Source of the DNA: Eubacteriales bacterium | GTDB lineage: Bacteria; Bacillota; Clostridia; Oscillospirales; CAG-272 | Length of the DNA stretch: 64,000 nucleotides | Direction of reading: 5' to 3' | Assembly (NCBI GenBank): GCA_045577925.1 | Contig: JAZNJH010000031.1 | Span: forward strand, 115,612 to 179,611 | Part shown: piece after piece, positions 1 through 64,000 of the stretch | How the letters are laid out: each line of letters begins with the position of its first letter | Numbering within the stretch: the first letter of the stretch is position 1 | The notes under the pieces: generated by a model | The model's input: the letters and a program-made list of their open reading frames with translations, nothing else | What the model was told of the DNA's origin: nothing | Database searches by the model: none | Position numbers and translations under genes: made by a program

Positions 1-70
1 TTGAAAGATGATAAAGTCCATATACTGTAAAAACTGCCACTAATATTTCAATAACGGTACTAAAGAACAT
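1..70 (-). CDS. Partial small membrane protein (MFFSTVIEILVAVFTVYGLYHLS...), runs off the window edge
   Basis: GGAGG SD, then ATG at 70; open hydrophobic frame to base 1. Confidence 0.55.
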   Translation of the reverse strand, partial: MFFSTVIEILVAVFTVYGLYHLS

Positions 71-140
71 AGAACCTCCATCAGCCAAACGGCAAAATTT
101 CTTTCACCTTCAGTCTATGCCATAAGTACCGTTATTGTCT

Positions 141-1316
141 TTATATAAGCTTTTTAAGCTCGTCGACAAGGTCGCATTTCTCCCAAAGGATGTCAGCTTC
201 CTCGCGTCCTACGTGACCGTATGCTGCAAGCTTTTTATATATCGGACGTCTTAATTTAAATCGTTCGATTATAGCCGCAGGTCTGAGGTCAACAAGCTTT
301 GTTACTGCTTCCGAGATTTTTTCTTCGTCTATTTTGCTTGTACCGAACGTATCAACAAGAACTGATACAGGCTTGGCTACACCGATAGCGTAAGCGATCT
401 GCACCTCACATTTATCTGCAAGTCCTGCCGCAACTATATTCTTTGCTATATATCGTGCCGCATATGATGCGCTTCTGTCAACCTTTGTCGGATCCTTACC
501 AGAAAATGCTCCGCCGCCGTGACGTGAATATCCTCCGTACGTGTCAACGATTATCTTTCTGCCTGTAAGACCGCTGTCTCCGTTAGGTCCGCCGATTACA
601 AAGCGGCCTGTGGGATTAACGAAGATCTTTGTTTCATTATCCATAAGTTTTTCGGGAATAACCGGCTTGATTACATTTTCAATAATGTCAGCTCTGATAG
701 TGTCGAGAGTAACGTTGTCGTCGTGCTGAGATGAAACTACCACTGTATCAACGCGTACAGGCTTGTCATCTTCATATTCAATTGTAACCTGTGTTTTACC
801 GTCAGGACGAAGATAACTGAGCTTGCCCGATTTACGCACATCTGTGAGCTTTCTTGCAAGCTTATGGGCAAGAGAAATAGGGAGCGGCATATACTCGGGT
901 GTTTCGTTGCAGGCATATCCGAACATAAGCCCCTGGTCACCAGCACCAATATCATACTCGTCTGAGATCTTTCCGTTTTTAGCTTCAAGTGATTTATCAA
1001 CGCCAAGTGCAATGTCGGCAGACTGTGTATGTACCGAGTTTATAACAGCGCACGTGTCACAATCAAAGCCGTATTTTGCTCTGTCATAACCTATTTCGCG
1101 AACTGTTTCGCGAACTATTTTCTGGTAGTCAACAACTGCATTTGTTGTAATTTCGCCGAGTATCATAACAAGACCTGTTGTTGTGCAAGTTTCGCAGGCA
1201 ACACGGGAATTTGGATCCTGTTCAAGTATTGCATCAAGTACAGCGTCCGATATTCTGTCGCATATTTTATCGGGATGCCCCTCGGTTACCGATTCAGAGG
1301 TAAAAAACTTCTTCAT
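141..1316 (-). CDS. metK: S-adenosylmethionine synthetase
   Basis: [19 protein letters not shown] and GGGAFSGKD motifs; 391 aa. Confidence 0.99.
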
Positions 1317-1337
1317 TTATAATTCCTTTCTAACGGA

Positions 1338-1369
1338 GAAAAACAGAGCGCCCTTGTTCCCAAGGGCGC
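1338..1369 (-). terminator. Intrinsic terminator forming the SAM-I expression platform
   Basis: 9-bp stem gcgcccttg/caagggcgc followed by TCTGTTTTT on the minus strand, between aptamer and metK SD. Confidence 0.8.
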
Positions 1370-1383
1370 GAGCTTTTATATTA

Positions 1384-1476
1384 CTCTCATCTCTCGGGAT
1401 TTAGCACCTTGCAACGTTTTCGTTGCAGGTTGCCGGGCTTCACAGGGCCAGTCCCTCCGCCGCTCTTGATAAGATT
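1384..1476 (-). ncRNA. SAM-I (S-box) riboswitch
   Basis: Minus strand reads CTTATCAAGAG-CGGCGGAGGGACTGGCCCTGTGAAGCCCG-GCAACC...GGTGCTAAATCC...GATGAGAG, upstream of metK. Confidence 0.95.
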
Positions 1477-1497
1477 ATTAAACTAATTGACGCTACA

Positions 1498-1526
1498 AGT
1501 ATAGCACATATAAACGAATATGTCAA
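1498..1526 (-). promoter_or_regulatory. Sigma-A promoter for the SAM-I/metK transcript
   Basis: TTGACA-17 nt-TATACT with extended TG. Confidence 0.8.
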
Positions 1527-1582
1527 TATTATATTACACAATTTCTCTTCCATCGACAAAAACTTTGACAAGATTAAGCTTC

Positions 1583-2059
1583 TTAATAAAACAAAGAAAT
1601 TACTGCCTTTACAAGCTGTGAGCCTACCGTCATTATTATTCCTGCCGTTACAACACCGGCAGAAATTGAAATTATTGACTTTGTCTTTGGGATATCGAAA
1701 ACAGAAGCAACGAGCGCACCCGTCCATGCTCCTGTTCCGGGCAATGGTATCGCAACAAAAACGTAAAGACCGAATACCGCGTATTTTTCTATTTTTTCGC
1801 GGTTTTTCTCTGCTTTTTCGTAAAGCCAGTTTGAAACTTTGGAGAAAAGTTTTACATTACATCCGCGCATCCATTTAAGTATTGCTTTTACAAACAGAAG
1901 TATAAACGGCGCAGGAATACAGTTTCCGATAATACTGATTATAAGCGTCGGAAGCCAGTCAAGTCCCATTCCCGTTCCTATTGGAACTGCTCCGCGCAGT
2001 TCAATAAGCGGTACCATAGATACACCGAAAACTATCAGATATTTTAAGAGTAAACTCAC
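1583..2059 (-). CDS. Small multidrug export family membrane protein (COG2426-like)
   Basis: PLIELRGAVP and FVAIPLPGTGAWTG motifs; GTG start at 2059 after GAGGT SD. Confidence 0.85.
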   Translation of the reverse strand: MSLLLKYLIVFGVSMVPLIELRGAVPIGTGMGLDWLPTLIISIIGNCIPAPFILLFVKAILKWMRGCNVKLFSKVSNWLYEKAEKNREKIEKYAVFGLYVFVAIPLPGTGAWTGALVASVFDIPKTKSIISISAGVVTAGIIMTVGSQLVKAVISLFY

Positions 2060-2075
2060 GGTATCAACCTCGTAA

Positions 2076-2669
2076 TTATTTGTGTAGTATTTTTGAAATG
2101 CGTTTATAGATAAGAAGTGCAAGAATCGAGCATAAGACGCCCTTTACGATATTAAAGGGTGCAACTGCAAATACTATCATGCTCTTAAGGTCAGCCACCC
2201 AAGGATTGAGTACACTTGCCATTTCAACAATTTTATCAAATGGCATTCCGAAAAACTCTGAGTAGAAGGGTATCATAATATAATAATTCAGAAATCCGCC
2301 AATTATTGCAAGCGACAGCGTCGAAGCTATCATCCCAATGACTGCCGATTTTATGTTTTTCTTATATTTATATATCAACGCCGCAGGAAGCACGAATGCG
2401 CATCCTGTTACGAAATTTGCAAATTCACCTACGTATGCCGTAGTTGTTCCGTTAATTATGATGTTAAGTATATTTTTTAACAGCTCTATCAGCACTCCTG
2501 CAAGCGGTCCAAGCGCAAAAGAGCCCATAAGAATCACTGATTCAGACAAATCAAGCTTATAAAAGCCCGGTGCAAACCATAACGGGAACTCAAAAAGCAT
2601 TATAATTGCACTAATAGCAGCAAGAGCTGCGACTTTTATTATGTACTTTAAGGTAGTATTTGTTTTCAT
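2076..2669 (-). CDS. ribU: ECF transporter S component, riboflavin-specific
   Basis: FEFPL..P.FYKLDLSE, ELLKN and PFNIVKG motifs; FMN riboswitch upstream; start reassigned to MKTNTT at 2669. Confidence 0.9.
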   Translation of the reverse strand: MKTNTTLKYIIKVAALAAISAIIMLFEFPLWFAPGFYKLDLSESVILMGSFALGPLAGVLIELLKNILNIIINGTTTAYVGEFANFVTGCAFVLPAALIYKYKKNIKSAVIGMIASTLSLAIIGGFLNYYIMIPFYSEFFGMPFDKIVEMASVLNPWVADLKSMIVFAVAPFNIVKGVLCSILALLIYKRISKILHK

Positions 2670-2733
2670 GTTATCTTCCCTTTCATAAAGCTTACTTATA
2701 CATATGAACAAACAGGAAAAGATAAACCGTAAT

Positions 2734-2760
2734 AAAAAAACTCCGCGAGATACCGCGGAG
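2734..2760 (-). terminator. Terminator of the FMN riboswitch expression platform
   Basis: ctccgcg/cgcggag stem followed by T7 on the minus strand. Confidence 0.85.
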
Positions 2761-2767
2761 CAACGGC

Positions 2768-2877
2768 ATCTTCTCTCATCCGGACTATACCGTCGGCTCA
2801 GGAATTTCACCTGATCGGCACTTTCGTGTTAGTGGGCTTTACCACCGGTATGGACTTACACCATTTCCCGAAGATAA
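2768..2877 (-). ncRNA. FMN riboswitch (RFN element)
   Basis: ATCTTCGGG...GGTGTAAGTCC..ACCGGTGGTAAAGCCCAC...GATCAGGTGAAATTCCTGAGCCGACGGTATAGTCCGGATGAGAGAAGAT, upstream of ribU. Confidence 0.95.
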
Positions 2878-2999
2878 TCCTATGCAGGGCTGAAAATCAG
2901 CCCTGCATAAGCATCTGTTGATATTTAACCGATTAAATTCGGCATTGCGAAAGGATTGTTCTAAAAGAATGATCCTTTCACAGTTGCGTAGCAACTGTT

Positions 3000-4205
3000 T
3001 TATTCAGCGATTTCAGTAACAACGCCTGAACCAACTGTTCTACCGCCTTCACGGATAGCGAAACGGAGACCCTTTTCAATAGCGATAGGTGTGATGAGCT
3101 CAACGTTCATGATTACGTTATCGCCGGGACGGCACATGTCTGTGCCTTCGGGAAGGTTGATTACGCCTGTAACGTCAGTTGTTCTGAAGTAGAACTGAGG
3201 TCTGTAACCTGTAAAGAAGGGCTTCTGACGTCCGCCTTCCTTTTCAGTAAGAACGTATACCTGACCTGCAAACTTTGTGTAGGGCTTGATGGAGCCGGGC
3301 TTACAAAGAACCTGACCTCTTTCGATACTCTCCTTACCAATACCACGGAGAAGCGCACCGATGTTATCGCCTGCTCCAGCTTCGTCCATGAGCTTGTGGA
3401 ACATTTCGATACCTGTGATAACAGTTGTCTTTGTTTCTTCTGTAAGACCAACGATTTCAACTGTATCAGACATCTTGAGCTGACCACGTTCTACACGACC
3501 TGTAGCAACTGTACCACGACCGGAGATCGAGAATACGTCCTCGACAGGCATAAGGAAGGGCTGGTCGCTCTTTCTGTCGGGAGTAGGAATATAGGAGTCA
3601 ACCTGCTCCATGAGTTCAAGAATAGGAGCGTATACAGGATCGGACTGATCTGTGCTTTCAGAAAGGAGAGCTTCACGAGCAGAACCCTTAACGATCGGAA
3701 TATCATCACCCGGGAAGTCGTACTGAGAAAGGAGATCGCGGATTTCCATTTCAACGAGATCGAGAAGTTCGGGGTCGTCAACGATATCGCACTTGTTCAT
3801 GAATACAACCATTGCGGGAACGCCAACCTGACGAGCGAGAAGCACGTGTTCACGTGTCTGCTGAAGAGGTCCGTCTGTACCTGCAACAACGAGGATAGCG
3901 CCGTCCATCTGAGCTGCACCGGTGATCATGTTCTTTACATAGTCAGCGTGGCCGGGGCAGTCAACGTGAGCGTAGTGGCGGTTAGCCGTTTCATACTCAA
4001 CGTGACGAGTGTTGATTGTGATACCTCTTTCTCTTTCTTCGGGTGCGTTGTCGATCTGGTCATATGCCATTGCTTCGATGTTAGCATTGCCGAGAGAGAG
4101 TGTCTTTGTGATAGCTGCTGTAAGAGTTGTCTTACCGTGGTCAACGTGACCGATTGTACCAATGTTAACGTGGGGCTTGGTACGTTCAAACTTAGCCTTT
4201 GCCAT
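3000..4205 (-). CDS. tuf: Elongation factor Tu
   Basis: [24 protein letters not shown] and NKCD motifs; 401 aa. Confidence 0.99.
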
Positions 4206-4281
4206 TTTGAATTCCTCCTGAATTATAAATGTTTTTGAATTTTTGTTTTTGTATTAACAGCCTTGCGGCTTTTAACTGTGA

Positions 4282-6363
4282 TTACTGATTCTTACCGCGC
4301 TTAGCGATAATTGCTTCCTGGAGGCTCTTAGGCACTTCTGCGAAGTGGCTGGGCTCCATAGAATAGGTTCCGCGTCCCTGTGTCATGGAACGAAGAGTTG
4401 TTGCATATCCGAACATTTCGGAAAGCGGGATCATTGCAGTTACCTGCTGACCGCCTGATACGGGATCCATAGACTGGATCTGTCCGCGCTTTGAGTTTAC
4501 GTGACCCATAACGTCACCGAGATAATCATCAGGAGTTACTACAACTACCTTAACGATCGGCTCAGTGATTACAGGATCAGCCTTTCTCATAGCTTCCTTG
4601 AATGCCATGGAAGCTGCGATCTTGAACGCCATTTCCGAAGAGTCGACTTCGTGGTACGAACCATCGTAAAGTGTGATCTTTACGTCAACAACATTGTAAC
4701 CTGCAAGTACACCGTTCTGCATAGCGCTCTGGAGACCTGCGTCAACTGCGGGGATATATTCCTTCGGAATAGCACCGCCGACAACCTTGTTTACGAATTC
4801 GTAACCGGCACCGGGTTCGTTGGGTTCCATTATGATCTTAACGTGACCATACTGACCCTTACCACCCGACTGGCGTGCCTACTTATGGTTAACTTCTGCG
4901 CTCTTGCGGATCGTTTCCTTGTATGCAACCTGAGGAGCACCAACATTCGCTTCTACCTTAAATTCACGGAGAAGTCTGTCTACGATGATCTCGAGGTGAA
5001 GCTCACCCATTCCGGCGATAATTGTCTGACCGGTTTCTTCATCGGTGTAGGTTCTGAATGTGGGGTCTTCTTCTGCAAGCTTTGCAAGTGCGATACCCAT
5101 CTTTTCCTGACCTGCTTTGGTCTTGGGCTCGATTGCTACGCTGATAACAGGTTCCGGGAATTCCATGGATTCAAGTATAATAGGATGCTTGTCATCACAG
5201 AATGTGTCACCTGTTGTTGTATTCTTAACGCCGCATACAGCTGCGATATCGCCTGAATAGCAAACATCGATATCTGCACGCTCGTTTGAATGCATCTGAA
5301 GGATTCTTCCGAATCTTTCGTGTGATTTTTTGGTGGAGTTATATACGCTCTCACCCTTGTTGATCTTACCAGAGTAAACTCTGAAGAAGCAGAGCTTACC
5401 AACGAATGGGTCTGTCATGATCTTGAATGCAAGTGCAGAGAAAGGTGCATTGTCATCAGCAGGTCTTTCATCCTCGTCACCTGTATCGGGGTTTACACCC
5501 TTGATCGCAGGAATGTCGAGAGGAGAAGGCATGTAGTCGATAACTGCGTCGAGCATCTTCTGTACGCCCTTGTTCTTATAAGATGTACCGCAAACTACGG
5601 GTACTATCTGGTTAGCAATTGTTGCCTTACGAAGAGCCTTCTTGAGTTCATCAATTGTAGGTTCTTCTCCGGAGCAGTACTTTTCAAACAGTTCTTCGTC
5701 TGTTTCGCAGATTGCTTCAACCATTGCTGCTCTGTATTCTTCGGCCTTATCTTTAAGGTCTGCGGGAATCTCTTCAACTCTCATGTCCTTACCGAGGTCA
5801 TCGTAATATACGTCTGCCTCCATGTTCATAAGGTCAACAATTCCGCGGAAATCTGATTCAGCTCCGATAGGAAGCTGTATCGGAATAGCATTAGCCTTAA
5901 GTCTGGACTTCATCATGTCTACAACTCTGTAGAAGTCTGCACCTGTGATATCCATCTTATTTACATATGCCATTCTCGGAACCTGGTATTTGTCAGCCTG
6001 ACGCCAAACGGTTTCAGACTGAGGCTCAACGCCGCCCTTAGCGCAAAGTACGGTTACTGAACCGTCGAGAACTCTGAGCGAACGTTCAACTTCAACTGTG
6101 AAGTCAACGTGACCGGGGGTATCGATAATGTTTATACGGTTACCCTTCCAGTAGCATGTTGTAGCAGCAGAGGTAATTGTAATACCTCTTTCCTGCTCCT
6201 GCTCCATCCAGTCCATCGTCGCGCCGCCATCGTGAGTTTCACCCATTTTATAGGTCTTACCTGTATAGAAAAGGATACGCTCTGTTGTGGTGGTCTTACC
6301 GGCGTCGATGTGAGCCATGATACCAATATTCCTTGTGTTATCAAGTGAATATTCTCTTGCCAT
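4282..6363 (-). CDS. fusA: Elongation factor G; one reading frame interrupted by an in-frame TAG at codon 495 (4879-4881)
   Basis: ORFs 4879..6363 and 4282..4830 are in the same frame (2082 nt = 694 codons); the join reads [24 protein letters not shown]. Confidence 0.97.
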
Positions 6364-6393
6364 TTGTTTCTCCTTGTTTTTGCAGTTGGGTTA

Positions 6394-6864
6394 TTAATAT
6401 CTGTAGTGTGCAAACGCCTTGTTTGCTTCAGCCATACGGTGAGTTTCTTCCTTCTTCTTAAAGGATCCACCTGTGCTGCCCACTGCATCAATTATTTCAG
6501 CCGCGAGTCTTTCGGCCATGGTTCTTTCGCCTCTTGATCTCGAATATGTTGTGATCCAACGGAGTCCGAGAGTCTGACGTCTCTCAGGTCTTACTTCCAT
6601 AGGAACCTGGTAAGTTGAACCGCCGATACGGCGAGCCTTTACCTCGAGAACGGGCATGATGTTTTCAAGTGCTTCATTGAACGCGTCGAGCGGGTTCTTC
6701 GAAAGCTTTGCTTCAACGATCGCAAACGCATCGTATACGATCTTCTGGGCTACGCCCTTCTTGCCGTCCAGCATAATGTTGTTGATAAGCTTTGTTACAA
6801 GCTTTGAATTATACAAAGGATCCGGCAAAACGTCTCTTTTGGAAATTTTTCCTCTTCTGGGCAT
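6394..6864 (-). CDS. rpsG: 30S ribosomal protein S7
   Basis: MPRRG...[13 protein letters not shown]; start at 6864 after AAGGAGG; 156 aa. Confidence 0.99.
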
Positions 6865-6944
6865 TGTACTTCCCTCCTTCATAAATAATGAATTCATAGG
6901 TACTCGAAAGTTTTCTCCCGTTATTGCTCCACCAGAAGAATTTC

Positions 6945-6988
6945 GCGGTAGTAGATATAAACACACGCATTATTTCTCTGAGGAAACA
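6945..6988 (-). repeat. Downstream arm of a long imperfect inverted repeat flanking rpsL
   Basis: Complementary to 7486-7528, with a 13-bp perfect core gtagatataaaca/tgtttatatctac plus 5-, 12- and 8-bp segments. Confidence 0.85.
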
Positions 6989-7064
6989 TAACTTATGATT
7001 TTTTCTTAATACCTCGCAGCTTTCGCTGCATTTTTGTTTGTGAAGCCTTTACCGCTTACGGTAA

Positions 7065-7481
7065 TTACTTCTTCTTAGGACGCTTTGCGCCGTACTTAGA
7101 ACGTGACTGCATACGGTTGTTCACGCCCTGTGCATCAAGAGTACCACGGATGATATGATAACGTACACCAGGCAGGTCACGTACACGTCCGCCTCTTATA
7201 AGAACAACAGAGTGTTCCTGAAGGCCGTGTCCGATACCCGGGATGTAGGTTGTCGCTTCCATGCCGTTTGTAAGTCTTACTCTGGCGATCTTACGAAGAG
7301 CCGAGTTAGGCTTCTTAGGGCTGGTTGTGGTAACCTTAGCACATACGCCTCTCTTCTGGGGAGAAGGCTGGTCGACCGCTTTCTTAGTAAGGCTGTTGAA
7401 GCCCTTCTGAAGAACAGGAGCCTTAGACTTGTAAGTCTTTTCCTGACGGCCGTGCTTTACAAGCTGGTTAAAGGTTGGCAT
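7065..7481 (-). CDS. rpsL: 30S ribosomal protein S12
   Basis: [18 protein letters not shown] and [12 protein letters not shown] motifs. Confidence 0.99.
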
Positions 7482-7485
7482 ACTG

Positions 7486-7528
7486 CACCTCCTTAAAGAA
7501 ATAATGTGATGTTTATATCTACAACCGC
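7486..7528 (-). repeat. Upstream arm of the rpsL-flanking inverted repeat; includes the rpsL SD
   Basis: Minus strand gcggttgtagatataaacatcacattatttctttaaggaggtg is complementary to 6945-6988. Confidence 0.85.
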
Positions 7529-7624
7529 TTCCTATAAGGTCTTTGGACCGAATATGACCCGGATGTATTCGTATTTATGCCGCGGGTTTTGGGCATAGTT
7601 TCCCTTACCGCAGAAATACACTCT

Positions 7625-7654
7625 ATTATAGCATTCTTTTTAGCTTTTTGTCAA
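7625..7654 (-). promoter_or_regulatory. Sigma-A promoter of the str operon
   Basis: TTGACA-18 nt-TATAAT with extended TG. Confidence 0.85.
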
Positions 7655-7759
7655 GAATCTGAGTGCGATTTACAAAAAATTCAAAAAATTCTCCGTTATG
7701 CACAAAACGTAAGTGGTCATTTTTATTATTTGTGCCAAAAAAGTGATAATTATTCAGCA

Positions 7760-9757
7760 TTAATCCACCGCCATAGCTATATAATCAGCACCATAAGTGG
7801 CAATGTAGTCCTTTCGCGCAGGCAGATCGTCACCAAGAAGTGTATCGAATATCCTTGCAGTTTCAAATGCATCGGCTTCAGTTACTCTTATAAGCCTTCT
7901 TGTTTCAGGGTTCATTGTCGTATGCCACATCATCTCAGGTTCGTTCTCGCCAAGTCCCTTTGAACGCTGTATTTTATATTTAGAGTCACCAAGCTTTGAC
8001 AGTATATCGATTTTCTCCTGCTCATTGTATGCAAAATGCGTATCATTTTTACAGGTTATTTCAAAAAGCGGAGATTCGGCAATATAAACTCTTCCCTCTT
8101 TTATAAGAGTCGGCAGCAAGCGGTAGAACAGTGTCAGAATAAGAGTTCTGATCTGATATCCATCCTCATCCGCATCGGTACATATTATTATCTTGCTCCA
8201 ACGAAGCGAGCTTATATCAAACGCAGGAAGATCGCTTTTCACTTTTTCGGTAAACTCAACTCCGCAACCGATAACCTTAAGGAGGTCTGTGATTATCGGG
8301 CTTTTGAATATCTTATCGTATGCGCTCTTTAAGCAGTTAAGCGTTTTACCGCGCACGGGGATTATTGCCTGGAATTCCGAATCACGCCCGAGTTTTACAG
8401 ACGTAAGCGCAGAGTCACCCTCAACTATATACAGTTCTCTGATTTCGGGATCATGGCTTCTGCAGCTTACAAACTTTTCAACCCTATTAGCAATGTCTAT
8501 ATTACCCGTAAGCTTCTTTTTCAGGCTGAGCCTTGTCGTTTCAGCCGTTTCGCGGCTTCGTTTGTTAAGAAGGATCTGCTCGCCTATTCTCTTTGCGTCA
8601 ACAGGATTCTCGATAAAGTAAATCTCGAGGTTCTTTTTTATAAATTCGGTCATCGCATCGGCAATGAACTTATTTGTAATAGCTTTTTTCGTCTGGTTTT
8701 CATACGACGTTTGTGTTGAGAAGCTATTGGTTACAAGTACAAGGGATTCCTTTACGTCATCAAAAGTAATCTTTGCCTCGTTTGTCTTATATGCTTTTGA
8801 GTTTTTAAGGAACTTATCAATAACACTGACAAAAGCTGCTCTTACAGCCTTGTCCGGAGAACCTCCGTGCACAAGGAAGCTTGAGTTGTGATAATATTCG
8901 ATACAGCTTACGTTCTTTGAAAAAGCAAATACTATATCCGCTTTCAGCTTGTAATCCTTCTGGTCTTCTCTGTCGCGTCCTTTTGTTTCGAGTGTCCACG
9001 AAACGTTTGATGTGAGTGTATCCTGACCTGCAAGCTTTGTCAGATAATCGGAAATGCCGTTTTCATACACGTATTCATGACGCTCAGTAGTGTTATCGCT
9101 GCTCTGGTAGTTGAGAACAAACTTGACACCCGCATTAACTACCGCCTGTTTATCAAGAAGCTCTGTAAAATACTCTTTCGATATATTTATATCTGTAAAA
9201 ACCTCAAGGTCGGGCTTCCAACGGATTATAGTACCGGTTCTTATTTCTTTTTTTGAAAGCTCTGTAACCTCAAGCTCACCCACAGGATTGCCTTTTTCGA
9301 AATTCATCACCGAGAGAGTTTTGCCGTTATAAGAGCGGACAGTCATATATTCAGAGCTGTACTGCGTTGCACATGCTCCGAGTCCGTTAAGTCCCAGCGA
9401 ATATTCATAATTGGCATTTTCGTCGTTATTGACATACTTACCGCCTGCATACATCTCGCAGAAGATAAGTTCCCAGTTATATCTCTGTTCAACCTCATTA
9501 TAGCCCATAGGTATACCGCGTCCTCGGTCTTCTACCTCATATGAGCCATCGGCAAACACATTTACGGTAATCTCCTTGCCAAAACCCTCTCTCGCCTCGT
9601 CAACTGAGTTTGAAAGGATTTCAAAAAACGAGTGCTCGCAGCCCTCAAGCCCGTCTGATCCGAAAATTACCGCCGGACGCTTACGGACTCTGTCCGCTCC
9701 TTTGAGCGAGGTTATACTGTTATCGCCGTATTCAACAGGTGTTTTTGTTTTCGCCAT
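7760..9757 (-). CDS. Type IIA topoisomerase B subunit (GyrB/ParE family)
   Basis: GHKL motifs EILSNSVDE, DRGRGIP and GLNGLG; TOPRIM motifs IVEGDSA, PVRGK and TDADEDG; RSKGLGE. Confidence 0.93.
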   Translation of the reverse strand: MAKTKTPVEYGDNSITSLKGADRVRKRPAVIFGSDGLEGCEHSFFEILSNSVDEAREGFGKEITVNVFADGSYEVEDRGRGIPMGYNEVEQRYNWELIFCEMYAGGKYVNNDENANYEYSLGLNGLGACATQYSSEYMTVRSYNGKTLSVMNFEKGNPVGELEVTELSKKEIRTGTIIRWKPDLEVFTDINISKEYFTELLDKQAVVNAGVKFVLNYQSSDNTTERHEYVYENGISDYLTKLAGQDTLTSNVSWTLETKGRDREDQKDYKLKADIVFAFSKNVSCIEYYHNSSFLVHGGSPDKAVRAAFVSVIDKFLKNSKAYKTNEAKITFDDVKESLVLVTNSFSTQTSYENQTKKAITNKFIADAMTEFIKKNLEIYFIENPVDAKRIGEQILLNKRSRETAETTRLSLKKKLTGNIDIANRVEKFVSCRSHDPEIRELYIVEGDSALTSVKLGRDSEFQAIIPVRGKTLNCLKSAYDKIFKSPIITDLLKVIGCGVEFTEKVKSDLPAFDISSLRWSKIIICTDADEDGYQIRTLILTLFYRLLPTLIKEGRVYIAESPLFEITCKNDTHFAYNEQEKIDILSKLGDSKYKIQRSKGLGENEPEMMWHTTMNPETRRLIRVTEADAFETARIFDTLLGDDLPARKDYIATYGADYIAMAVD

Positions 9758-9983
9758 GTCATTTTCCTTTCGGTGATTTTTAACGTCTATTAGTTATTGT
9801 ATCACAAATCTTTGATTTTGAAAAGAGTTTTTTCGTTTTTTAATTTCAGATTGCCTTTACAAACTATATCGCTGATGTTGACTTGGACATTTATAGATGC
9901 TATAATATATTGTAGATATTTTTGTTTATATTGCTTTTCCCGGGGAATAATACACTAAGCACCTATTGCAAAGGAGCCTCCCC

Positions 9984-10706
9984 TTGAAAAGAAAGCATAA
10001 CAGAAGTAAAGCCTCAATACTTGTTGAACTCAAAGCCCTCAAGATAAAAAATAAATCAAACGAAGCACGCATAGCATCTCTTGAAGAAAAACTGGAAAAA
10101 GCAAGCATTGCTCTGCAAACTGTAAAAACTGCTTCACCGGAGATAGCAATAGACAATTACGAAAGTTACTTTAAGTATAAATATAACTCCCTTAAAAGTA
10201 CTGCCGTATGGAGCACTGCCGGACGTGTATTTACGTATTCAAGGCGATCGCTTTTGGTTGCAAGGCTTTTAAGGTATGCTTCTATTATAATAGCATTTGT
10301 TGAAACAAGTGCAGTTTTTCTCTTGTTTTCAACAATCTTGCTTATTGCGCTCCCTGCAACGCTGTTAATCGGGCTCATACTTATAGTTGTTGATGCCGTA
10401 TCCGGCAAAAAGAATAAAGATAAAGTATTATCAGCTGTAAATGACAAAAAAATCCTTATTTTGATCGCGCACAAAGGTTACAGGAAAAACAGAAGCACTT
10501 ATTTTGATTCTATGGTACGCGAATATGCAAAAGACGGAAGATACTGCGTTATAGTCGTTTCCAAATCTCTCATTGACGGGCCTTTTTTAACCGCTAAATT
10601 CCAAAGTAAAAACCTGATAATAATTCGCGAAAGCTATTTCTTTAGGCTCAAACGCGCCATTAATAAAGCTGAACTATACAAAGAAAAAGTGATCATCGTA
10701 TATTGA
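9984..10706 (+). CDS. Hypothetical membrane protein (N-terminal coiled coil, two TM helices)
   Basis: TTG start after AAGGAG; hydrophobic central hairpin; TTGACT-17-TATAAT promoter at ~9878-9906. Confidence 0.7.
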   Translation: MKRKHNRSKASILVELKALKIKNKSNEARIASLEEKLEKASIALQTVKTASPEIAIDNYESYFKYKYNSLKSTAVWSTAGRVFTYSRRSLLVARLLRYASIIIAFVETSAVFLLFSTILLIALPATLLIGLILIVVDAVSGKKNKDKVLSAVNDKKILILIAHKGYRKNRSTYFDSMVREYAKDGRYCVIVVSKSLIDGPFLTAKFQSKNLIIIRESYFFRLKRAINKAELYKEKVIIVY

Positions 10707-10727
10707 CAAAAAAACAAGGAGTAAAAA

Positions 10728-13700
10728 ATGCTAAGTATAGTGTACGGAATACCCGGAACTCCCAAAAGCACTCATGTATATTCACTCGCGCTTAACAACT
10801 TAAAGTCCGGTGGCACGAGTATTCTCGTTGTGCCCGAGCAGGAATCGGTTTCAGCAGAGCGAAAGATATACAATATGTCAGGCGATATACCGCTTCTGGG
10901 CCTGGAAGTTTTAAATTTTGACAAGCTGGCTGAGGCTGTTTTCAAAAAATGCGGTTTTCTCTCGTACAAATATATTACAGACAGCACAAAAAAATTGTTG
11001 CTTTCGAGAGTGCTAAGTGATATAGCACCCGCTCTTTCAGAGTTTTCTTCCCGTCATGATGACCCGAATTTCATTTCCACAATGCTATCGCAGATAAATG
11101 AGTTCAAATACGCAAAAATCACACCCGAAGCCCTTGCCAAGACTTCAGAACTCATTAAAACAAGCTCAGGCGAAAGCTCTGACCGACTTATAAACCGCAT
11201 AAACGAACTCGCTCTTATTTTCGCTTCCTACAACTCAACTGTAAACGATATGACAAGCGATCCTTGTGATAATCTCTCCAAGTGTGCCGAACTGATACGA
11301 AAGAACGATCCTTTTAACGGTGCTTGTTTTTATTTTGATTCTTTCAACGGCTATACCGCGCAGGAGTTTGATATAATATCTGCACTGCTGCACACCGGTG
11401 TCAACGTTACGGTAACGCTGACACACCCCGGCACTGACAATGCAGACGAGCTTTTTGATTTTACAGAGGTTACCCGTAACAAACTCAGAGCCTGCGCACA
11501 AAGGGAAAATCGTCCGGTCACCGAAACAATACTAAGCGAAAGCACGTATTACAAATCTGATTCCGTATCACATATTGCAAACCATTTTACAACATCGCAT
11601 GAAACTGAAAAATATACAGACAAATCCGACATTCATATAATCTCTTGCGCAGATATATTTGATGAATGCGAGAGCTGTGCATCGCTTATCGCTAAAGATA
11701 TCCGTAGCGGAATGAGATATCGTGATATAGCAATAATTTTCAGAAATCCGGATAATTATAAGGGTTTCATCGATGAAGCGCTTGAGCGTTACAATATCCC
11801 CTGCTTTTTCTCGGATAAAACCGATATACTTGAAAAATCGCTCACCCGATTTATTTTCGCAGCTCTTGAGATCTGCAACAGTGGAGCAAAATATACGGAT
11901 ATTATTACATATCTCAGATGTGGGCTCACTTCTCTTTCACAGTATGAAACAGACCTGTTAGAAAACTACGTTTCAACATGGAAGGTTTCAGGTAAGATCT
12001 GGTACAGCGACGAAGGTTTTACGATGAATCCGCGCGGATATATGCCGCTTACAGCTTCTGATGCAAAAGCACTCGATAATGTCAATTCCCTGCGTCAAAG
12101 GGTTATGGTCAACATCGAATCTCTACGTGAAAAATTAAAAGAATCCAAAACAGTTGAGCAGTTTTCATCAAGTATATTTGGATTTGTAAGCGAGTCAGAA
12201 GTATGTGAAAAGCTCGCTGCGCGCGCAAAGTTAATGGAGAATCAGGACGAAAAGGTCCTGGCACTTGAAGAAGCAAGCTTGTTAAATGCACTCTCTGCTG
12301 CTCTTGACGAGCTTGTATCATCAATAGGAGACCATGAATGCGGCCTTGAAGAATTCATCAAGCTTTTCAGAATGGTCCTGTCTGACACCGAAATAGGAAC
12401 TATACCTGAATCGGCCGACACTGTAACGATAGGTGATGCTTCGCTTTTGCGCTTACACGACGTTGAAAGTGTTTATATGCTCGGATGTAATGAGGGGCAG
12501 TTTCCAAGAAGCATCTCCGCTCCCGGCCTATTATCCTCGGACGAAAGAAAAATTCTCTTTGAAAACAGTCTTGACGATATTTTGTTTGATCCTGCCTCAG
12601 AGTCCCTGAAAGAATTATTCTATTTCTATCTTTCTGCATGTTCTCCTTGTTCAAAACTCACACTTATGCATATAAGACGTAATTTAAGCGGTGAGGATCT
12701 ATTTGAGTCTTCTGCATTAACACGCATTTCCAACATGTTTAATGCCGCGTCGGTAGACTCAGGCGAGACAAACACTTTGGACAGAATTGTTGATAATGAC
12801 TCTTTCATCGAGCATATTCCCTTCCTTAAAGAGAAAACAGATCCGTCTGTTCTTAACACTTTCATAGAAGCAGACCCGAAGCTGAAGGCTGAACGTAACA
12901 TTTTTGAAAATGCGGCTTTTACCTCAGACGAACGGATTTCAAAGCAGGCTGTGAACTATGCCTTTCCGGGCGATATTTGCATTACGCAGTCTGCAACCGA
13001 CCTCTATGCAAAGTGCCCCTTTTCCTTCCAATGCAAGTATGCTCTCAAGCTCAAAGAAAAGCCGTCAGACTCTATAGAATTTTCTGATCTTGGAACGCTC
13101 ATACATTCGATTCTTGACGATTTTCTTAAAGAAGAAGTCAGGCTCAACAAGGAAAGCATTTGCACAGATCCTGATGAAATATACAGAAAAATCAAAGACA
13201 TAACCGACAAGCGCTCCAAAATACTCTTGGAATTTACCGCAGAAGAAAAACGAGCGCGAGTATCACGAATGCTCAAGCGTGTTGCCGATATAACTGCACT
13301 TACAGCCGCAAATCTCGCTGAAGAGTTTTCACAAAGCGGCTTTACTCCCTCGTTCTTTGAGTTTCCCGTCAGCACAAGCTCAAGCGGAGGTCTTTTGCCT
13401 ATAAAGCTGAAGCTTGAGGACGATAGTTATATACTTCTTGGCGGAATCGCCGACAGAATTGATACTATGGTAAAATCGGGAAAGCTCTATATACGCGTTG
13501 CCGATTATAAAACAGGAACTCGAAGCTTTTCGCTTGAAAGCATACGTATGGGGTTAAGCCTGCAGCTTTTGATATATCTCTTCTCCATCTGGGAAAATGC
13601 TGATACCAGCTTCAAAACAACTGTTGGTGCTGATCCTGATGCTGAAATCATACCTGCAGCGGCTGAATACGTTATGACAACACCTGATTTCACACGCGTA

Positions 13701-14087
13701 GATGCTGACAGCGGGGATTTTGGCAAAAAGCTCGAAAAGATATTCAAGAGAAGCGGAATATACCTTGCCGATCCTGAAATCATTGAGGATATGGACAGAG
13801 GAACAAGCGGCAGATATATACCGGTAAAATCAAATATTAAACCGCTTTCAGGCTCAGAGCTTGCAACGCTTGACGAATTCAACGATCTTAAAAATGAAGT
13901 AAGTGGTATACTCACTGAGATTGGTAACGGAATAAAAAGCGGAAATGCTGCAATTTCCCCGATAGAAAAGCTCCCGGAAACAAATTGCAGCGCATGTACA
14001 TACTGCCCTATGAAGCCTGTGTGTAAAAATGCTGCTTATGGCAACACTGCTTATAACGATGAAGAAAACGATACTAACACTGACTGA
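10728..14087 (+). CDS. addB: ATP-dependent helicase/nuclease subunit B
   Basis: VVPEQ; inactive helicase core; PD-(D/E)xK nuclease GIADRID...DYKTG; Fe-S cysteines CPF...CTYCPMKPVC. Confidence 0.95.
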   Translation: MLSIVYGIPGTPKSTHVYSLALNNLKSGGTSILVVPEQESVSAERKIYNMSGDIPLLGLEVLNFDKLAEAVFKKCGFLSYKYITDSTKKLLLSRVLSDIAPALSEFSSRHDDPNFISTMLSQINEFKYAKITPEALAKTSELIKTSSGESSDRLINRINELALIFASYNSTVNDMTSDPCDNLSKCAELIRKNDPFNGACFYFDSFNGYTAQEFDIISALLHTGVNVTVTLTHPGTDNADELFDFTEVTRNKLRACAQRENRPVTETILSESTYYKSDSVSHIANHFTTSHETEKYTDKSDIHIISCADIFDECESCASLIAKDIRSGMRYRDIAIIFRNPDNYKGFIDEALERYNIPCFFSDKTDILEKSLTRFIFAALEICNSGAKYTDIITYLRCGLTSLSQYETDLLENYVSTWKVSGKIWYSDEGFTMNPRGYMPLTASDAKALDNVNSLRQRVMVNIESLREKLKESKTVEQFSSSIFGFVSESEVCEKLAARAKLMENQDEKVLALEEASLLNALSAALDELVSSIGDHECGLEEFIKLFRMVLSDTEIGTIPESADTVTIGDASLLRLHDVESVYMLGCNEGQFPRSISAPGLLSSDERKILFENSLDDILFDPASESLKELFYFYLSACSPCSKLTLMHIRRNLSGEDLFESSALTRISNMFNAASVDSGETNTLDRIVDNDSFIEHIPFLKEKTDPSVLNTFIEADPKLKAERNIFENAAFTSDERISKQAVNYAFPGDICITQSATDLYAKCPFSFQCKYALKLKEKPSDSIEFSDLGTLIHSILDDFLKEEVRLNKESICTDPDEIYRKIKDITDKRSKILLEFTAEEKRARVSRMLKRVADITALTAANLAEEFSQSGFTPSFFEFPVSTSSSGGLLPIKLKLEDDSYILLGGIADRIDTMVKSGKLYIRVADYKTGTRSFSLESIRMGLSLQLLIYLFSIWENADTSFKTTVGADPDAEIIPAAAEYVMTTPDFTRVDADSGDFGKKLEKIFKRSGIYLADPEIIEDMDRGTSGRYIPVKSNIKPLSGSELATLDEFNDLKNEVSGILTEIGNGIKSGNAAISPIEKLPETNCSACTYCPMKPVCKNAAYGNTAYNDEENDTNTD

Positions 14088-14125
14088 TTATAGTTCGTTT
14101 CATCAGATTACTGAGGAAGATAAAA

Positions 14126-17100
14126 ATGGCTAATAATGCTGTAAACTGGACGCCGATGCAATCGGCGGCGATTGAAACAAAAAATAAAACTTTGCTCGTC
14201 TCTGCCGCGGCGGGAAGCGGAAAAACTGCTGTGTTAACTGAGCGGATAGTAAAGCGCCTTTGCGACAAAAATGATCCCGCAGACATATCACGCATGCTTA
14301 TCGTAACTTATACAAAAGCTGCTGCAAACGAGCTTAAGGTTCGTATATCAAAAGCAATAACAGCTGCCATCGCACAAGACGTTACAAACAAGCATTTACG
14401 CAAACAGCTTTTACTTTTATCAAGCGCCAAAATATCAACGATACATAGTTTTTGCTTTGACGTTGTCAAAAGCAATTCAAAAGCCCTGGGGCTACCTGCG
14501 GCTATAACTATCGCGGGAGAGCCTGAGCTTCTGATACTCTCCCGTCAGATCATGTCAAAGGTTATAGACGATGCATACAACAATATTTTTGAGCCCGAGC
14601 ACATTCCCGAAAGGTTTTATGAGCTTACCGATATCTTTTCTCCACGCACAAGCGACAGCGCTATGTGTGAAGCTCTTATTAAAATATATACTACCCTGCA
14701 GAATTATCCTGAAGGCATAGACTTTCTCAAAATGTGTTCAGAGGAGCTTGGCAAGGAAGCATCACTTGAAATTTATCAGAGCAGACACGCTGAAATTATC
14801 ATTTCAAAGATAGGTTCTTACGCAAAATACTTATTAAGTGAATATAAGACCATTGAAAGCGCTATTAAATCTGACGAAATTTTATATCCCAAATGTGCAG
14901 CTCTGCTTTCTGACGAAATCAGCTTTCTCGAGTCAATAACCGACAACATAAAAAATGAAAAGTTCAACCTTGTATATAAGGTATTCAATGCGTTCTCCAT
15001 AACAAGATTTCCTACAATAGCTAAATATTCTTCGCAGATCAAAGAAGACTATAAATCACTCAGGGAAAAGCTTAAGGGCGAGGTTATAGCTAAGCTTAAA
15101 GATCTTTTTGGCAAAGATGCAGACATACTTCGTGAAGAGACGAAAATTACGTCAGAGCTGATATTCACCGTATATGCTCTGTTATACAGATTTGACAAAC
15201 TTTTCACCAAAGAGAAAAAACGCCTCGGCCGACTGGACTTCAGCGATCTTGAGCACTATACCCTTGACCTTTTATACCAAAACGGCTCTCCAAGTGATAT
15301 TGCACGTGAAATATCTGACTCGTTTGATGAAATATACATTGACGAATATCAGGATACAAACTATGTTCAGGATCTGATCTTTTCTTCTATAGCAAAGCCA
15401 AACAACCGCTTTATGGTTGGCGACATAAAGCAGAGTATTTACGGTTTCCGTGGTGCTGCTCCCGAAAGCTTTTCAGGTTACCGCGATACTTTCGAAGCTT
15501 ATGAAAGCGAAGCGGGCAAAAACTCATCTTCAAACACAATATTTTTGTCAAGCAACTTCAGATGCGACAGTACGGTTGTCGACTTCTGCAATACCGTCTT
15601 TTCATGTTTATTCAGAAATGCAACAGGGAGAATACCGTATTATGATTCAGACAACCTTGAGTGTTCAAAGATCGACGCTTATAAGAGCACTTCGCCTGTA
15701 CATGTAGTTCTTGCAGGTGAAAACAGCAACTCGGAATCTGAATATATCAGCGAAGCCGAGTACATTGCACGCGAGGTAAAAAGGCTTATAAAAAGCGAAA
15801 AGAAAAAGGACGGAACACCTATCAGGCCGTCGGATATTGCCATACTTACAAAAGCAAGAGCATCTTCAATACCGATTGAAAAGGCTCTTAACGATTTGTC
15901 CATACAATGCTCAAACAATATTGAAACCGAATTTTTCGAAAATTCAGAAATTCTGCTTGTTATGGCTTTGTTAAACACGATCGACAATCCCCTGCGCGAC
16001 ATCTATCTTGCAGGTACACTTAAAAGTCCCTTATTTAATTTTACTCTTGATGACCTTGTTATAGTCCGTGCTTTCGACAGAACAAAATCGCTTTATGAAG
16101 CACTAACTTTATATACTGACCAAACGGGTTTTGAAAAAGGCAAATATTTCCTTGAAAGATTAGATTATTTCAGAACGCTGGCTTCAGGAAGCAAGGTTGA
16201 CCGTCTTATCCGTAAGCTTTACCATGAGTGCGGTCTTTTCAAAATAGTATGCGCATCTCTTCCTGACGGTGCAAGACCTGAATCAGCGCGCGACAATCTT
16301 GTGCTTTTATACAAATATGCAAGGGATTTTGAAGCGAGCTCCTTTAAAGGATTAAACAGTTTTATACAGTACGTTAACGATATAATCGCGCAAAAGACAA
16401 AGATACCCGTAAAATCAAAGGCAAGCTCAACAGATGCGGTTCAGATAATGACGATCCATGCATCGAAAGGTCTTGAATTCCCGGTAGTTTTTCTTGCCGC
16501 AGCTCACAAAAGAACAAACACTCAGGACAAAAGTAACGTTATACTGATTGACAGGCATGCAGGGGCTTCGATTGATCTTCCGGGTCCAATACTCGGTTTG
16601 AAGAAAAAAAGCTTTCATAAAAAAGCTCTGGAATATGTATACAACGATAACACGTACGAAGAAACTATGCGTGTACTTTACGTTGCGCTGACACGTGCAA
16701 GAGAGAGACTATATATAACGGGCGAATATAAAGACCCTGAGAATGAATATGAGAAAGTAAGTAAAGAGGCTTTAAACGTCTGCCCATATACTATTTTAAA
16801 AAATCATCCTTATATGAGACTTGTGCTTATACCCGTTTTATCTGCAGATTACAGCTCTGACGATAAGTGCAGAATAATTATGCCAAAGCTTGACAAGGCA
16901 GATACGACTGATGATATTCAAAATTCAGTGCAACTCATACCTGATAAGCAAGATTCACAAAATATCTTAGATCAGATAAGATATCAGCTTGATTTTGTAT
17001 ATCCTCACGCGAGTTCTCTCGATATTCCCTCCAAGCTTTCCGTTTCTTCTCTTTCAGGATCAGTTCTTGATGAGGGCGTTTCATTCGAAGCTGACGAAAA

Positions 17101-17737
17101 CACTCTTCTTAACAAGCTTCTTGATACAAAGCCTGCTTTCATTACAAAAACGTCAAAGGAAGCAACGGCTGCAGACCGCGGTACTGCTACACACGTTTTC
17201 ATGCAGTTCTGCAATTTTAAGCACATTGAAGAAAACGGCGTTCAGAAAGAGATCGAACGCTTGCTTTCTTTGAATTATTTTGGCAGTGAAACGGCAGAGC
17301 TTATAAACTTAGAACAAGTTGAAAAGTTCTTCGGGGGCTCGCTATACAATGACATTATAAAACGTGCAACAAAGCTCTGGCGTGAATATCGCTTTAACGT
17401 TGAATTGCCGGCACACGTGTTTACAAATGATCCCAAAAAGCAAGAAGCACTCAAGGGTGAAAATCTGTTCGTTCAGGGTATAATTGACTGTTTTACTCAA
17501 AATCCTGATGAAAGCTTCACTCTTATAGACTACAAGACTGACCATATGCCTTTTTCAATGAAGGAAAGCGAAAAAGATTTTGAAGCTTTACTTGCAAAAA
17601 GGCACTCTGAACAATTAAAGTATTACAAACGCGCACTTGAAATTATAACAAAAAAGCCGGTTAATAATGTTCTTATATATTCTTTTGCACTTAACAAAGC
17701 GATTGATATAACCGAGATGTGTGATTTTAAAAATTGA
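14126..17737 (+). CDS. addA: ATP-dependent helicase/nuclease subunit A
   Basis: AAAGSGKT, IDEYQD, VGDIKQSIYGFR, TIHASKGLEF and YVALTRA; C-terminal QGIID..DYKTD. Confidence 0.97.
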   Translation: MANNAVNWTPMQSAAIETKNKTLLVSAAAGSGKTAVLTERIVKRLCDKNDPADISRMLIVTYTKAAANELKVRISKAITAAIAQDVTNKHLRKQLLLLSSAKISTIHSFCFDVVKSNSKALGLPAAITIAGEPELLILSRQIMSKVIDDAYNNIFEPEHIPERFYELTDIFSPRTSDSAMCEALIKIYTTLQNYPEGIDFLKMCSEELGKEASLEIYQSRHAEIIISKIGSYAKYLLSEYKTIESAIKSDEILYPKCAALLSDEISFLESITDNIKNEKFNLVYKVFNAFSITRFPTIAKYSSQIKEDYKSLREKLKGEVIAKLKDLFGKDADILREETKITSELIFTVYALLYRFDKLFTKEKKRLGRLDFSDLEHYTLDLLYQNGSPSDIAREISDSFDEIYIDEYQDTNYVQDLIFSSIAKPNNRFMVGDIKQSIYGFRGAAPESFSGYRDTFEAYESEAGKNSSSNTIFLSSNFRCDSTVVDFCNTVFSCLFRNATGRIPYYDSDNLECSKIDAYKSTSPVHVVLAGENSNSESEYISEAEYIAREVKRLIKSEKKKDGTPIRPSDIAILTKARASSIPIEKALNDLSIQCSNNIETEFFENSEILLVMALLNTIDNPLRDIYLAGTLKSPLFNFTLDDLVIVRAFDRTKSLYEALTLYTDQTGFEKGKYFLERLDYFRTLASGSKVDRLIRKLYHECGLFKIVCASLPDGARPESARDNLVLLYKYARDFEASSFKGLNSFIQYVNDIIAQKTKIPVKSKASSTDAVQIMTIHASKGLEFPVVFLAAAHKRTNTQDKSNVILIDRHAGASIDLPGPILGLKKKSFHKKALEYVYNDNTYEETMRVLYVALTRARERLYITGEYKDPENEYEKVSKEALNVCPYTILKNHPYMRLVLIPVLSADYSSDDKCRIIMPKLDKADTTDDIQNSVQLIPDKQDSQNILDQIRYQLDFVYPHASSLDIPSKLSVSSLSGSVLDEGVSFEADENTLLNKLLDTKPAFITKTSKEATAADRGTATHVFMQFCNFKHIEENGVQKEIERLLSLNYFGSETAELINLEQVEKFFGGSLYNDIIKRATKLWREYRFNVELPAHVFTNDPKKQEALKGENLFVQGIIDCFTQNPDESFTLIDYKTDHMPFSMKESEKDFEALLAKRHSEQLKYYKRALEIITKKPVNNVLIYSFALNKAIDITEMCDFKN

Positions 17738-17750
17738 AGGATATAAAGAT

Positions 17751-18422
17751 ATGATAATATGTGAACATAAAGCCTTTGAAAGAATACTTTCGCTCGGGTT
17801 TTGCGATACGGCAATACCTGTATCTGTAAGACAAAACGTGGGCGAAGAAGTTATTATAACAGCCCTGCCGTCGCTGAAAAATACTGTCAAAGCTTTTCAA
17901 AAGCTCTTTGAGGGAAGATATTTTTCAAAGCAAGCGCATGCATGGCTTAGAGAGAAAGTGCGTCCATTCATGTATGAAATCGGATACAAGGATAACAGAC
18001 AAAGCAGAAAAATAACACAGATAATGACAAGACCGGGTCACTCTTCTCTGCCCGATGGCAATTGTCATATACTCAAATCCGACATGCCAAATCTCACCTC
18101 AGCTGACGTTTCATCTCTTATTGAATTCGGTCATATAGTAGCCGCAAAAACGCTTGATAATAAAATAGTGTCCGTAGCATATACAAACCTTGACCCCATC
18201 GGCTGCAGTGCTGTTGAGATCGGAGTTGAAACAGCATCGGGTTACAGGCAACGCGGATTTGCGAAAGATGCATTGTGTACGCTTATAAACGAGCTTGAGA
18301 GAATGAACATTTCTCCGATATACGTCTGTTCAAAGACCAACCGCGCGTCAATAAAGCTTGCAGAGTCTTTGAATTTTGAAACAGAAGCATTTGAATACAA
18401 CTACGTATTCAGGCGCATTTAA
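17751..18422 (+). CDS. GNAT-family acetyltransferase
   Basis: C-terminal VETASGYRQRGFA and N.ASIKLAESLNF motifs; ATG at 17751. Confidence 0.8.
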   Translation: MIICEHKAFERILSLGFCDTAIPVSVRQNVGEEVIITALPSLKNTVKAFQKLFEGRYFSKQAHAWLREKVRPFMYEIGYKDNRQSRKITQIMTRPGHSSLPDGNCHILKSDMPNLTSADVSSLIEFGHIVAAKTLDNKIVSVAYTNLDPIGCSAVEIGVETASGYRQRGFAKDALCTLINELERMNISPIYVCSKTNRASIKLAESLNFETEAFEYNYVFRRI

Positions 18423-18436
18423 GGAAGGTAAAAACA

Positions 18437-20191
18437 ATGGCTTTTGATGCAGGCATGCTTGCCGCAACTTTAAATGAAATTTCAAATATAGCTCTGCCCG
18501 GGCGAGTTGAAAAGGTTCTCCAACCAACGCACGATGAAATAGTACTTCTTATGCACAGCGACTCGGGTAGCATCAGATTATCCATATCTGCCTCGACCAA
18601 CACACCAAGAATAAATATAACAAACGAGTCAAAAGAAAATCCAAAAGCACCACCCATGTTCTGCATGCTTTTGCGAAAGCATCTGAACGGCGCAAAGCTT
18701 ACAGGCGTACGTCAGCTTTCTTTTGAGCGCGCGGCTGAGCTTACTTTCGATTCTCGAGATGAACTAGGTTACAGATGTGAAAAATATCTCATTGCTGAAA
18801 CCATGGGAAAATACAGCAATATCATACTATTATCAAATGAACGCAAAATAATAAGCGCGCTTCGCATAATTGATTTCTCATCTAATACAAAACGCCAGAT
18901 CCTCCCCGGCATGATATACGAGCTTCCTCCCTCAGGTGGCAGGCTTGATCCACTGCTCTCGACAAAAAATGATTTTGGCAATAAGCTTGCCGATGTATCT
19001 GATAATATTTTATGCGAGAAATTTCTGCTCTCATCGTTTATGGGAATAAGCCCGCTTATAGCGCGTGAGATAGCTTACAGAGCTACGGGTAATACCTCCG
19101 CTCTACTTTGCGAATGTGATAAAGAAAAACTATATTCATCGTTTTCCGATATATTCTCAAAAGTATCAAACAAGACGTTCAAGCCCGTGCTCGTTGCCGA
19201 TCAAAACGGTAAGATGATCGAGTTTTCGTATACCGATATAAGACAATATGAAAGCAACGGCATAATTCGCGAGCTTGATTCATTTGCAGAGCTTTTTGAA
19301 ACGTATTACGGTTCAAGAGAACGTGCCGAAAGGATACGTCAACGTGCAAGCGATGTATTGAGGCTGCTTACAAATGCAGAAGCAAGACTTACAAAAAAGC
19401 TCGCTGCGCAGAAAAACGAGTTATCTGATTGCTCTGACAAAGATAAATACAGAGTTTTCGGTGATCTTATCATGTCTTCGCTTCATTTATTAAAAAAAGG
19501 CGATAAAGAAGCCCTGCTCACAGATTATTACAGCGAAGATCAAAAGGAAGTAAAAATAGCACTTGATGAGAAGCTTACACCTACGCAGAATGCTCAAAGA
19601 TACTATAAAAAATATAATAAAGCAAAAACGGCGGAAAGTGTTCTCGCAAAGCAGATAGAACTCGCAGAAAAGGAGCTAGAGTATATATATACCGTTTTCG
19701 ACTCACTGTCAAAATGCGAGACTGAAGCAGATATTACAGAAATACGCAGTGAGCTGTATCATGCGGGTTATGCTTCAAAAATGAAAAACTACGCCGAACA
19801 GAAAAAGCATGCACCAAAGCCGCTTGAGTTTACGTCAAGCTCAGGTTACAGGATACTTTGCGGTAAAAATAACAGTCAAAACGATTATATTACCACAAAG
19901 CTTGCAGGTAAGCTTGACTTATGGTTTCACGTTAAAAATGCGCCCGGCTCACACGTTATTTTAATCTCGGGTGGCGAAGAACCAGATGCCGTTGACTTTA
20001 CCGAAGCCGCAACAATAGCTGCGTATTACTCAAAGTTATCCGACGGAGAAAGTGTTGCAGTTGACTATACGCAGGTCAAGAACGTAAAAAAGCCAAACGG
20101 CTCAAAGCCGGGATTTGTTATATATACAACAAACTATACCGCATACGTTACACCTGACCGTGAATTAGTTGATAGATTAAAAAAGAAATAA
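18437..20191 (+). CDS. rqcH: Ribosome quality-control factor RqcH (NFACT/FbpA family)
   Basis: MAFDAG, PPMFCMLLRKHL, NAQRYYKKYNKAK, GKNNSQND and WFHVKNAPGSHV motifs. Confidence 0.93.
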   Translation: MAFDAGMLAATLNEISNIALPGRVEKVLQPTHDEIVLLMHSDSGSIRLSISASTNTPRINITNESKENPKAPPMFCMLLRKHLNGAKLTGVRQLSFERAAELTFDSRDELGYRCEKYLIAETMGKYSNIILLSNERKIISALRIIDFSSNTKRQILPGMIYELPPSGGRLDPLLSTKNDFGNKLADVSDNILCEKFLLSSFMGISPLIAREIAYRATGNTSALLCECDKEKLYSSFSDIFSKVSNKTFKPVLVADQNGKMIEFSYTDIRQYESNGIIRELDSFAELFETYYGSRERAERIRQRASDVLRLLTNAEARLTKKLAAQKNELSDCSDKDKYRVFGDLIMSSLHLLKKGDKEALLTDYYSEDQKEVKIALDEKLTPTQNAQRYYKKYNKAKTAESVLAKQIELAEKELEYIYTVFDSLSKCETEADITEIRSELYHAGYASKMKNYAEQKKHAPKPLEFTSSSGYRILCGKNNSQNDYITTKLAGKLDLWFHVKNAPGSHVILISGGEEPDAVDFTEAATIAAYYSKLSDGESVAVDYTQVKNVKKPNGSKPGFVIYTTNYTAYVTPDRELVDRLKKK

Positions 20192-20228
20192 CAAAAAATC
20201 TCCGAGTTTAAAACTCGGAGATTTTTTG
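20192..20228. terminator. Bidirectional intrinsic terminator
   Basis: caaaaaatctccgagttt-a-aaactcggagattttttg perfect stem between convergent genes. Confidence 0.9.
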
Positions 20229-20232
20229 TTAT

Positions 20233-21927
20233 TCATAACGTTGTTGCCGGATCGCTGTAATCCCCAATTCCGGAGAAGCAGTTTACCTTATCCTGCATAT
20301 AGAACTGAGTATTTGCAAGCATAGCATCATTTCCTTCCGCGCCAGGCATTTCGGGAATCCCATCAGGTCTCTCGCCCTTCATTTGGAAATCTTCTCTATC
20401 AGGCCTTTCCATATTTTCTCGGTCATTGCCTCTTTGAGGGAACTCATCTTTAGGCATTTCGGGAAACTCGTCGGGCTTCATTTCAGGCGTATTGGGCATA
20501 TCTCCCTTAGGAAACTCAGGCATATCATCCGGTCTGACAAAACCGTGTCCGTAATTGTTGCCGCCCATTTGCTCTCGGTTAAAATTCGGCCTGAATTCAA
20601 CATCGGTGCCCGTAAAGGATTGTATTACTGCTCCGGTATAAGAAGTGATACTCGAAGGGTCATATACACCGCTTATTTCACTTCCTACTATATTGCCACC
20701 GATATAGACATTATAAGTGTCTTCGAGTGCAAAGTCCGGAGATGAGATCACTGCACCTTTGTATCTTCGTACGTCGGAGCCAACGATCTCGTCTTCGGAA
20801 GGATCGTAAGCAAATACCACGCTTCCGTCTTCACGCGTTATTATGATCGCATCGTCAGACTGCTTATACTCAGCAAACTGCAGATTCATCGTTACCTGGT
20901 TGCTGTCGCTCTCTGCCCAATCCATCGTTGAACCAAGCGCCACTACTGTACCGCCGTTGACAAATGAACCCATATCGCTGTCAAGTCCTGCGTCTGCCGC
21001 AGGATTTGCGCTGGCTATTACCGAACCGCCGTTGATAACGAGCCAGCCGTTAGAATCAATACCATCGCCCTCGTCACCTAGTCCTGCAATTATTCTGAGG
21101 TTTCCTCCGTTTATGGTAGTTACTGATACACCGTCTTCGTTTGTATTTATACCGTCGTTACCCGAGCGTATGTTTATGTTTCCACCGTTTATCGTAAGGT
21201 GTAATTCTGTGTCTAGACCTTCATTATCTGCAGTTATATCAAGAAGTCCCGTATTACCTGAAACGTTCATCGACATATATGAATATACCGCCGCGTCCTG
21301 CTTCCAAAGCTTCTTTTCTTCTGCCTGATCCTTATAAATCCTTGCCACGTGAGATCCGTTTATTATATTCTCGCTATTATCGGCAATAATGATATTCGCT
21401 CCTGCCGCCGTTGTGTCCACATCATATGTTGCCGTTTCTGCTGACCATTTGTTATCGCACTCGTATACGTTTAAAAACAGTATCGCAGGTGCGACCTCGC
21501 AGTTTATATTTACAGAATCAAGAATAAGCTCAACAACTGCAGTCGGATCAGTTTTCGCTTCTTCTCCGAGATCAATCCGTACTTGTCCGAGTTCAAGCTC
21601 GCCTGTTAATCTGTACGTGCCCGGCTTAGTTATGTTTATTACCGTGTGAGAATCAGCTACTTCTGCGCTGTGACGCTCACTTGGTTCGCCCTCTCCGTAC
21701 GGGTTGCCGCTGTCATATGTAACTCTGTCTTCATAATAAATTATGTCATTACTCGTATATACCGACACAGAATCACCGTTTTCTATATTTTTACCATTTA
21801 CGGTAATACGTTCGTTTGACATAGTTATAATAGTTTCTGCACCTTGGGTATCACTGTTACATGCTGCAAGACTGATCAAAGCCATGATCATAATCAAAAT
21901 AGCTGATAATATCTTACGTGAATTCAT
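20233..21927 (-). CDS. Lipoprotein with Cthe_2159/DUF4353-like beta-helix carbohydrate-binding domain and Pro/Glu/Met-rich C-terminal repeats
   Basis: Lipobox LAAC; repeated INGG.I.I...DG(I/L)D turns; PEMPK/PEFPK low-complexity tail. Confidence 0.8.
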   Translation of the reverse strand: MNSRKILSAILIMIMALISLAACNSDTQGAETIITMSNERITVNGKNIENGDSVSVYTSNDIIYYEDRVTYDSGNPYGEGEPSERHSAEVADSHTVINITKPGTYRLTGELELGQVRIDLGEEAKTDPTAVVELILDSVNINCEVAPAILFLNVYECDNKWSAETATYDVDTTAAGANIIIADNSENIINGSHVARIYKDQAEEKKLWKQDAAVYSYMSMNVSGNTGLLDITADNEGLDTELHLTINGGNINIRSGNDGINTNEDGVSVTTINGGNLRIIAGLGDEGDGIDSNGWLVINGGSVIASANPAADAGLDSDMGSFVNGGTVVALGSTMDWAESDSNQVTMNLQFAEYKQSDDAIIITREDGSVVFAYDPSEDEIVGSDVRRYKGAVISSPDFALEDTYNVYIGGNIVGSEISGVYDPSSITSYTGAVIQSFTGTDVEFRPNFNREQMGGNNYGHGFVRPDDMPEFPKGDMPNTPEMKPDEFPEMPKDEFPQRGNDRENMERPDREDFQMKGERPDGIPEMPGAEGNDAMLANTQFYMQDKVNCFSGIGDYSDPATTL

Positions 21928-22020
21928 AAAATCCTCCGAATATTTGATACGCTTATTCTACATCAATATTATAACTTTTTCGTGACGGATAGTCAATTCT
22001 TATATGAATTTCAAATGAAT

Positions 22021-22050
22021 AAAAAAGCCGGGTAGCAAAATACCCGACTT
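22021..22050 (-). terminator. Terminator after argF
   Basis: gtcgggta/tacccggc stem with T-run on the minus strand. Confidence 0.75.
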
Positions 22051-22057
22051 TAAAATA

Positions 22058-22966
22058 TTATTTATCACCAAGGCACTTAACGAGAACTGCCTTCTGAACG
22101 TGCAGTCTGTTTTCTGCTTCATCAAAGATCTCGTCTGCATGTGCTTCAAAAACCTTTGCGGTTATCTCTTCCTCACGATGTGCAGGCAGGCAATGCTGTA
22201 CCATAACGTCAGGCTTAGCAACTTCTATTACACTGTCATTTATCTGATAGCTCTTGAAGATCTTACGTCTTTCTTCTGCCTCGGATTCCTGACCCATAGA
22301 AGCCCATACGTCTGTAAAGAGCACGTCGGAATCAGCTGCCGCTTCAAGAATATTGTCTGTGCATAAAAATTCTCCGTTTTCGCTTGCCCACTTCATAATC
22401 TCTGCATCGGGCTCATATCCCTTAGGACATGCTACGCTTACCTTCATACCCATTTTTATGCCGCCTACTATAAGCGAGTTGGTCATATTGTTACCGTCGC
22501 CGATATAGCACATTTTCTTGCCTTCAAGATTACCCTTGTGCTCCCTCATTGTCATAAGGTCAGCAAGCACCTGGCAGGGATGGCAGTAGTCTGTAAGGCC
22601 GTTGATTATCGGAATACTTCCGTACTCTGCAAGAGCTTCAACCTCAGACTGTGCAAAAGTTCTTATCATAATTCCGTCAAGATAACGTGAAAGCACGCGT
22701 GCAGTGTCTTCAACAGGCTCGCCGCGGCCTATCTGAAGGTCACGCGAGCTCAAAAAGAGTGCGTTTCCACCAAGATCGTACATACCAACCTCAAAGGATA
22801 CACGCGTTCTTGTTGATGATTTTTCAAAAATCATACCAAGCGTCTTTCCCTTGAGAAGATGATGCTCTATGCCGTGCTTCTTTTCGTATTTAAGCTGGTC
22901 CGCTATGTTAAGTATTTCTATTATCTCCTTTTTGGAGAGGTCCATTAACTTAAGTAAATGCTTCAT
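22058..22966 (-). CDS. argF: Ornithine carbamoyltransferase
   Basis: SSTRTRVSFE, HPCQ and HCLPA motifs. Confidence 0.98.
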   Translation of the reverse strand: MKHLLKLMDLSKKEIIEILNIADQLKYEKKHGIEHHLLKGKTLGMIFEKSSTRTRVSFEVGMYDLGGNALFLSSRDLQIGRGEPVEDTARVLSRYLDGIMIRTFAQSEVEALAEYGSIPIINGLTDYCHPCQVLADLMTMREHKGNLEGKKMCYIGDGNNMTNSLIVGGIKMGMKVSVACPKGYEPDAEIMKWASENGEFLCTDNILEAAADSDVLFTDVWASMGQESEAEERRKIFKSYQINDSVIEVAKPDVMVQHCLPAHREEEITAKVFEAHADEIFDEAENRLHVQKAVLVKCLGDK

Positions 22967-22982
22967 AATAATTACCTTTCTT

Positions 22983-24149
22983 TCAAACGGGCTTTGCCGC
23001 TTCTTTAATTACTTCGATAGCAGTTTTAAGCTGATCCATCGGTATATTCAGAGCCGGAAGAAGTCTGACTTTATGCTTTGCCTTTATCGGCATAACGCCG
23101 TTTTCCATACATTTTGCAATAACCTCTGATGCATCACGCTCTGTTTCAATGCCGAGCATAAGCCCAAGTCCCGTTACGCTCTTGATTCCGGGCGCGCCTT
23201 CAAGTGAAGATTTAATATACTCACTTCTCTCTCTAACGCCGTCAAGAAGCTTATCGTCGAGTCTTTCAAAAATGCTGAGAGCTCCTGCGCATGCAACGGG
23301 ATTGCCTCCGAAAGTAGAACCGTGGTCTCCGCGGCATAAAACGTTACACGTTTTTTCATTGAACATAGTAGCTCCGATCGGGAGCCCGCCGCCAAGCCCC
23401 TTAGCTGTGCTGACGATATCGGGAGTTATACCGAAATGCATATAGCCGTAAAGCTTACCTGTACGCCCGTTACCGCACTGTACCTCGTCTGCAATAAGAA
23501 GTATATCTTTTTCTTTAGCTATTTTAACAACCGTTTCAACAAAGTCTTTATCAAGCGGATTAACACCGCCCTCGCCCTGAAGCGGCTCAAACATAATTGC
23601 AGCCACTTTGTTTTCAACTGCAAGCTTTTCAAGCATCTCGCTATTGTTTGTTTCACAGTAGATGAAGCCCTCTGTAAGGGGAGTGAACATCTTGTGAAAA
23701 ACATCCTGTCCGGTTGCGGAAAGTGTTGTTATCGTTCTGCCGTGAAAGCTTCCTGTCAGCGTTATTATGTTATAATATTCTGCACCATGCTTTTCTGCAG
23801 CATATTTACGCGCGGTCTTTATAGCACACTCATTCGCTTCAGCTCCGGAATTTGAAAAAAAGACCTTTTTCATTCCCGTCTTTTCGCACATAAGCTCTGC
23901 AAGCTTTGCGCAGGGAGCGCTGTAATAGAGATTTGATGTGTGCTGAAAGAGGTTAAGCTGTTTATTGACAGCTTCTATCCACTTGTCATCACACAAGCCA
24001 AACGTGTTAACTGCAATTCCCGTTGAGAGGTCTATGTACTCCTTACCTTGCAAGTCCTTTACTATACTGCCATTTCCTGATACTATCTCAACAGGAAAAC
24101 GGGCATACGTATCAGCAACGTAAGTTGAATCAAGTATTTTTGTATCCAT
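22983..24149 (-). CDS. argD: Acetylornithine aminotransferase
   Basis: NSGAEANE, FHGRT, DEVQCG and AKGLGGG motifs; start MDTK at 24149. Confidence 0.96.
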   Translation of the reverse strand: MDTKILDSTYVADTYARFPVEIVSGNGSIVKDLQGKEYIDLSTGIAVNTFGLCDDKWIEAVNKQLNLFQHTSNLYYSAPCAKLAELMCEKTGMKKVFFSNSGAEANECAIKTARKYAAEKHGAEYYNIITLTGSFHGRTITTLSATGQDVFHKMFTPLTEGFIYCETNNSEMLEKLAVENKVAAIMFEPLQGEGGVNPLDKDFVETVVKIAKEKDILLIADEVQCGNGRTGKLYGYMHFGITPDIVSTAKGLGGGLPIGATMFNEKTCNVLCRGDHGSTFGGNPVACAGALSIFERLDDKLLDGVRERSEYIKSSLEGAPGIKSVTGLGLMLGIETERDASEVIAKCMENGVMPIKAKHKVRLLPALNIPMDQLKTAIEVIKEAAKPV

Positions 24150-24168
24150 ATATTTACACCCTTGGCTA

Positions 24169-25035
24169 TTAAAGCCTGTCTCCTGATACGAACATTGTAC
24201 CGATGCCCTCATCGGTTAGCGTTTCAATAAGTATAGAGTGAGGCACTCTTCCGTCTATTATAAAGACTTTTCTAACACCGCGTCTAATTGCTTCTGTACA
24301 GCATTCGATCTTAGGTATCATACCGCCGGATATTATACCTTCGCGGATAAGACTCGGTGTTTCGCTGACCGTTATTTTTGGGATAAGCGTTGAAGGATCG
24401 TCTTTATCTCTGAGTATACCGCATATATCGGTCATAGAAACAAGGCTTTCAGCACCAAGCTCGGCTGCGATCATTGCAGCAACCGTATCTGCATTTATAT
24501 TATATACGTTGTTATCCATATCACAACCGATAGACGATATTACAGGTATGTAACCATTGTCGAGCAAAATATTGATAGGTTCAACGTTAACCGATACTAT
24601 CTCTCCAACGTATCCGAGCTTTTCATCAAGCTGCTTTGCAACTATAAGCTTACCGTCAGGGCCGGAAAGACCAACAGATTTTCCACCGCGGCTTTCTATA
24701 AGATTAACAAGCGATTTATTAACCTTACCGGCAAGCACCATCTGAGCAATTTCTGCAGTTTCCGCATCAGTCACTCTGAGTCCGTTTACAAAGGTACTCT
24801 CCTTGCCTACTCTTTTGAGCATGTCGCTGATCTCAGGACCACCGCCGTGAACGAGCACGACCTTTATGCCGATAAGCGAGAGAAGAACTATATCGCCCAT
24901 TACGGCATTCTTAAGCTCTTCATTTATCATAGCGTTTCCGCCGTATTTTACAACGATAATTTTGTCCTTGTATTTCTGTATGTATGGAAGCGCCTCCGTT
25001 AATATCTGCGCTCTGTCTGTGTTATTTATCTTCAT
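24169..25035 (-). CDS. argB: Acetylglutamate kinase
   Basis: VVKYGGNAM, VHGGGPEI, NINAD and GGMIPK motifs. Confidence 0.98.
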   Translation of the reverse strand: MKINNTDRAQILTEALPYIQKYKDKIIVVKYGGNAMINEELKNAVMGDIVLLSLIGIKVVLVHGGGPEISDMLKRVGKESTFVNGLRVTDAETAEIAQMVLAGKVNKSLVNLIESRGGKSVGLSGPDGKLIVAKQLDEKLGYVGEIVSVNVEPINILLDNGYIPVISSIGCDMDNNVYNINADTVAAMIAAELGAESLVSMTDICGILRDKDDPSTLIPKITVSETPSLIREGIISGGMIPKIECCTEAIRRGVRKVFIIDGRVPHSILIETLTDEGIGTMFVSGDRL

Positions 25036-25053
25036 AATTTCTGCCTCTTTTTA

Positions 25054-26265
25054 TCAGGTGCGGTAATCACCGTTTATTTTGACGTAATCATACGTAAGGT
25101 CGCAACCCCAGGCGGTAGCACTCACGTTGCCGAGATTCAAATCGATAACTGTTGTTATCTCGTCCTCGGACAATATCTTCTTTGCTTCATCCTCTGAGAA
25201 ATCAACGCCTGCGCCGTTTCTGCAAACCATGATCTCTCCGGCCTTAGACTTGAAGTAAACGTCTATTTTATTAACGTCAACGTCAGCCTGACTGTATCCT
25301 ATTGCACAAAGCACACGACCCCAGTTAGCATCAGCGCCGAACATTGCAGCTTTATAAAGCGATGATGTTACAACCGATTTTGCAACAGTTTTAGCAGTCT
25401 TAAGATCGGGGGCAGAGTTGACCTCGATTTCAAGCATCTTCGTCGCTCCCTCGCCGTCACCTGCAATACACTTGCAAAGATAAACGGTAATACTGTTAAG
25501 AGCTTTCATAAACTCGTCAAATGCTTCGCCCTCACAGTCAATAATATCGTTTCCTGCTTCACCGTTTGCAAGGACTGTAACCATATCATTTGTTGACGTA
25601 TCACCGTCAACGCTTACCATGTTAAAGGTATTTTCTATATCACTCTTTAATGCCTTTGAAAGCATATCGGGCGATATTTTACAGTCGGTGGTTATAAACA
25701 CAAGCATCGTTGCCATGTTGGGGTGTATCATACCCGAGCCTTTTGCTATACCGCCGATCTTGCATTCAACGCCACCTATATCAAAGCTTACTGCAATTTC
25801 TTTAAGCTTTACGTCGGTTGTCATTATACCAAGTGCCGCCTCTGTGCTGTTATCGCCAAGCGACTCTACAAGCTTTGGCATAGCATTCTTAATCGGGGTA
25901 ATATCAAGAGGCTGACCTATAACTCCCGTTGATGCCACAACAACGTCGGTTTTATCAATACCAAGTGCAGCTGATGTAAGAGCGCACATTTCTTCTGCTA
26001 TTTCTATACCGTTCGCATTACATGTATTAGCATTACCGCTGTTGCAGATTATGGCACGTGCATATCCGTTTGCCACGTTGTTTTTAGTAACGGTTATAGG
26101 CGCGCCTTTAACAAGATTTGTCGTATATACGCAAGCCGCAGCAGCCTCACGCGAGCTAACTATCAGGCTTAAATCATTTTTTGTTTTGTTCTTTCTTATT
26201 CCCGCATGTACGCCTGCCGCTTTAAAGCCTTTAGCCGCACATACACCGCCGTTTATAATTTTCAT
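25054..26265 (-). CDS. argJ: Bifunctional glutamate N-acetyltransferase / ornithine acetyltransferase
   Basis: KGSGMIHPNMATML autoproteolysis motif; DGDTSTND; start at 26265. Confidence 0.98.
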   Translation of the reverse strand: MKIINGGVCAAKGFKAAGVHAGIRKNKTKNDLSLIVSSREAAAACVYTTNLVKGAPITVTKNNVANGYARAIICNSGNANTCNANGIEIAEEMCALTSAALGIDKTDVVVASTGVIGQPLDITPIKNAMPKLVESLGDNSTEAALGIMTTDVKLKEIAVSFDIGGVECKIGGIAKGSGMIHPNMATMLVFITTDCKISPDMLSKALKSDIENTFNMVSVDGDTSTNDMVTVLANGEAGNDIIDCEGEAFDEFMKALNSITVYLCKCIAGDGEGATKMLEIEVNSAPDLKTAKTVAKSVVTSSLYKAAMFGADANWGRVLCAIGYSQADVDVNKIDVYFKSKAGEIMVCRNGAGVDFSEDEAKKILSEDEITTVIDLNLGNVSATAWGCDLTYDYVKINGDYRT

Positions 26266-26280
26266 ATTAAATCCTTTCAA

Positions 26281-27210
26281 TCAAAGCTCAAGCCCGTCTG
26301 TTACATCAAAGCCAAGCACTATATTCATACATTCAAGAGCACATCCCGATGCACCATGACCAAGATTATCAAATGCCGCGCAAAGAAGTATGCGCTCGTC
26401 GTTACCAAGCACGCTTATCTCCATACTGTCAAGGCCCGACATTTTAGCTCCCGACAAAAATCCGCCTTCCGCAATTTCGTCGGTGTATTTTACAACCGGT
26501 CCGTTATAAAGTGCTTTATATACCTTTTTGATATCATCGACCGAGCCGTATTTAAGATCCTTAGCAAAAAGCGGTACAGTCACGATCATGCCGCTGTAAA
26601 AATCAGAAACAATCGGGCAGAATATCGGATTATGCTCAAGCATACACACTGCCTTCATTTCTTTAAGATGCTTGTGATTCTGCGTAAGTCCGTACTGCCT
26701 GGGAGCTTCCATAAGAGGTGTTTTGGATTCACCCTCGTATTCGGCTATCATCTTTTTGCCGCCGCCTGAATATCCGGTTATTGAATGGCAGAAGAGCGCT
26801 GTGTCTTTATCAAGTATACCTGCTTTTATAAGCGGATAAACCAGCGCAACAAATCCTCCGGCATGACATCCGGGTACTGCTATTCTTTTAGAGTTCTTTA
26901 TCTTTTCATACTGATCTGCAGAAAGCTCAGGCAGACCGTATACAAAATCTGGATGCTTTCTGTGAGCAGTTGAAGTATCTATAATTACCGTATCGGGATT
27001 TGAGCAAAGCGACACCGCCTCTATTGCGGCCTCATCAGGAAGACAAAGAAAAGTTATATCACTTTTATTTATTGCTTCTCTTCTCTTTTCCTTATCCTTA
27101 CGATCTGCTTCGTTTAATCTTATAAGCTCAATATCTTTTCTGTTCTCAAGTCTTTGGTATATACGCAGGCCGGTAGTTCCCACACTGCCGTCGATAAACA
27201 CCTTTTTCAT
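26281..27210 (-). CDS. argC: N-acetyl-gamma-glutamyl-phosphate reductase (type 2)
   Basis: FIDGSVGTTG, PGCH, TGYSGGGK and DNLGHGASG motifs; start at 27210. Confidence 0.97.
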   Translation of the reverse strand: MKKVFIDGSVGTTGLRIYQRLENRKDIELIRLNEADRKDKEKRREAINKSDITFLCLPDEAAIEAVSLCSNPDTVIIDTSTAHRKHPDFVYGLPELSADQYEKIKNSKRIAVPGCHAGGFVALVYPLIKAGILDKDTALFCHSITGYSGGGKKMIAEYEGESKTPLMEAPRQYGLTQNHKHLKEMKAVCMLEHNPIFCPIVSDFYSGMIVTVPLFAKDLKYGSVDDIKKVYKALYNGPVVKYTDEIAEGGFLSGAKMSGLDSMEISVLGNDERILLCAAFDNLGHGASGCALECMNIVLGFDVTDGLEL

Positions 27211-27271
27211 GTATACCCTTCCTTTCACTTTATCTTGCTAACAATAGTTGAACTTCAATAATTATTCACCA

Positions 27272-27352
27272 TATGCATTATTATACATCTTTTTTGCATA
27301 AATTGCAATATATTTTGCATATTTATTTGCAAGTTCGTGTATTTTTTTACAT
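27272..27352 (-). promoter_or_regulatory. argC promoter overlapped by tandem ARG boxes (ArgR/AhrC operators)
   Basis: TTGCAA(27303-8)-17-TATAAT(27280-5); TGCAT half-sites at 27274, 27295 and 27316 (21-bp period); best box tatgcattattatacatc. Confidence 0.8.
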
Positions 27353-27405
27353 TTTAGAACAAATTTGCGGTAACTTTAACGAATTTTTATTAATTTTTAA
27401 TAAAA

Positions 27406-28146
27406 TTACTTCATTTCCTCTATGTAATAAACGTAATCAAGGGACTTAAGTGCTTCAATTATCTCAATATGAGTCTTATATTTTTTCAACTCTGCACTGT
27501 TTATAGTAACAGCAACAGAATAAACGCTCATGCCCGAATTTATGTAAGCAGGATTAACTTCGATTTCATCTATTATGAGGCCAAGTTTACGTATCGTCAT
27601 TACAAAGTCCTGCAGATTACTGCTACTCTTTAATTCAAGATGCATCTCAAAATGATTGGAACGGTTTTTAAGATAACGTTCAAAACGCGGAAAAATCGAA
27701 AGTGAACAAAGCAACGCTATAAAAGATATAAGTGTTACAGTGTACAGACCTGCACCTATTGTGAGTCCAATTATCGCACACGTCCAAAGACCAACTGAAG
27801 TCGTGAGACCACGTATCTGATTTTTTGAGCTGTATACCATAGAGTTTACACATATTGTTGCCGAGCCAACAACGATTGCCGCAGAAATCAGATAAAAAGA
27901 AGCGCCGTACGCCTGATTGATAAAAATATCAACAAGCATGCCTATCGTAGAAGCCAGCGAAACAAGCATAAACGTCCTGAGACCTGCCGAATGTCTTTTG
28001 CTTGAACGCTCGCAGCCTATTATTGCAGCTAAAATAAGAACTGTCGCAATTCTGAGTAATATCGACCATATGTTAAGATCAGCCGACCATTCTCCTAAAA
28101 TATAAACTATCGGGTCTGTCATTTGTATTGAAGTAATTATATCCAT
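27406..28146 (-). CDS. MgtC/SapB family membrane protein with C-terminal ACT-like domain
   Basis: IGCER...AGLRTFMLV and GLTTSVGLW motifs; start at 28146. Confidence 0.88.
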   Translation of the reverse strand: MDIITSIQMTDPIVYILGEWSADLNIWSILLRIATVLILAAIIGCERSSKRHSAGLRTFMLVSLASTIGMLVDIFINQAYGASFYLISAAIVVGSATICVNSMVYSSKNQIRGLTTSVGLWTCAIIGLTIGAGLYTVTLISFIALLCSLSIFPRFERYLKNRSNHFEMHLELKSSSNLQDFVMTIRKLGLIIDEIEVNPAYINSGMSVYSVAVTINSAELKKYKTHIEIIEALKSLDYVYYIEEMK

Positions 28147-28165
28147 GAGTATATATCCTTTCATA

Positions 28166-29611
28166 TTATCGTCTGCTGTTAAAACGCTGCCTTCGCGAAG
28201 CTATCATTTCATAATGTTCCTCAGCCGCACTCGTGAATGCTTGCTCATCCTCAGAGTCTGTATGTTCAGGCAGCTCTGTTTGTATCTTTTGAATACGCTC
28301 GATAAGGAGCTCGACCTCGCTCTTTTCACGTCCGTCAACATCACGCTCAGTTATTTCAACAATATCTTCTATTTTTTGTGAGCATGCTCCTGATTTAAAG
28401 AGTGCAAGCTTAGCAAGCGCAGGACCAACTATCTCGTACAGTATGCCTGCGGCAAGAATTACTGTTTCGAGCGCACTTCCAAGGTCGCCGCCTATTGCTC
28501 TTGATCCCATAGCAACAAGCGGAATAGCAACACCTGCCTGAGGTATAAGAGCAAGCCCGAGATTGTTTCTTACTTTCTTTTCCTTTTGTGCAACTATACT
28601 GCCGATAAACGCGCCGGAGTACTTACCGATTATACGAACGGTAAAGTATGTAACACTTATAAGCAATAATGGAGTTGCACCAACGCTTCCCATTGGAGTA
28701 ATAAGTGCGTCGAGTCTGAAAGTAAGACCGCTTCGGACAAAGAACAGAAGCAATATCGGCGGTCTGAAATAATTAAGCTGTTTAAAAAGCTTATCATCGG
28801 CACTTATGTTTATATATATCATACCCATAGACATACACCCAAGAAGCGGAGACACGTCAAGCAGAGTACATATGCCGCAGAAGCCAAACAAAAGCGCTAT
28901 AGCAATAATAAGGCGGTTATCTGTTGAACGCTTTTTCTGTATCATAAGCTTCATGAAAACGCCAAATAATCCTCCAAGCACTATAACTCCAAGATTTATG
29001 ATCACAGGCTCAAGTATAGAACGGGGCTCGATCAAAGAAGAGTTAAGCGATGAAATCGCTATAGAAATTGCAACACTGTATGCAAGCAGACCTATAATAT
29101 TGTCTATTGCTACCACCTGTAAAAGCGTATTGACAAAATCGCCTTTAGCTCGAAGCTGGCGTATCGTCATCATTGTTGATGTAGGCGCGGTTAGAGATGC
29201 AAGTGCGGAAACTACAACACTGAAAGCAAAATTAAGTCCTAAAACAAAATATGTAAGTATAAAAACAAGGGCCGAAGCAAGCGTTCCTTCGAAAATAGCG
29301 GTAAGAACAACCCTTGAGCCGTTTTTCCTTAAAAGATCAAAGCGGAAGAATTCGCCCATACCAAATGCTATAAAGGCAAGGGCGATATCTGCAAGAAAGT
29401 CCATTCCTTCTATTATACTTTTTGGAATAAGATTTAGAAAATAAGGTCCTATAAGTACGCCGGTTAATATGTACGCCGTTACGTCAGGAAGCTTTATAAG
29501 CTTTGTTATACGCGTTGCAAGAAAACCAAACATAAGTATCATTGCTATTGATATTACAACTACCGCAGTTGGTGACGTTATATTCATATATTCGTATATT
29601 GATTCTTGCAT
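28166..29611 (-). CDS. Cation:proton antiporter (CPA2-like)
   Basis: About 12 TM helices; LPDVTAYILTGVLIGP, VAIDN and LIPQAGVA motifs; start at 29611 after GGAGG. Confidence 0.88.
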   Translation of the reverse strand: MQESIYEYMNITSPTAVVVISIAMILMFGFLATRITKLIKLPDVTAYILTGVLIGPYFLNLIPKSIIEGMDFLADIALAFIAFGMGEFFRFDLLRKNGSRVVLTAIFEGTLASALVFILTYFVLGLNFAFSVVVSALASLTAPTSTMMTIRQLRAKGDFVNTLLQVVAIDNIIGLLAYSVAISIAISSLNSSLIEPRSILEPVIINLGVIVLGGLFGVFMKLMIQKKRSTDNRLIIAIALLFGFCGICTLLDVSPLLGCMSMGMIYINISADDKLFKQLNYFRPPILLLFFVRSGLTFRLDALITPMGSVGATPLLLISVTYFTVRIIGKYSGAFIGSIVAQKEKKVRNNLGLALIPQAGVAIPLVAMGSRAIGGDLGSALETVILAAGILYEIVGPALAKLALFKSGACSQKIEDIVEITERDVDGREKSEVELLIERIQKIQTELPEHTDSEDEQAFTSAAEEHYEMIASRRQRFNSRR

Positions 29612-29761
29612 ATGATCACCCTCCTTTTTACAGTATAATTTCATAAAATAATAGATATTATATATTAATGGACAAATTAAGTCAAGTGCAGATTCGATTG
29701 TTTACAGTTTGTTAATATTATTTCGACAAAATAAGAAAAGCCTCCTGTATGGAGGCACCTC

Positions 29762-30436
29762 TTATACATAATATTCCTGCCCGTTATCAAGGCATATAGC
29801 ACAAAGCGGTTGATCTTCATCCTCTCCGCAGTTAATAGCAATGTTTCCGTTTGCGTGTACAGCTTTATTTTGGTAACTTTCACCATCTTTTATCACAGTG
29901 TGCCCTGAAATAAGTGTTGCATCATCAAAATAACGTCTATTCATATTAACCTTTTCAAAAACAAGCTCTTCAGGTGAATAATCTGCAAGTTCCCTATTGG
30001 CTGAAAAATCCCCCAGCCCCGCGTGCACTAAGATATATTTTCTTCCATTGACCGATAGCTCTTCATATAGCGGAAGGTCCTCGAGGTACTCTATCAGCGC
30101 TTCTCTTTCTTCTTTATCAAGCAAAGCAAGCTCGTCGGCGGTAGTTTTGCCGCCAATGCTCATCCATTTATCAAGCATTTCAGAAAGCTCCGAATTTTCT
30201 TCATGCGATTTTTCTGCTTTTTTTATTATTTTAAGCGCAAGATATTCATGATCTCCTAAAATAGGAAACACATTTGCTCTCATGCTCATATCCTTAAGAA
30301 CATCGACTGAACGTGTTCCTATATCTATCATATCGCCTATAACATACAGATCGTCCTTGTCATTAAAATTTATTTCCTTCAGCATTTTTTTATACTTATC
30401 ATATCTTCCATGAATATCACTCATAACATAAGTCAT
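29762..30436 (-). CDS. Calcineurin-like metallophosphoesterase (Ser/Thr phosphatase-like)
   Basis: SDIHG, GDMIDIG, LGDHE, VHAG and GHT motifs. Confidence 0.88.
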   Translation of the reverse strand: MTYVMSDIHGRYDKYKKMLKEINFNDKDDLYVIGDMIDIGTRSVDVLKDMSMRANVFPILGDHEYLALKIIKKAEKSHEENSELSEMLDKWMSIGGKTTADELALLDKEEREALIEYLEDLPLYEELSVNGRKYILVHAGLGDFSANRELADYSPEELVFEKVNMNRRYFDDATLISGHTVIKDGESYQNKAVHANGNIAINCGEDEDQPLCAICLDNGQEYYV

Positions 30437-30553
30437 ACGATCACCCCCAAGTTAGTATTCGCCTGATGTTATTCTTATTATTGTAAAAATAATTATACTG
30501 TACACAGCCTGTCATATTATGTAAACAATTGAAAATAAAAACAAATCGCGCTA

Positions 30554-31141
30554 TCAGCGCGCGATCTGCTTTTTCATAATTAAATTTATAATTATACTCT
30601 GAATAAAAATACTGATAAAAGCAAGTCCAACACCATATATGTCTCCTGTAACCGCAAGAGCAAGAATAATAATTGCAAGATCGCATAAAAACAATGCGCT
30701 TCCCAGACGCAGATTTTTAAATTTGAATCTGACTAAAGTTGCTATAAGATCCGTGCCGCCCGTAGTATAACCAAGCAAGAATATAAGCCCCATTGCCACA
30801 CCCATGACTGCGCCGCCAACAATTGCATTAAATATTCTGTTTTGGACAACAGCGTCAAGATGGGATAATATTTCAGAACTTATACCCGTTATCATAACAC
30901 CTATAAATGCACGTTTTATATAATTTTTGCCGTAGGCAAAAGCGTTAGCTATAAGAAACGGAATATTTAAAATTATTACAGTGGTACCTACCGGCAGTTT
31001 ATATAGGATATTCAATATGATTGCAAGCCCTGTAAATCCGCCTGCAACTATTTGAGACGGCACAAGAAAAACGTTAAGACCTATTGCAAACAGAACTGAT
31101 GCTATTGTAAGGACAGCACCGTTTCTTATCATTGTTCTCAT
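30554..31141 (-). CDS. YitT family membrane protein
   Basis: GGFTGLA, LNIPF and TTGGTD motifs. Confidence 0.85.
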   Translation of the reverse strand: MRTMIRNGAVLTIASVLFAIGLNVFLVPSQIVAGGFTGLAIILNILYKLPVGTTVIILNIPFLIANAFAYGKNYIKRAFIGVMITGISSEILSHLDAVVQNRIFNAIVGGAVMGVAMGLIFLLGYTTGGTDLIATLVRFKFKNLRLGSALFLCDLAIIILALAVTGDIYGVGLAFISIFIQSIIINLIMKKQIAR

Positions 31142-31857
31142 GATACACCCTTATTTATAAGCTCAGAAACCGTAACAAAGCAGTATCCCTGTGACTTAAG
31201 CTTTGGAATAATTATTTCCAGGGCTTCAACAGTAGGACTGTCGCCCGTAACAAAATCATGAAACAACACTATGCTTCCCGGTTTTACCCCCTCAAGTACA
31301 CTTTCGCATATCTTATCAACTTCGTTATGTGCCCAATCGAGCGTATCTATATTCCACAATATAACGTCATAGTCTATTGAACCCACGGCTGATGCTATCA
31401 TATCCGAACACCAACCTTCAGGAGGCCTGAAAAGCTTAGGTCTGTATTCAGCAATTTCATAAAGCTCGTTCTCTGTTGACTCTAGCTCCTCTATAAGATT
31501 CTTTTTACTAAGTTTACGCATTTTTGAGTGATTATAGGTATGATTCCCTATCTCATGCCCAAGTCGTAATTCTCGCCTTATTATATCCGGATTATCATGT
31601 GCCATAGCTCCTATAACAAAAAACGTAGCCTTGACATCATATTTTTCAAGAACGTCAAGTATCTCGCCCGTTCTGAATTTGTGTGGTCCGTCATCAAAAG
31701 TAAGTGCAATAAGCTTTTCATCTGTCTTTGCGCTGTAATATATGCTGCCAGCCGGTCTGTAATCTTCTGCTTTTAAAAATGTTATTAACAACAACGAGAA
31801 TAGTGCAAATACCAAGGGCTTAACGATTACTGTTATTTTCTTTTTTAAGTTCATCAA
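31138..31857 (-). CDS. Polysaccharide deacetylase (CE4, PdaB-like)
   Basis: LTFDDGP, GNHTYNH, FRPP, DTLDW and LFHD motifs; N-terminal anchor. Confidence 0.9.
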   Translation of the reverse strand: MMNLKKKITVIVKPLVFALFSLLLITFLKAEDYRPAGSIYYSAKTDEKLIALTFDDGPHKFRTGEILDVLEKYDVKATFFVIGAMAHDNPDIIRRELRLGHEIGNHTYNHSKMRKLSKKNLIEELESTENELYEIAEYRPKLFRPPEGWCSDMIASAVGSIDYDVILWNIDTLDWAHNEVDKICESVLEGVKPGSIVLFHDFVTGDSPTVEALEIIIPKLKSQGYCFVTVSELINKGVS

Positions 31858-32602
31858 GTGTTCCGAATCTGTATCCCATGCTCTTAAGTTTAACTATTAG
31901 CTCATCGAGTATAGCTGCATTTGTGGCACTTGTGGGATGCAGAAGCATAACCTCGCCGTTGTGAATGTGAGCAAGTATTTTTTCCATAGCCTTCTGCGTG
32001 TCGGGTTGTTTGGAGTTATCCCAATCTGCGTAAGCAAAGCTCCAGAAAACCGTATGATATCCAAGCTCATCAGCGTGCCCCAGATTTTCATTATTAAACG
32101 AGCCCTCCGGAGGACGATAGTATTTATCTATGGTATTACCCGTATATTCGGTGTATACTTTTTCAAGTGCTTCAAGTTCTTTCGCAAACTCATTTTTATC
32201 AGTTACAAGCGACATGTTTTTATGACTTGCGGTATGATTGCACACAAGATGTCCCTCTGATGACATTCTGCAAACAAGTTCTGTGTTTCTTCGAACAAGA
32301 TTTTCAAGTATAAAAAAAGCCGCCTTAACATCATGCTTTTTCAGTGTATCAAGTATTTTTTCAACGTTACCGTTTTCATAACCGGCATCGAATGTGAGAT
32401 ATATAACCTTTTCATCTTTGCCTATATATGAAGCACTGTGCCCATTTATTGAAGTAAGCTTCCCCTCAAGTGCGGGGCGCTTGTGCTCTTTATTATTTTT
32501 CACGTACCAATGTATTGTATTTGACTCAGAGGCACAGATTATACATGAAAACATTGATAACATTGTAATTACTGACATGACTATGCTGATAATTCTTTTC
32601 AT
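31820..32602 (-). CDS. pdaA: Spore-cortex muramic delta-lactam deacetylase
   Basis: IYLTFDAGYENG, NHTASH, YRPPEG, FWSFAYADW and LLHP motifs; signal peptide. Confidence 0.88.
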   Translation of the reverse strand: MKRIISIVMSVITMLSMFSCIICASESNTIHWYVKNNKEHKRPALEGKLTSINGHSASYIGKDEKVIYLTFDAGYENGNVEKILDTLKKHDVKAAFFILENLVRRNTELVCRMSSEGHLVCNHTASHKNMSLVTDKNEFAKELEALEKVYTEYTGNTIDKYYRPPEGSFNNENLGHADELGYHTVFWSFAYADWDNSKQPDTQKAMEKILAHIHNGEVMLLHPTSATNAAILDELIVKLKSMGYRFGTLDELKKENNSNR

Positions 32603-32636
32603 AATTGCTCCTTTCTTGTGTTTTAAATTGCAGATT

Positions 32637-32667
32637 TAGTTTTTGCATTTTCTTTGTTTGAAAACGC
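32637..32667 (-). promoter_or_regulatory. Putative forespore (sigma-F/sigma-G type) promoter of pdaA
   Basis: GCAAAAACTA -10 element identical to the one upstream of tepA; weak -35. Confidence 0.5.
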
Positions 32668-32775
32668 GTAATTTAGAGGAAAGAAATCTAATTATTAAAA
32701 AACTATTGACTTTATAGTTCAAAAATTGTAAAATATTTCTGTAATTTTATAAATGTATAAAGGAATTATCAAAAA

Positions 32776-34155
32776 ATGAAAATGTGGGCTGGCCGCTTCA
32801 AAAAACAGATAGACAGCGGTGTTAATGATTTCAACTCTTCAATCGCTTTCGATAAAGTGATGTACAAAGAAGATATTAGAGGCTCTATTGCACATGCAAC
32901 CATGCTTGGCGAATGCGGCATAATTGAAAAGAGCGAGGCAGACAAAATAGTTTCTGCCCTTGGCGATATTCTTGCGGACATTGAAAACGGGAAAGTGGAA
33001 TTTACCGCTGAAGCCGAAGATATTCATATGAATATAGAAGCCATACTTACAGAACGTATTGGCGACACAGGCAAGAGACTTCATACTGCCCGCAGCCGTA
33101 ACGATCAGGTTGCGCTCGACATAAGAATGTATCTTCTCGCCGAAACCGCACGTGTGAAAGCTTCGGTTCTCGGTTTGCTTGAAGCTATATATATAAAGGC
33201 ATGCGAGAACACTGACACAGTTATGGCGGGATACACGCATCTTCAGCGCGCTCAACCCGTCACGTTCGCACACTATATTCTTGCATATTCGGAAATGCTT
33301 CGCCGCGACTACGACCGTCTTTGCGATGCTGAAAGAAGAATGAACGTAATGCCTCTCGGTTCCGGTGCTCTTGCTTCAACTACCTATCCGATTAACCGTG
33401 AAAGAGTCGCCGAGCTTTTAGGATTCCCCTCAGTTACCCGCAACAGTATTGACGGTGTATCTGACCGCGACTTTGCTATTGAGCTTGCAAGCGCGCTTTC
33501 TATTTTGATGATGCATATGAGCCGTTTTTCCGAGGAGATCATTTTATGGTGCTCCTCCGAATTCGGATTTATAGAGCTTGACGATGCTTTTTCAACCGGC
33601 TCATCTATCATGCCACAGAAGAAAAACCCCGACGTTGCAGAGCTCGTTCGCGGCAAAACCGGCCGAGTATACGGTTCGCTTATCACACTGCTTACTCTTA
33701 TGAAAGGTCTGCCTCTTGCATATAACAAAGATATGCAGGAAGATAAAGAAGCTATCTTTGATGCAATTGATAACACCGTGTTATCAGTAAACGTATTCAC
33801 ATCTATGTTTGAAACGATGACGGTTAAAGCTGACGTTATGCGCCGCTCTGCCGCCAAAGGCTTTATAAATGCTACCGACTGCGCAGACTATCTTGTAAAG
33901 AAAGGGCTTCCCTTCAGAGATGCGTACAAGGCTGTTGGTACGCTTGTTGCAAGATGCATAGAGCTTGATACAACGCTCGAACAGCTTTCGCTTGATGAAT
34001 ACAAGCAGGTATGCCCTGCTTTTGACAACGACGTATACAATGCGATTGACCTTGATACATGTGTAAACGGCAGAAAAGTAACAGGCGGGCCCGCGAAGGA
34101 ATCCGTTAACAGACAACTTGAGATTCTGAAAAGCTTTTTGAATGAAGCCAAATAA
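32776..34155 (+). CDS. argH: Argininosuccinate lyase
   Basis: MWAGRF, HTARSRNDQ and GSSIMPQKKNPD motifs. Confidence 0.98.
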   Translation: MKMWAGRFKKQIDSGVNDFNSSIAFDKVMYKEDIRGSIAHATMLGECGIIEKSEADKIVSALGDILADIENGKVEFTAEAEDIHMNIEAILTERIGDTGKRLHTARSRNDQVALDIRMYLLAETARVKASVLGLLEAIYIKACENTDTVMAGYTHLQRAQPVTFAHYILAYSEMLRRDYDRLCDAERRMNVMPLGSGALASTTYPINRERVAELLGFPSVTRNSIDGVSDRDFAIELASALSILMMHMSRFSEEIILWCSSEFGFIELDDAFSTGSSIMPQKKNPDVAELVRGKTGRVYGSLITLLTLMKGLPLAYNKDMQEDKEAIFDAIDNTVLSVNVFTSMFETMTVKADVMRRSAAKGFINATDCADYLVKKGLPFRDAYKAVGTLVARCIELDTTLEQLSLDEYKQVCPAFDNDVYNAIDLDTCVNGRKVTGGPAKESVNRQLEILKSFLNEAK

Positions 34156-34161
34156 AAAAAC

Positions 34162-34192
34162 AAAAAACTGACGTTTAAAACGTCAGTTTTTT
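34162..34192. terminator. Bidirectional terminator between argH and cpsB
   Basis: aaaaaactgacgttt-a-aaacgtcagtttttt stem. Confidence 0.85.
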
Positions 34193-34890
34193 ATTTTACA
34201 AATATTATCAGCAAAGTTTTTAATGTACTCAACAGCTCCGTTTTTAAACAGACCGTCAATTTCATTATACGCATCAACCAGAATCTCCGGTGAGCGTGAA
34301 TGTGTGTTATGACAGTCTGAAGACACTACCGATATTAGTTCTTTCTTAATAAGCTTTTTCGCGGTCTTCATATAGAGCTTTTCAAACAAGCTTGAAGCAT
34401 CAAGCTGCAAAATTGCTCCAAGCTCAACAAGCTTTTCCGCTGCTCTGATATTTCTGATCACTGCAGGATATCGTTCAACGTGAGCGATGATCGGTGTTAC
34501 ATTAAAATAATCCATAAAATTTGTAAGCACGTCTATACAGGACTTTTCCCAATCATTTGAAAAAGGCATTTCTACAAGCACGTATCTTGTATTTTCTATA
34601 CAAAACATCTCAACAGAGTCAAGATTAAGAACTCTTGGTGTCAGTCTTAACTCGCAACCCGAAAAAATTGTAATTCCATAGTTTTTTGCTATCGGAGCAA
34701 GTTTTGACATGCGCTCTTCACGCATGGCAAAAAATTCATCAGGTGAAATATTTGTATAATCAAAATGCGGAGTACATACTACAGATTTAATACCAATGCT
34801 CTTCATTATTTCAAGCATCGCAATGCTCGTCTCGAGATTCTCTGCGCCGTCGTCAATGTCGTATAAAAGATGGGTATGTATGTCTGTCAT
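34183..34890 (-). CDS. cpsB: PHP-family tyrosine-protein phosphatase (CpsB/YwqE)
   Basis: DIHTH..DDG, TPH, AHVERY and SDCH motifs. Confidence 0.92.
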   Translation of the reverse strand: MTDIHTHLLYDIDDGAENLETSIAMLEIMKSIGIKSVVCTPHFDYTNISPDEFFAMREERMSKLAPIAKNYGITIFSGCELRLTPRVLNLDSVEMFCIENTRYVLVEMPFSNDWEKSCIDVLTNFMDYFNVTPIIAHVERYPAVIRNIRAAEKLVELGAILQLDASSLFEKLYMKTAKKLIKKELISVVSSDCHNTHSRSPEILVDAYNEIDGLFKNGAVEYIKNFADNICKIKN

Positions 34891-35594
34891 TATTTATAAC
34901 TGTAATACTTGTATTTTCTGGAATATCCCTTAGTATTGCTATTTACGACGTCATTTAAAACGAATCCGAGAACAGGCGCATTTGCATATTCAAACTGAGT
35001 AAGTACTTTTTTCGTTTCGGGATGCGTACTGTACGATGAACGGACAACGACTATTGTTCCGTCAACGTATTTTGTAAGAGTAAGAGCATCGGACACAACG
35101 TTAACCGGGGGAGTATCAAAAAGAATATAGTCGTATCTTTCGCTAAGCTTTTCCAGAAGATTTTTCATAGCCTCACTTGAAATAAGTTCGGCAGGATTAG
35201 GGGGAATAAGTCCGGCAGGAAGTATCTGAAGATTAGGCTTGCTCGTTTCCTTGATTGCCTCATCTATACTGCACATTCCTGAAAGAAGATTGGAAAGTCC
35301 GACACGGCTTTCAAGGTTAAAATATCTATGCACTCTGGGGCGTCTCATATCGCAGTCAATTACAAGGGTACGAGCCTCCGTTTGCGACAATGTTACCGCA
35401 AGGTTTATCGTGGTTATAGTCTTGCCCTCGCGCGGATGAGCGCTTGTTATTGAAATCAATTTACAATGGGATTCAGAACCTGCAACCGAAAATTGTACAT
35501 TGGTTCTGAAAGCCTTATAAGCCTCGGTAATCTGGAAATTGGTAGTACTGTCAACCGTGTTTATCACACGCGTTTTATTTCTTGCTGCTTTCAC
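34890..35594 (-). CDS. cpsD: BY-kinase catalytic subunit (CpsD/CapB)
   Basis: EAYKAFRTN; Walker A PREGKT; IDCDMRRP; FDTPP; C-terminal Tyr cluster YSRKYKYYSYK. Confidence 0.93.
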   Translation of the reverse strand: MKAARNKTRVINTVDSTTNFQITEAYKAFRTNVQFSVAGSESHCKLISITSAHPREGKTITTINLAVTLSQTEARTLVIDCDMRRPRVHRYFNLESRVGLSNLLSGMCSIDEAIKETSKPNLQILPAGLIPPNPAELISSEAMKNLLEKLSERYDYILFDTPPVNVVSDALTLTKYVDGTIVVVRSSYSTHPETKKVLTQFEYANAPVLGFVLNDVVNSNTKGYSRKYKYYSYK

Positions 35595-36351
35595 CGTATC
35601 TACCTCCGTATGTTGATTTTTTATTATCCTTGATCACTTCATCGAAGTTAGGTATAACACCGAGAATCGGAACGTCATACATTTTGGTAAGATCATTTTC
35701 GTCGCCGATTCTGACGTCGAACACCTTAAATAACACGATTATCAAAGCTGATATAATTGCTCCGAAAAATGCTCCCACCAGAGTATTTCGGCTAGTTACG
35801 TTATTTATGCGTTTTATTCTCTCAAACTTAGGCTGATTCGTAACCTTAAGCGCATCAAATCCTTTTATCTCATGAATACGTTTCGGAGCAAGATTTGCAA
35901 GCTCACCTGCAACAGCATATGCATCAGCAGGATAAGGCGAAACAATAGTTGCAACGAAAAGGTCTGTGTCAGACTGCTCACTGTAAGATATCATTGATGA
36001 TAAATGGCTTGCCTTATAATCAATTCTGCATTTGCCTTCCAGATTTTCGTCAAGCATATCAAAAAAGTCGTCATTATCAAGAAGCTCCATATAGGTTTTT
36101 AGTGCTTCTCTGGCATACGTTGTTGTCTGATATGCGGTTGCCGCTGTTGTTGTCTGGGCATTTCCGAATTCAGGCGCAACGTAGAACTGAACCGTCAATC
36201 CGTACATAGGAGTAATATTGAAACTGCTGTGCAAAAACAACAGTACTGCGCAAAGAACGGAACTAATAAGTATTATCCACCAGCGTTTAAGCAAAATCTT
36301 CAGAATGTCGAGTATGCTCACTTCAATGGCTTCCATCTCAATTTTTTCCAT
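35575..36351 (-). CDS. cpsC: BY-kinase transmembrane modulator (CpsC/Wzz family)
   Basis: Two TM helices flanking an extracellular loop; C-terminal PILGVIP; TTGACA-18-TATAAT promoter at 36455-36484. Confidence 0.88.
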   Translation of the reverse strand: MEKIEMEAIEVSILDILKILLKRWWIILISSVLCAVLLFLHSSFNITPMYGLTVQFYVAPEFGNAQTTTAATAYQTTTYAREALKTYMELLDNDDFFDMLDENLEGKCRIDYKASHLSSMISYSEQSDTDLFVATIVSPYPADAYAVAGELANLAPKRIHEIKGFDALKVTNQPKFERIKRINNVTSRNTLVGAFFGAIISALIIVLFKVFDVRIGDENDLTKMYDVPILGVIPNFDEVIKDNKKSTYGGRYGESSKK

Positions 36352-36532
36352 ATCTTTATCATTCCTTTCACTGCCTCATTTCTCTTAATGAGACGAATTT
36401 TGTCTGCACATAATTACACCACCGGATAAAATATGTACAAAAACAATCTATAATATTATAGCAGAGATTTTTGCTCATTGTCAATAGCGGAAATGTTATT
36501 TAAAGTGAAATTAATTTTTTTCAAGAAAAGTA

Positions 36533-36561
36533 TTGCAATTTGGTAAAGTTTGTGCTATACT
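36533..36561 (+). promoter_or_regulatory. Sigma-A promoter of rplS
   Basis: TTGCAA-17-TATACT with extended TG. Confidence 0.75.
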
Positions 36562-36592
36562 AACCCCGTACGTTTATGCGCGTACAAAGTAA

Positions 36593-36626
36593 GGACAGTC
36601 CTCTGCAATGCTCTGCACGAATGTCC
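36593..36626 (+). ncRNA. Probable L19 ribosomal-protein leader
   Basis: ggaca-gtcctctgca...tgcacgaa-tgtcc hairpin with internal loop directly before the rplS SD; resembles the Firmicutes L19 leader. Confidence 0.6.
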
Positions 36627-36649
36627 GGATTATAAGGAGGAAGCCAAAA

Positions 36650-37006
36650 ATGGATCTTATCAAGGCTTTTACAAATGAGCAGTTAAAAACAGAGGTTCCG
36701 AACATTGTTGTTGGTAACAACGTTAAGGTACACATCCGTATCGTTGAACCCGGCAAGGGTAAGGAAGCTAAGGAAAGAATTCAGATTTTCGAAGGTACCG
36801 TAATCGCTAAGCGCGGCGGCGGAATCTCCGAAACATTCACTGTAAGACGTGTTGCTTACGGTTGCGGTGTTGAAAAGACTTTCCCTGTACACTCTCCGAA
36901 CATTGCAAAGATTGAGACCACGAGAATCGGTAAGGTTAGACGTGCTAAGCTCAATTATCTCCGCAACAGAGTCGGCAAGAGCTCCAAGGTTAAGGAACGC
37001 ATCTGA
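36650..37006 (+). CDS. rplS: 50S ribosomal protein L19
   Basis: [16 protein letters not shown] and [12 protein letters not shown] motifs; ATG at 36650 after AAGGAGG. Confidence 0.98.
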
Positions 37007-37041
37007 TTGCGCCATAACCCGACACTTCAATAGGATTGCGT

Positions 37042-37081
37042 AAAAGAACTGTATCTGTCTGCGACGGTAACAGTTCTTTTG
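37042..37081 (+). terminator. Terminator or attenuating hairpin after rplS
   Basis: aaaagaactgt...acagttctttt stem with T-run. Confidence 0.7.
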
Positions 37082-37120
37082 TCGCTTTACCTAATCTGAC
37101 GCTAAACAAGGAAAAAAGTA

Positions 37121-37748
37121 ATGGCAGATATATTTGAACTTTTTAAAAAAATACAAAAAGAACCCGATATGCCACGTGAGCCGGTAAGCTATATTGTTGC
37201 AGGGCTTGGAAATCCCGGGGACAAATATGCGCACTCTCGTCATAATGCCGGTTTTATGGCGCTTGATTATATCAGCGAAAAGCACTCATTTAATATTAAC
37301 AAAGTAAAATTCAAATCTCTGTGTGCAGAAGCTATAATCTCCGGAAAGCGTGTTCTTTTTCTCAAGCCGCAAACATTCATGAACAACTCAGGCGAGGCGC
37401 TGCGCGAAGCGGCGGCATTTTATAAGCTACCGTGCGAAAACATAATAATATTATTTGATGACATTTCGCTTGAGCCGGGAAAAATAAGGATACGCAAAAA
37501 AAGGAAGCGCCGGCGGACATAACGGTATCAAAAGCATAATCGAGCATCTTGCGAGCGATAAATTCCCCAGAATAAAGATTGGTGTTGGTGCAAAGCCTCA
37601 CCCTGATTACGATCTTGCAGACTGGGTACTTGGCGAAATTCCGAAAAATGACAGGGAAATATTCTTCTCTGCTCTGTCAGATGCATCCGAGGCGCTTAAG
37701 TTATTGCTTGATAACAAGGCTGACGAAGCTATGGCTAGATTTAATTAA
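37121..37748 (+). CDS. pth: Peptidyl-tRNA hydrolase; frameshifted by one extra A in the A7 run at 37496-37502
   Basis: Frame 0 carries GLGNPG, RHNAGF and KPQTFMNNSG; the +1 frame continues GSAGGHNGIKSII...RIKIGVG...WVL to TAA at 37748 (208 aa when joined). Confidence 0.93.
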
Positions 37749-37777
37749 ACACCACATATAAAGAAAGCAAGGTAAGC

Positions 37778-40700
37778 ATGAGACTTATTTGCGATAATAT
37801 CAAATCAGAACGTGAGTATTCTGAATTTTTAAAAGCACGTGAAAGACTGAGCTACGAGCGTATGCGACCTGTTACTCTTACGGGACTCACGGACGGTGCC
37901 AGAGTATCATTTTACGCATCTGCGATAGACGATCTTTCGGGTGAATGCCCCCTTCCGCCGCTTATCATCGTCCCCGATGAAAAAGAAGCGCTCAAGGTAT
38001 CAAACGTTCTGACAGATTGCGGACTTGAACCGCTGACGTATCCCTTGAGGGATTTTAATTTTCATAACATTACAGCCTCCCATGGATATGAGCATGAGAG
38101 GCTTAAAGTGTTGTCTGAGCTGGCACTGTCCGGCACTTCGGGAGTTATTATTACAACTCCTGATGCCGCATTGCAGATGACCATGCCTCCGGACTATTTA
38201 AAAGAATGTACCATCAGGCTGTCTCTTGATGAGCCGTATGACAGAGACGAACTTATCCGACGTCTTCTTATGGGCGGATATGTACGCACTGAAATGGTGG
38301 ACGGCGTTGGACAGTTTGCCGTTCGCGGAAGCATTGTTGATATTTTTCCTCCGCTTTACGAGAGTCCTGTCAGAATCGATTTCTTTGATACGGATATAGA
38401 TCAGATCGGATATTTTGATCTCATAACTCAGAGAAAAACAGAAAACCTCGTATGCGCAACAATTCCGCCTGCAAGAGAACTTATAGCATCCGGTGAAAAG
38501 CGCGAAATAATAAAAAAGACACTTGAGTTACTTATAAGCAGGACAAATGACGAAAGAACCAGGCTTGAGCTTAATGAAGAGCTTGAATCTGTTAAGTCCG
38601 GGCAGGAGCTTGCCTTTATAGATAAGTTTTTGCCGCTTATATACGACGAAGAATATTGCTTGCTTGATTATTACGTAGACAAATCTTTAAATAAATCAAA
38701 AAGACCGCTCATTTTTATGCAGGAAAGCAACTCCTGCAGTGAGCGCGTAAAAGCATACGAATGGCATCTTGCGCAAGAACTAGTTTCTCTTGCGGAAACA
38801 TCAAGCATTTCTGCTTCTATCGGTATCTGGGCAAAATCACACGGCGATTTTGAAGAGTTCTGCGACATTTGCGGTTTTGTAGTTGTCGATACCTTTGCCG
38901 GCTCATCAGACAGACGAAGTGCAGGGCTGTTCACGTTTGACTCTAAGCAAACCGTCAATTATTGCGATAATTTTGAACTTTTATGCGACGATCTGTCCAC
39001 ATATATGAGCCGCTCATACAAGGCTGTCGTTCTCTGTGAAAACGATGCTGCCGCTAAAAGCATAAACTCTTCTCTTTTCGATGCCGGCTATAATTGTGTT
39101 CTTGTTGACTCTTCAAAAACATATGACTTGTTGAGCACAAAAACCGTTTATGTTGTAACAGGTACGGCTATTCCGGGATTTGAGCTTACAAGTACAAGAT
39201 TTGTCCTCATGAGTATGCTACCATCGGGCAGCTATTTAAAATCCGTACAGAATATAAATAAGCGCAAGAAAACCAAGCGTGAGCAGGAAAAGCAGATACT
39301 CTCATATACTGATCTGCATGAAGGCGACTATATCGTACACGTAAATTACGGTATAGGCAGATACGTTGGTATTCAGAAGCTCACAACAGACGGAGTTACA
39401 AAAGATTATATCAAGCTTCAGTATGCAGGAGAAGACACACTGTTCATACCAACCAACCAGCTTGATAACGTCACTAAATACATCGGTGCAAGAGCCGAGG
39501 ACGGCAACGTCAAGCTCTCAAAAATGGGAGGTGCCGACTGGTCTAAAGCTAAGGTGCGTGCCAAAACTGCCGCTAAGAGCATGGCAAAGGAGCTTATCAA
39601 GCTTTATGCCGAGCGTCAGTCGCGCGAGGGCTATGCTTTCAGTCCTGATGATGACGCTCAGTCACAGTTTGATTCAACGTTTGAGTACGAGGAAACAGAC
39701 GGACAGATATCGGCTATCGCAGACGTAAAGAGAGATATGCAAAGCAATGTTCCAATGGACAGACTCATATGCGGAGACGTTGGATACGGAAAGACAGAAA
39801 TCGCTCTGAGGGCTGCATTCAAAGCCGCTATGGACGGAAAGCAAACAGCTGTTTTAGTACCTACGACTATACTCGCATTTCAGCATTACCGTACATTCAT
39901 ATCGCGTATGCGAGGGTTCCCTGTAAAATGCGAGATGCTTTCAAGCTTCAGAAGCACAAAGCAAAACGAAGAAACATTGAAAAAACTCAGACGTGGTGAC
40001 GTTGATATTATTATCGGCACCCACAGGCTTATTTCAAAGGACGTTAAGTTCAAGGATCTTGGACTCGTTGTTATTGATGAAGAACAACGCTTCGGTGTTG
40101 CGCAAAAAGAAAGACTTAAAGAAATATCATCAAACGTCGATATACTGACTCTGACAGCAACACCTATTCCCCGTACTCTCAACATGGCAATGAGCGGAAT
40201 AAGAGATATGTCTATACTTGATGAAGCTCCGGGAGATCGCTTCCCTGTTCAGACGTACGTTCTTGAACATGACGAGATGATAATCCACGAGGCTATACGA
40301 AAAGAGCTTCGCCGCGGCGGACAGGTGTTCTACCTGCACAATAATATAGACAGTATCGCTACTACCGCAGGTGTTTTGCGCGCAGCTTTACCGGATGCCC
40401 GTATTGCAGTAGCGCATGGAAAAATGGATAAGGACCATATAAGCAATATATGGAGGGATCTCGTTAACGGCGACGTTGATATTTTGGTCAGCACCACGAT
40501 AATTGAAACCGGCGTTGACGTACCTAATGCTAACACGCTTATAATAGATAACGCCGACAAGCTCGGGCTCTCTCAGCTTCATCAGCTCAGAGGTCGAGTA
40601 GGCAGATCAAGCAGACGCGCGTATGCTTATTTCACATATCCGAAGGACAAGGCAATTTCAGAGATAGCAACCAAAAGGCTCTCCGCGCTCAAGGAATACA

Positions 40701-41335
40701 CCGAGTTTGGCGCAGGCTTTAAAATTGCTCTGCGTGACCTTGAGATAAGAGGTACCGGTAATCTGCTTGGTTCAGAGCAGCATGGGCACATGGACAGTAT
40801 CGGATATGATCTTTATATAAAAATATTAAACGAGGCTATACTCGAAGAAAAGGGCGAGGTAGCAAAACCTAAATTTGAGTGTTCGGTCGACGTTAATTTT
40901 GACGCATATATTCCCGAAAGATATATTAAAACAAGTACGGGAAGAATGGAAATGTATAAGAAGATCGCCCACATCGAAAACCGCGAAGATTTTGACGACG
41001 TTGGCGACGAGCTTGTGGACCGCTACGGTGATCCGCCAAAGCCTTGCATAAACCTCTTGTACGTTTCACTGATGCGTAACCTTGCGGCAAATGCAAGATT
41101 TACAAAAATCGAGCATCGGGGGAACATAATTACTCTGTTTCCCGAACACATTGATTTCAAAGCCTGGTCAGAAATAAGCGAAAAATATAAAGGTGTATTT
41201 TTGCTCTCGGCAAGCTCAAGGCCTACGGTTATATACCGCGAAAGAAAAAGCGACGATCCGCTTGAAATTATAACCGATATGCTTACTGATTACAACAAAC
41301 TCATTTTACAGGACAACAGCGAAAAGGAAGGATAA
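37778..41335 (+). CDS. mfd: Transcription-repair coupling factor
   Basis: UvrB-like N-terminus; RID (VHVNYGIGRY); GDVGYGKT, DEEQRFG and QLRGRVGR; TRCF domain. Confidence 0.98.
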   Translation: MRLICDNIKSEREYSEFLKARERLSYERMRPVTLTGLTDGARVSFYASAIDDLSGECPLPPLIIVPDEKEALKVSNVLTDCGLEPLTYPLRDFNFHNITASHGYEHERLKVLSELALSGTSGVIITTPDAALQMTMPPDYLKECTIRLSLDEPYDRDELIRRLLMGGYVRTEMVDGVGQFAVRGSIVDIFPPLYESPVRIDFFDTDIDQIGYFDLITQRKTENLVCATIPPARELIASGEKREIIKKTLELLISRTNDERTRLELNEELESVKSGQELAFIDKFLPLIYDEEYCLLDYYVDKSLNKSKRPLIFMQESNSCSERVKAYEWHLAQELVSLAETSSISASIGIWAKSHGDFEEFCDICGFVVVDTFAGSSDRRSAGLFTFDSKQTVNYCDNFELLCDDLSTYMSRSYKAVVLCENDAAAKSINSSLFDAGYNCVLVDSSKTYDLLSTKTVYVVTGTAIPGFELTSTRFVLMSMLPSGSYLKSVQNINKRKKTKREQEKQILSYTDLHEGDYIVHVNYGIGRYVGIQKLTTDGVTKDYIKLQYAGEDTLFIPTNQLDNVTKYIGARAEDGNVKLSKMGGADWSKAKVRAKTAAKSMAKELIKLYAERQSREGYAFSPDDDAQSQFDSTFEYEETDGQISAIADVKRDMQSNVPMDRLICGDVGYGKTEIALRAAFKAAMDGKQTAVLVPTTILAFQHYRTFISRMRGFPVKCEMLSSFRSTKQNEETLKKLRRGDVDIIIGTHRLISKDVKFKDLGLVVIDEEQRFGVAQKERLKEISSNVDILTLTATPIPRTLNMAMSGIRDMSILDEAPGDRFPVQTYVLEHDEMIIHEAIRKELRRGGQVFYLHNNIDSIATTAGVLRAALPDARIAVAHGKMDKDHISNIWRDLVNGDVDILVSTTIIETGVDVPNANTLIIDNADKLGLSQLHQLRGRVGRSSRRAYAYFTYPKDKAISEIATKRLSALKEYTEFGAGFKIALRDLEIRGTGNLLGSEQHGHMDSIGYDLYIKILNEAILEEKGEVAKPKFECSVDVNFDAYIPERYIKTSTGRMEMYKKIAHIENREDFDDVGDELVDRYGDPPKPCINLLYVSLMRNLAANARFTKIEHRGNIITLFPEHIDFKAWSEISEKYKGVFLLSASSRPTVIYRERKSDDPLEIITDMLTDYNKLILQDNSEKEG

Positions 41336-41339
41336 TAAC

Positions 41340-42431
41340 ATGTTTAAGAAAATTGTTTCGGTATTACTCGTAATTGTTATGCTTGCAGGCATTACTGCAT
41401 GCGGTAAAGATAATTATGCAATGAAGTATAATAATACAACTATTTCAGAAAACGAATATCTTTACTGGCTGTCTTCATATAAAGCGGTATTTTTAACATA
41501 CTACTTGAACAACAATGACTCACAGGAAGTCTGGAGCGCAGAGTTTAGCGACGGTATCACTGTTGAAAAGTTTTTGAGCGAGGTCGCAAAGGAAAATATA
41601 AAGAACAATATCGTTTGCATTGACCTTTTCGATTCTCTTGGGTTAAAGCTTGACAAAGACGCAATAAATGAGGCCGATACGTATATTAACTCACTCAAGG
41701 AAACTGCGGGAGGTACCGACGCGCTTAACAGCGACCTTTCTGCATACGGAGTTAACGATAAGATGTTAAAGGATATATACAAGGCAGATCTAAAGATAAA
41801 AGCGACACATGATGCGCTGTTTGCCGAAGGTGGAGAGCTTGAAGTAAGTGAAGAAGAGAAAAACGATTATTATGAAAAAAACTACGTTCGCGTTAAGCAT
41901 ATCTATATAAATAACGTCAAGGATTTCGCGCGCGACAGTGAGGGTGATCTTATAATCGACAGTGAAACCGGAACCTACAAAACACGCGATCTGACAGAAG
42001 CTGAAAAAGCAGAAAAGAACACGCTTGGTGAACTCATATACTCAAACGTGCTTGCAGGTGGTGACTTCGACAAACTTATGCAGGAAAATACTGCCGACAC
42101 CTATATGAACATATACAAGGATGGTTACTTTGTAACCAAAAATTCTGCTTTCCTTCCTACTGAACTTATTGAAAAAGCCTTTGAAATGACCGATGGCGAG
42201 GTTGCTAAAATAGACAGCGAGATCGGCATACACATAATCAAGCGCGAAAACCTTATAGACGGTGCATATGCTGATTCAAACAATGCCGTTTTCTTCTCGG
42301 AATTTGAGTCTACAATTAAGAACATGAAAATGTCCGAATACCTTTCTGCACTGACAGATGACGTTATCGTTAACGAAGACGTTATAGGGGCGTTTGACCT
42401 CAGAAGCTGCACGCCCAACTACTCTTATTAA
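41340..42431 (+). CDS. PrsA/SurA-like lipoprotein foldase (parvulin-type)
   Basis: Lipobox ITAC; VRVKHI, GGDFDKL and GIHIIK motifs; conserved position after mfd. Confidence 0.75.
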   Translation: MFKKIVSVLLVIVMLAGITACGKDNYAMKYNNTTISENEYLYWLSSYKAVFLTYYLNNNDSQEVWSAEFSDGITVEKFLSEVAKENIKNNIVCIDLFDSLGLKLDKDAINEADTYINSLKETAGGTDALNSDLSAYGVNDKMLKDIYKADLKIKATHDALFAEGGELEVSEEEKNDYYEKNYVRVKHIYINNVKDFARDSEGDLIIDSETGTYKTRDLTEAEKAEKNTLGELIYSNVLAGGDFDKLMQENTADTYMNIYKDGYFVTKNSAFLPTELIEKAFEMTDGEVAKIDSEIGIHIIKRENLIDGAYADSNNAVFFSEFESTIKNMKMSEYLSALTDDVIVNEDVIGAFDLRSCTPNYSY

Positions 42432-42456
42432 GTAAAGAGCATTACGGAGATTAAAT

Positions 42457-44682
42457 ATGAAAATTTTAATGACTCTTATGGGTCTCGAAATCGGCGGTGC
42501 AGAAACTCACGTTGTTGAGCTTGCGTGCGAGCTTAAACGTATGGGCCACACAGTTGTTGTATCATCATCAGGCGGTGTCTATGAAAAAGAACTTAACGAT
42601 AACTTAATAAAGCACGTAAAGCTACCGCTTGCAACCAAAGACCCTATCTCACTTATGCGCTCATACTTCGGGCTGAAAAGACTTATCAAGCAAGAGAAGT
42701 TTGATATAGTACACGCTCATGCAAGAATACCCGGAGTTATTTGCGGTATGCTTGCAAAAAAGCTTAAGTTCAAGTATATTACAACGGCGCACTATGATTT
42801 CAAGCTCAATCCGTTTTACAAAAAGGTTACAAACTGGGGTGAATATCAACTTGCAGTAAGCCACGATCTTAAAAATTACCTCATAGAGAACTATGCAGAA
42901 AATCCTGACAACATTTCGGTAACCATAAACGGTATTGATACCGACAAATTCACAAGTGATTTTGACAGTTCTGAAATATTTGATGAGTTTTCAATAAATA
43001 AAACTGCCAGGCGTGTCCTCTACGTCGGTCGTATAGATAAGGAAGTTGCTCACGCAGCTTTAAGACTTGCCGAAAATGCTTACAAAATTGCCCAACATCA
43101 TCCGGGCACTCAAGTTATCATTGTAGGCGGTGGATCTGCCTTCGACGAGCTTGAAGAATACGCGAACAGATCCAATATAATCGCAGGATACAAGTGCGTT
43201 ACCCTTACCGGTCCTCGTACTGACATATCTGCTTTCACGGCTATGTGTGACGTATTCGTAGGTGTATCGCGTGCCGCGCTTGAAGCTATGGCCGCAAAAA
43301 GACCTGTCGTACTTGCGGGTGCACAGGGCTATATGGGCATATTCGAAAAATCCAAGCTTGAAGTAGCACGCGCAAACAATTTCACATGCCGCGGCGAAAT
43401 AATTCCTGACGGGGATATGATCGTTAACGACGTATGCAATCTTTTAAGTTGTGATGGTGCTGTATTAAAATCACTTGGCGAATATAATCATGAAGTAGTC
43501 AAAAAATACTACTCTGTTTCAAAGATGGCAGGCGACTATCTGAAGGTTTACGAAAATTCCGGTTCCAGCCGTTATGAAAAAGCTGATGTAATTATCAGCG
43601 GATACTACGGGTTTTCAAACCTCGGCGACGACACTCTGCTTCGTTCGCTCATCGGCGCGCTCAGACGCGAAAAGCCTGATATAAAAATAACAGTTCTTTG
43701 CGCAAAACCAAAAGCAATGAGTTCACTCTATGGCGCAAGATGTATAAACAGATACAATATACCTGCTATAATAAGCGAAATGAGAAAAGCAAAAATCCTC
43801 ATAAACGGCGGCGGCAATCTTATTCAGGACGGAACAAGCAAGAAAAGCTTGTTATATTATACGAGCATAATGAAGCTTGCTAAAAAATGCGGACTTAAAA
43901 CCGTGCTCTATGCTAACGGCATAGGACCACTTTATAACAGTATCAGCCGCAAGCGTGCAAAAAACGCAATAGACAACTGCGACCATATAACGCTAAGAGA
44001 TCCCGATTCTATCGCGTTGCTTCAAGAAATTGGTTGTGAAGATGCTGCAAAAAAAGCAAAGATAAGCGCGGACCCTGCTTTCTGCAGACTCGAAAGCGAT
44101 CCCAAATGGATAAAATTCATTCTTGAGCGCGAAGGTCTTGATAAAGATGCCGGATACTTCATGGTATCCGTCAGAAGCGGAAATACTCTTTCAAAAGAAG
44201 ATTTTGACCAGAGAGTTTTAACCGAGATGACCAAAGCCATAACGTCAATCAGTGAAAAATATGCTCTTTGCCCGATATTCGTGCCGTTTCAAAGTAAAAT
44301 AGACGATGAAATGACAAAGGCGCTTTTTAATGCGACCGGCAAAGGTATAATTCTCTCAGATCTTAGAGCAAGCGAACTTTGCGGAATAATCGACATCTGT
44401 AAGTTCACGTTAAGCATGAGACTTCATCTCCTTATTTTCTCTGCATCTGAGGGCATACCTATGATAGGTCTGTCTTACGATAAAAAGGTTGATTCATTCT
44501 TGAATTATATAGACTCGCCAAATCTTTTAGATATAAGAAGCTTTAGGTGCAACGATATCATAAATATGGCAGACGATATAATGAAGAACTCAGAAAATAT
44601 AAAACTCGCTTTATCTGAAAAGTCTGAAAAATTCAGAGCGCTTGCAGAAAATGATGCAAAAGAAGTAATTAAGCTTTTATAA
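42457..44682 (+). CDS. csaB: GT4 glycosyltransferase fused to a CsaB-type polysaccharide pyruvyltransferase
   Basis: N-half GGAETH, HAH and ALEAMA; C-half ISGYYGFSNLGDD, GGGNLIQD, GIGP, TLRD, SADP, MRLH and YDKKV. Confidence 0.88.
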   Translation: MKILMTLMGLEIGGAETHVVELACELKRMGHTVVVSSSGGVYEKELNDNLIKHVKLPLATKDPISLMRSYFGLKRLIKQEKFDIVHAHARIPGVICGMLAKKLKFKYITTAHYDFKLNPFYKKVTNWGEYQLAVSHDLKNYLIENYAENPDNISVTINGIDTDKFTSDFDSSEIFDEFSINKTARRVLYVGRIDKEVAHAALRLAENAYKIAQHHPGTQVIIVGGGSAFDELEEYANRSNIIAGYKCVTLTGPRTDISAFTAMCDVFVGVSRAALEAMAAKRPVVLAGAQGYMGIFEKSKLEVARANNFTCRGEIIPDGDMIVNDVCNLLSCDGAVLKSLGEYNHEVVKKYYSVSKMAGDYLKVYENSGSSRYEKADVIISGYYGFSNLGDDTLLRSLIGALRREKPDIKITVLCAKPKAMSSLYGARCINRYNIPAIISEMRKAKILINGGGNLIQDGTSKKSLLYYTSIMKLAKKCGLKTVLYANGIGPLYNSISRKRAKNAIDNCDHITLRDPDSIALLQEIGCEDAAKKAKISADPAFCRLESDPKWIKFILEREGLDKDAGYFMVSVRSGNTLSKEDFDQRVLTEMTKAITSISEKYALCPIFVPFQSKIDDEMTKALFNATGKGIILSDLRASELCGIIDICKFTLSMRLHLLIFSASEGIPMIGLSYDKKVDSFLNYIDSPNLLDIRSFRCNDIINMADDIMKNSENIKLALSEKSEKFRALAENDAKEVIKLL

Positions 44683-44687
44683 AATCA

Positions 44688-44717
44688 GGCATGCACAACG
44701 AGAGTGTTGTGCATGCC
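44688..44717. terminator. Hairpin between convergent csaB and tepA
   Basis: ggcatgcacaac/gttgtgcatgcc 12-bp stem. Confidence 0.75.
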
Positions 44718-44721
44718 AATT

Positions 44722-45435
44722 TTATTTTTTGTATTCTTTTATCATATTGTGAAGCTCGTCAAGTGCATCGCCGAGTCCGCCGACCTTGTCAATCAGTCCG
44801 CATTCTACTGCAGCATAACCGTCTATTATACTTCCGATATCCGTTGCCATTTCGTCTGTGCGTGACATATACTCCGCAAGCTTTTCTTTAGTAATTTTGC
44901 TGTGAGCAGTAACAAACGAGCATATTCTCTCTTGCATTCTGAAAAGATACTCAAACGACTGCTCTACCCCGATAACGAGTCCGGTCGTACGAACAGGGTG
45001 AATCGTCATGGTCGCACTCGGTACGATAAAGGATTTTTTTGCAGATACCGCAAGCGGTACACCTATCGAGTGACCGCCGCCAAGCACAAGCGAAACGGTT
45101 GGCTTTCTCATTGTTGCAATAAGCTCTGAAATTGCAAGTCCTGCTTCAACGTCACCACCCTGAGTGTTCAGTACAACAAGCAGTCCGTCTATCTGTTCCC
45201 CCTCTTCTACTGCGGTCAAAAGCGGGATTATATGCTCGTATTTCGTCGCCTTCTGAGTATTGTCAAGAACGTAATGTCCCTCGATCTGACCTATTATGGT
45301 CAGGCAGTGTATGTTCATACCGTCAGAGCGTGTTGTAACACTGCCGCTCTTTTCAATATTGTCAAGCATATCTCCCGTTGATTTGCCGTTGTCAAAATCA
45401 CTCTTTATATCATTTTTGGAGTCAGTATTCATCAA
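44722..45435 (-). CDS. tepA: ClpP-like translocation-enhancing protein TepA (spore SASP-degrading YmfB family)
   Basis: IGQIEGH, TKYEHIIP, LNTQGGDVEAGLAI, GGGHSIGVP and HPVR motifs. Confidence 0.9.
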   Translation of the reverse strand: MMNTDSKNDIKSDFDNGKSTGDMLDNIEKSGSVTTRSDGMNIHCLTIIGQIEGHYVLDNTQKATKYEHIIPLLTAVEEGEQIDGLLVVLNTQGGDVEAGLAISELIATMRKPTVSLVLGGGHSIGVPLAVSAKKSFIVPSATMTIHPVRTTGLVIGVEQSFEYLFRMQERICSFVTAHSKITKEKLAEYMSRTDEMATDIGSIIDGYAAVECGLIDKVGGLGDALDELHNMIKEYKK

Positions 45436-45474
45436 AAATCCCCCGTTTCGGTCATTTTAATTAAAATTCTTTTA

Positions 45475-45504
45475 TAGTTTTTGCAAAATATGTGAGTTTA
45501 ATTC
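45475..45504 (-). promoter_or_regulatory. Putative forespore (sigma-F/sigma-G type) promoter of tepA
   Basis: GAATT-15 nt-GCAAAAACTA. Confidence 0.55.
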
Positions 45505-45555
45505 TTTACAAGTCGGATTTTTTGTAGTATAATATATCTGTTAAACTTTAAACAA
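45505..45555 (+). promoter_or_regulatory. Sigma-A promoter of the pduL operon with a Rex-like operator at the start site
   Basis: TTTACA-17-TATAAT (45505-45533); CTGTTAA-ACTT-TAAACAA (45538-45555) has 2 mismatches to TTGTTAA-N4-TTAACAA. Confidence 0.6.
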
Positions 45556-45573
45556 TTAAAGGATGGTCGAAAA

Positions 45574-46149
45574 ATGGACAACAAAATCTTAATTGAAACA
45601 TCGGCAAGACACGTTCATCTTACAGAAGAACACATCGAAATCCTTTTCGGTAAGGGTCACACTCTTACAAACAAAAAGGATCTCAGCCAGCCCGGTCAGT
45701 ACGCATGCGTAGAGCGCGTTAACCTCGTTGGCCCTAAGAAAGAAATCGCAGGCGTAAGTATTCTCGGTCCTGCAAGACCTGCTTCTCAGGTTGAAATTTC
45801 CTTCACAGATGCAAGAACACTCGGCGTTTCTGCTCCCGTTCGTGAAAGCGGCGACACAGCCGGCTCTGCTCCCGTTAAGCTCGTTGGTCCCGAAGGCGAA
45901 GTTGAGCTTACAGAAGGAGTTATCATTGCTAAGCGCCACATTCACCTTACTCCCGAAGATGCTGAAAAGTTCGGTGTTGCAGACAAAGAAATCGTATCCG
46001 TTAAAGTTACAAACAGCGACCGCAGCACAGTATTCGGCGACGTTGTTTGCCGTGTAAGCCCCAAGTTTGCAGCTGCTATGCATATCGACACAGACGAAGC
46101 AAATGCCGCTTGTGCTTTCGGTGAATGCTACGGCGAAATTATTAAGTAA
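45574..46149 (+). CDS. pduL: PduL-type phosphotransacylase
   Basis: SARHVHL, LSQPGQYA, VRESGD, AKRHIH and MHIDTDEANA motifs; no N-terminal encapsulation peptide. Confidence 0.93.
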   Translation: MDNKILIETSARHVHLTEEHIEILFGKGHTLTNKKDLSQPGQYACVERVNLVGPKKEIAGVSILGPARPASQVEISFTDARTLGVSAPVRESGDTAGSAPVKLVGPEGEVELTEGVIIAKRHIHLTPEDAEKFGVADKEIVSVKVTNSDRSTVFGDVVCRVSPKFAAAMHIDTDEANAACAFGECYGEIIK

Positions 46150-46191
46150 AATACAGGGTTAACCTGAAAATACATAAAGGAGATAAAAACA

Positions 46192-46884
46192 ATGATCTAT
46201 TCACATGAAGTTGAAAACATGTGTGTTGTTGCCAAGGGGCCTCACCACGGTCCCGCACCTATCCCGGAAGAGGGTAAGTGGGTACAGGCAAAGGAAATCA
46301 CCGACATTTCTGCTTATACACACGGTGTAGGCTGGTGTGCTCCTCAGCAGGGCGCATGCAAACTCTCACTCAACGTTAAGGACGGTATTATCGAAGAAGC
46401 ACTCGTTGAAACAATCGGTTGCTCGGGTATGACACACTCTGCGGCTATGGCTGCTGAGATCCTCCCCGGCAAGACACTTCTCGAAGCTCTTAACACAGAC
46501 CTCGTTTGCGATGCTATCAATACTGCCATGCGCGAACTCTTCTTACAGATAGTTTACGGCCGTTCACAGTCTGCTTTCTCTGAGGGTGGTCTCGTTATCG
46601 GAGCAGGCATGGAAGACCTCGGTAAGGGCGAGCGTTCCATGGTAGGTACAATGTACGGAACAAAGGCTAAGGGCGTTCGTTACCTCGAAATGACAGAGGG
46701 ATATTGCACAAGAATGGCACTTGACGCTGATAATCAGGTAATCGGTTACGAATTCGTATCACTCGGCAAAATGACCGACTTCATCAAGAAGGGCATGGAG
46801 CCTAACGAAGCATACGAAAAAGCTAAGGGTACATACGGCAGATTCGCAGACGCTGTTAAGTACATCGATCCTCGTAAAGAGTAA
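46192..46884 (+). CDS. IscU/NifU-N-like Cys-containing protein (usual partner of GGGtGRT)
   Basis: GWCAPQQGACKL, ETIGCSGMTHS and LNTDLVCDAIN motifs. Confidence 0.88.
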   Translation: MIYSHEVENMCVVAKGPHHGPAPIPEEGKWVQAKEITDISAYTHGVGWCAPQQGACKLSLNVKDGIIEEALVETIGCSGMTHSAAMAAEILPGKTLLEALNTDLVCDAINTAMRELFLQIVYGRSQSAFSEGGLVIGAGMEDLGKGERSMVGTMYGTKAKGVRYLEMTEGYCTRMALDADNQVIGYEFVSLGKMTDFIKKGMEPNEAYEKAKGTYGRFADAVKYIDPRKE

Positions 46885-46901
46885 TAAGGAGGTAATGTAT
46901 A

Positions 46902-47900
46902 ATGGCTAAATTTGAAGGTTACGAAAGACGCGAGGCGAAGATCCTCGCAGCACTTAAAGAATACGGAATTAACTCCATTGACGAATGCAAAGAGATCTGC
47001 GACGCTAAGGGAATCGACCCTTATAAGATCGTAGAAGAAACACAGCCCATCTGCTTTGAAAATGCAAAGTGGGCGTACACTGTTGGCGCAGCTATCGCAA
47101 TAAAGAAGGGCTGCACAAAAGCATCTGACGCCGCTGCCGCTATCGGTATCGGTCTTCAGTCATTCTGCATACCCGGTTCTGTTGCCGAAAACCGTAAGGT
47201 TGGTCTCGGTCACGGAAACCTCGGCGCAATGCTTCTCTCTGAGGAAACAGACTGCTTCTGCTTCCTTGCGGGTCACGAATCCTTTGCAGCTGCTGAAGGT
47301 GCTATCAAGATAGCTCTTAACGCTAACAAGGTAAGAGTTAAGCCTCTGCGCGTTATCCTTAACGGTCTCGGCAAGGACGCAGCTATGATCATTTCCAGAA
47401 TCAATGGCTTTACATACGTTCAGACACAGTTTGATCCTTATACTGAAGAAGTTAAGGTAGTTAAGGAAACTGCATACTCCACAGGCGACAGAGCAAAGGT
47501 TAAGTGCTACGGTGCAGACAGCGTTCCCGAGGGCGTTGCTATAATGAGACTCGAAAACGTTGGCGTTTCTATCACCGGTAACTCCACTAACCCCACACGC
47601 TTCCAGCACCCTGTTGCAGGAACATACAAGAAGTGGTGTAACGAAAACGGCAAGAAGTACTTCTCTGTTGCATCAGGCGGCGGTACAGGACGTACACTCC
47701 ACCCCGACAACATGGCAGCAGGCCCTGCTTCCTACGGTATGACAGATACAATGGGAAGAATGCACGGTGATGCGCAGTTCGCAGGTTCTTCATCAGTTCC
47801 GGCTCACGTAGAAATGATGGGACTCATCGGCGCAGGTAACAACCCTATGGTTGGTATGACCGTTGCTGTTGCAGTTGCTATCGAAGAAGCTTGCAAATAA
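46902..47900 (+). CDS. GGGtGRT family protein, function unknown
   Basis: Literal SVASGGGTGRTLHPDN motif; FLAGHESFAAAEG. Confidence 0.95.
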   Translation: MAKFEGYERREAKILAALKEYGINSIDECKEICDAKGIDPYKIVEETQPICFENAKWAYTVGAAIAIKKGCTKASDAAAAIGIGLQSFCIPGSVAENRKVGLGHGNLGAMLLSEETDCFCFLAGHESFAAAEGAIKIALNANKVRVKPLRVILNGLGKDAAMIISRINGFTYVQTQFDPYTEEVKVVKETAYSTGDRAKVKCYGADSVPEGVAIMRLENVGVSITGNSTNPTRFQHPVAGTYKKWCNENGKKYFSVASGGGTGRTLHPDNMAAGPASYGMTDTMGRMHGDAQFAGSSSVPAHVEMMGLIGAGNNPMVGMTVAVAVAIEEACK

Positions 47901-47919
47901 TTTAACCCCATACACATAC

Positions 47920-47952
47920 AAACCGGCACCGCAGGAATGCGGTGCTGTTTTG
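47920..47952 (+). terminator. Terminator of the pduL-GGGtGRT operon
   Basis: ggcaccgca/tgcggtgct stem followed by GTTTT. Confidence 0.75.
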
Positions 47953-48081
47953 GTATCCAAAATTAAAGAATTCGCCTTGTTTTCACGGAAAATGTATCCG
48001 TTTTTGTATTGATTCGACTCAATATTTATGTTATAATGAATACATATCTTAAAAATGAATACACAAGTTTTGGAGGAAATC

Positions 48082-49824
48082 ATGAAAAAATTACTTTTTA
48101 GCGTACTCCTTTTAACTTTTACATTATTACTGAGCATTTGCTCATCTGCGGCGGCACCCGAAAGCTTTGAACTCAATATTCAGGCTTATCGTCTGCTTGT
48201 AGGCGAAAGCGTAGAACTCACTCCCATCGCATCTCCTGCTGATGCAGATTATACCGTTACATACACATCGGCAAGTGATTCTGTTGCTACCGTTGATAAC
48301 AACGGTAAAATTACAGCTGTAGCAAAGGGTGACACTATTATTACCGCTACAACCGACGCAGGACTTACATCCAAGTGTCATATTTTCGTGTACGATGAGG
48401 CTCTTCCCGCCCTCAAATTTGTTGCTTCTGACTATACGGGAGAAGTAACCGAAATTGTAGTTAATGCTCTCGGAGACTCTATAACACAGTTTGCAAGTAA
48501 CCGTCCGCCTGTCGGCAACGTATACAATTCAGGCAATTATCACGACTGGTGGGGAAAGTGGTATCACATTGATAACGTAAACTATGGTGTCGGCGGTACA
48601 AGAATTTCCGGCTCCGGTGATACAGCATTCGTTAGCCGCTATGTTGAAATGGGCGATGCTGATATGGTAGTTGTTATGGGCGGTACAAATGACTTCTGGG
48701 GTTGGCCTGCTCCTCTTGTAGGTGAAGAAAATGACCGTCAGAAGACCACCATACGTGGTGCAGTAAGACTGCTTATAGAAGGTCTTATCGAAAAATATCC
48801 TGACGGACAGATCGTATTTTTGACTCCCACCAAAAACACCCTCGACGCAGATGGTGCACCAACAACCAATGGAGAAACTAAAGACGATTTCGTTAATGCA
48901 ATAACTGATGTCTGTGACATATATAATATTCACATTGTAGATATTTACACACCTGCAGAGCTTGATTTCAGAGAAGAAAAGCGTGAAGACGGCTTCTACG
49001 GCGAACTTATGCCTGACGGTGTACACCCCAGCCCCGATGGTCACAAAATCATAGCTAATTATGTTCTTGATAACCTTGAAGCTGCAGGAATTGTTGAAGT
49101 AATTGATTCTGTCACAATAGCTTCGGGCGAATGCGGTGACACACTCACATGGAATCTTGACCACAGATACGAACTTACAGTAAGCGGCAACGGTGATATG
49201 GCTGATTATGAAGCAGGCGGTGCTCCGTGGGCAGAATATGCGGCAAATATTGTAAGCGTTACAATCGACAATACCGTAACATCGATAGGCGCTAACGCTT
49301 TTGCAGGCTGCAGTTTATTAACGTATGTTAACATTCCTTCAAGCGCAACTTATTTAGGCGCGTCTTCTTTTACCGGGTGCAGTTCGCTTAAAAATGTAAA
49401 TATACCCGCTCTTGTTGCAAGCATTGGTGCAAATGCGTTTAGCGGATGCTCCTCTCTTGCTGCTGTAACAATACCTGAGTCTGTAACTGCTATCGGAGAC
49501 GGCGTTTTTGCAGACTGTGCAGGAACACTCACTATACGCAGCTTTGCAGGTAGTGTTGCTGAAACATATGCAAGTGCAAACTCTATCACCTTTGTTGCAA
49601 TATCGGGTGATATTCTCGGCGACGTTGATATCGACGGCAAAGTAGATTCCATAGACGTTATCAAGCTTGCAAGACATCTTGCAACCTGGACGGGATACGA
49701 AAATATCAACATGACAAACGCTGATGTAGACGGCGACGGTGAGATCACTGTAAGTGACTCTGCTATACTTGCAAGACACTGGGCTGGTTGGATCAAGTAT
49801 CAGACGCTTCCCTACGTGGAATAA
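48082..49824 (+). CDS. Secreted modular protein: Big_2 Ig-like + SGNH/GDSL esterase + BspA-type LRR + dockerin
   Basis: Signal peptide; SVATVDNNGKITAVAKG; GDSIT/GTND/DGVHP; IG..AF.GC.SL repeats; GDVDIDGKVDSID...ADVDGDGEITVSD. Confidence 0.88.
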   Translation: MKKLLFSVLLLTFTLLLSICSSAAAPESFELNIQAYRLLVGESVELTPIASPADADYTVTYTSASDSVATVDNNGKITAVAKGDTIITATTDAGLTSKCHIFVYDEALPALKFVASDYTGEVTEIVVNALGDSITQFASNRPPVGNVYNSGNYHDWWGKWYHIDNVNYGVGGTRISGSGDTAFVSRYVEMGDADMVVVMGGTNDFWGWPAPLVGEENDRQKTTIRGAVRLLIEGLIEKYPDGQIVFLTPTKNTLDADGAPTTNGETKDDFVNAITDVCDIYNIHIVDIYTPAELDFREEKREDGFYGELMPDGVHPSPDGHKIIANYVLDNLEAAGIVEVIDSVTIASGECGDTLTWNLDHRYELTVSGNGDMADYEAGGAPWAEYAANIVSVTIDNTVTSIGANAFAGCSLLTYVNIPSSATYLGASSFTGCSSLKNVNIPALVASIGANAFSGCSSLAAVTIPESVTAIGDGVFADCAGTLTIRSFAGSVAETYASANSITFVAISGDILGDVDIDGKVDSIDVIKLARHLATWTGYENINMTNADVDGDGEITVSDSAILARHWAGWIKYQTLPYVE

Positions 49825-49843
49825 ACTTAATAAACATTTCTTT

Positions 49844-49874
49844 AACCTCTTCGGATTTTCGCCGAAGAGGTTTT
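49844..49874 (+). terminator. Intrinsic terminator
   Basis: aacctcttcgg/ccgaagaggtt stem followed by T-run. Confidence 0.85.
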
Positions 49875-49941
49875 TCTTTCAATTGACAAAAGGCATAAAA
49901 TATGGTACAATGTAATTCACAAATACATTTGGGAGGCAACC

Positions 49942-52155
49942 ATGAAAAAAACAATAGTCATTACCCTTTTATCAATAATGACATTCATGCTTCTCTTAAC
50001 AAGCGTACAAGCCGCTGAGGTTTTAAACGGTCAATGCGGAGAGGGATTAACATGGGAACTTGACGGCTCAGGTACTCTTAGTATAAGCGGAAACGGTGAG
50101 ATGTGGAACTTTGCTGAAACTTCTGCTCCGTGGGAATCCGAAATTGACTCAATATCAACTGTTAGTATCGGCGGTGGAGTATCATACATAAGCGCAGGAG
50201 TTTTATCAAATCTCAGTGAGCTTAGCGAAATTTACGTTAACGAGCAAAACGAAAGCTACTCAAACGACGAATATGGCGTACTATTCAATGCTGATAAAAC
50301 TATACTTATAAGCTATCCGGCAAATAATGAACTTGCAAGCTATACTCTGCCCGATACAGTTACTGAGATTGCCGAAAAGGCATTTTATCTTGCAAGAAAC
50401 TTAACACATGTTACAATTTCTGAAAATGTAACTAAAATAGGAAACAGAGCATTCAAATGGTGCGATTCACTTTCAAATATTACTATACCAGACTCTGTAA
50501 TTTCAGTTGGCTCGTATGCCTTTTACGGATGTTCATCTCTTTCAAGTGTAACTCTAAGCAACAATCTTGAAGCTTTAGATGAGGGCGTTTTCTATGCATG
50601 CCACAGTTTGGATAATATATCCATACCCGATTCTGTAACTTTGATCGGAACAGAAGCATTCTACTTTTGCTCATCACTTACAAGCATAACCATTCCCGCT
50701 TCCGTTTCCTATCTTGGCGAACGTGTTTTTTGGGAATGCTATTCGCTTGAGGAAATATCTGTTGACGAATCAAATGAGCATTTTTCATCAGATGCGTTTG
50801 GTGTTCTTTACAACAAAAATCAAACAAAGCTTCTACAATATCCTATCGCAAGCACAACCGAAACATACTCTGTTATCGCAAGCACAACCGAGATAGCAGG
50901 CGATGCTTTTTCAGGAAGCGAATCGCTTTCTGGAGTTATTCTTCCCAATACACTAAGCGTGATCGGCAGTTACGCTTTCGCATACTGTTATAATCTTTCA
51001 AGCATAAATCTCCCCGATACGTTGACTGTTCTAAACGAGGGGATATTTACAAACTGTGTATCTCTTGCAAGTGTTTCACTTCCAGATGAGCTAACATTGA
51101 TTGGCGATAATACATTTTCCTATTGCTATAATTTGGATAATATAACCATTCCGACAAACGTAACCTCTATCGGTACATCTGCCTTTTACGGATGCGAATC
51201 ACTCCAAACTGCAATAATACCCGATTCTGTAACAACGTTTGGACAATATGCATTTGCCGACTGCTATAATCTCAAGAATGTTGACATTGGTAGCGGCCTT
51301 AGTTCTTTAGGAGCGTTTACATTCTCGGGTTGCATCGAACTTACTGATATAAGCGTATCATCAGACAATGTTACATATTCAAGCAAGGACGGTGTTCTTT
51401 TCAACAAGGTCATGACAAAGCTCATAAGATACCCTGCAGGAAAGCCGGATACAGAATACACTATTCCTTCAACTGTAATTGCCCTATCCGATCAGGCGTT
51501 TCTTTATTGCAACAACTTAAAAAATGTAATATTTTCGGATTCTCTCAAAACTGTTGGTGAGTACGCGTTCTATCATTGCGATAATCTTACAGATATAACT
51601 TTTGGCGAAGCACTCGAAACAATAGAGCAAGCTGCCTTCTACGGTTGCACCTCCCTTAAAGATTTTGAATTCAAAAATAATCTTAAGGAGATTGGCGAAG
51701 ATGCGTTCTGCGGATGCACGAGTCTCACAAGCGTTGTATTTCCAAATTCTATGACAACACTTGGTGAGTACTCATTTTCTGAATGCATTAATATAAAGAG
51801 CGCTACTATTCCCGAGTCTGTTACCAAATTTGGTATTTATGCATTTGACGCATGCCACGAAGATCTTACCATATACGGCAAAGCAGGAAGTACTGCCGTT
51901 AAGTTTGCAAACTACTATGGTTTCAGATTTATCTCTGACTATGGCGACATTGACGGAAACGAGGCTATAAACTCAGTTGACGTTATAAAGTTTGCAAGAC
52001 ATCTTGCAAACTGGTCCGGATATGAAAGCATATATGAAGGCAATGCAGACGTGGACGGAGATGGAGAGTTGACGCCCAATGATCTTATCATTATTGCAAG
52101 GCACTGGGCAGGTTGGATTTCATATTCAAATCTACCGTTTGATAATGCCGCATAA
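49942..52155 (+). CDS. Secreted BspA-type leucine-rich-repeat protein with C-terminal dockerin
   Basis: Signal peptide; many IP.SVT.IG..AF..C..L repeats; GDIDGNEAINSVD...ADVDGDGELTPND; TTGACA-17-TACAAT promoter at 49883-49911. Confidence 0.9.
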   Translation: MKKTIVITLLSIMTFMLLLTSVQAAEVLNGQCGEGLTWELDGSGTLSISGNGEMWNFAETSAPWESEIDSISTVSIGGGVSYISAGVLSNLSELSEIYVNEQNESYSNDEYGVLFNADKTILISYPANNELASYTLPDTVTEIAEKAFYLARNLTHVTISENVTKIGNRAFKWCDSLSNITIPDSVISVGSYAFYGCSSLSSVTLSNNLEALDEGVFYACHSLDNISIPDSVTLIGTEAFYFCSSLTSITIPASVSYLGERVFWECYSLEEISVDESNEHFSSDAFGVLYNKNQTKLLQYPIASTTETYSVIASTTEIAGDAFSGSESLSGVILPNTLSVIGSYAFAYCYNLSSINLPDTLTVLNEGIFTNCVSLASVSLPDELTLIGDNTFSYCYNLDNITIPTNVTSIGTSAFYGCESLQTAIIPDSVTTFGQYAFADCYNLKNVDIGSGLSSLGAFTFSGCIELTDISVSSDNVTYSSKDGVLFNKVMTKLIRYPAGKPDTEYTIPSTVIALSDQAFLYCNNLKNVIFSDSLKTVGEYAFYHCDNLTDITFGEALETIEQAAFYGCTSLKDFEFKNNLKEIGEDAFCGCTSLTSVVFPNSMTTLGEYSFSECINIKSATIPESVTKFGIYAFDACHEDLTIYGKAGSTAVKFANYYGFRFISDYGDIDGNEAINSVDVIKFARHLANWSGYESIYEGNADVDGDGELTPNDLIIIARHWAGWISYSNLPFDNAA

Positions 52156-52170
52156 ACTTATATAAGGCTC

Positions 52171-52206
52171 AAAGAGATTCGCTTAAAAAGTGGATCTCTT
52201 TTTTTA
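52171..52206 (+). terminator. Intrinsic terminator
   Basis: aaagagattcgctt/aagtggatctcttt stem followed by T-run. Confidence 0.8.
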
Positions 52207-52274
52207 TTTATATAATTATCACACTTTATTTTTTTGCATATTACTGATAGTGATTTTTACTTGGAGGTATTTAT

Positions 52275-52763
52275 ATGCAAAAAGATAACAGGCTAATACA
52301 CTTTATCTCTGTATTTCGTCGAAGACCTGATGGGCGAGCAATAATACTAGGAAGTCCTGATTACCCAGATATATACGGAAATTTATGGCTGTATCAAACA
52401 AACTACGGGGTTATCGTTGCCTGTGAAGTTAGCGGCCTTCCCTCTTCTCATGCTCCTTGTAATGAACACATATTCGGATTACATATTCACGAAGGCATGA
52501 GTTGTACAGGTAACGGTATAGATCAATTCGCAGATACTCTAGGTCACTACAACCCGTATTTTTGTCCCCATCCACAGCATGCAGGTGACCTTTTGCCTCT
52601 GTTCGGTGCAAACGGCTATGCAATGTCCGCCTTTTTAACTGATAGGTTTACTGTTGATGAAGTAATTGGGCGTGCTATAATAATTCATTCCTCACCGGAT
52701 GACTTCAAAACGCAACCAAGCGGTAACTCTGGCAAAAAAATTGCGTGTGGTATAATAGAATAA
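52275..52763 (+). CDS. Cu/Zn superoxide dismutase family protein without signal peptide
   Basis: GLHIHEG..C, GHYNP...H, HAGD, IIIH and GNSGKKIACG motifs. Confidence 0.88.
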   Translation: MQKDNRLIHFISVFRRRPDGRAIILGSPDYPDIYGNLWLYQTNYGVIVACEVSGLPSSHAPCNEHIFGLHIHEGMSCTGNGIDQFADTLGHYNPYFCPHPQHAGDLLPLFGANGYAMSAFLTDRFTVDEVIGRAIIIHSSPDDFKTQPSGNSGKKIACGIIE

Positions 52764-52829
52764 CAAATATAGCAGGCACGTTGTGTCTGCTTTTTTATAA
52801 ATAATTTTAAAAAATATTTATGAAAACTA

Positions 52830-52858
52830 TTGACAAATATATTATTATATTATATAAT
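52830..52858 (+). promoter_or_regulatory. Consensus sigma-A promoter in a very AT-rich tract
   Basis: TTGACA-17-TATAAT exact match. Confidence 0.8.
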
Positions 52859-52912
52859 ATATATAATGTATATTATATGTATTATATTTTGTGATATTCA
52901 AGGAGATTTTTG

Positions 52913-53548
52913 ATGACAAATGCTAATGGTATATCGCCAAGAAAGAATCGCTTATTTGACAATATATTTTCATCAAACGGCAAAAGCATCACAACTATCC
53001 CTCAAAACGAACCCAAAGGTGTAACTCGCGTTTCGGTTGGCTTTGAAAGAAAAACAAGATATACAAGACGTGTTGCGTCAGCGGCTATCCCTGCCCTTCC
53101 TCGCGCTCAGCGCAGAACATATATCGCTCCGGATGCTCAGGTTCTTCTCACTCCCAGCGCTATAAGTCAGGCGGCACAATGGGAGCTGATGTTTGATTCA
53201 AAAGAAGATTCCATTGATAAAAGAGAACGTGTATCGCTTCGTGAAAGAATAAAAAAAGCCGCACACCGCGAAAGTGAATCTTACACATTGTACGGAGTAA
53301 ACACCGGAGAAATATTCACAGAAGAAATTGAAATTGACGTAATCTCAGGTGCAGCATTTGCGTCAGCTACTGATATAAACAACAAAGAAGCCTCATGCGA
53401 AGGTTTTCCGAAAAACGACCGTGCAATGCAGAGCGGTGATTTTTCCTCCCGCCGCTCTGCCGCGGCTGTCGCTTTTAAAAAGATGCATTCGGGCATCTGG
53501 ATAAAATTCAAAGATTTTGCATATAAAGTAAATAACTTTTGGTTATAA
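52913..53548 (+). CDS. Hypothetical protein (Arg/Ala-rich, no recognisable domain)
   Basis: AAGGAG SD; own promoter and terminator; 211 aa. Confidence 0.65.
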   Translation: MTNANGISPRKNRLFDNIFSSNGKSITTIPQNEPKGVTRVSVGFERKTRYTRRVASAAIPALPRAQRRTYIAPDAQVLLTPSAISQAAQWELMFDSKEDSIDKRERVSLRERIKKAAHRESESYTLYGVNTGEIFTEEIEIDVISGAAFASATDINNKEASCEGFPKNDRAMQSGDFSSRRSAAAVAFKKMHSGIWIKFKDFAYKVNNFWL

Positions 53549-53562
53549 AAAACTCCTAACGG

Positions 53563-53599
53563 GAAAAGGGTAATCGCTAAAATGCGACTACCCTTTTTC
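53563..53599. terminator. Terminator between the convergent hypothetical gene and cysK
   Basis: gaaaagggta.tcgc/gcga.tacccttttt stem. Confidence 0.75.
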
Positions 53600-53602
53600 T
53601 GT

Positions 53603-54529
53603 TTATTTTTCCCAAAGCGGTGTTGACAAATATCTCTCACCGTTATCCGGAAGGACAACCACTATCATTTTACCCGCATTCTCTTCTCTGCCGGCAACCT
53701 CAATGGCCGCGCTCAGTGCCGCGCCGCCGCTTATACCGCAAAGAAAGCCTTCCGTTTGCGCAAGAATTCTTGCCGCAGTGTATGCCTCATCGTCGCTGAC
53801 ACACTTAATTTCGTCTATAAGCGATTTGTCGAGCGTATCAGGTACAAAGCCCGCCCCGATACCCATGAGTCCGTGTGGACCCGGTGCACCGCCAGAGAGG
53901 ACAGCAGAAGTATCAGGCTCAACTGCAACGGTCTTTATCGCCTTCTTCTCTTTTAAATAGCGAGCGCATCCACTTAGCGTTCCGCCCGTTCCAACACCTG
54001 CAACAAGAATATCAATTTCGCCGTCGGTATCGTTAAAAATCTCAGGGCCTGTACTGTTATAGTGAGCCTGTGGATTCGCAGGATTTTCAAACTGGCCGAG
54101 AATAACAGCTCCCGGTATCTGCTCTGCAAGCTCGTACGCCTTTGCAATAGCTCCGTTCATACCAAGCTTGCCCTCTGTAAGCACTATCTCTGCCCCATAT
54201 GCTCCAAGAAGCTTGCGTCTTTCTATGCTCATTGTTTCGGGCATTGTAAGTATAGCTCTGTATCCTGACGATACTGCAGCCATAGCGATACCTATTCCCG
54301 TGTTTCCGCTTGTAGGCTCAATTATGGTTGCTCCCGGCTTAAGAGTACCGTTTTCTTCAGCCTTACGGATCATATTCACACCGACTCTGTCTTTAACACT
54401 TCCTGCCGGATTCATATATTCAAGCTTTGCAAGTATTTTAGCTTTAACACCGCAATATCTTTCAAGCCTGCTTAACCGTAAAAGCGGTGTATTGCCAACA
54501 AGCTCGGTTATACCGTTATATATTTTCAT
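53603..54529 (-). CDS. cysK: Cysteine synthase A
   Basis: NPAGSVKDR, EPTSGNTG, GVGTGGT and PDNGERYLST motifs. Confidence 0.97.
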   Translation of the reverse strand: MKIYNGITELVGNTPLLRLSRLERYCGVKAKILAKLEYMNPAGSVKDRVGVNMIRKAEENGTLKPGATIIEPTSGNTGIGIAMAAVSSGYRAILTMPETMSIERRKLLGAYGAEIVLTEGKLGMNGAIAKAYELAEQIPGAVILGQFENPANPQAHYNSTGPEIFNDTDGEIDILVAGVGTGGTLSGCARYLKEKKAIKTVAVEPDTSAVLSGGAPGPHGLMGIGAGFVPDTLDKSLIDEIKCVSDDEAYTAARILAQTEGFLCGISGGAALSAAIEVAGREENAGKMIVVVLPDNGERYLSTPLWEK

Positions 54530-55205
54530 CGTTTTCGCTGTTTTCCTTTTTTGAAGATGTTTCCTTTTTGCTTATCTTGTCTTTTTTACCGAAGAGGGAT
54601 ATCTTGTTCTCTTTTCCCTGCATAAGTCTTTTAATGTTATCTTTATGCTTAAAAATAACGATAGCCGCTATTAAGAAGGTGCATACAGTCGTAATAATAT
54701 CCACCTTGCCGCCACTCAATCTGTTTATCAGAACGGGGTATAGAAACATGCACATTACTGAGCCAAGGGAAACGTATTTATATCCTGCAACTATGATAGC
54801 AAATACCGCAAAAAGTATAAGAAAGCACAGCGGACTTGTACAAAGCACCGTAGCCGCAACTGCCGCTACGCCCTTCCCGCCCTTAAAATTAAAGTATACA
54901 GGATAAATATGCCCTAAAACACTTCCGAGTCCCGCTATGTATGCGCCCGGTTCTCCCATGAGAAGACGAGCGATATATATTGCAATCACCGTTTTTAAAA
55001 TATCGCCTGCAAGTGTGAGCACCGCGGCGGTTTTACCATAAGTTCTCAGTATATTCGTCATGCCTGCGTTCTTACTGCCGTGATTTCTGATATCGTCATG
55101 ATATATCAGCTTTGAAACGAGTATAGCACAGTTAACACCTCCGAGAAAATAACCCGTTGCGGCACATATTAACCCAAGAATAACAGCACGTATTATAATA
55201 TCCAT
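54516..55205 (-). CDS. plsY: Glycerol-3-phosphate acyltransferase (acyl-phosphate dependent)
   Basis: DIRNHGSKNAGMTN, GHIYP..F.FKGGKGVA and HKDNIKRL motifs. Confidence 0.95.
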   Translation of the reverse strand: MDIIIRAVILGLICAATGYFLGGVNCAILVSKLIYHDDIRNHGSKNAGMTNILRTYGKTAAVLTLAGDILKTVIAIYIARLLMGEPGAYIAGLGSVLGHIYPVYFNFKGGKGVAAVAATVLCTSPLCFLILFAVFAIIVAGYKYVSLGSVMCMFLYPVLINRLSGGKVDIITTVCTFLIAAIVIFKHKDNIKRLMQGKENKISLFGKKDKISKKETSSKKENSENDENI

Positions 55206-55228
55206 ATTATGATCCTTTCATCGAAAAC

Positions 55229-56563
55229 TTAATCAGCGTTATCTCCACGCTGTCTTATAACAAGACGTATCGGCGTTCCTCTGAACCCAAAAACCTGCCT
55301 TAGCTGATTTTCAATATATCTCTGATATGAGAAGTGGAAAAGCTCAGCATCGTTACAGAATATAACGAACGTAGGCGGTGCAACAGAGGTCTGCGTCATA
55401 TAGTATATTTTCAGCCTTCTGCCCTTATCTGACGGCGGCTGAACACGTGCGGTGCAGTCATTAAGCACATCGTTGAGCATGCCCGTCGTAATACGAAGCA
55501 GCGACTGTTCATGTACGTAATTTATCGTTTCAAAAAGCTTGTTAAGCCGCTGACCTGTTTTTGCAGAAATAAACAAAAGCGGAGCATACGTCATATAAGA
55601 GAGCGAGGTGTATATCTTATCCGTCATCTGAGTCACAAGCTTATCCGTCTTATCCTCAATTGAATCCCACTTGTTTATCGCTATTATGCATGCTTTGCCT
55701 GCTTCGTGAGCTATACCGGCTATCTTTTCGTCCTGCTCGGTTATTCCCTCGTTTGCATCAGCCATTATAATACATACGTCTGCACGCTCAACCGCCATTT
55801 TCGCTCTCAGAACGCTGTATCTTTCAATAGCATCGTTTACTTTGCTCTGACGTCTGATGCCTGCCGTATCGATAAACACGTATTTGCCGAATTCGTTTGT
55901 AATCTTAGTGTCAACAGCATCTCTCGTTGTACCAGGTATATCAGATACTATAAGTCGTTCTTCACCCGTGATCTTATTTATAAGTGAGCTCTTCCCTGCA
56001 TTAGGCTTACCGATAACGGCAACCTTTATTGCATCGTCATCATCATCTTCTTCTGCCTCTTCGGGAAGGTACTCAAGAACTCTGTCGAGAAGGTCTCCCG
56101 AGCCCGTTCCGTGAACAGAAGAAAGCGCAACGGGATCCCCCTCTATACCAAGCTCATAAAACTCATAGTATTCCATGGGAAGTCTTCCTATGGAATCTAT
56201 TTTATTAACAGCGAGCACAACAGGCTTACCGCTCTTTAAAAGCATAACGGCAATTTCCCTGTCGTCTGCCGTAACACCGACACGTACGTCTGTCATAAAT
56301 ATTATAACGTCTGCCGTCTCTATCGCTATCTGCGCCTGGTTACGCATCTGTTTTAGTATTATATCGTCAGTCTTTGGCTCAATACCGCCGGTGTCTACAA
56401 GCATAAGCTTGCGTCCGCTCCATTCAATATCGTAATAAATTCTATCACGGGTAACGCCAGGAGTGTCCTCAACTATCGATACTCTCTCGCCGGCAAGCTT
56501 ATTAAACAGCGTACTTTTCCCAACGTTAGGTCTGCCGACTATTGCTATTATTGGTTTTGACAT
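55229..56563 (-). CDS. der: Ribosome biogenesis GTPase Der/EngA
   Basis: Two G domains (GRPNVGKS, GKPNAGKS) plus KH-like C-terminal domain. Confidence 0.98.
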   Translation of the reverse strand: MSKPIIAIVGRPNVGKSTLFNKLAGERVSIVEDTPGVTRDRIYYDIEWSGRKLMLVDTGGIEPKTDDIILKQMRNQAQIAIETADVIIFMTDVRVGVTADDREIAVMLLKSGKPVVLAVNKIDSIGRLPMEYYEFYELGIEGDPVALSSVHGTGSGDLLDRVLEYLPEEAEEDDDDDAIKVAVIGKPNAGKSSLINKITGEERLIVSDIPGTTRDAVDTKITNEFGKYVFIDTAGIRRQSKVNDAIERYSVLRAKMAVERADVCIIMADANEGITEQDEKIAGIAHEAGKACIIAINKWDSIEDKTDKLVTQMTDKIYTSLSYMTYAPLLFISAKTGQRLNKLFETINYVHEQSLLRITTGMLNDVLNDCTARVQPPSDKGRRLKIYYMTQTSVAPPTFVIFCNDAELFHFSYQRYIENQLRQVFGFRGTPIRLVIRQRGDNAD

Positions 56564-56598
56564 TTTATCTGTTCCTTTCCTCAGGATATGGGTACTTA

Positions 56599-57393
56599 TC
56601 AGGATACCAAATCTTTAAAATACTTGGTCATATACCCTTTATCTGAAACAACGCTTTCAAATTCAGCAACATCCCCGAGCACATGGACTGTATCTGTTAT
56701 AACGCCAAGTACCGCTCCGTTGTCGCTCTGCTTTATATAAAACTCGGGATATATTGAATAAAGTGAGTTATACTGAGATATTATATCCTTGAAATTTGTT
56801 TGATCAAGCAGGTTTGTATATCCGCTTGTTTGCGCAAAAGAGCCGTTTGTAAAATCTTTTTCAAAATTCTTATAATCAACTATGTTATCAAAGCCTATGA
56901 GTTTTGCGCCCATAAAGTCAATATTGATACCGTATGCAAAGTTAGTCTCGTCAGAACTTCCCTCCACAGTTACAGTGCCGCGACATAATGCAGATATAAG
57001 CTTATCGCTTTTGTAGGTTACGTTGAAGGAATCAACGTCGTAATATACTCCTGCATCTACTCCGGTCTGTGATATAAGTGATTTTCTCTGATTATTCACA
57101 TAAGAATATATAAGTGCATTAACCTTTTCCTCGGTCTCTTTGTCACTATAACCCGATATCTGCGGATATATCATATTTGCTATGTATGCATCCGTCTGCA
57201 AGCTCTCCTGCTTGATCTCAACAGAGTAAAGCTCAAGGGGGATTTCACTCATAACGCTTTCTGATTCACTTTCACTATCCGATAATTCTGTTAAGGCATC
57301 TGTTCTATCATTTGTTATATCACGGTCATTAAAACACGCGCACACATAGATGCAAACAAGAAGCAGAATCAACAAAAATACAATTTTTTTCAT
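56599..57393 (-). CDS. Putative lipoprotein with DUF4163/PdaC-RsiV-like domain
   Basis: Lipobox-like VCAC; YPQISG...EKVN motif; start at 57393 after GGAGG. Confidence 0.65.
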   Translation of the reverse strand: MKKIVFLLILLLVCIYVCACFNDRDITNDRTDALTELSDSESESESVMSEIPLELYSVEIKQESLQTDAYIANMIYPQISGYSDKETEEKVNALIYSYVNNQRKSLISQTGVDAGVYYDVDSFNVTYKSDKLISALCRGTVTVEGSSDETNFAYGINIDFMGAKLIGFDNIVDYKNFEKDFTNGSFAQTSGYTNLLDQTNFKDIISQYNSLYSIYPEFYIKQSDNGAVLGVITDTVHVLGDVAEFESVVSDKGYMTKYFKDLVS

Positions 57394-57410
57394 TCGTTTC
57401 CCTCCACAAT

Positions 57411-58718
57411 TCAATACAGGATATTTGAAACAATATCCGCACCGTCATTCGACACAGCAAAAGCGGTGACACCAAGCTTTTCACCAAGTTCTTCGAGCGA
57501 CATATTGTCAAGAAAAAGCTCACCCTCTCGCCTTACGGCAACTGCCGGAACAAGCAACCTTTCCCCAAGTCTTTTGTCTTTCAGCTGAGTATATATATCG
57601 CTTCCAGTAAGAAGTCCTGCTACGGAAATATTTTCGCCAAAGAAATCATTTTTTATCTTGTATACGCGGCACTTTGTTTTGCCTTGGGTCATTTTTTCTA
57701 TTTTTTCAACAGTGCGGCAAATAAAATCATATGCAGCCTCGCCCGTTGCAATAGAAAGCTCTCTTATTTTTTCAAGTGTTTCGACTTCTGTATATGAAAG
57801 TTCATCATTCACCTCGTCCTCCGACGAGCGTATCGTGCCTATTCCGTCCTCAAGCTGAGGATAATCCTCATAATAATCGGCTTCGGGTAACGGCTTTTCT
57901 GCTTTGAGATAGAACTCGTCTGCGCAGAAAAACAGTCTTTTTCCGTATTCAATCTTGCATCTGTCACCAAATGCATTTACGCTTTCTATTATTTCTGCAC
58001 ATTCTTCTTTGGTAAACGGCTCAAGTGGATATAGCTTATCTCTGAATTTTGTAAGCCCTGCCGGTACTACCGATACTCCGATAATCGTATCATGATACTT
58101 CTCCATCTTACTCATTGTATATGTGAGATTATCACCATCATTAACAGATCGGCATAAAACTATCTGGAAATTAAGCTCTATTCCAGCCTCGTGCAGCCTG
58201 TCTATATATGAGAGTACCTTACCGGCATTCTTGTTTTTCATCATCTTAACACGTAGCTCGGGGTCCATGGTGTGAACCGATATGTTAACAGGGCTCATGC
58301 GCATCTCTATAATGCGGTCTATATCCTCATCGGTCATGTTAGTAAGGGTAACATAGTTACCCATTAAAAATGAAAGTCTTGAATCGTCGTCTTTGAAATA
58401 TATCGTTTCCCGCATACCTCGCGGATTCTGGTCCACAAAGCAAAAGATGCATTTATTCATGCATGACTGCTTTTCGTCCATAAGATAAGTTTCAAATTCA
58501 AAGCCGAGTTCGTCATACTCGTCTTTTTTTATTATTATGGTTTTGAGTTTTTCGCCGTTTCTTATATATTCAATTTCGAGCTTTTTTGCAATAGTTCTGT
58601 ATCTGTAATCAAGAACGTCGCGGATTTCATATCCGTTCACGCTAAAGAGCGTATCCCCGCCCTTTATTCCTGCTTTGTCAACATAGGAATCAGCGCAGAC
58701 TTCTTTTATAAGTACCAT
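57411..58718 (-). CDS. PDZ + radical-SAM DUF512 family protein
   Basis: N-terminal PDZ-like domain; CMNKCIFC; KDDDSRLSF..GNYVTLTN; usual position upstream of der; TTGACA-17-TATAAT promoter at 58769-58797. Confidence 0.9.
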   Translation of the reverse strand: MVLIKEVCADSYVDKAGIKGGDTLFSVNGYEIRDVLDYRYRTIAKKLEIEYIRNGEKLKTIIIKKDEYDELGFEFETYLMDEKQSCMNKCIFCFVDQNPRGMRETIYFKDDDSRLSFLMGNYVTLTNMTDEDIDRIIEMRMSPVNISVHTMDPELRVKMMKNKNAGKVLSYIDRLHEAGIELNFQIVLCRSVNDGDNLTYTMSKMEKYHDTIIGVSVVPAGLTKFRDKLYPLEPFTKEECAEIIESVNAFGDRCKIEYGKRLFFCADEFYLKAEKPLPEADYYEDYPQLEDGIGTIRSSEDEVNDELSYTEVETLEKIRELSIATGEAAYDFICRTVEKIEKMTQGKTKCRVYKIKNDFFGENISVAGLLTGSDIYTQLKDKRLGERLLVPAVAVRREGELFLDNMSLEELGEKLGVTAFAVSNDGADIVSNILY

Positions 58719-58793
58719 ATAAAGCTATCCTTTCAATTTACGCGCATGCACATAAATAACCACTTTAGATTATAACATCAGCGCTCTCTTTTG

Positions 58794-59675
58794 TCAACAA
58801 AAGCTTTTATGAATATATTGTGATTTATACTGTTTTGGCGAAACTCCAATTATCTTTTTAAAATTACGGTAAAACGTTGAAAAATCCGCATATCCGCAAA
58901 GTCCGTATATAGCCGTTATTTTGTACCCCTCTTTTATGTAACGACACGCTTTCTTTATTCTGCACATGTTTAAGTAAGTATTAAATGAGTACCCGGTTAT
59001 CTCAAAAAACAGCCCGCAGAAGCTGCTTCTTGACATAGCACTTCGTCTGCACATTTCCTCAAGCGATATATTATCTTCATAATTTTCTTCAATATAGCGC
59101 ACGCAGTATAAAACATATTCCTTATTATTTTCAAAATAGGCATTGATATGTTCTGCTTCTCTTTCAAAATAAGAGCGCGCTATAAGGGTTATAAGCAACA
59201 GTGCATATGCACGGATTATCTCGGTAAAGCCAAATGACTTTTTCTTAAACTCCTTGAACATATGCTCCAAAGTGCTCTCAACTAAAATTATCTCATCGGG
59301 CGCAAGAGAAAACTTCGGCCGTACACTTAAATACTTATCAATTTGGAAATCGCGAAGAAAATTAGCAGCTATTTTATTTGATATAGATATATCGCCAAAG
59401 AAATCGGGCATGAAGGAAAATGCGTAAAATACACACTCATCATCAGGCGATATATAATGTTTAACTCCCGGCGGAATTATAAACATATCTCCGTGTGTCA
59501 TAATTGAGGATTCGTTTTCAACGAAATGCTCAAGTTTTCCCTTGATTATATAGTATATCTGAAAATACTCATGGGTATGCGGTTTTCTTGCCTCAACCGT
59601 CTTTTCAACCTTATGTATATAGAATCCGTCAGTAGAATCCTTGTAATATGAAAGTATAAAATTCTTGATATCCAT
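58794..59675 (-). CDS. AraC-family transcriptional regulator (cupin + HTH)
   Basis: PHTHEYFQI..G..PPGVKH cupin; C-terminal CGYADFSTFYRNFKK..G.SPKQY. Confidence 0.93.
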   Translation of the reverse strand: MDIKNFILSYYKDSTDGFYIHKVEKTVEARKPHTHEYFQIYYIIKGKLEHFVENESSIMTHGDMFIIPPGVKHYISPDDECVFYAFSFMPDFFGDISISNKIAANFLRDFQIDKYLSVRPKFSLAPDEIILVESTLEHMFKEFKKKSFGFTEIIRAYALLLITLIARSYFEREAEHINAYFENNKEYVLYCVRYIEENYEDNISLEEMCRRSAMSRSSFCGLFFEITGYSFNTYLNMCRIKKACRYIKEGYKITAIYGLCGYADFSTFYRNFKKIIGVSPKQYKSQYIHKSFC

Positions 59676-59710
59676 ACCGTACCTCCTTTTTTATTTTAGC
59701 ACACAGCTAG

Positions 59711-59770
59711 ACAAAATGCAATAACAAATCAACAAAATGCAATATACACGCTTTGCTGTTATGCTAAACT
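59711..59770 (+). promoter_or_regulatory. AraC-type tandem operator and activated promoter of the atuA-like operon
   Basis: Direct repeat ACAAAATGCAATA at 59711 and 59732 (21-bp period); TG-c-TAAACT extended -10 at 59762-59770; no consensus -35. Confidence 0.7.
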
Positions 59771-59802
59771 TAAAGTATAAGAATAAATAATTGGAGGTAT
59801 AT

Positions 59803-61116
59803 ATCAAAATCGTATCGCTTTGCGGACTTCTAGGTTACGGATACAGCGAAGAAGCACTTGATATTGCTTTTAGCGAAAACGTCGACTACGTTGGTGTTGA
59901 CGCAGGGTCAACTGATCCGGGCCCGTATTACCTTGGCAGCGGAAAATCGTTTACAGACAGAGCCGCTGTTAAAAGAGATCTTGCTCTTGCTCTCCCTAAG
60001 GCACTTGAGCAGAGAGCACCGTTTATAATAGGTACCGCCGGAGGTGCCGGAGGCGCTGTTCATACAGACTGGCTTGTTGAGATAATAAAGGAAATAGCCT
60101 CAGAACAATCGCTTTCCTTTAAGCTTGGTATAATATACAGCGACGTTGACAAGGATTATGTGTTAAGTAAACTGGATGCCGGCAAAGTCATACCTATGTG
60201 CGAGACCTTCAGTCTTGATAAAAAGGCTGTAAATGATTCTGAGAGAATAGTAAGTCAGATAGGGATCGCTCCTATACTTGACATGCTAAAAGAAAAGGTT
60301 GACGTTATAGTTGCAGGCCGTGCATGCGATACTGCAATATATGCCGCTCCCTGTATTTATGAGGGCTATGATCCCGGTCTTGCATTTCATATGGCAAAAA
60401 TTATGGAGTGCGGTGCTATGTGCTGCGAGCCCGTTGCGGCGGCAGATGTTATGCAGGGATATATGCACAAAGACTATTTCGAGCTATGTCCTGCAAACCC
60501 CGCAAGACGATGCAGCGCACAGCGTGCGGCAGCTCATACCATGTATGAGCAGACAAACCCGTTCATGATATACGAACCTGACGGCGAAATCAATCTTAAA
60601 AATTCTAAGTTTGAGCAGATTGACGAGCGCACTGTAAGAATATCGGGTTCGGTCTTCACTGAAGCCAAAGAAAAGACCCTCAAGCTTGAGGGCGTAAAAA
60701 AAGTCGGCTACAGAACTGTGTGTATCGGTGGCATTTACGACCCTTTGACTATTGAAAATTTTGATTTTATCGAAAAAACAGTCAAAGACTTTGTAAAGCA
60801 AAATGCATCGTTTTCACCTGACGATTATACTTTTATGTTCAGACGCTACGGCTCTGCAGAGTCAAATATGGGTATAGTAATCGATGTTGTTGGCAAAACG
60901 CAGGAAATTGCTGACACCATATGCTCCCTTGCCCGCTCTCGTACCCTTCACTGCGATTACATTGAAAGAAGGTCGAGTGCCGGAAACGTTGCTTTTCCAT
61001 TTTCTCCATCTGACATTCACGTTGGTGAGGTTTACGAGTTCTCAGTATTCCATCTTGTAAAAGTAGACTCGCTTTCTGAAACGGTAAAGACAAAGATCGA
61101 GGAGGTAGGAAAATGA
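59803..61116 (+). CDS. AtuA/DUF1446 family protein; apparent start is ATC at 59803 (alternative TTG at 59791)
   Basis: GLLGYG, DAGSTDPGPYYLG, AGRACD, KIMECG and HTMYE motifs; GGAGGT SD lies inside the TTG-start ORF. Confidence 0.85.
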   Translation: MKIVSLCGLLGYGYSEEALDIAFSENVDYVGVDAGSTDPGPYYLGSGKSFTDRAAVKRDLALALPKALEQRAPFIIGTAGGAGGAVHTDWLVEIIKEIASEQSLSFKLGIIYSDVDKDYVLSKLDAGKVIPMCETFSLDKKAVNDSERIVSQIGIAPILDMLKEKVDVIVAGRACDTAIYAAPCIYEGYDPGLAFHMAKIMECGAMCCEPVAAADVMQGYMHKDYFELCPANPARRCSAQRAAAHTMYEQTNPFMIYEPDGEINLKNSKFEQIDERTVRISGSVFTEAKEKTLKLEGVKKVGYRTVCIGGIYDPLTIENFDFIEKTVKDFVKQNASFSPDDYTFMFRRYGSAESNMGIVIDVVGKTQEIADTICSLARSRTLHCDYIERRSSAGNVAFPFSPSDIHVGEVYEFSVFHLVKVDSLSETVKTKIEEVGK

Positions 61117-61409
61117 AGCTTATAGAACTTGCAAAAATACTGCGCAGCAAGAATGCGGGGCCCCTGTATATTACATTTGATTTAATGTTTGATGACAGCG
61201 AAAAAATGCAAAAAGTATTAAATGGCCTCACAAAAGAAAAAATCGCAAAAGCTTACAACGTTGACCAAAAACTTATTGATATCATTTCGTATGAAATCGT
61301 AGACTCTATCAAAATAACTTTCCCGAGAAAGTGTATCAGCGGCAGTATTCATGACGATGACGTATACGGATGCCAACAACACATGCCGCTTGCAAATATA
61401 GAAATATGA
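61113..61409 (+). CDS. DUF4387 family protein
   Basis: RSKNAGP..ITFD and D.DVYGCQQH motifs; ATGA overlap with the atuA-like gene. Confidence 0.88.
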   Translation: MKLIELAKILRSKNAGPLYITFDLMFDDSEKMQKVLNGLTKEKIAKAYNVDQKLIDIISYEIVDSIKITFPRKCISGSIHDDDVYGCQQHMPLANIEI

Positions 61410-61422
61410 TGAGGTGAAATAT

Positions 61423-62619
61423 ATGTACGCAGATAAGGATTATATAATCGCTCTGAGACGTGAACTTCACATGTATCCTGAGATCGGTTTCGATCTTCCA
61501 AAAACCATCGTGCTGGTCAAACGAGAACTTGAGAAAATCGGTGTGGATTATACAGATACGCTCGGTGAGTCAAGCATTGTTGCAACAATAAACCCCGAGA
61601 AAACAAACTTCACTATCGGTATTCGTGCCGATATGGATGCTTTACTCATAAATGAAACAAATGATGTTGACTACAAATCCAAAATTGACGGTCAGATGCA
61701 TGCGTGCGGGCATGATGCTCATACAGCAATGTTACTTGGCACAGCCAAAGCACTCTACTCTATGCGTGACAAAATAAACTGCCGTGTCAAGCTTTTATTT
61801 CAGCCAAGTGAAGAGGGTGTTCGAAGCGGTGCGGGTGAAATGGTCAGATGCGGCGTTATGGACGATATTGACGTTATCATCGGTATGCACGTTGAAAACT
61901 GGCTTGATTCCTGCAAAATAGGCGTATGCAAAGGAGCTTCAATGGCATCAAGCAGAAATTTCCGCATTGATTTCAAGGGTGCTACCGCTCATGCTACACT
62001 GCCTCACACAGGAAAAGATGCTCTTGCTGCGGCTGTCCGTACATACAATAATCTTCAATATATGCTGACACGTGAGCTCAGTCCGTTTGCAAAATACGTA
62101 TTTTCTATCGGCAAGCTTTCGGGCGGCACTACACAAAATGTTATCGCTGACCACGCTTATATGCTCGGTACGATTCGCACCTTTGATATGGAAGTTGACA
62201 GCTTTTTGGATCGCAGAATTCATGAAATTGCCGAAAACACCGCAAAGGAAACGGGCGTTGAGGTAGAAATTCAAAGCACTCTCAAAGCGTTTGTTCTTTA
62301 TAACAATCCCTATATCGCAGACCGCATTCTTGAATCTGCTGCAAAGGTAGTCGGCAAAGACGGCATCGTAAATATGCCCGAAAAGCTCAGTTCCGAAGAT
62401 TTCTCGCAGTACCTCACCAAGAAGCCGGGTGTGTTTATAAGGCTCGGAACGAGAAATGCAGATAAAGGTTGCACGACTCTCCCGCACAACAATGACTTTA
62501 TGATAGATGAAGATGCATTTGTTTTTGGAAGTGATACGTGCGTTCAGTTTGTTCTTGATAACATGGACGGAATTGACCCCGTAAAAATATCTGAAAGTGA
62601 TGAAAGAGTAAAGGGGTAA
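61423..62619 (+). CDS. M20D family amidohydrolase
   Basis: LRRELHMYPE, RADMDAL, MHACGHDAH, FQPSEEG and SEDF motifs; ATG at 61423. Confidence 0.93.
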   Translation: MYADKDYIIALRRELHMYPEIGFDLPKTIVLVKRELEKIGVDYTDTLGESSIVATINPEKTNFTIGIRADMDALLINETNDVDYKSKIDGQMHACGHDAHTAMLLGTAKALYSMRDKINCRVKLLFQPSEEGVRSGAGEMVRCGVMDDIDVIIGMHVENWLDSCKIGVCKGASMASSRNFRIDFKGATAHATLPHTGKDALAAAVRTYNNLQYMLTRELSPFAKYVFSIGKLSGGTTQNVIADHAYMLGTIRTFDMEVDSFLDRRIHEIAENTAKETGVEVEIQSTLKAFVLYNNPYIADRILESAAKVVGKDGIVNMPEKLSSEDFSQYLTKKPGVFIRLGTRNADKGCTTLPHNNDFMIDEDAFVFGSDTCVQFVLDNMDGIDPVKISESDERVKG

Positions 62620-62626
62620 AGGAATA

Positions 62627-63910
62627 ATGAAATATACGATATGCAGTGTTGGGGATGCAATACATACCTCAGACATGCCCTCAGACTATAATATAAAACC
62701 AATAAAAAACATTGTAGAAAGTGCTGATATTCGTCTGTTTAATCTGGAATATGTGCTATCAGAATCGCCTGCATACGGTTCAACATATTGCGGCGGTACG
62801 TGGCTTGCGGCTAAAACAGACTCGCTTGACGATTTGCTCGAATACGGATTTAACGGTTGCTCTTTTGCAAATAATCACACAATGGATTATTCTTATGACG
62901 GTATGTTTTCAACGCTTGAAGCTGTAAGGTCAAGAAATCTGCCCGTGAGCGGCGCAGGAAAAGACCTTATTGAAGCATCAGATTATGCCGTTATAGACGC
63001 GCCAAATGGCAAATGCGCGCTTATTTCAATTTGCTCTACGTTCAATGATGCGGCACGTGCGGGAAATCCGTCCGATACCGTCCCCGGCAGACCCGGGCTA
63101 AATCCGCTGAGATTTTCGACTGTTTATGAAATAACCGAAGAACACATGAAGGCTCTCAAGGAAATGTCTGCAGGCACAAAAATTGACGGTAGGCGTAACC
63201 GTTCAAGAGCCGGCGGCTACACGCCAATGCCGCCCGATGGTTGCTTTGGTTTTGGCGAATACAATTTCCGTATAAGCGAAGTCGAAGGTAAAACCTCAAA
63301 GGCTAACGCACGCGACGTTGAAAGAACAACAGACAGCATCAAAAAGGCACTTATAGAATGTGACTACGTTGTAGTCAACGTGCACTCACATGAAATAAAG
63401 GGCGACACCGATGATACGCCTGACGACTTTATGGCAGAGTTCAGCCGCAAATGTATAGACGCAGGCGCTTCTGCCGTTATAGGCACGGGTACACATCAAT
63501 TGAAGCCTATTGAAATTTATAAGGGAAAGCCGATATTCTACAGCATCGGAAACTTTATTTTCCAAAGTGATGAAGTATTCTGTATGCCCGAAGATTTCAG
63601 GGAAAAATACAAGCTTGATAAGGGACTTTCACCTACTCAAATGGTTGCAGCAAGAGCGGCACTTGGAAACGGCGGACTTCATGCCGATGCGGCTAATTTC
63701 CGTTCGCTTATTCCTTATATAACGTATGACGAGTCAAAAGTCACTGATATAAAATGCTATATGCTAAAGCTGAATGAAGATAACGGTATGCCTTATCTTG
63801 CAGACTTTGATGAGCAAAAAATAATTTTTGATTACATGTGTGAAAGATGCAAGCCATACGGCACAGAAATTGTCCTTAATGACGGCTACATAGAGGTAAA
63901 AGTAAAATGA
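62627..63910 (+). CDS. CapA/PGA_cap family metallo-hydrolase, cytoplasmic
   Basis: VGD, NLE, ANNHTMDY, VHSH, GTGTH..KPIEIY and YSIGNF motifs; no signal peptide or TM helix. Confidence 0.88.
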   Translation: MKYTICSVGDAIHTSDMPSDYNIKPIKNIVESADIRLFNLEYVLSESPAYGSTYCGGTWLAAKTDSLDDLLEYGFNGCSFANNHTMDYSYDGMFSTLEAVRSRNLPVSGAGKDLIEASDYAVIDAPNGKCALISICSTFNDAARAGNPSDTVPGRPGLNPLRFSTVYEITEEHMKALKEMSAGTKIDGRRNRSRAGGYTPMPPDGCFGFGEYNFRISEVEGKTSKANARDVERTTDSIKKALIECDYVVVNVHSHEIKGDTDDTPDDFMAEFSRKCIDAGASAVIGTGTHQLKPIEIYKGKPIFYSIGNFIFQSDEVFCMPEDFREKYKLDKGLSPTQMVAARAALGNGGLHADAANFRSLIPYITYDESKVTDIKCYMLKLNEDNGMPYLADFDEQKIIFDYMCERCKPYGTEIVLNDGYIEVKVK

Positions 63911-64000
63911 TAAGAATTGATATATATGAGAAAGCTCTCTTTGAAACTATAAAACGGGGAGCTACAGAAATATCGCCCGATGTTAAAGAGGCTTTTGAAA
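63907..64000 (+). CDS. Partial gene, probably Fe-S fumarate/tartrate hydratase alpha subunit (MIRIDIYEKALFETIKRGATEISPDVKEAFE...)
   Basis: ATGA overlap with the CapA-family stop; I..GAT.I.PDV..AF resembles FumA-alpha/TtdA N-termini; only 31 codons visible. Confidence 0.55.
   Translation, partial: MIRIDIYEKALFETIKRGATEISPDVKEAFE

Follow-up and report, generated by a model that had tools for sequence, protein, structure and literature searches.

The window, by which we mean the whole stretch of 64,000 nucleotides analysed here, carries a str operon on its minus strand. A perfect sigma-70 type promoter drives the four genes rpsL-rpsG-fusA-tuf, which are arranged as follows:

7625..7654, minus strand: promoter of the str operon (TTGACA, an 18-nt spacer with TG, TATAAT; hexamers matched at 12/12 positions)
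7065..7481, minus strand: rpsL, ribosomal protein S12, 138 aa (Pfam PF00164, 116 bits)
6394..6864, minus strand: rpsG, ribosomal protein S7, 156 aa (PF00177, 223 bits)
3000..6363, minus strand: fusA and tuf, the downstream genes in the operon
4282..6363, minus strand: fusA (EF-G), from its translation
3000..4205, minus strand: tuf (EF-Tu), from its EF-Tu domains

As judged from the position of the promoter, transcription of the operon would start near 7617. The rpsL leader, 3' of the promoter, is ~135 nt long, and the spacer between rpsL and rpsG measures 200 nt in the window. The mRNA strand showed no terminator-like site in 6300..8000, a region that includes everything from the promoter to rpsG. 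Upstream of the operon lie a gene for a topoisomerase subunit of the GyrB/ParE type and addB, the latter on the other strand. The MAG that contains the window measures 1.68 Mb (89% complete) and also has an RNase III gene (135 bits). The nearest named records to the locus are MAGs of uncultured gut Eubacteriales and Clostridia.

Two minor features of the downstream part of the operon may be mentioned here. An in-frame TAG lies inside fusA (window 4879-4881, minus strand), between VNHK and ARQSGG of the translation, and the same codon reads TAT (Tyr) in 4/4 other genomes of the window's genus. This TAG most probably stems from an error of one base in assembly or sequencing, or else represents a minority allele of the MAG; recoding is less likely. 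Downstream of tuf, the minus strand carries an FMN riboswitch (window 2764-2879, 104 bits) and a SAM-I riboswitch (window 1384-1475, 74 bits).

The rpsL leader can pair with the spacer on the far side of the gene. The parts concerned are:

7486..7528, minus strand: 5' arm of the long-range helix, -47 to -5 relative to the rpsL AUG
7488..7493, minus strand: rpsL Shine-Dalgarno sequence (SD) AGGAGG, -12 to -7, partly within the 5' arm
6945..6988, minus strand: 3' arm of the long-range helix, 77-120 nt past the rpsL stop

An earlier, sequence-only reading had proposed these arms in a pairing register of 5+13+12+8, and both the minus-strand reading and our repeat search agree with it. The search returned one pair of arms of 19 nt at 95% (6945-6963/7510-7528) and one of 17 nt at 88% (6968-6984/7490-7506). 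The first 5+13 bp contain one mismatch and are followed by 12 bp. The enclosed loop of ~500 nt holds exactly rpsL (7481..7065, Pfam S12) plus short flanks, just as had been claimed. The robust stretch of the 5' arm is 7528..7495 (-47 to -14), and the 5' end of the 3' arm, UGUUUCCU, is anti-SD-like.

Co-folding bore out the proposed pairing. RNAduplex joined the isolated arms by 38 pairs (22 AU, 12 GC and, in its variant, 4 GU) with an energy of -46.2 kcal/mol. When both arms were shuffled (n=1000), the mean was -13.5 kcal/mol (sd 3.3) and the minimum -30.7 kcal/mol. The minimum free energy (MFE) structure of the full 771-nt transcript retained the helix (z -5.2; 0/20 shuffles as good). In the partition function the stretch from -47 to -14 was paired with p ~1.0, and forbidding the helix cost 28–33 kcal/mol. 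These results show that the helix is present in the str-operon mRNA and that, in the folding models, it is thermodynamically dominant. A search of sequencing runs found none that contained half of the words of the stretch; in four RNA runs, the contigs carried coding parts of relatives (90–95% likeness) and covered neither 6939-7024 nor 7498-7660, and hence neither arm.

The end of the helix at the SD is weak. The pairing probability was 0.45–0.65 for AAGGA, the first half of the SD, the GGUG/UGUU wobble end was not predicted, and in the MFE structure 0/6 bases of the rpsL SD were paired with the spacer. The earlier claim that the helix covers the SD hence stands in part: the helix abuts and partly covers it, but full coverage is not predicted.

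The 64-kb window contains seven inverted repeats of at least 17 nt with arms <800 nt apart. The pair that flanks rpsL is the sole widely spaced one among these seven that is at least 95% complementary. Rfam matches in positions 1..20000 of the window at E≤1 were confined to the FMN and SAM riboswitches, with no match to an r-protein leader or rpsL motif; an interrupted helix of such a span could not be a single Rfam family model anyway.

Next, we consider the family to which the window belongs. Our sample consisted of one genome per genus and covered 68 of the 83 same-family genera having an S12 match (15 from a first set and 53 from further sets), leaving out 15 genera with a more divergent S12 (E-value above 5e-72). 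The local complementarity between a leader and its own spacer scored 46.7 on average, compared to 31.3±6.6 for 408 cross-genus pairs. It exceeded the 95th percentile of this control in 39/68 genera, the 99th percentile in 32/68 and the maximum in 15/68. Likewise, the duplex energy was -40.8 for own pairs and -29.8 for cross pairs.

Folding of the full-length sequences gave a similar picture. At least 15 leader-spacer pairs were found in the MFE structure of 50/68 genera (median 28), while 18/68 genera had fewer than 15 long-range pairs, including eight that had none. When the leader was swapped with that of another genus, at least 15 pairs still formed in 24/68 (median 9.5). The control remains this high since the sequence of the helix core is conserved too, which means that, going by the alignment, something besides pairing would constrain the core. 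The core spans ~18–20 bp, with the family sequences UAUAUAAACAUUAAAUUU in the 5' arm and AAAUUUAAUGUUUAUAUA in the 3' arm, and ~18 nt of both arms are conserved across genera.

The core motifs UAAAC (leader) and GUUUA (spacer) were both present in 36 genera and both absent in 24. Eight genera had the 3' motif without the 5' motif and none had the reverse; kin genera do not count as independent here. Where a genus lacks the core, an unrelated sequence often forms a helix in this position (e.g., L012, L018, L020, L021, L131, L151). Similarly, the outer and the SD-proximal parts of the helix stay paired with unrelated sequences across genera. The relation to the SD varies: at least 4/6 bases of the rpsL SD were paired to the spacer in 21/68 genera and no base in 35/68. 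In 34 of the 50 genera whose folds had 15 or more long-range pairs, the helix ended within the SD or at most 3 nt from it.

In 15 other families of the order, represented by one genome each, the long-range score exceeded the control p95 in only two, and few of the more distant named loci passed this threshold. The leader-spacer helix therefore appears to be essentially a family trait. The few distant loci that passed include three Butyricicoccus-like records from outside the family (L051, L055, L094), in which leader and spacer form a different, perfect helix of 14 bp (CUGAAAUAAAUCUA / UAGAUUUAUUUCAG) at equivalent positions. Such a helix may be an independent or a diverged version of the same architecture.

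A chance inverted repeat without function would have the A/T richness of the arms in its favour, and nothing more. It is refuted by the conservation data, because the helix is conserved and covaries over 68 genera. In addition, not one shuffled pair of arms in the window came near the energy of the real pair, and no other repeat of such wide spacing occurs in the 64 kb.

Covariation was scored on a MAFFT alignment (A1) made blind to structure, in which 18 core pairs were counted. Standard pairs occupied 74.5% of the cells at these positions, compared to 33.6–48.4% when the partner was slid by 1–3 columns. The covariation score was 0.214, against a shuffle mean of 0.141 (0/500 shuffles reached 0.214) and values of 0.059–0.123 for slid partners. 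At three of the pairs, AU and UA were each found in many sequences (26/13, 21/11 and 14/14, respectively). The compensatory changes that the sequence-only reading had suggested as a check are thus seen across the family.

It also occurs close to the window. In the window's own genus, a U-A pair of the middle segment has become C-G by a double change (L004 vs L008/L011), and one species of this genus carries a perfect GCACCUC in place of the wobble-rich partner of the SD. RNAalifold did not recover the helix from the 1021-column alignment; there, and also on the spacer alone, it found only a small hairpin, CGGAAG/CUUUCG. It misses the helix because the flanks are too gappy, and therefore the helix pairs were named by hand and counted. 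Taken together, the alignment shows a helix that is conserved and covaries within the family.

The four outermost proposed pairs (columns 101-104/813-816) were paired in only 46% of the cells, and were dropped from the covariation set. In single genera, a G+C-rich outer extension (leader GCGUC, spacer GACGC) follows past an internal loop.

Covariation does not in itself distinguish RNA from DNA, since concerted change at the two copies of an inverted DNA repeat would produce it as well. For this reason we examined strand preference. In the cells of the core, G·U (96) outnumbered A·C (54). Counted per sequence, G·U exceeded A·C in 38, was less frequent in 11 and equal in 19. The sense score was higher than the antisense score in 44 genera, tied in 3 and lower in 21. 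This suggests, at modest strength, that selection acts on the RNA of the mRNA strand.

The strand bias is absent in the window itself, where the duplex of the opposite strand is equally stable (-47.3 vs -46.2 kcal/mol). The G-U wobbles of the window alone, which had been offered as a sign of selection on RNA, consequently carry no weight. The broader claim of selection at the RNA level retains the support of the family-wide covariation and the excess of G·U over A·C, but not that of the wobbles.

The alternative would be that the arms are paired protein-binding or recombination sites in the DNA around rpsL, with incidental pairing of the RNA. This would account for arms conserved in sequence beyond their complementarity, and fits the equal stability of either strand in the window. 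Yet, the G·U excess and the sense scores described above run against it, as does the maintenance of pairing by unrelated sequences in the outer and SD-proximal parts. Moreover, rpsL is essential, and an inversion that separated it from its promoter would kill the cell. The immediate neighbours, the topoisomerase subunit gene and addB, include no recombinase or regulator. We therefore regard a DNA-level repeat as highly improbable.

Immediately 3' of the 3' arm lies a second conserved element, which forms the leader of rpsG:

6869..6920, minus strand: conserved rpsG-leader element, putative S7 operator (from the alignment of 68 genera)
6905..6920, minus strand: hairpin CGGGAG-AAAA-CUUUCG of this element
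6899..6905, minus strand: GAGUACC, invariant
6888..6898, minus strand: UAUGAAUUCAU of this element
6869..6880, minus strand: rpsG SD GAAGGAGGGAAG

The element has the layout GAGUACC…UCAU…GAAGGAGGG. GAGTAC and the rpsG SD GAAGGAGGGAA were invariant in 68/68 genera, with UAUGA-NN-UCAU between them. The hairpin, CGGAAG/CUUUCG in the family, was paired in 90% and showed 12 GC-to-AU double changes. The element was also present in 15/15 other families of the order (one genome each), and a strict pattern for it had exactly one match in 64/401 genomes of the class and none in the reversed control. Its range thus extends well past the family in which the long-range helix is found. No match to it was found in Rfam.

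The element is located between rpsL and rpsG, which is the position of the S7 operator of E. coli. By this analogy it is likely to be an S7 operator and is a candidate S7 autoregulatory leader of Clostridia. The long-range helix is linked to S7 by its adjacency to the element. In the str operon of E. coli, S7 is autoregulated and S12 is retroregulated (PMC3616713; PMC10931766). Our system resembles the E. coli system, as far as these sources describe it, in that the same operon and the same spacer are involved and the upstream gene rpsL would be regulated from a downstream site.

There are differences as well. The E. coli S7 structure is reported not to be conserved outside the Gammaproteobacteria, and in the passages concerned retroregulation is ascribed to destabilisation of the mRNA rather than to a helix between leader and spacer. 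Unlike the E. coli S7 element, the rpsL-rpsG spacer has no significant resemblance to 16S rRNA: four spacers were locally aligned to 16S, and their scores stayed within the shuffle range. The 16S query came from another family of the order, since none was found in the window's MAG or in five family MAGs. Binding of S7 to the spacer is putative.

Several further observations concern the spacer. GAGUACCU gives the impression of a resemblance to GAAUACGU of 16S rRNA, at alignment scores that are not significant. A junction helix AGGUAU/GUACCU, which would have tied the arm to the rpsG element, was rejected, as it was paired in 74.7%, equal to the shuffle mean, and had no covariation support. In ~25/68 spacers (e.g., L025, L019, L142, L163, L165), though absent in the window, a motif GCCCGUC(U/A)GA occurs 10–25 nt upstream of the 3' arm. 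This motif may pair weakly with AGGAGG. Alternatively, it could pair with a conserved GACGnGC downstream of the arm, in a local fold that would compete with the leader. It also matches GCCCGUCA of 16S rRNA.

What might the helix do? We put at about one half the probability that it is a long-range repressor, acting in cis on ribosome loading at rpsL and probably coupled to S7 autoregulation, to RNase III decay or to both. The rpsL leader (~-47 to -14, and through the SD in some genera) would pair with the rpsL-rpsG spacer, so that the duplex would take up the 5' arm, an A/U-rich stretch for ribosome loading just ahead of a very strong SD. The 3' arm would be transcribed ~550 nt after the 5' arm, leaving initiation unhindered up to that point. 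From then on, the duplex should reduce the access of 30S subunits to rpsL, and would offer two helical turns of dsRNA to RNase III. In this manner, S12 output could be set below that of EF-G and EF-Tu from the same transcript.

Both arms lie outside the reading frame, and hence the helix could persist during rpsL translation. Because the 3' arm adjoins the rpsG element, the likely S7 operator, the helix would be well placed to relay S7 feedback upstream. Feedback passed to rpsL in this way would provide a structural route for an E. coli-like 'retroregulation' of S12. Since the genome contains an RNase III gene, there is room for both a timer and an RNase III mechanism. That the effect is repression rather than activation, that S7 binds beside the helix and that RNase III cuts it are all three steps that we infer.

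Possibly, the helix goes further and forms one arm of an operon-spanning r-protein sensor, in which S7 (or S12) bound at GAGUACC would lock a pseudoknot-like fold that shuts the starts of both rpsL and rpsG. We put this forward tentatively. If true, it would be the first structural mechanism for the 'retroregulation' of an upstream cistron, and a new, gene-spanning class of r-protein regulatory RNA in Clostridia.

Repression is not the only effect that a helix at this place might have. In pre-16S and pre-23S rRNA, complementary flanks form a long stem around a functional unit, and this stalk is the substrate of RNase III. The pre-rRNA stalk encloses a stable RNA, whereas the stem described here encloses an mRNA cistron and has a ribosome binding site at its foot. 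As in a dsRNA stalk, the sequences flanking the unit make about two near-continuous turns.

The helix might accordingly be purely a processing stem, cut by RNase III to release a monocistronic rpsL mRNA and a separate rpsG-fusA-tuf mRNA of different stability, with no direct effect on initiation. This explanation is favoured by dsRNA that runs nearly unbroken over 18–20 bp and has extensions in most genera, by a duplex that flanks exactly one gene and by the RNase III gene of the genome (135 bits). It would also fit a helix that stops short of the SD in most genera (35/68 without a spacer-paired SD base). However, the sequence requirements of RNase III are slight, while ~18 nt of both arms show sequence conservation. 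In addition, a mere stalk would not be required to abut the SD, as the helix does in 34/50 genera. We therefore consider a stem that serves processing only to be unlikely.

Conversely, the helix might be a positive or protective clamp. It would then shield the rpsL segment from 5' exonuclease or endonuclease, or gather the start and stop of rpsL and the start of rpsG. The latter variant would favour re-initiation and translational coupling of S12 and S7 across a spacer of 130–240 nt. A clamp agrees with arms that lie outside the coding region, where rpsL translation need not melt the helix, and with an SD that is not within the long-range helix in the MFE structure of the window.

There are partial parallels for a clamp in other bacteria. 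In B. subtilis, RNase J1 is reported to be blocked on the hbs mRNA by ribosomes that initiate at a strong SD, and an interaction of the 5' and 3' UTRs controls the action of ribonucleases and couples stability to translation (PMC5737220). Like the rpsL helix, the hbs interaction joins untranslated regions on either side of a gene within one mRNA, although hbs is monocistronic. In E. coli, coupling between S12 and S7 runs through the structure of the spacer, by the account in PMC3616713. A clamp would nevertheless sit awkwardly with a 5' arm that covers the region just upstream of a strong SD, with coverage of the SD itself in 21/68 genera, which is the usual signature of repression, and with the anti-SD-like sequence at the end of the arm, which is retained within the window's genus. 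On balance, we think a clamp quite improbable.

Repression by the long-range helix has its closest precedent in icaR of Staphylococcus aureus. There, a region downstream of the coding sequence pairs with the SD region, which blocks the initiation complex and creates a substrate for RNase III (PMC3868564). Both in icaR, so described, and, as a computational result, in rpsL, the 5' UTR pairs with a region past the stop codon, across the whole gene. In icaR, the monocistronic mRNA of a regulator, the pairing is made by a short UCCCCUG motif of the 3' UTR. In contrast, the rpsL helix has ~20–40 bp and its 3' arm lies in an intercistronic spacer, followed by rpsG, fusA and tuf. Unlike the icaR pairing in that account, it belongs to a polycistronic, essential operon, is situated for the most part 5' of the SD, adjoins a second conserved element and is conserved over a whole family, and what is known of it comes from sequence.

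A second precedent comes from B. subtilis, where anti-SD-like pyrimidine-rich sequences hundreds of nucleotides downstream pair with the ribosome binding site in vivo. This long-range pairing inhibits initiation and promotes decay, according to a 2025 bioRxiv study (PMC12697547). The sequences used there were engineered 8-mers, of a kind that is described as depleted from natural genes, whereas the rpsL helix is natural, far longer and conserved. The rpsL helix could thus be the natural counterpart of these engineered effects.

A helix between leader and spacer around rpsL, or in the str operon, is not described in the open-access literature that we searched, supplements aside. The earlier statement that the architecture is undescribed can therefore be kept for rpsL and the str operon, but not for long-range pairing in general, given the precedents in icaR and B. 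subtilis. Naville and Gautheret report rpsL leaders of the terminator type from other phyla (PMC2965389). The quoted part of Table 1 of Eckert and Weinberg contains no S12 or S7 leader (PMC7247131). A 2024 review regrets that studies of S7 regulation have been confined to E. coli and cyanobacteria (PMC10931766).

Gene-spanning mRNA helices with both conservation and covariation support are rare in bacteria. They are rarely seen because comparative RNA discovery treats single intergenic regions. Should the helix prove functional, each leader ought to be paired with its downstream spacers when r-protein leaders are searched for. The rpsL helix offers a concrete, testable model for the control of S12 and S7 synthesis in Firmicutes-like bacteria, and for the way in which an operator could influence a cistron that lies upstream of it.

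Finally, the 5'-proximal part of the rpsL leader has a fold of its own:

7582..7611, minus strand: leader hairpin, with ACUAUGCCCA in its loop and stem

An AUG at 7596 opens a frame of 25 codons, whose stop UAG (7521..7519) lies within the 5' arm of the long-range helix. A ribosome halting at this stop would melt the helix. The motif YUAUGYC occurs on the sense strand of 18/68 leaders and on the antisense strand of 5/68, and CUAUGCC in 11/68 leaders. A conserved leader peptide starting from CUAUGCC was rejected, because the length of the frame varies from 2 to 179 codons among genera. Hairpins with ACUAUGCCCA(A/U) were seen in ten further leaders (L015, L019, L023, L130, L132, L133, L138, L147, L152, L158), and this sequence resembles the start regions of both rpsL (GUAUGCCA) and rpsG (AAUGCCCA).
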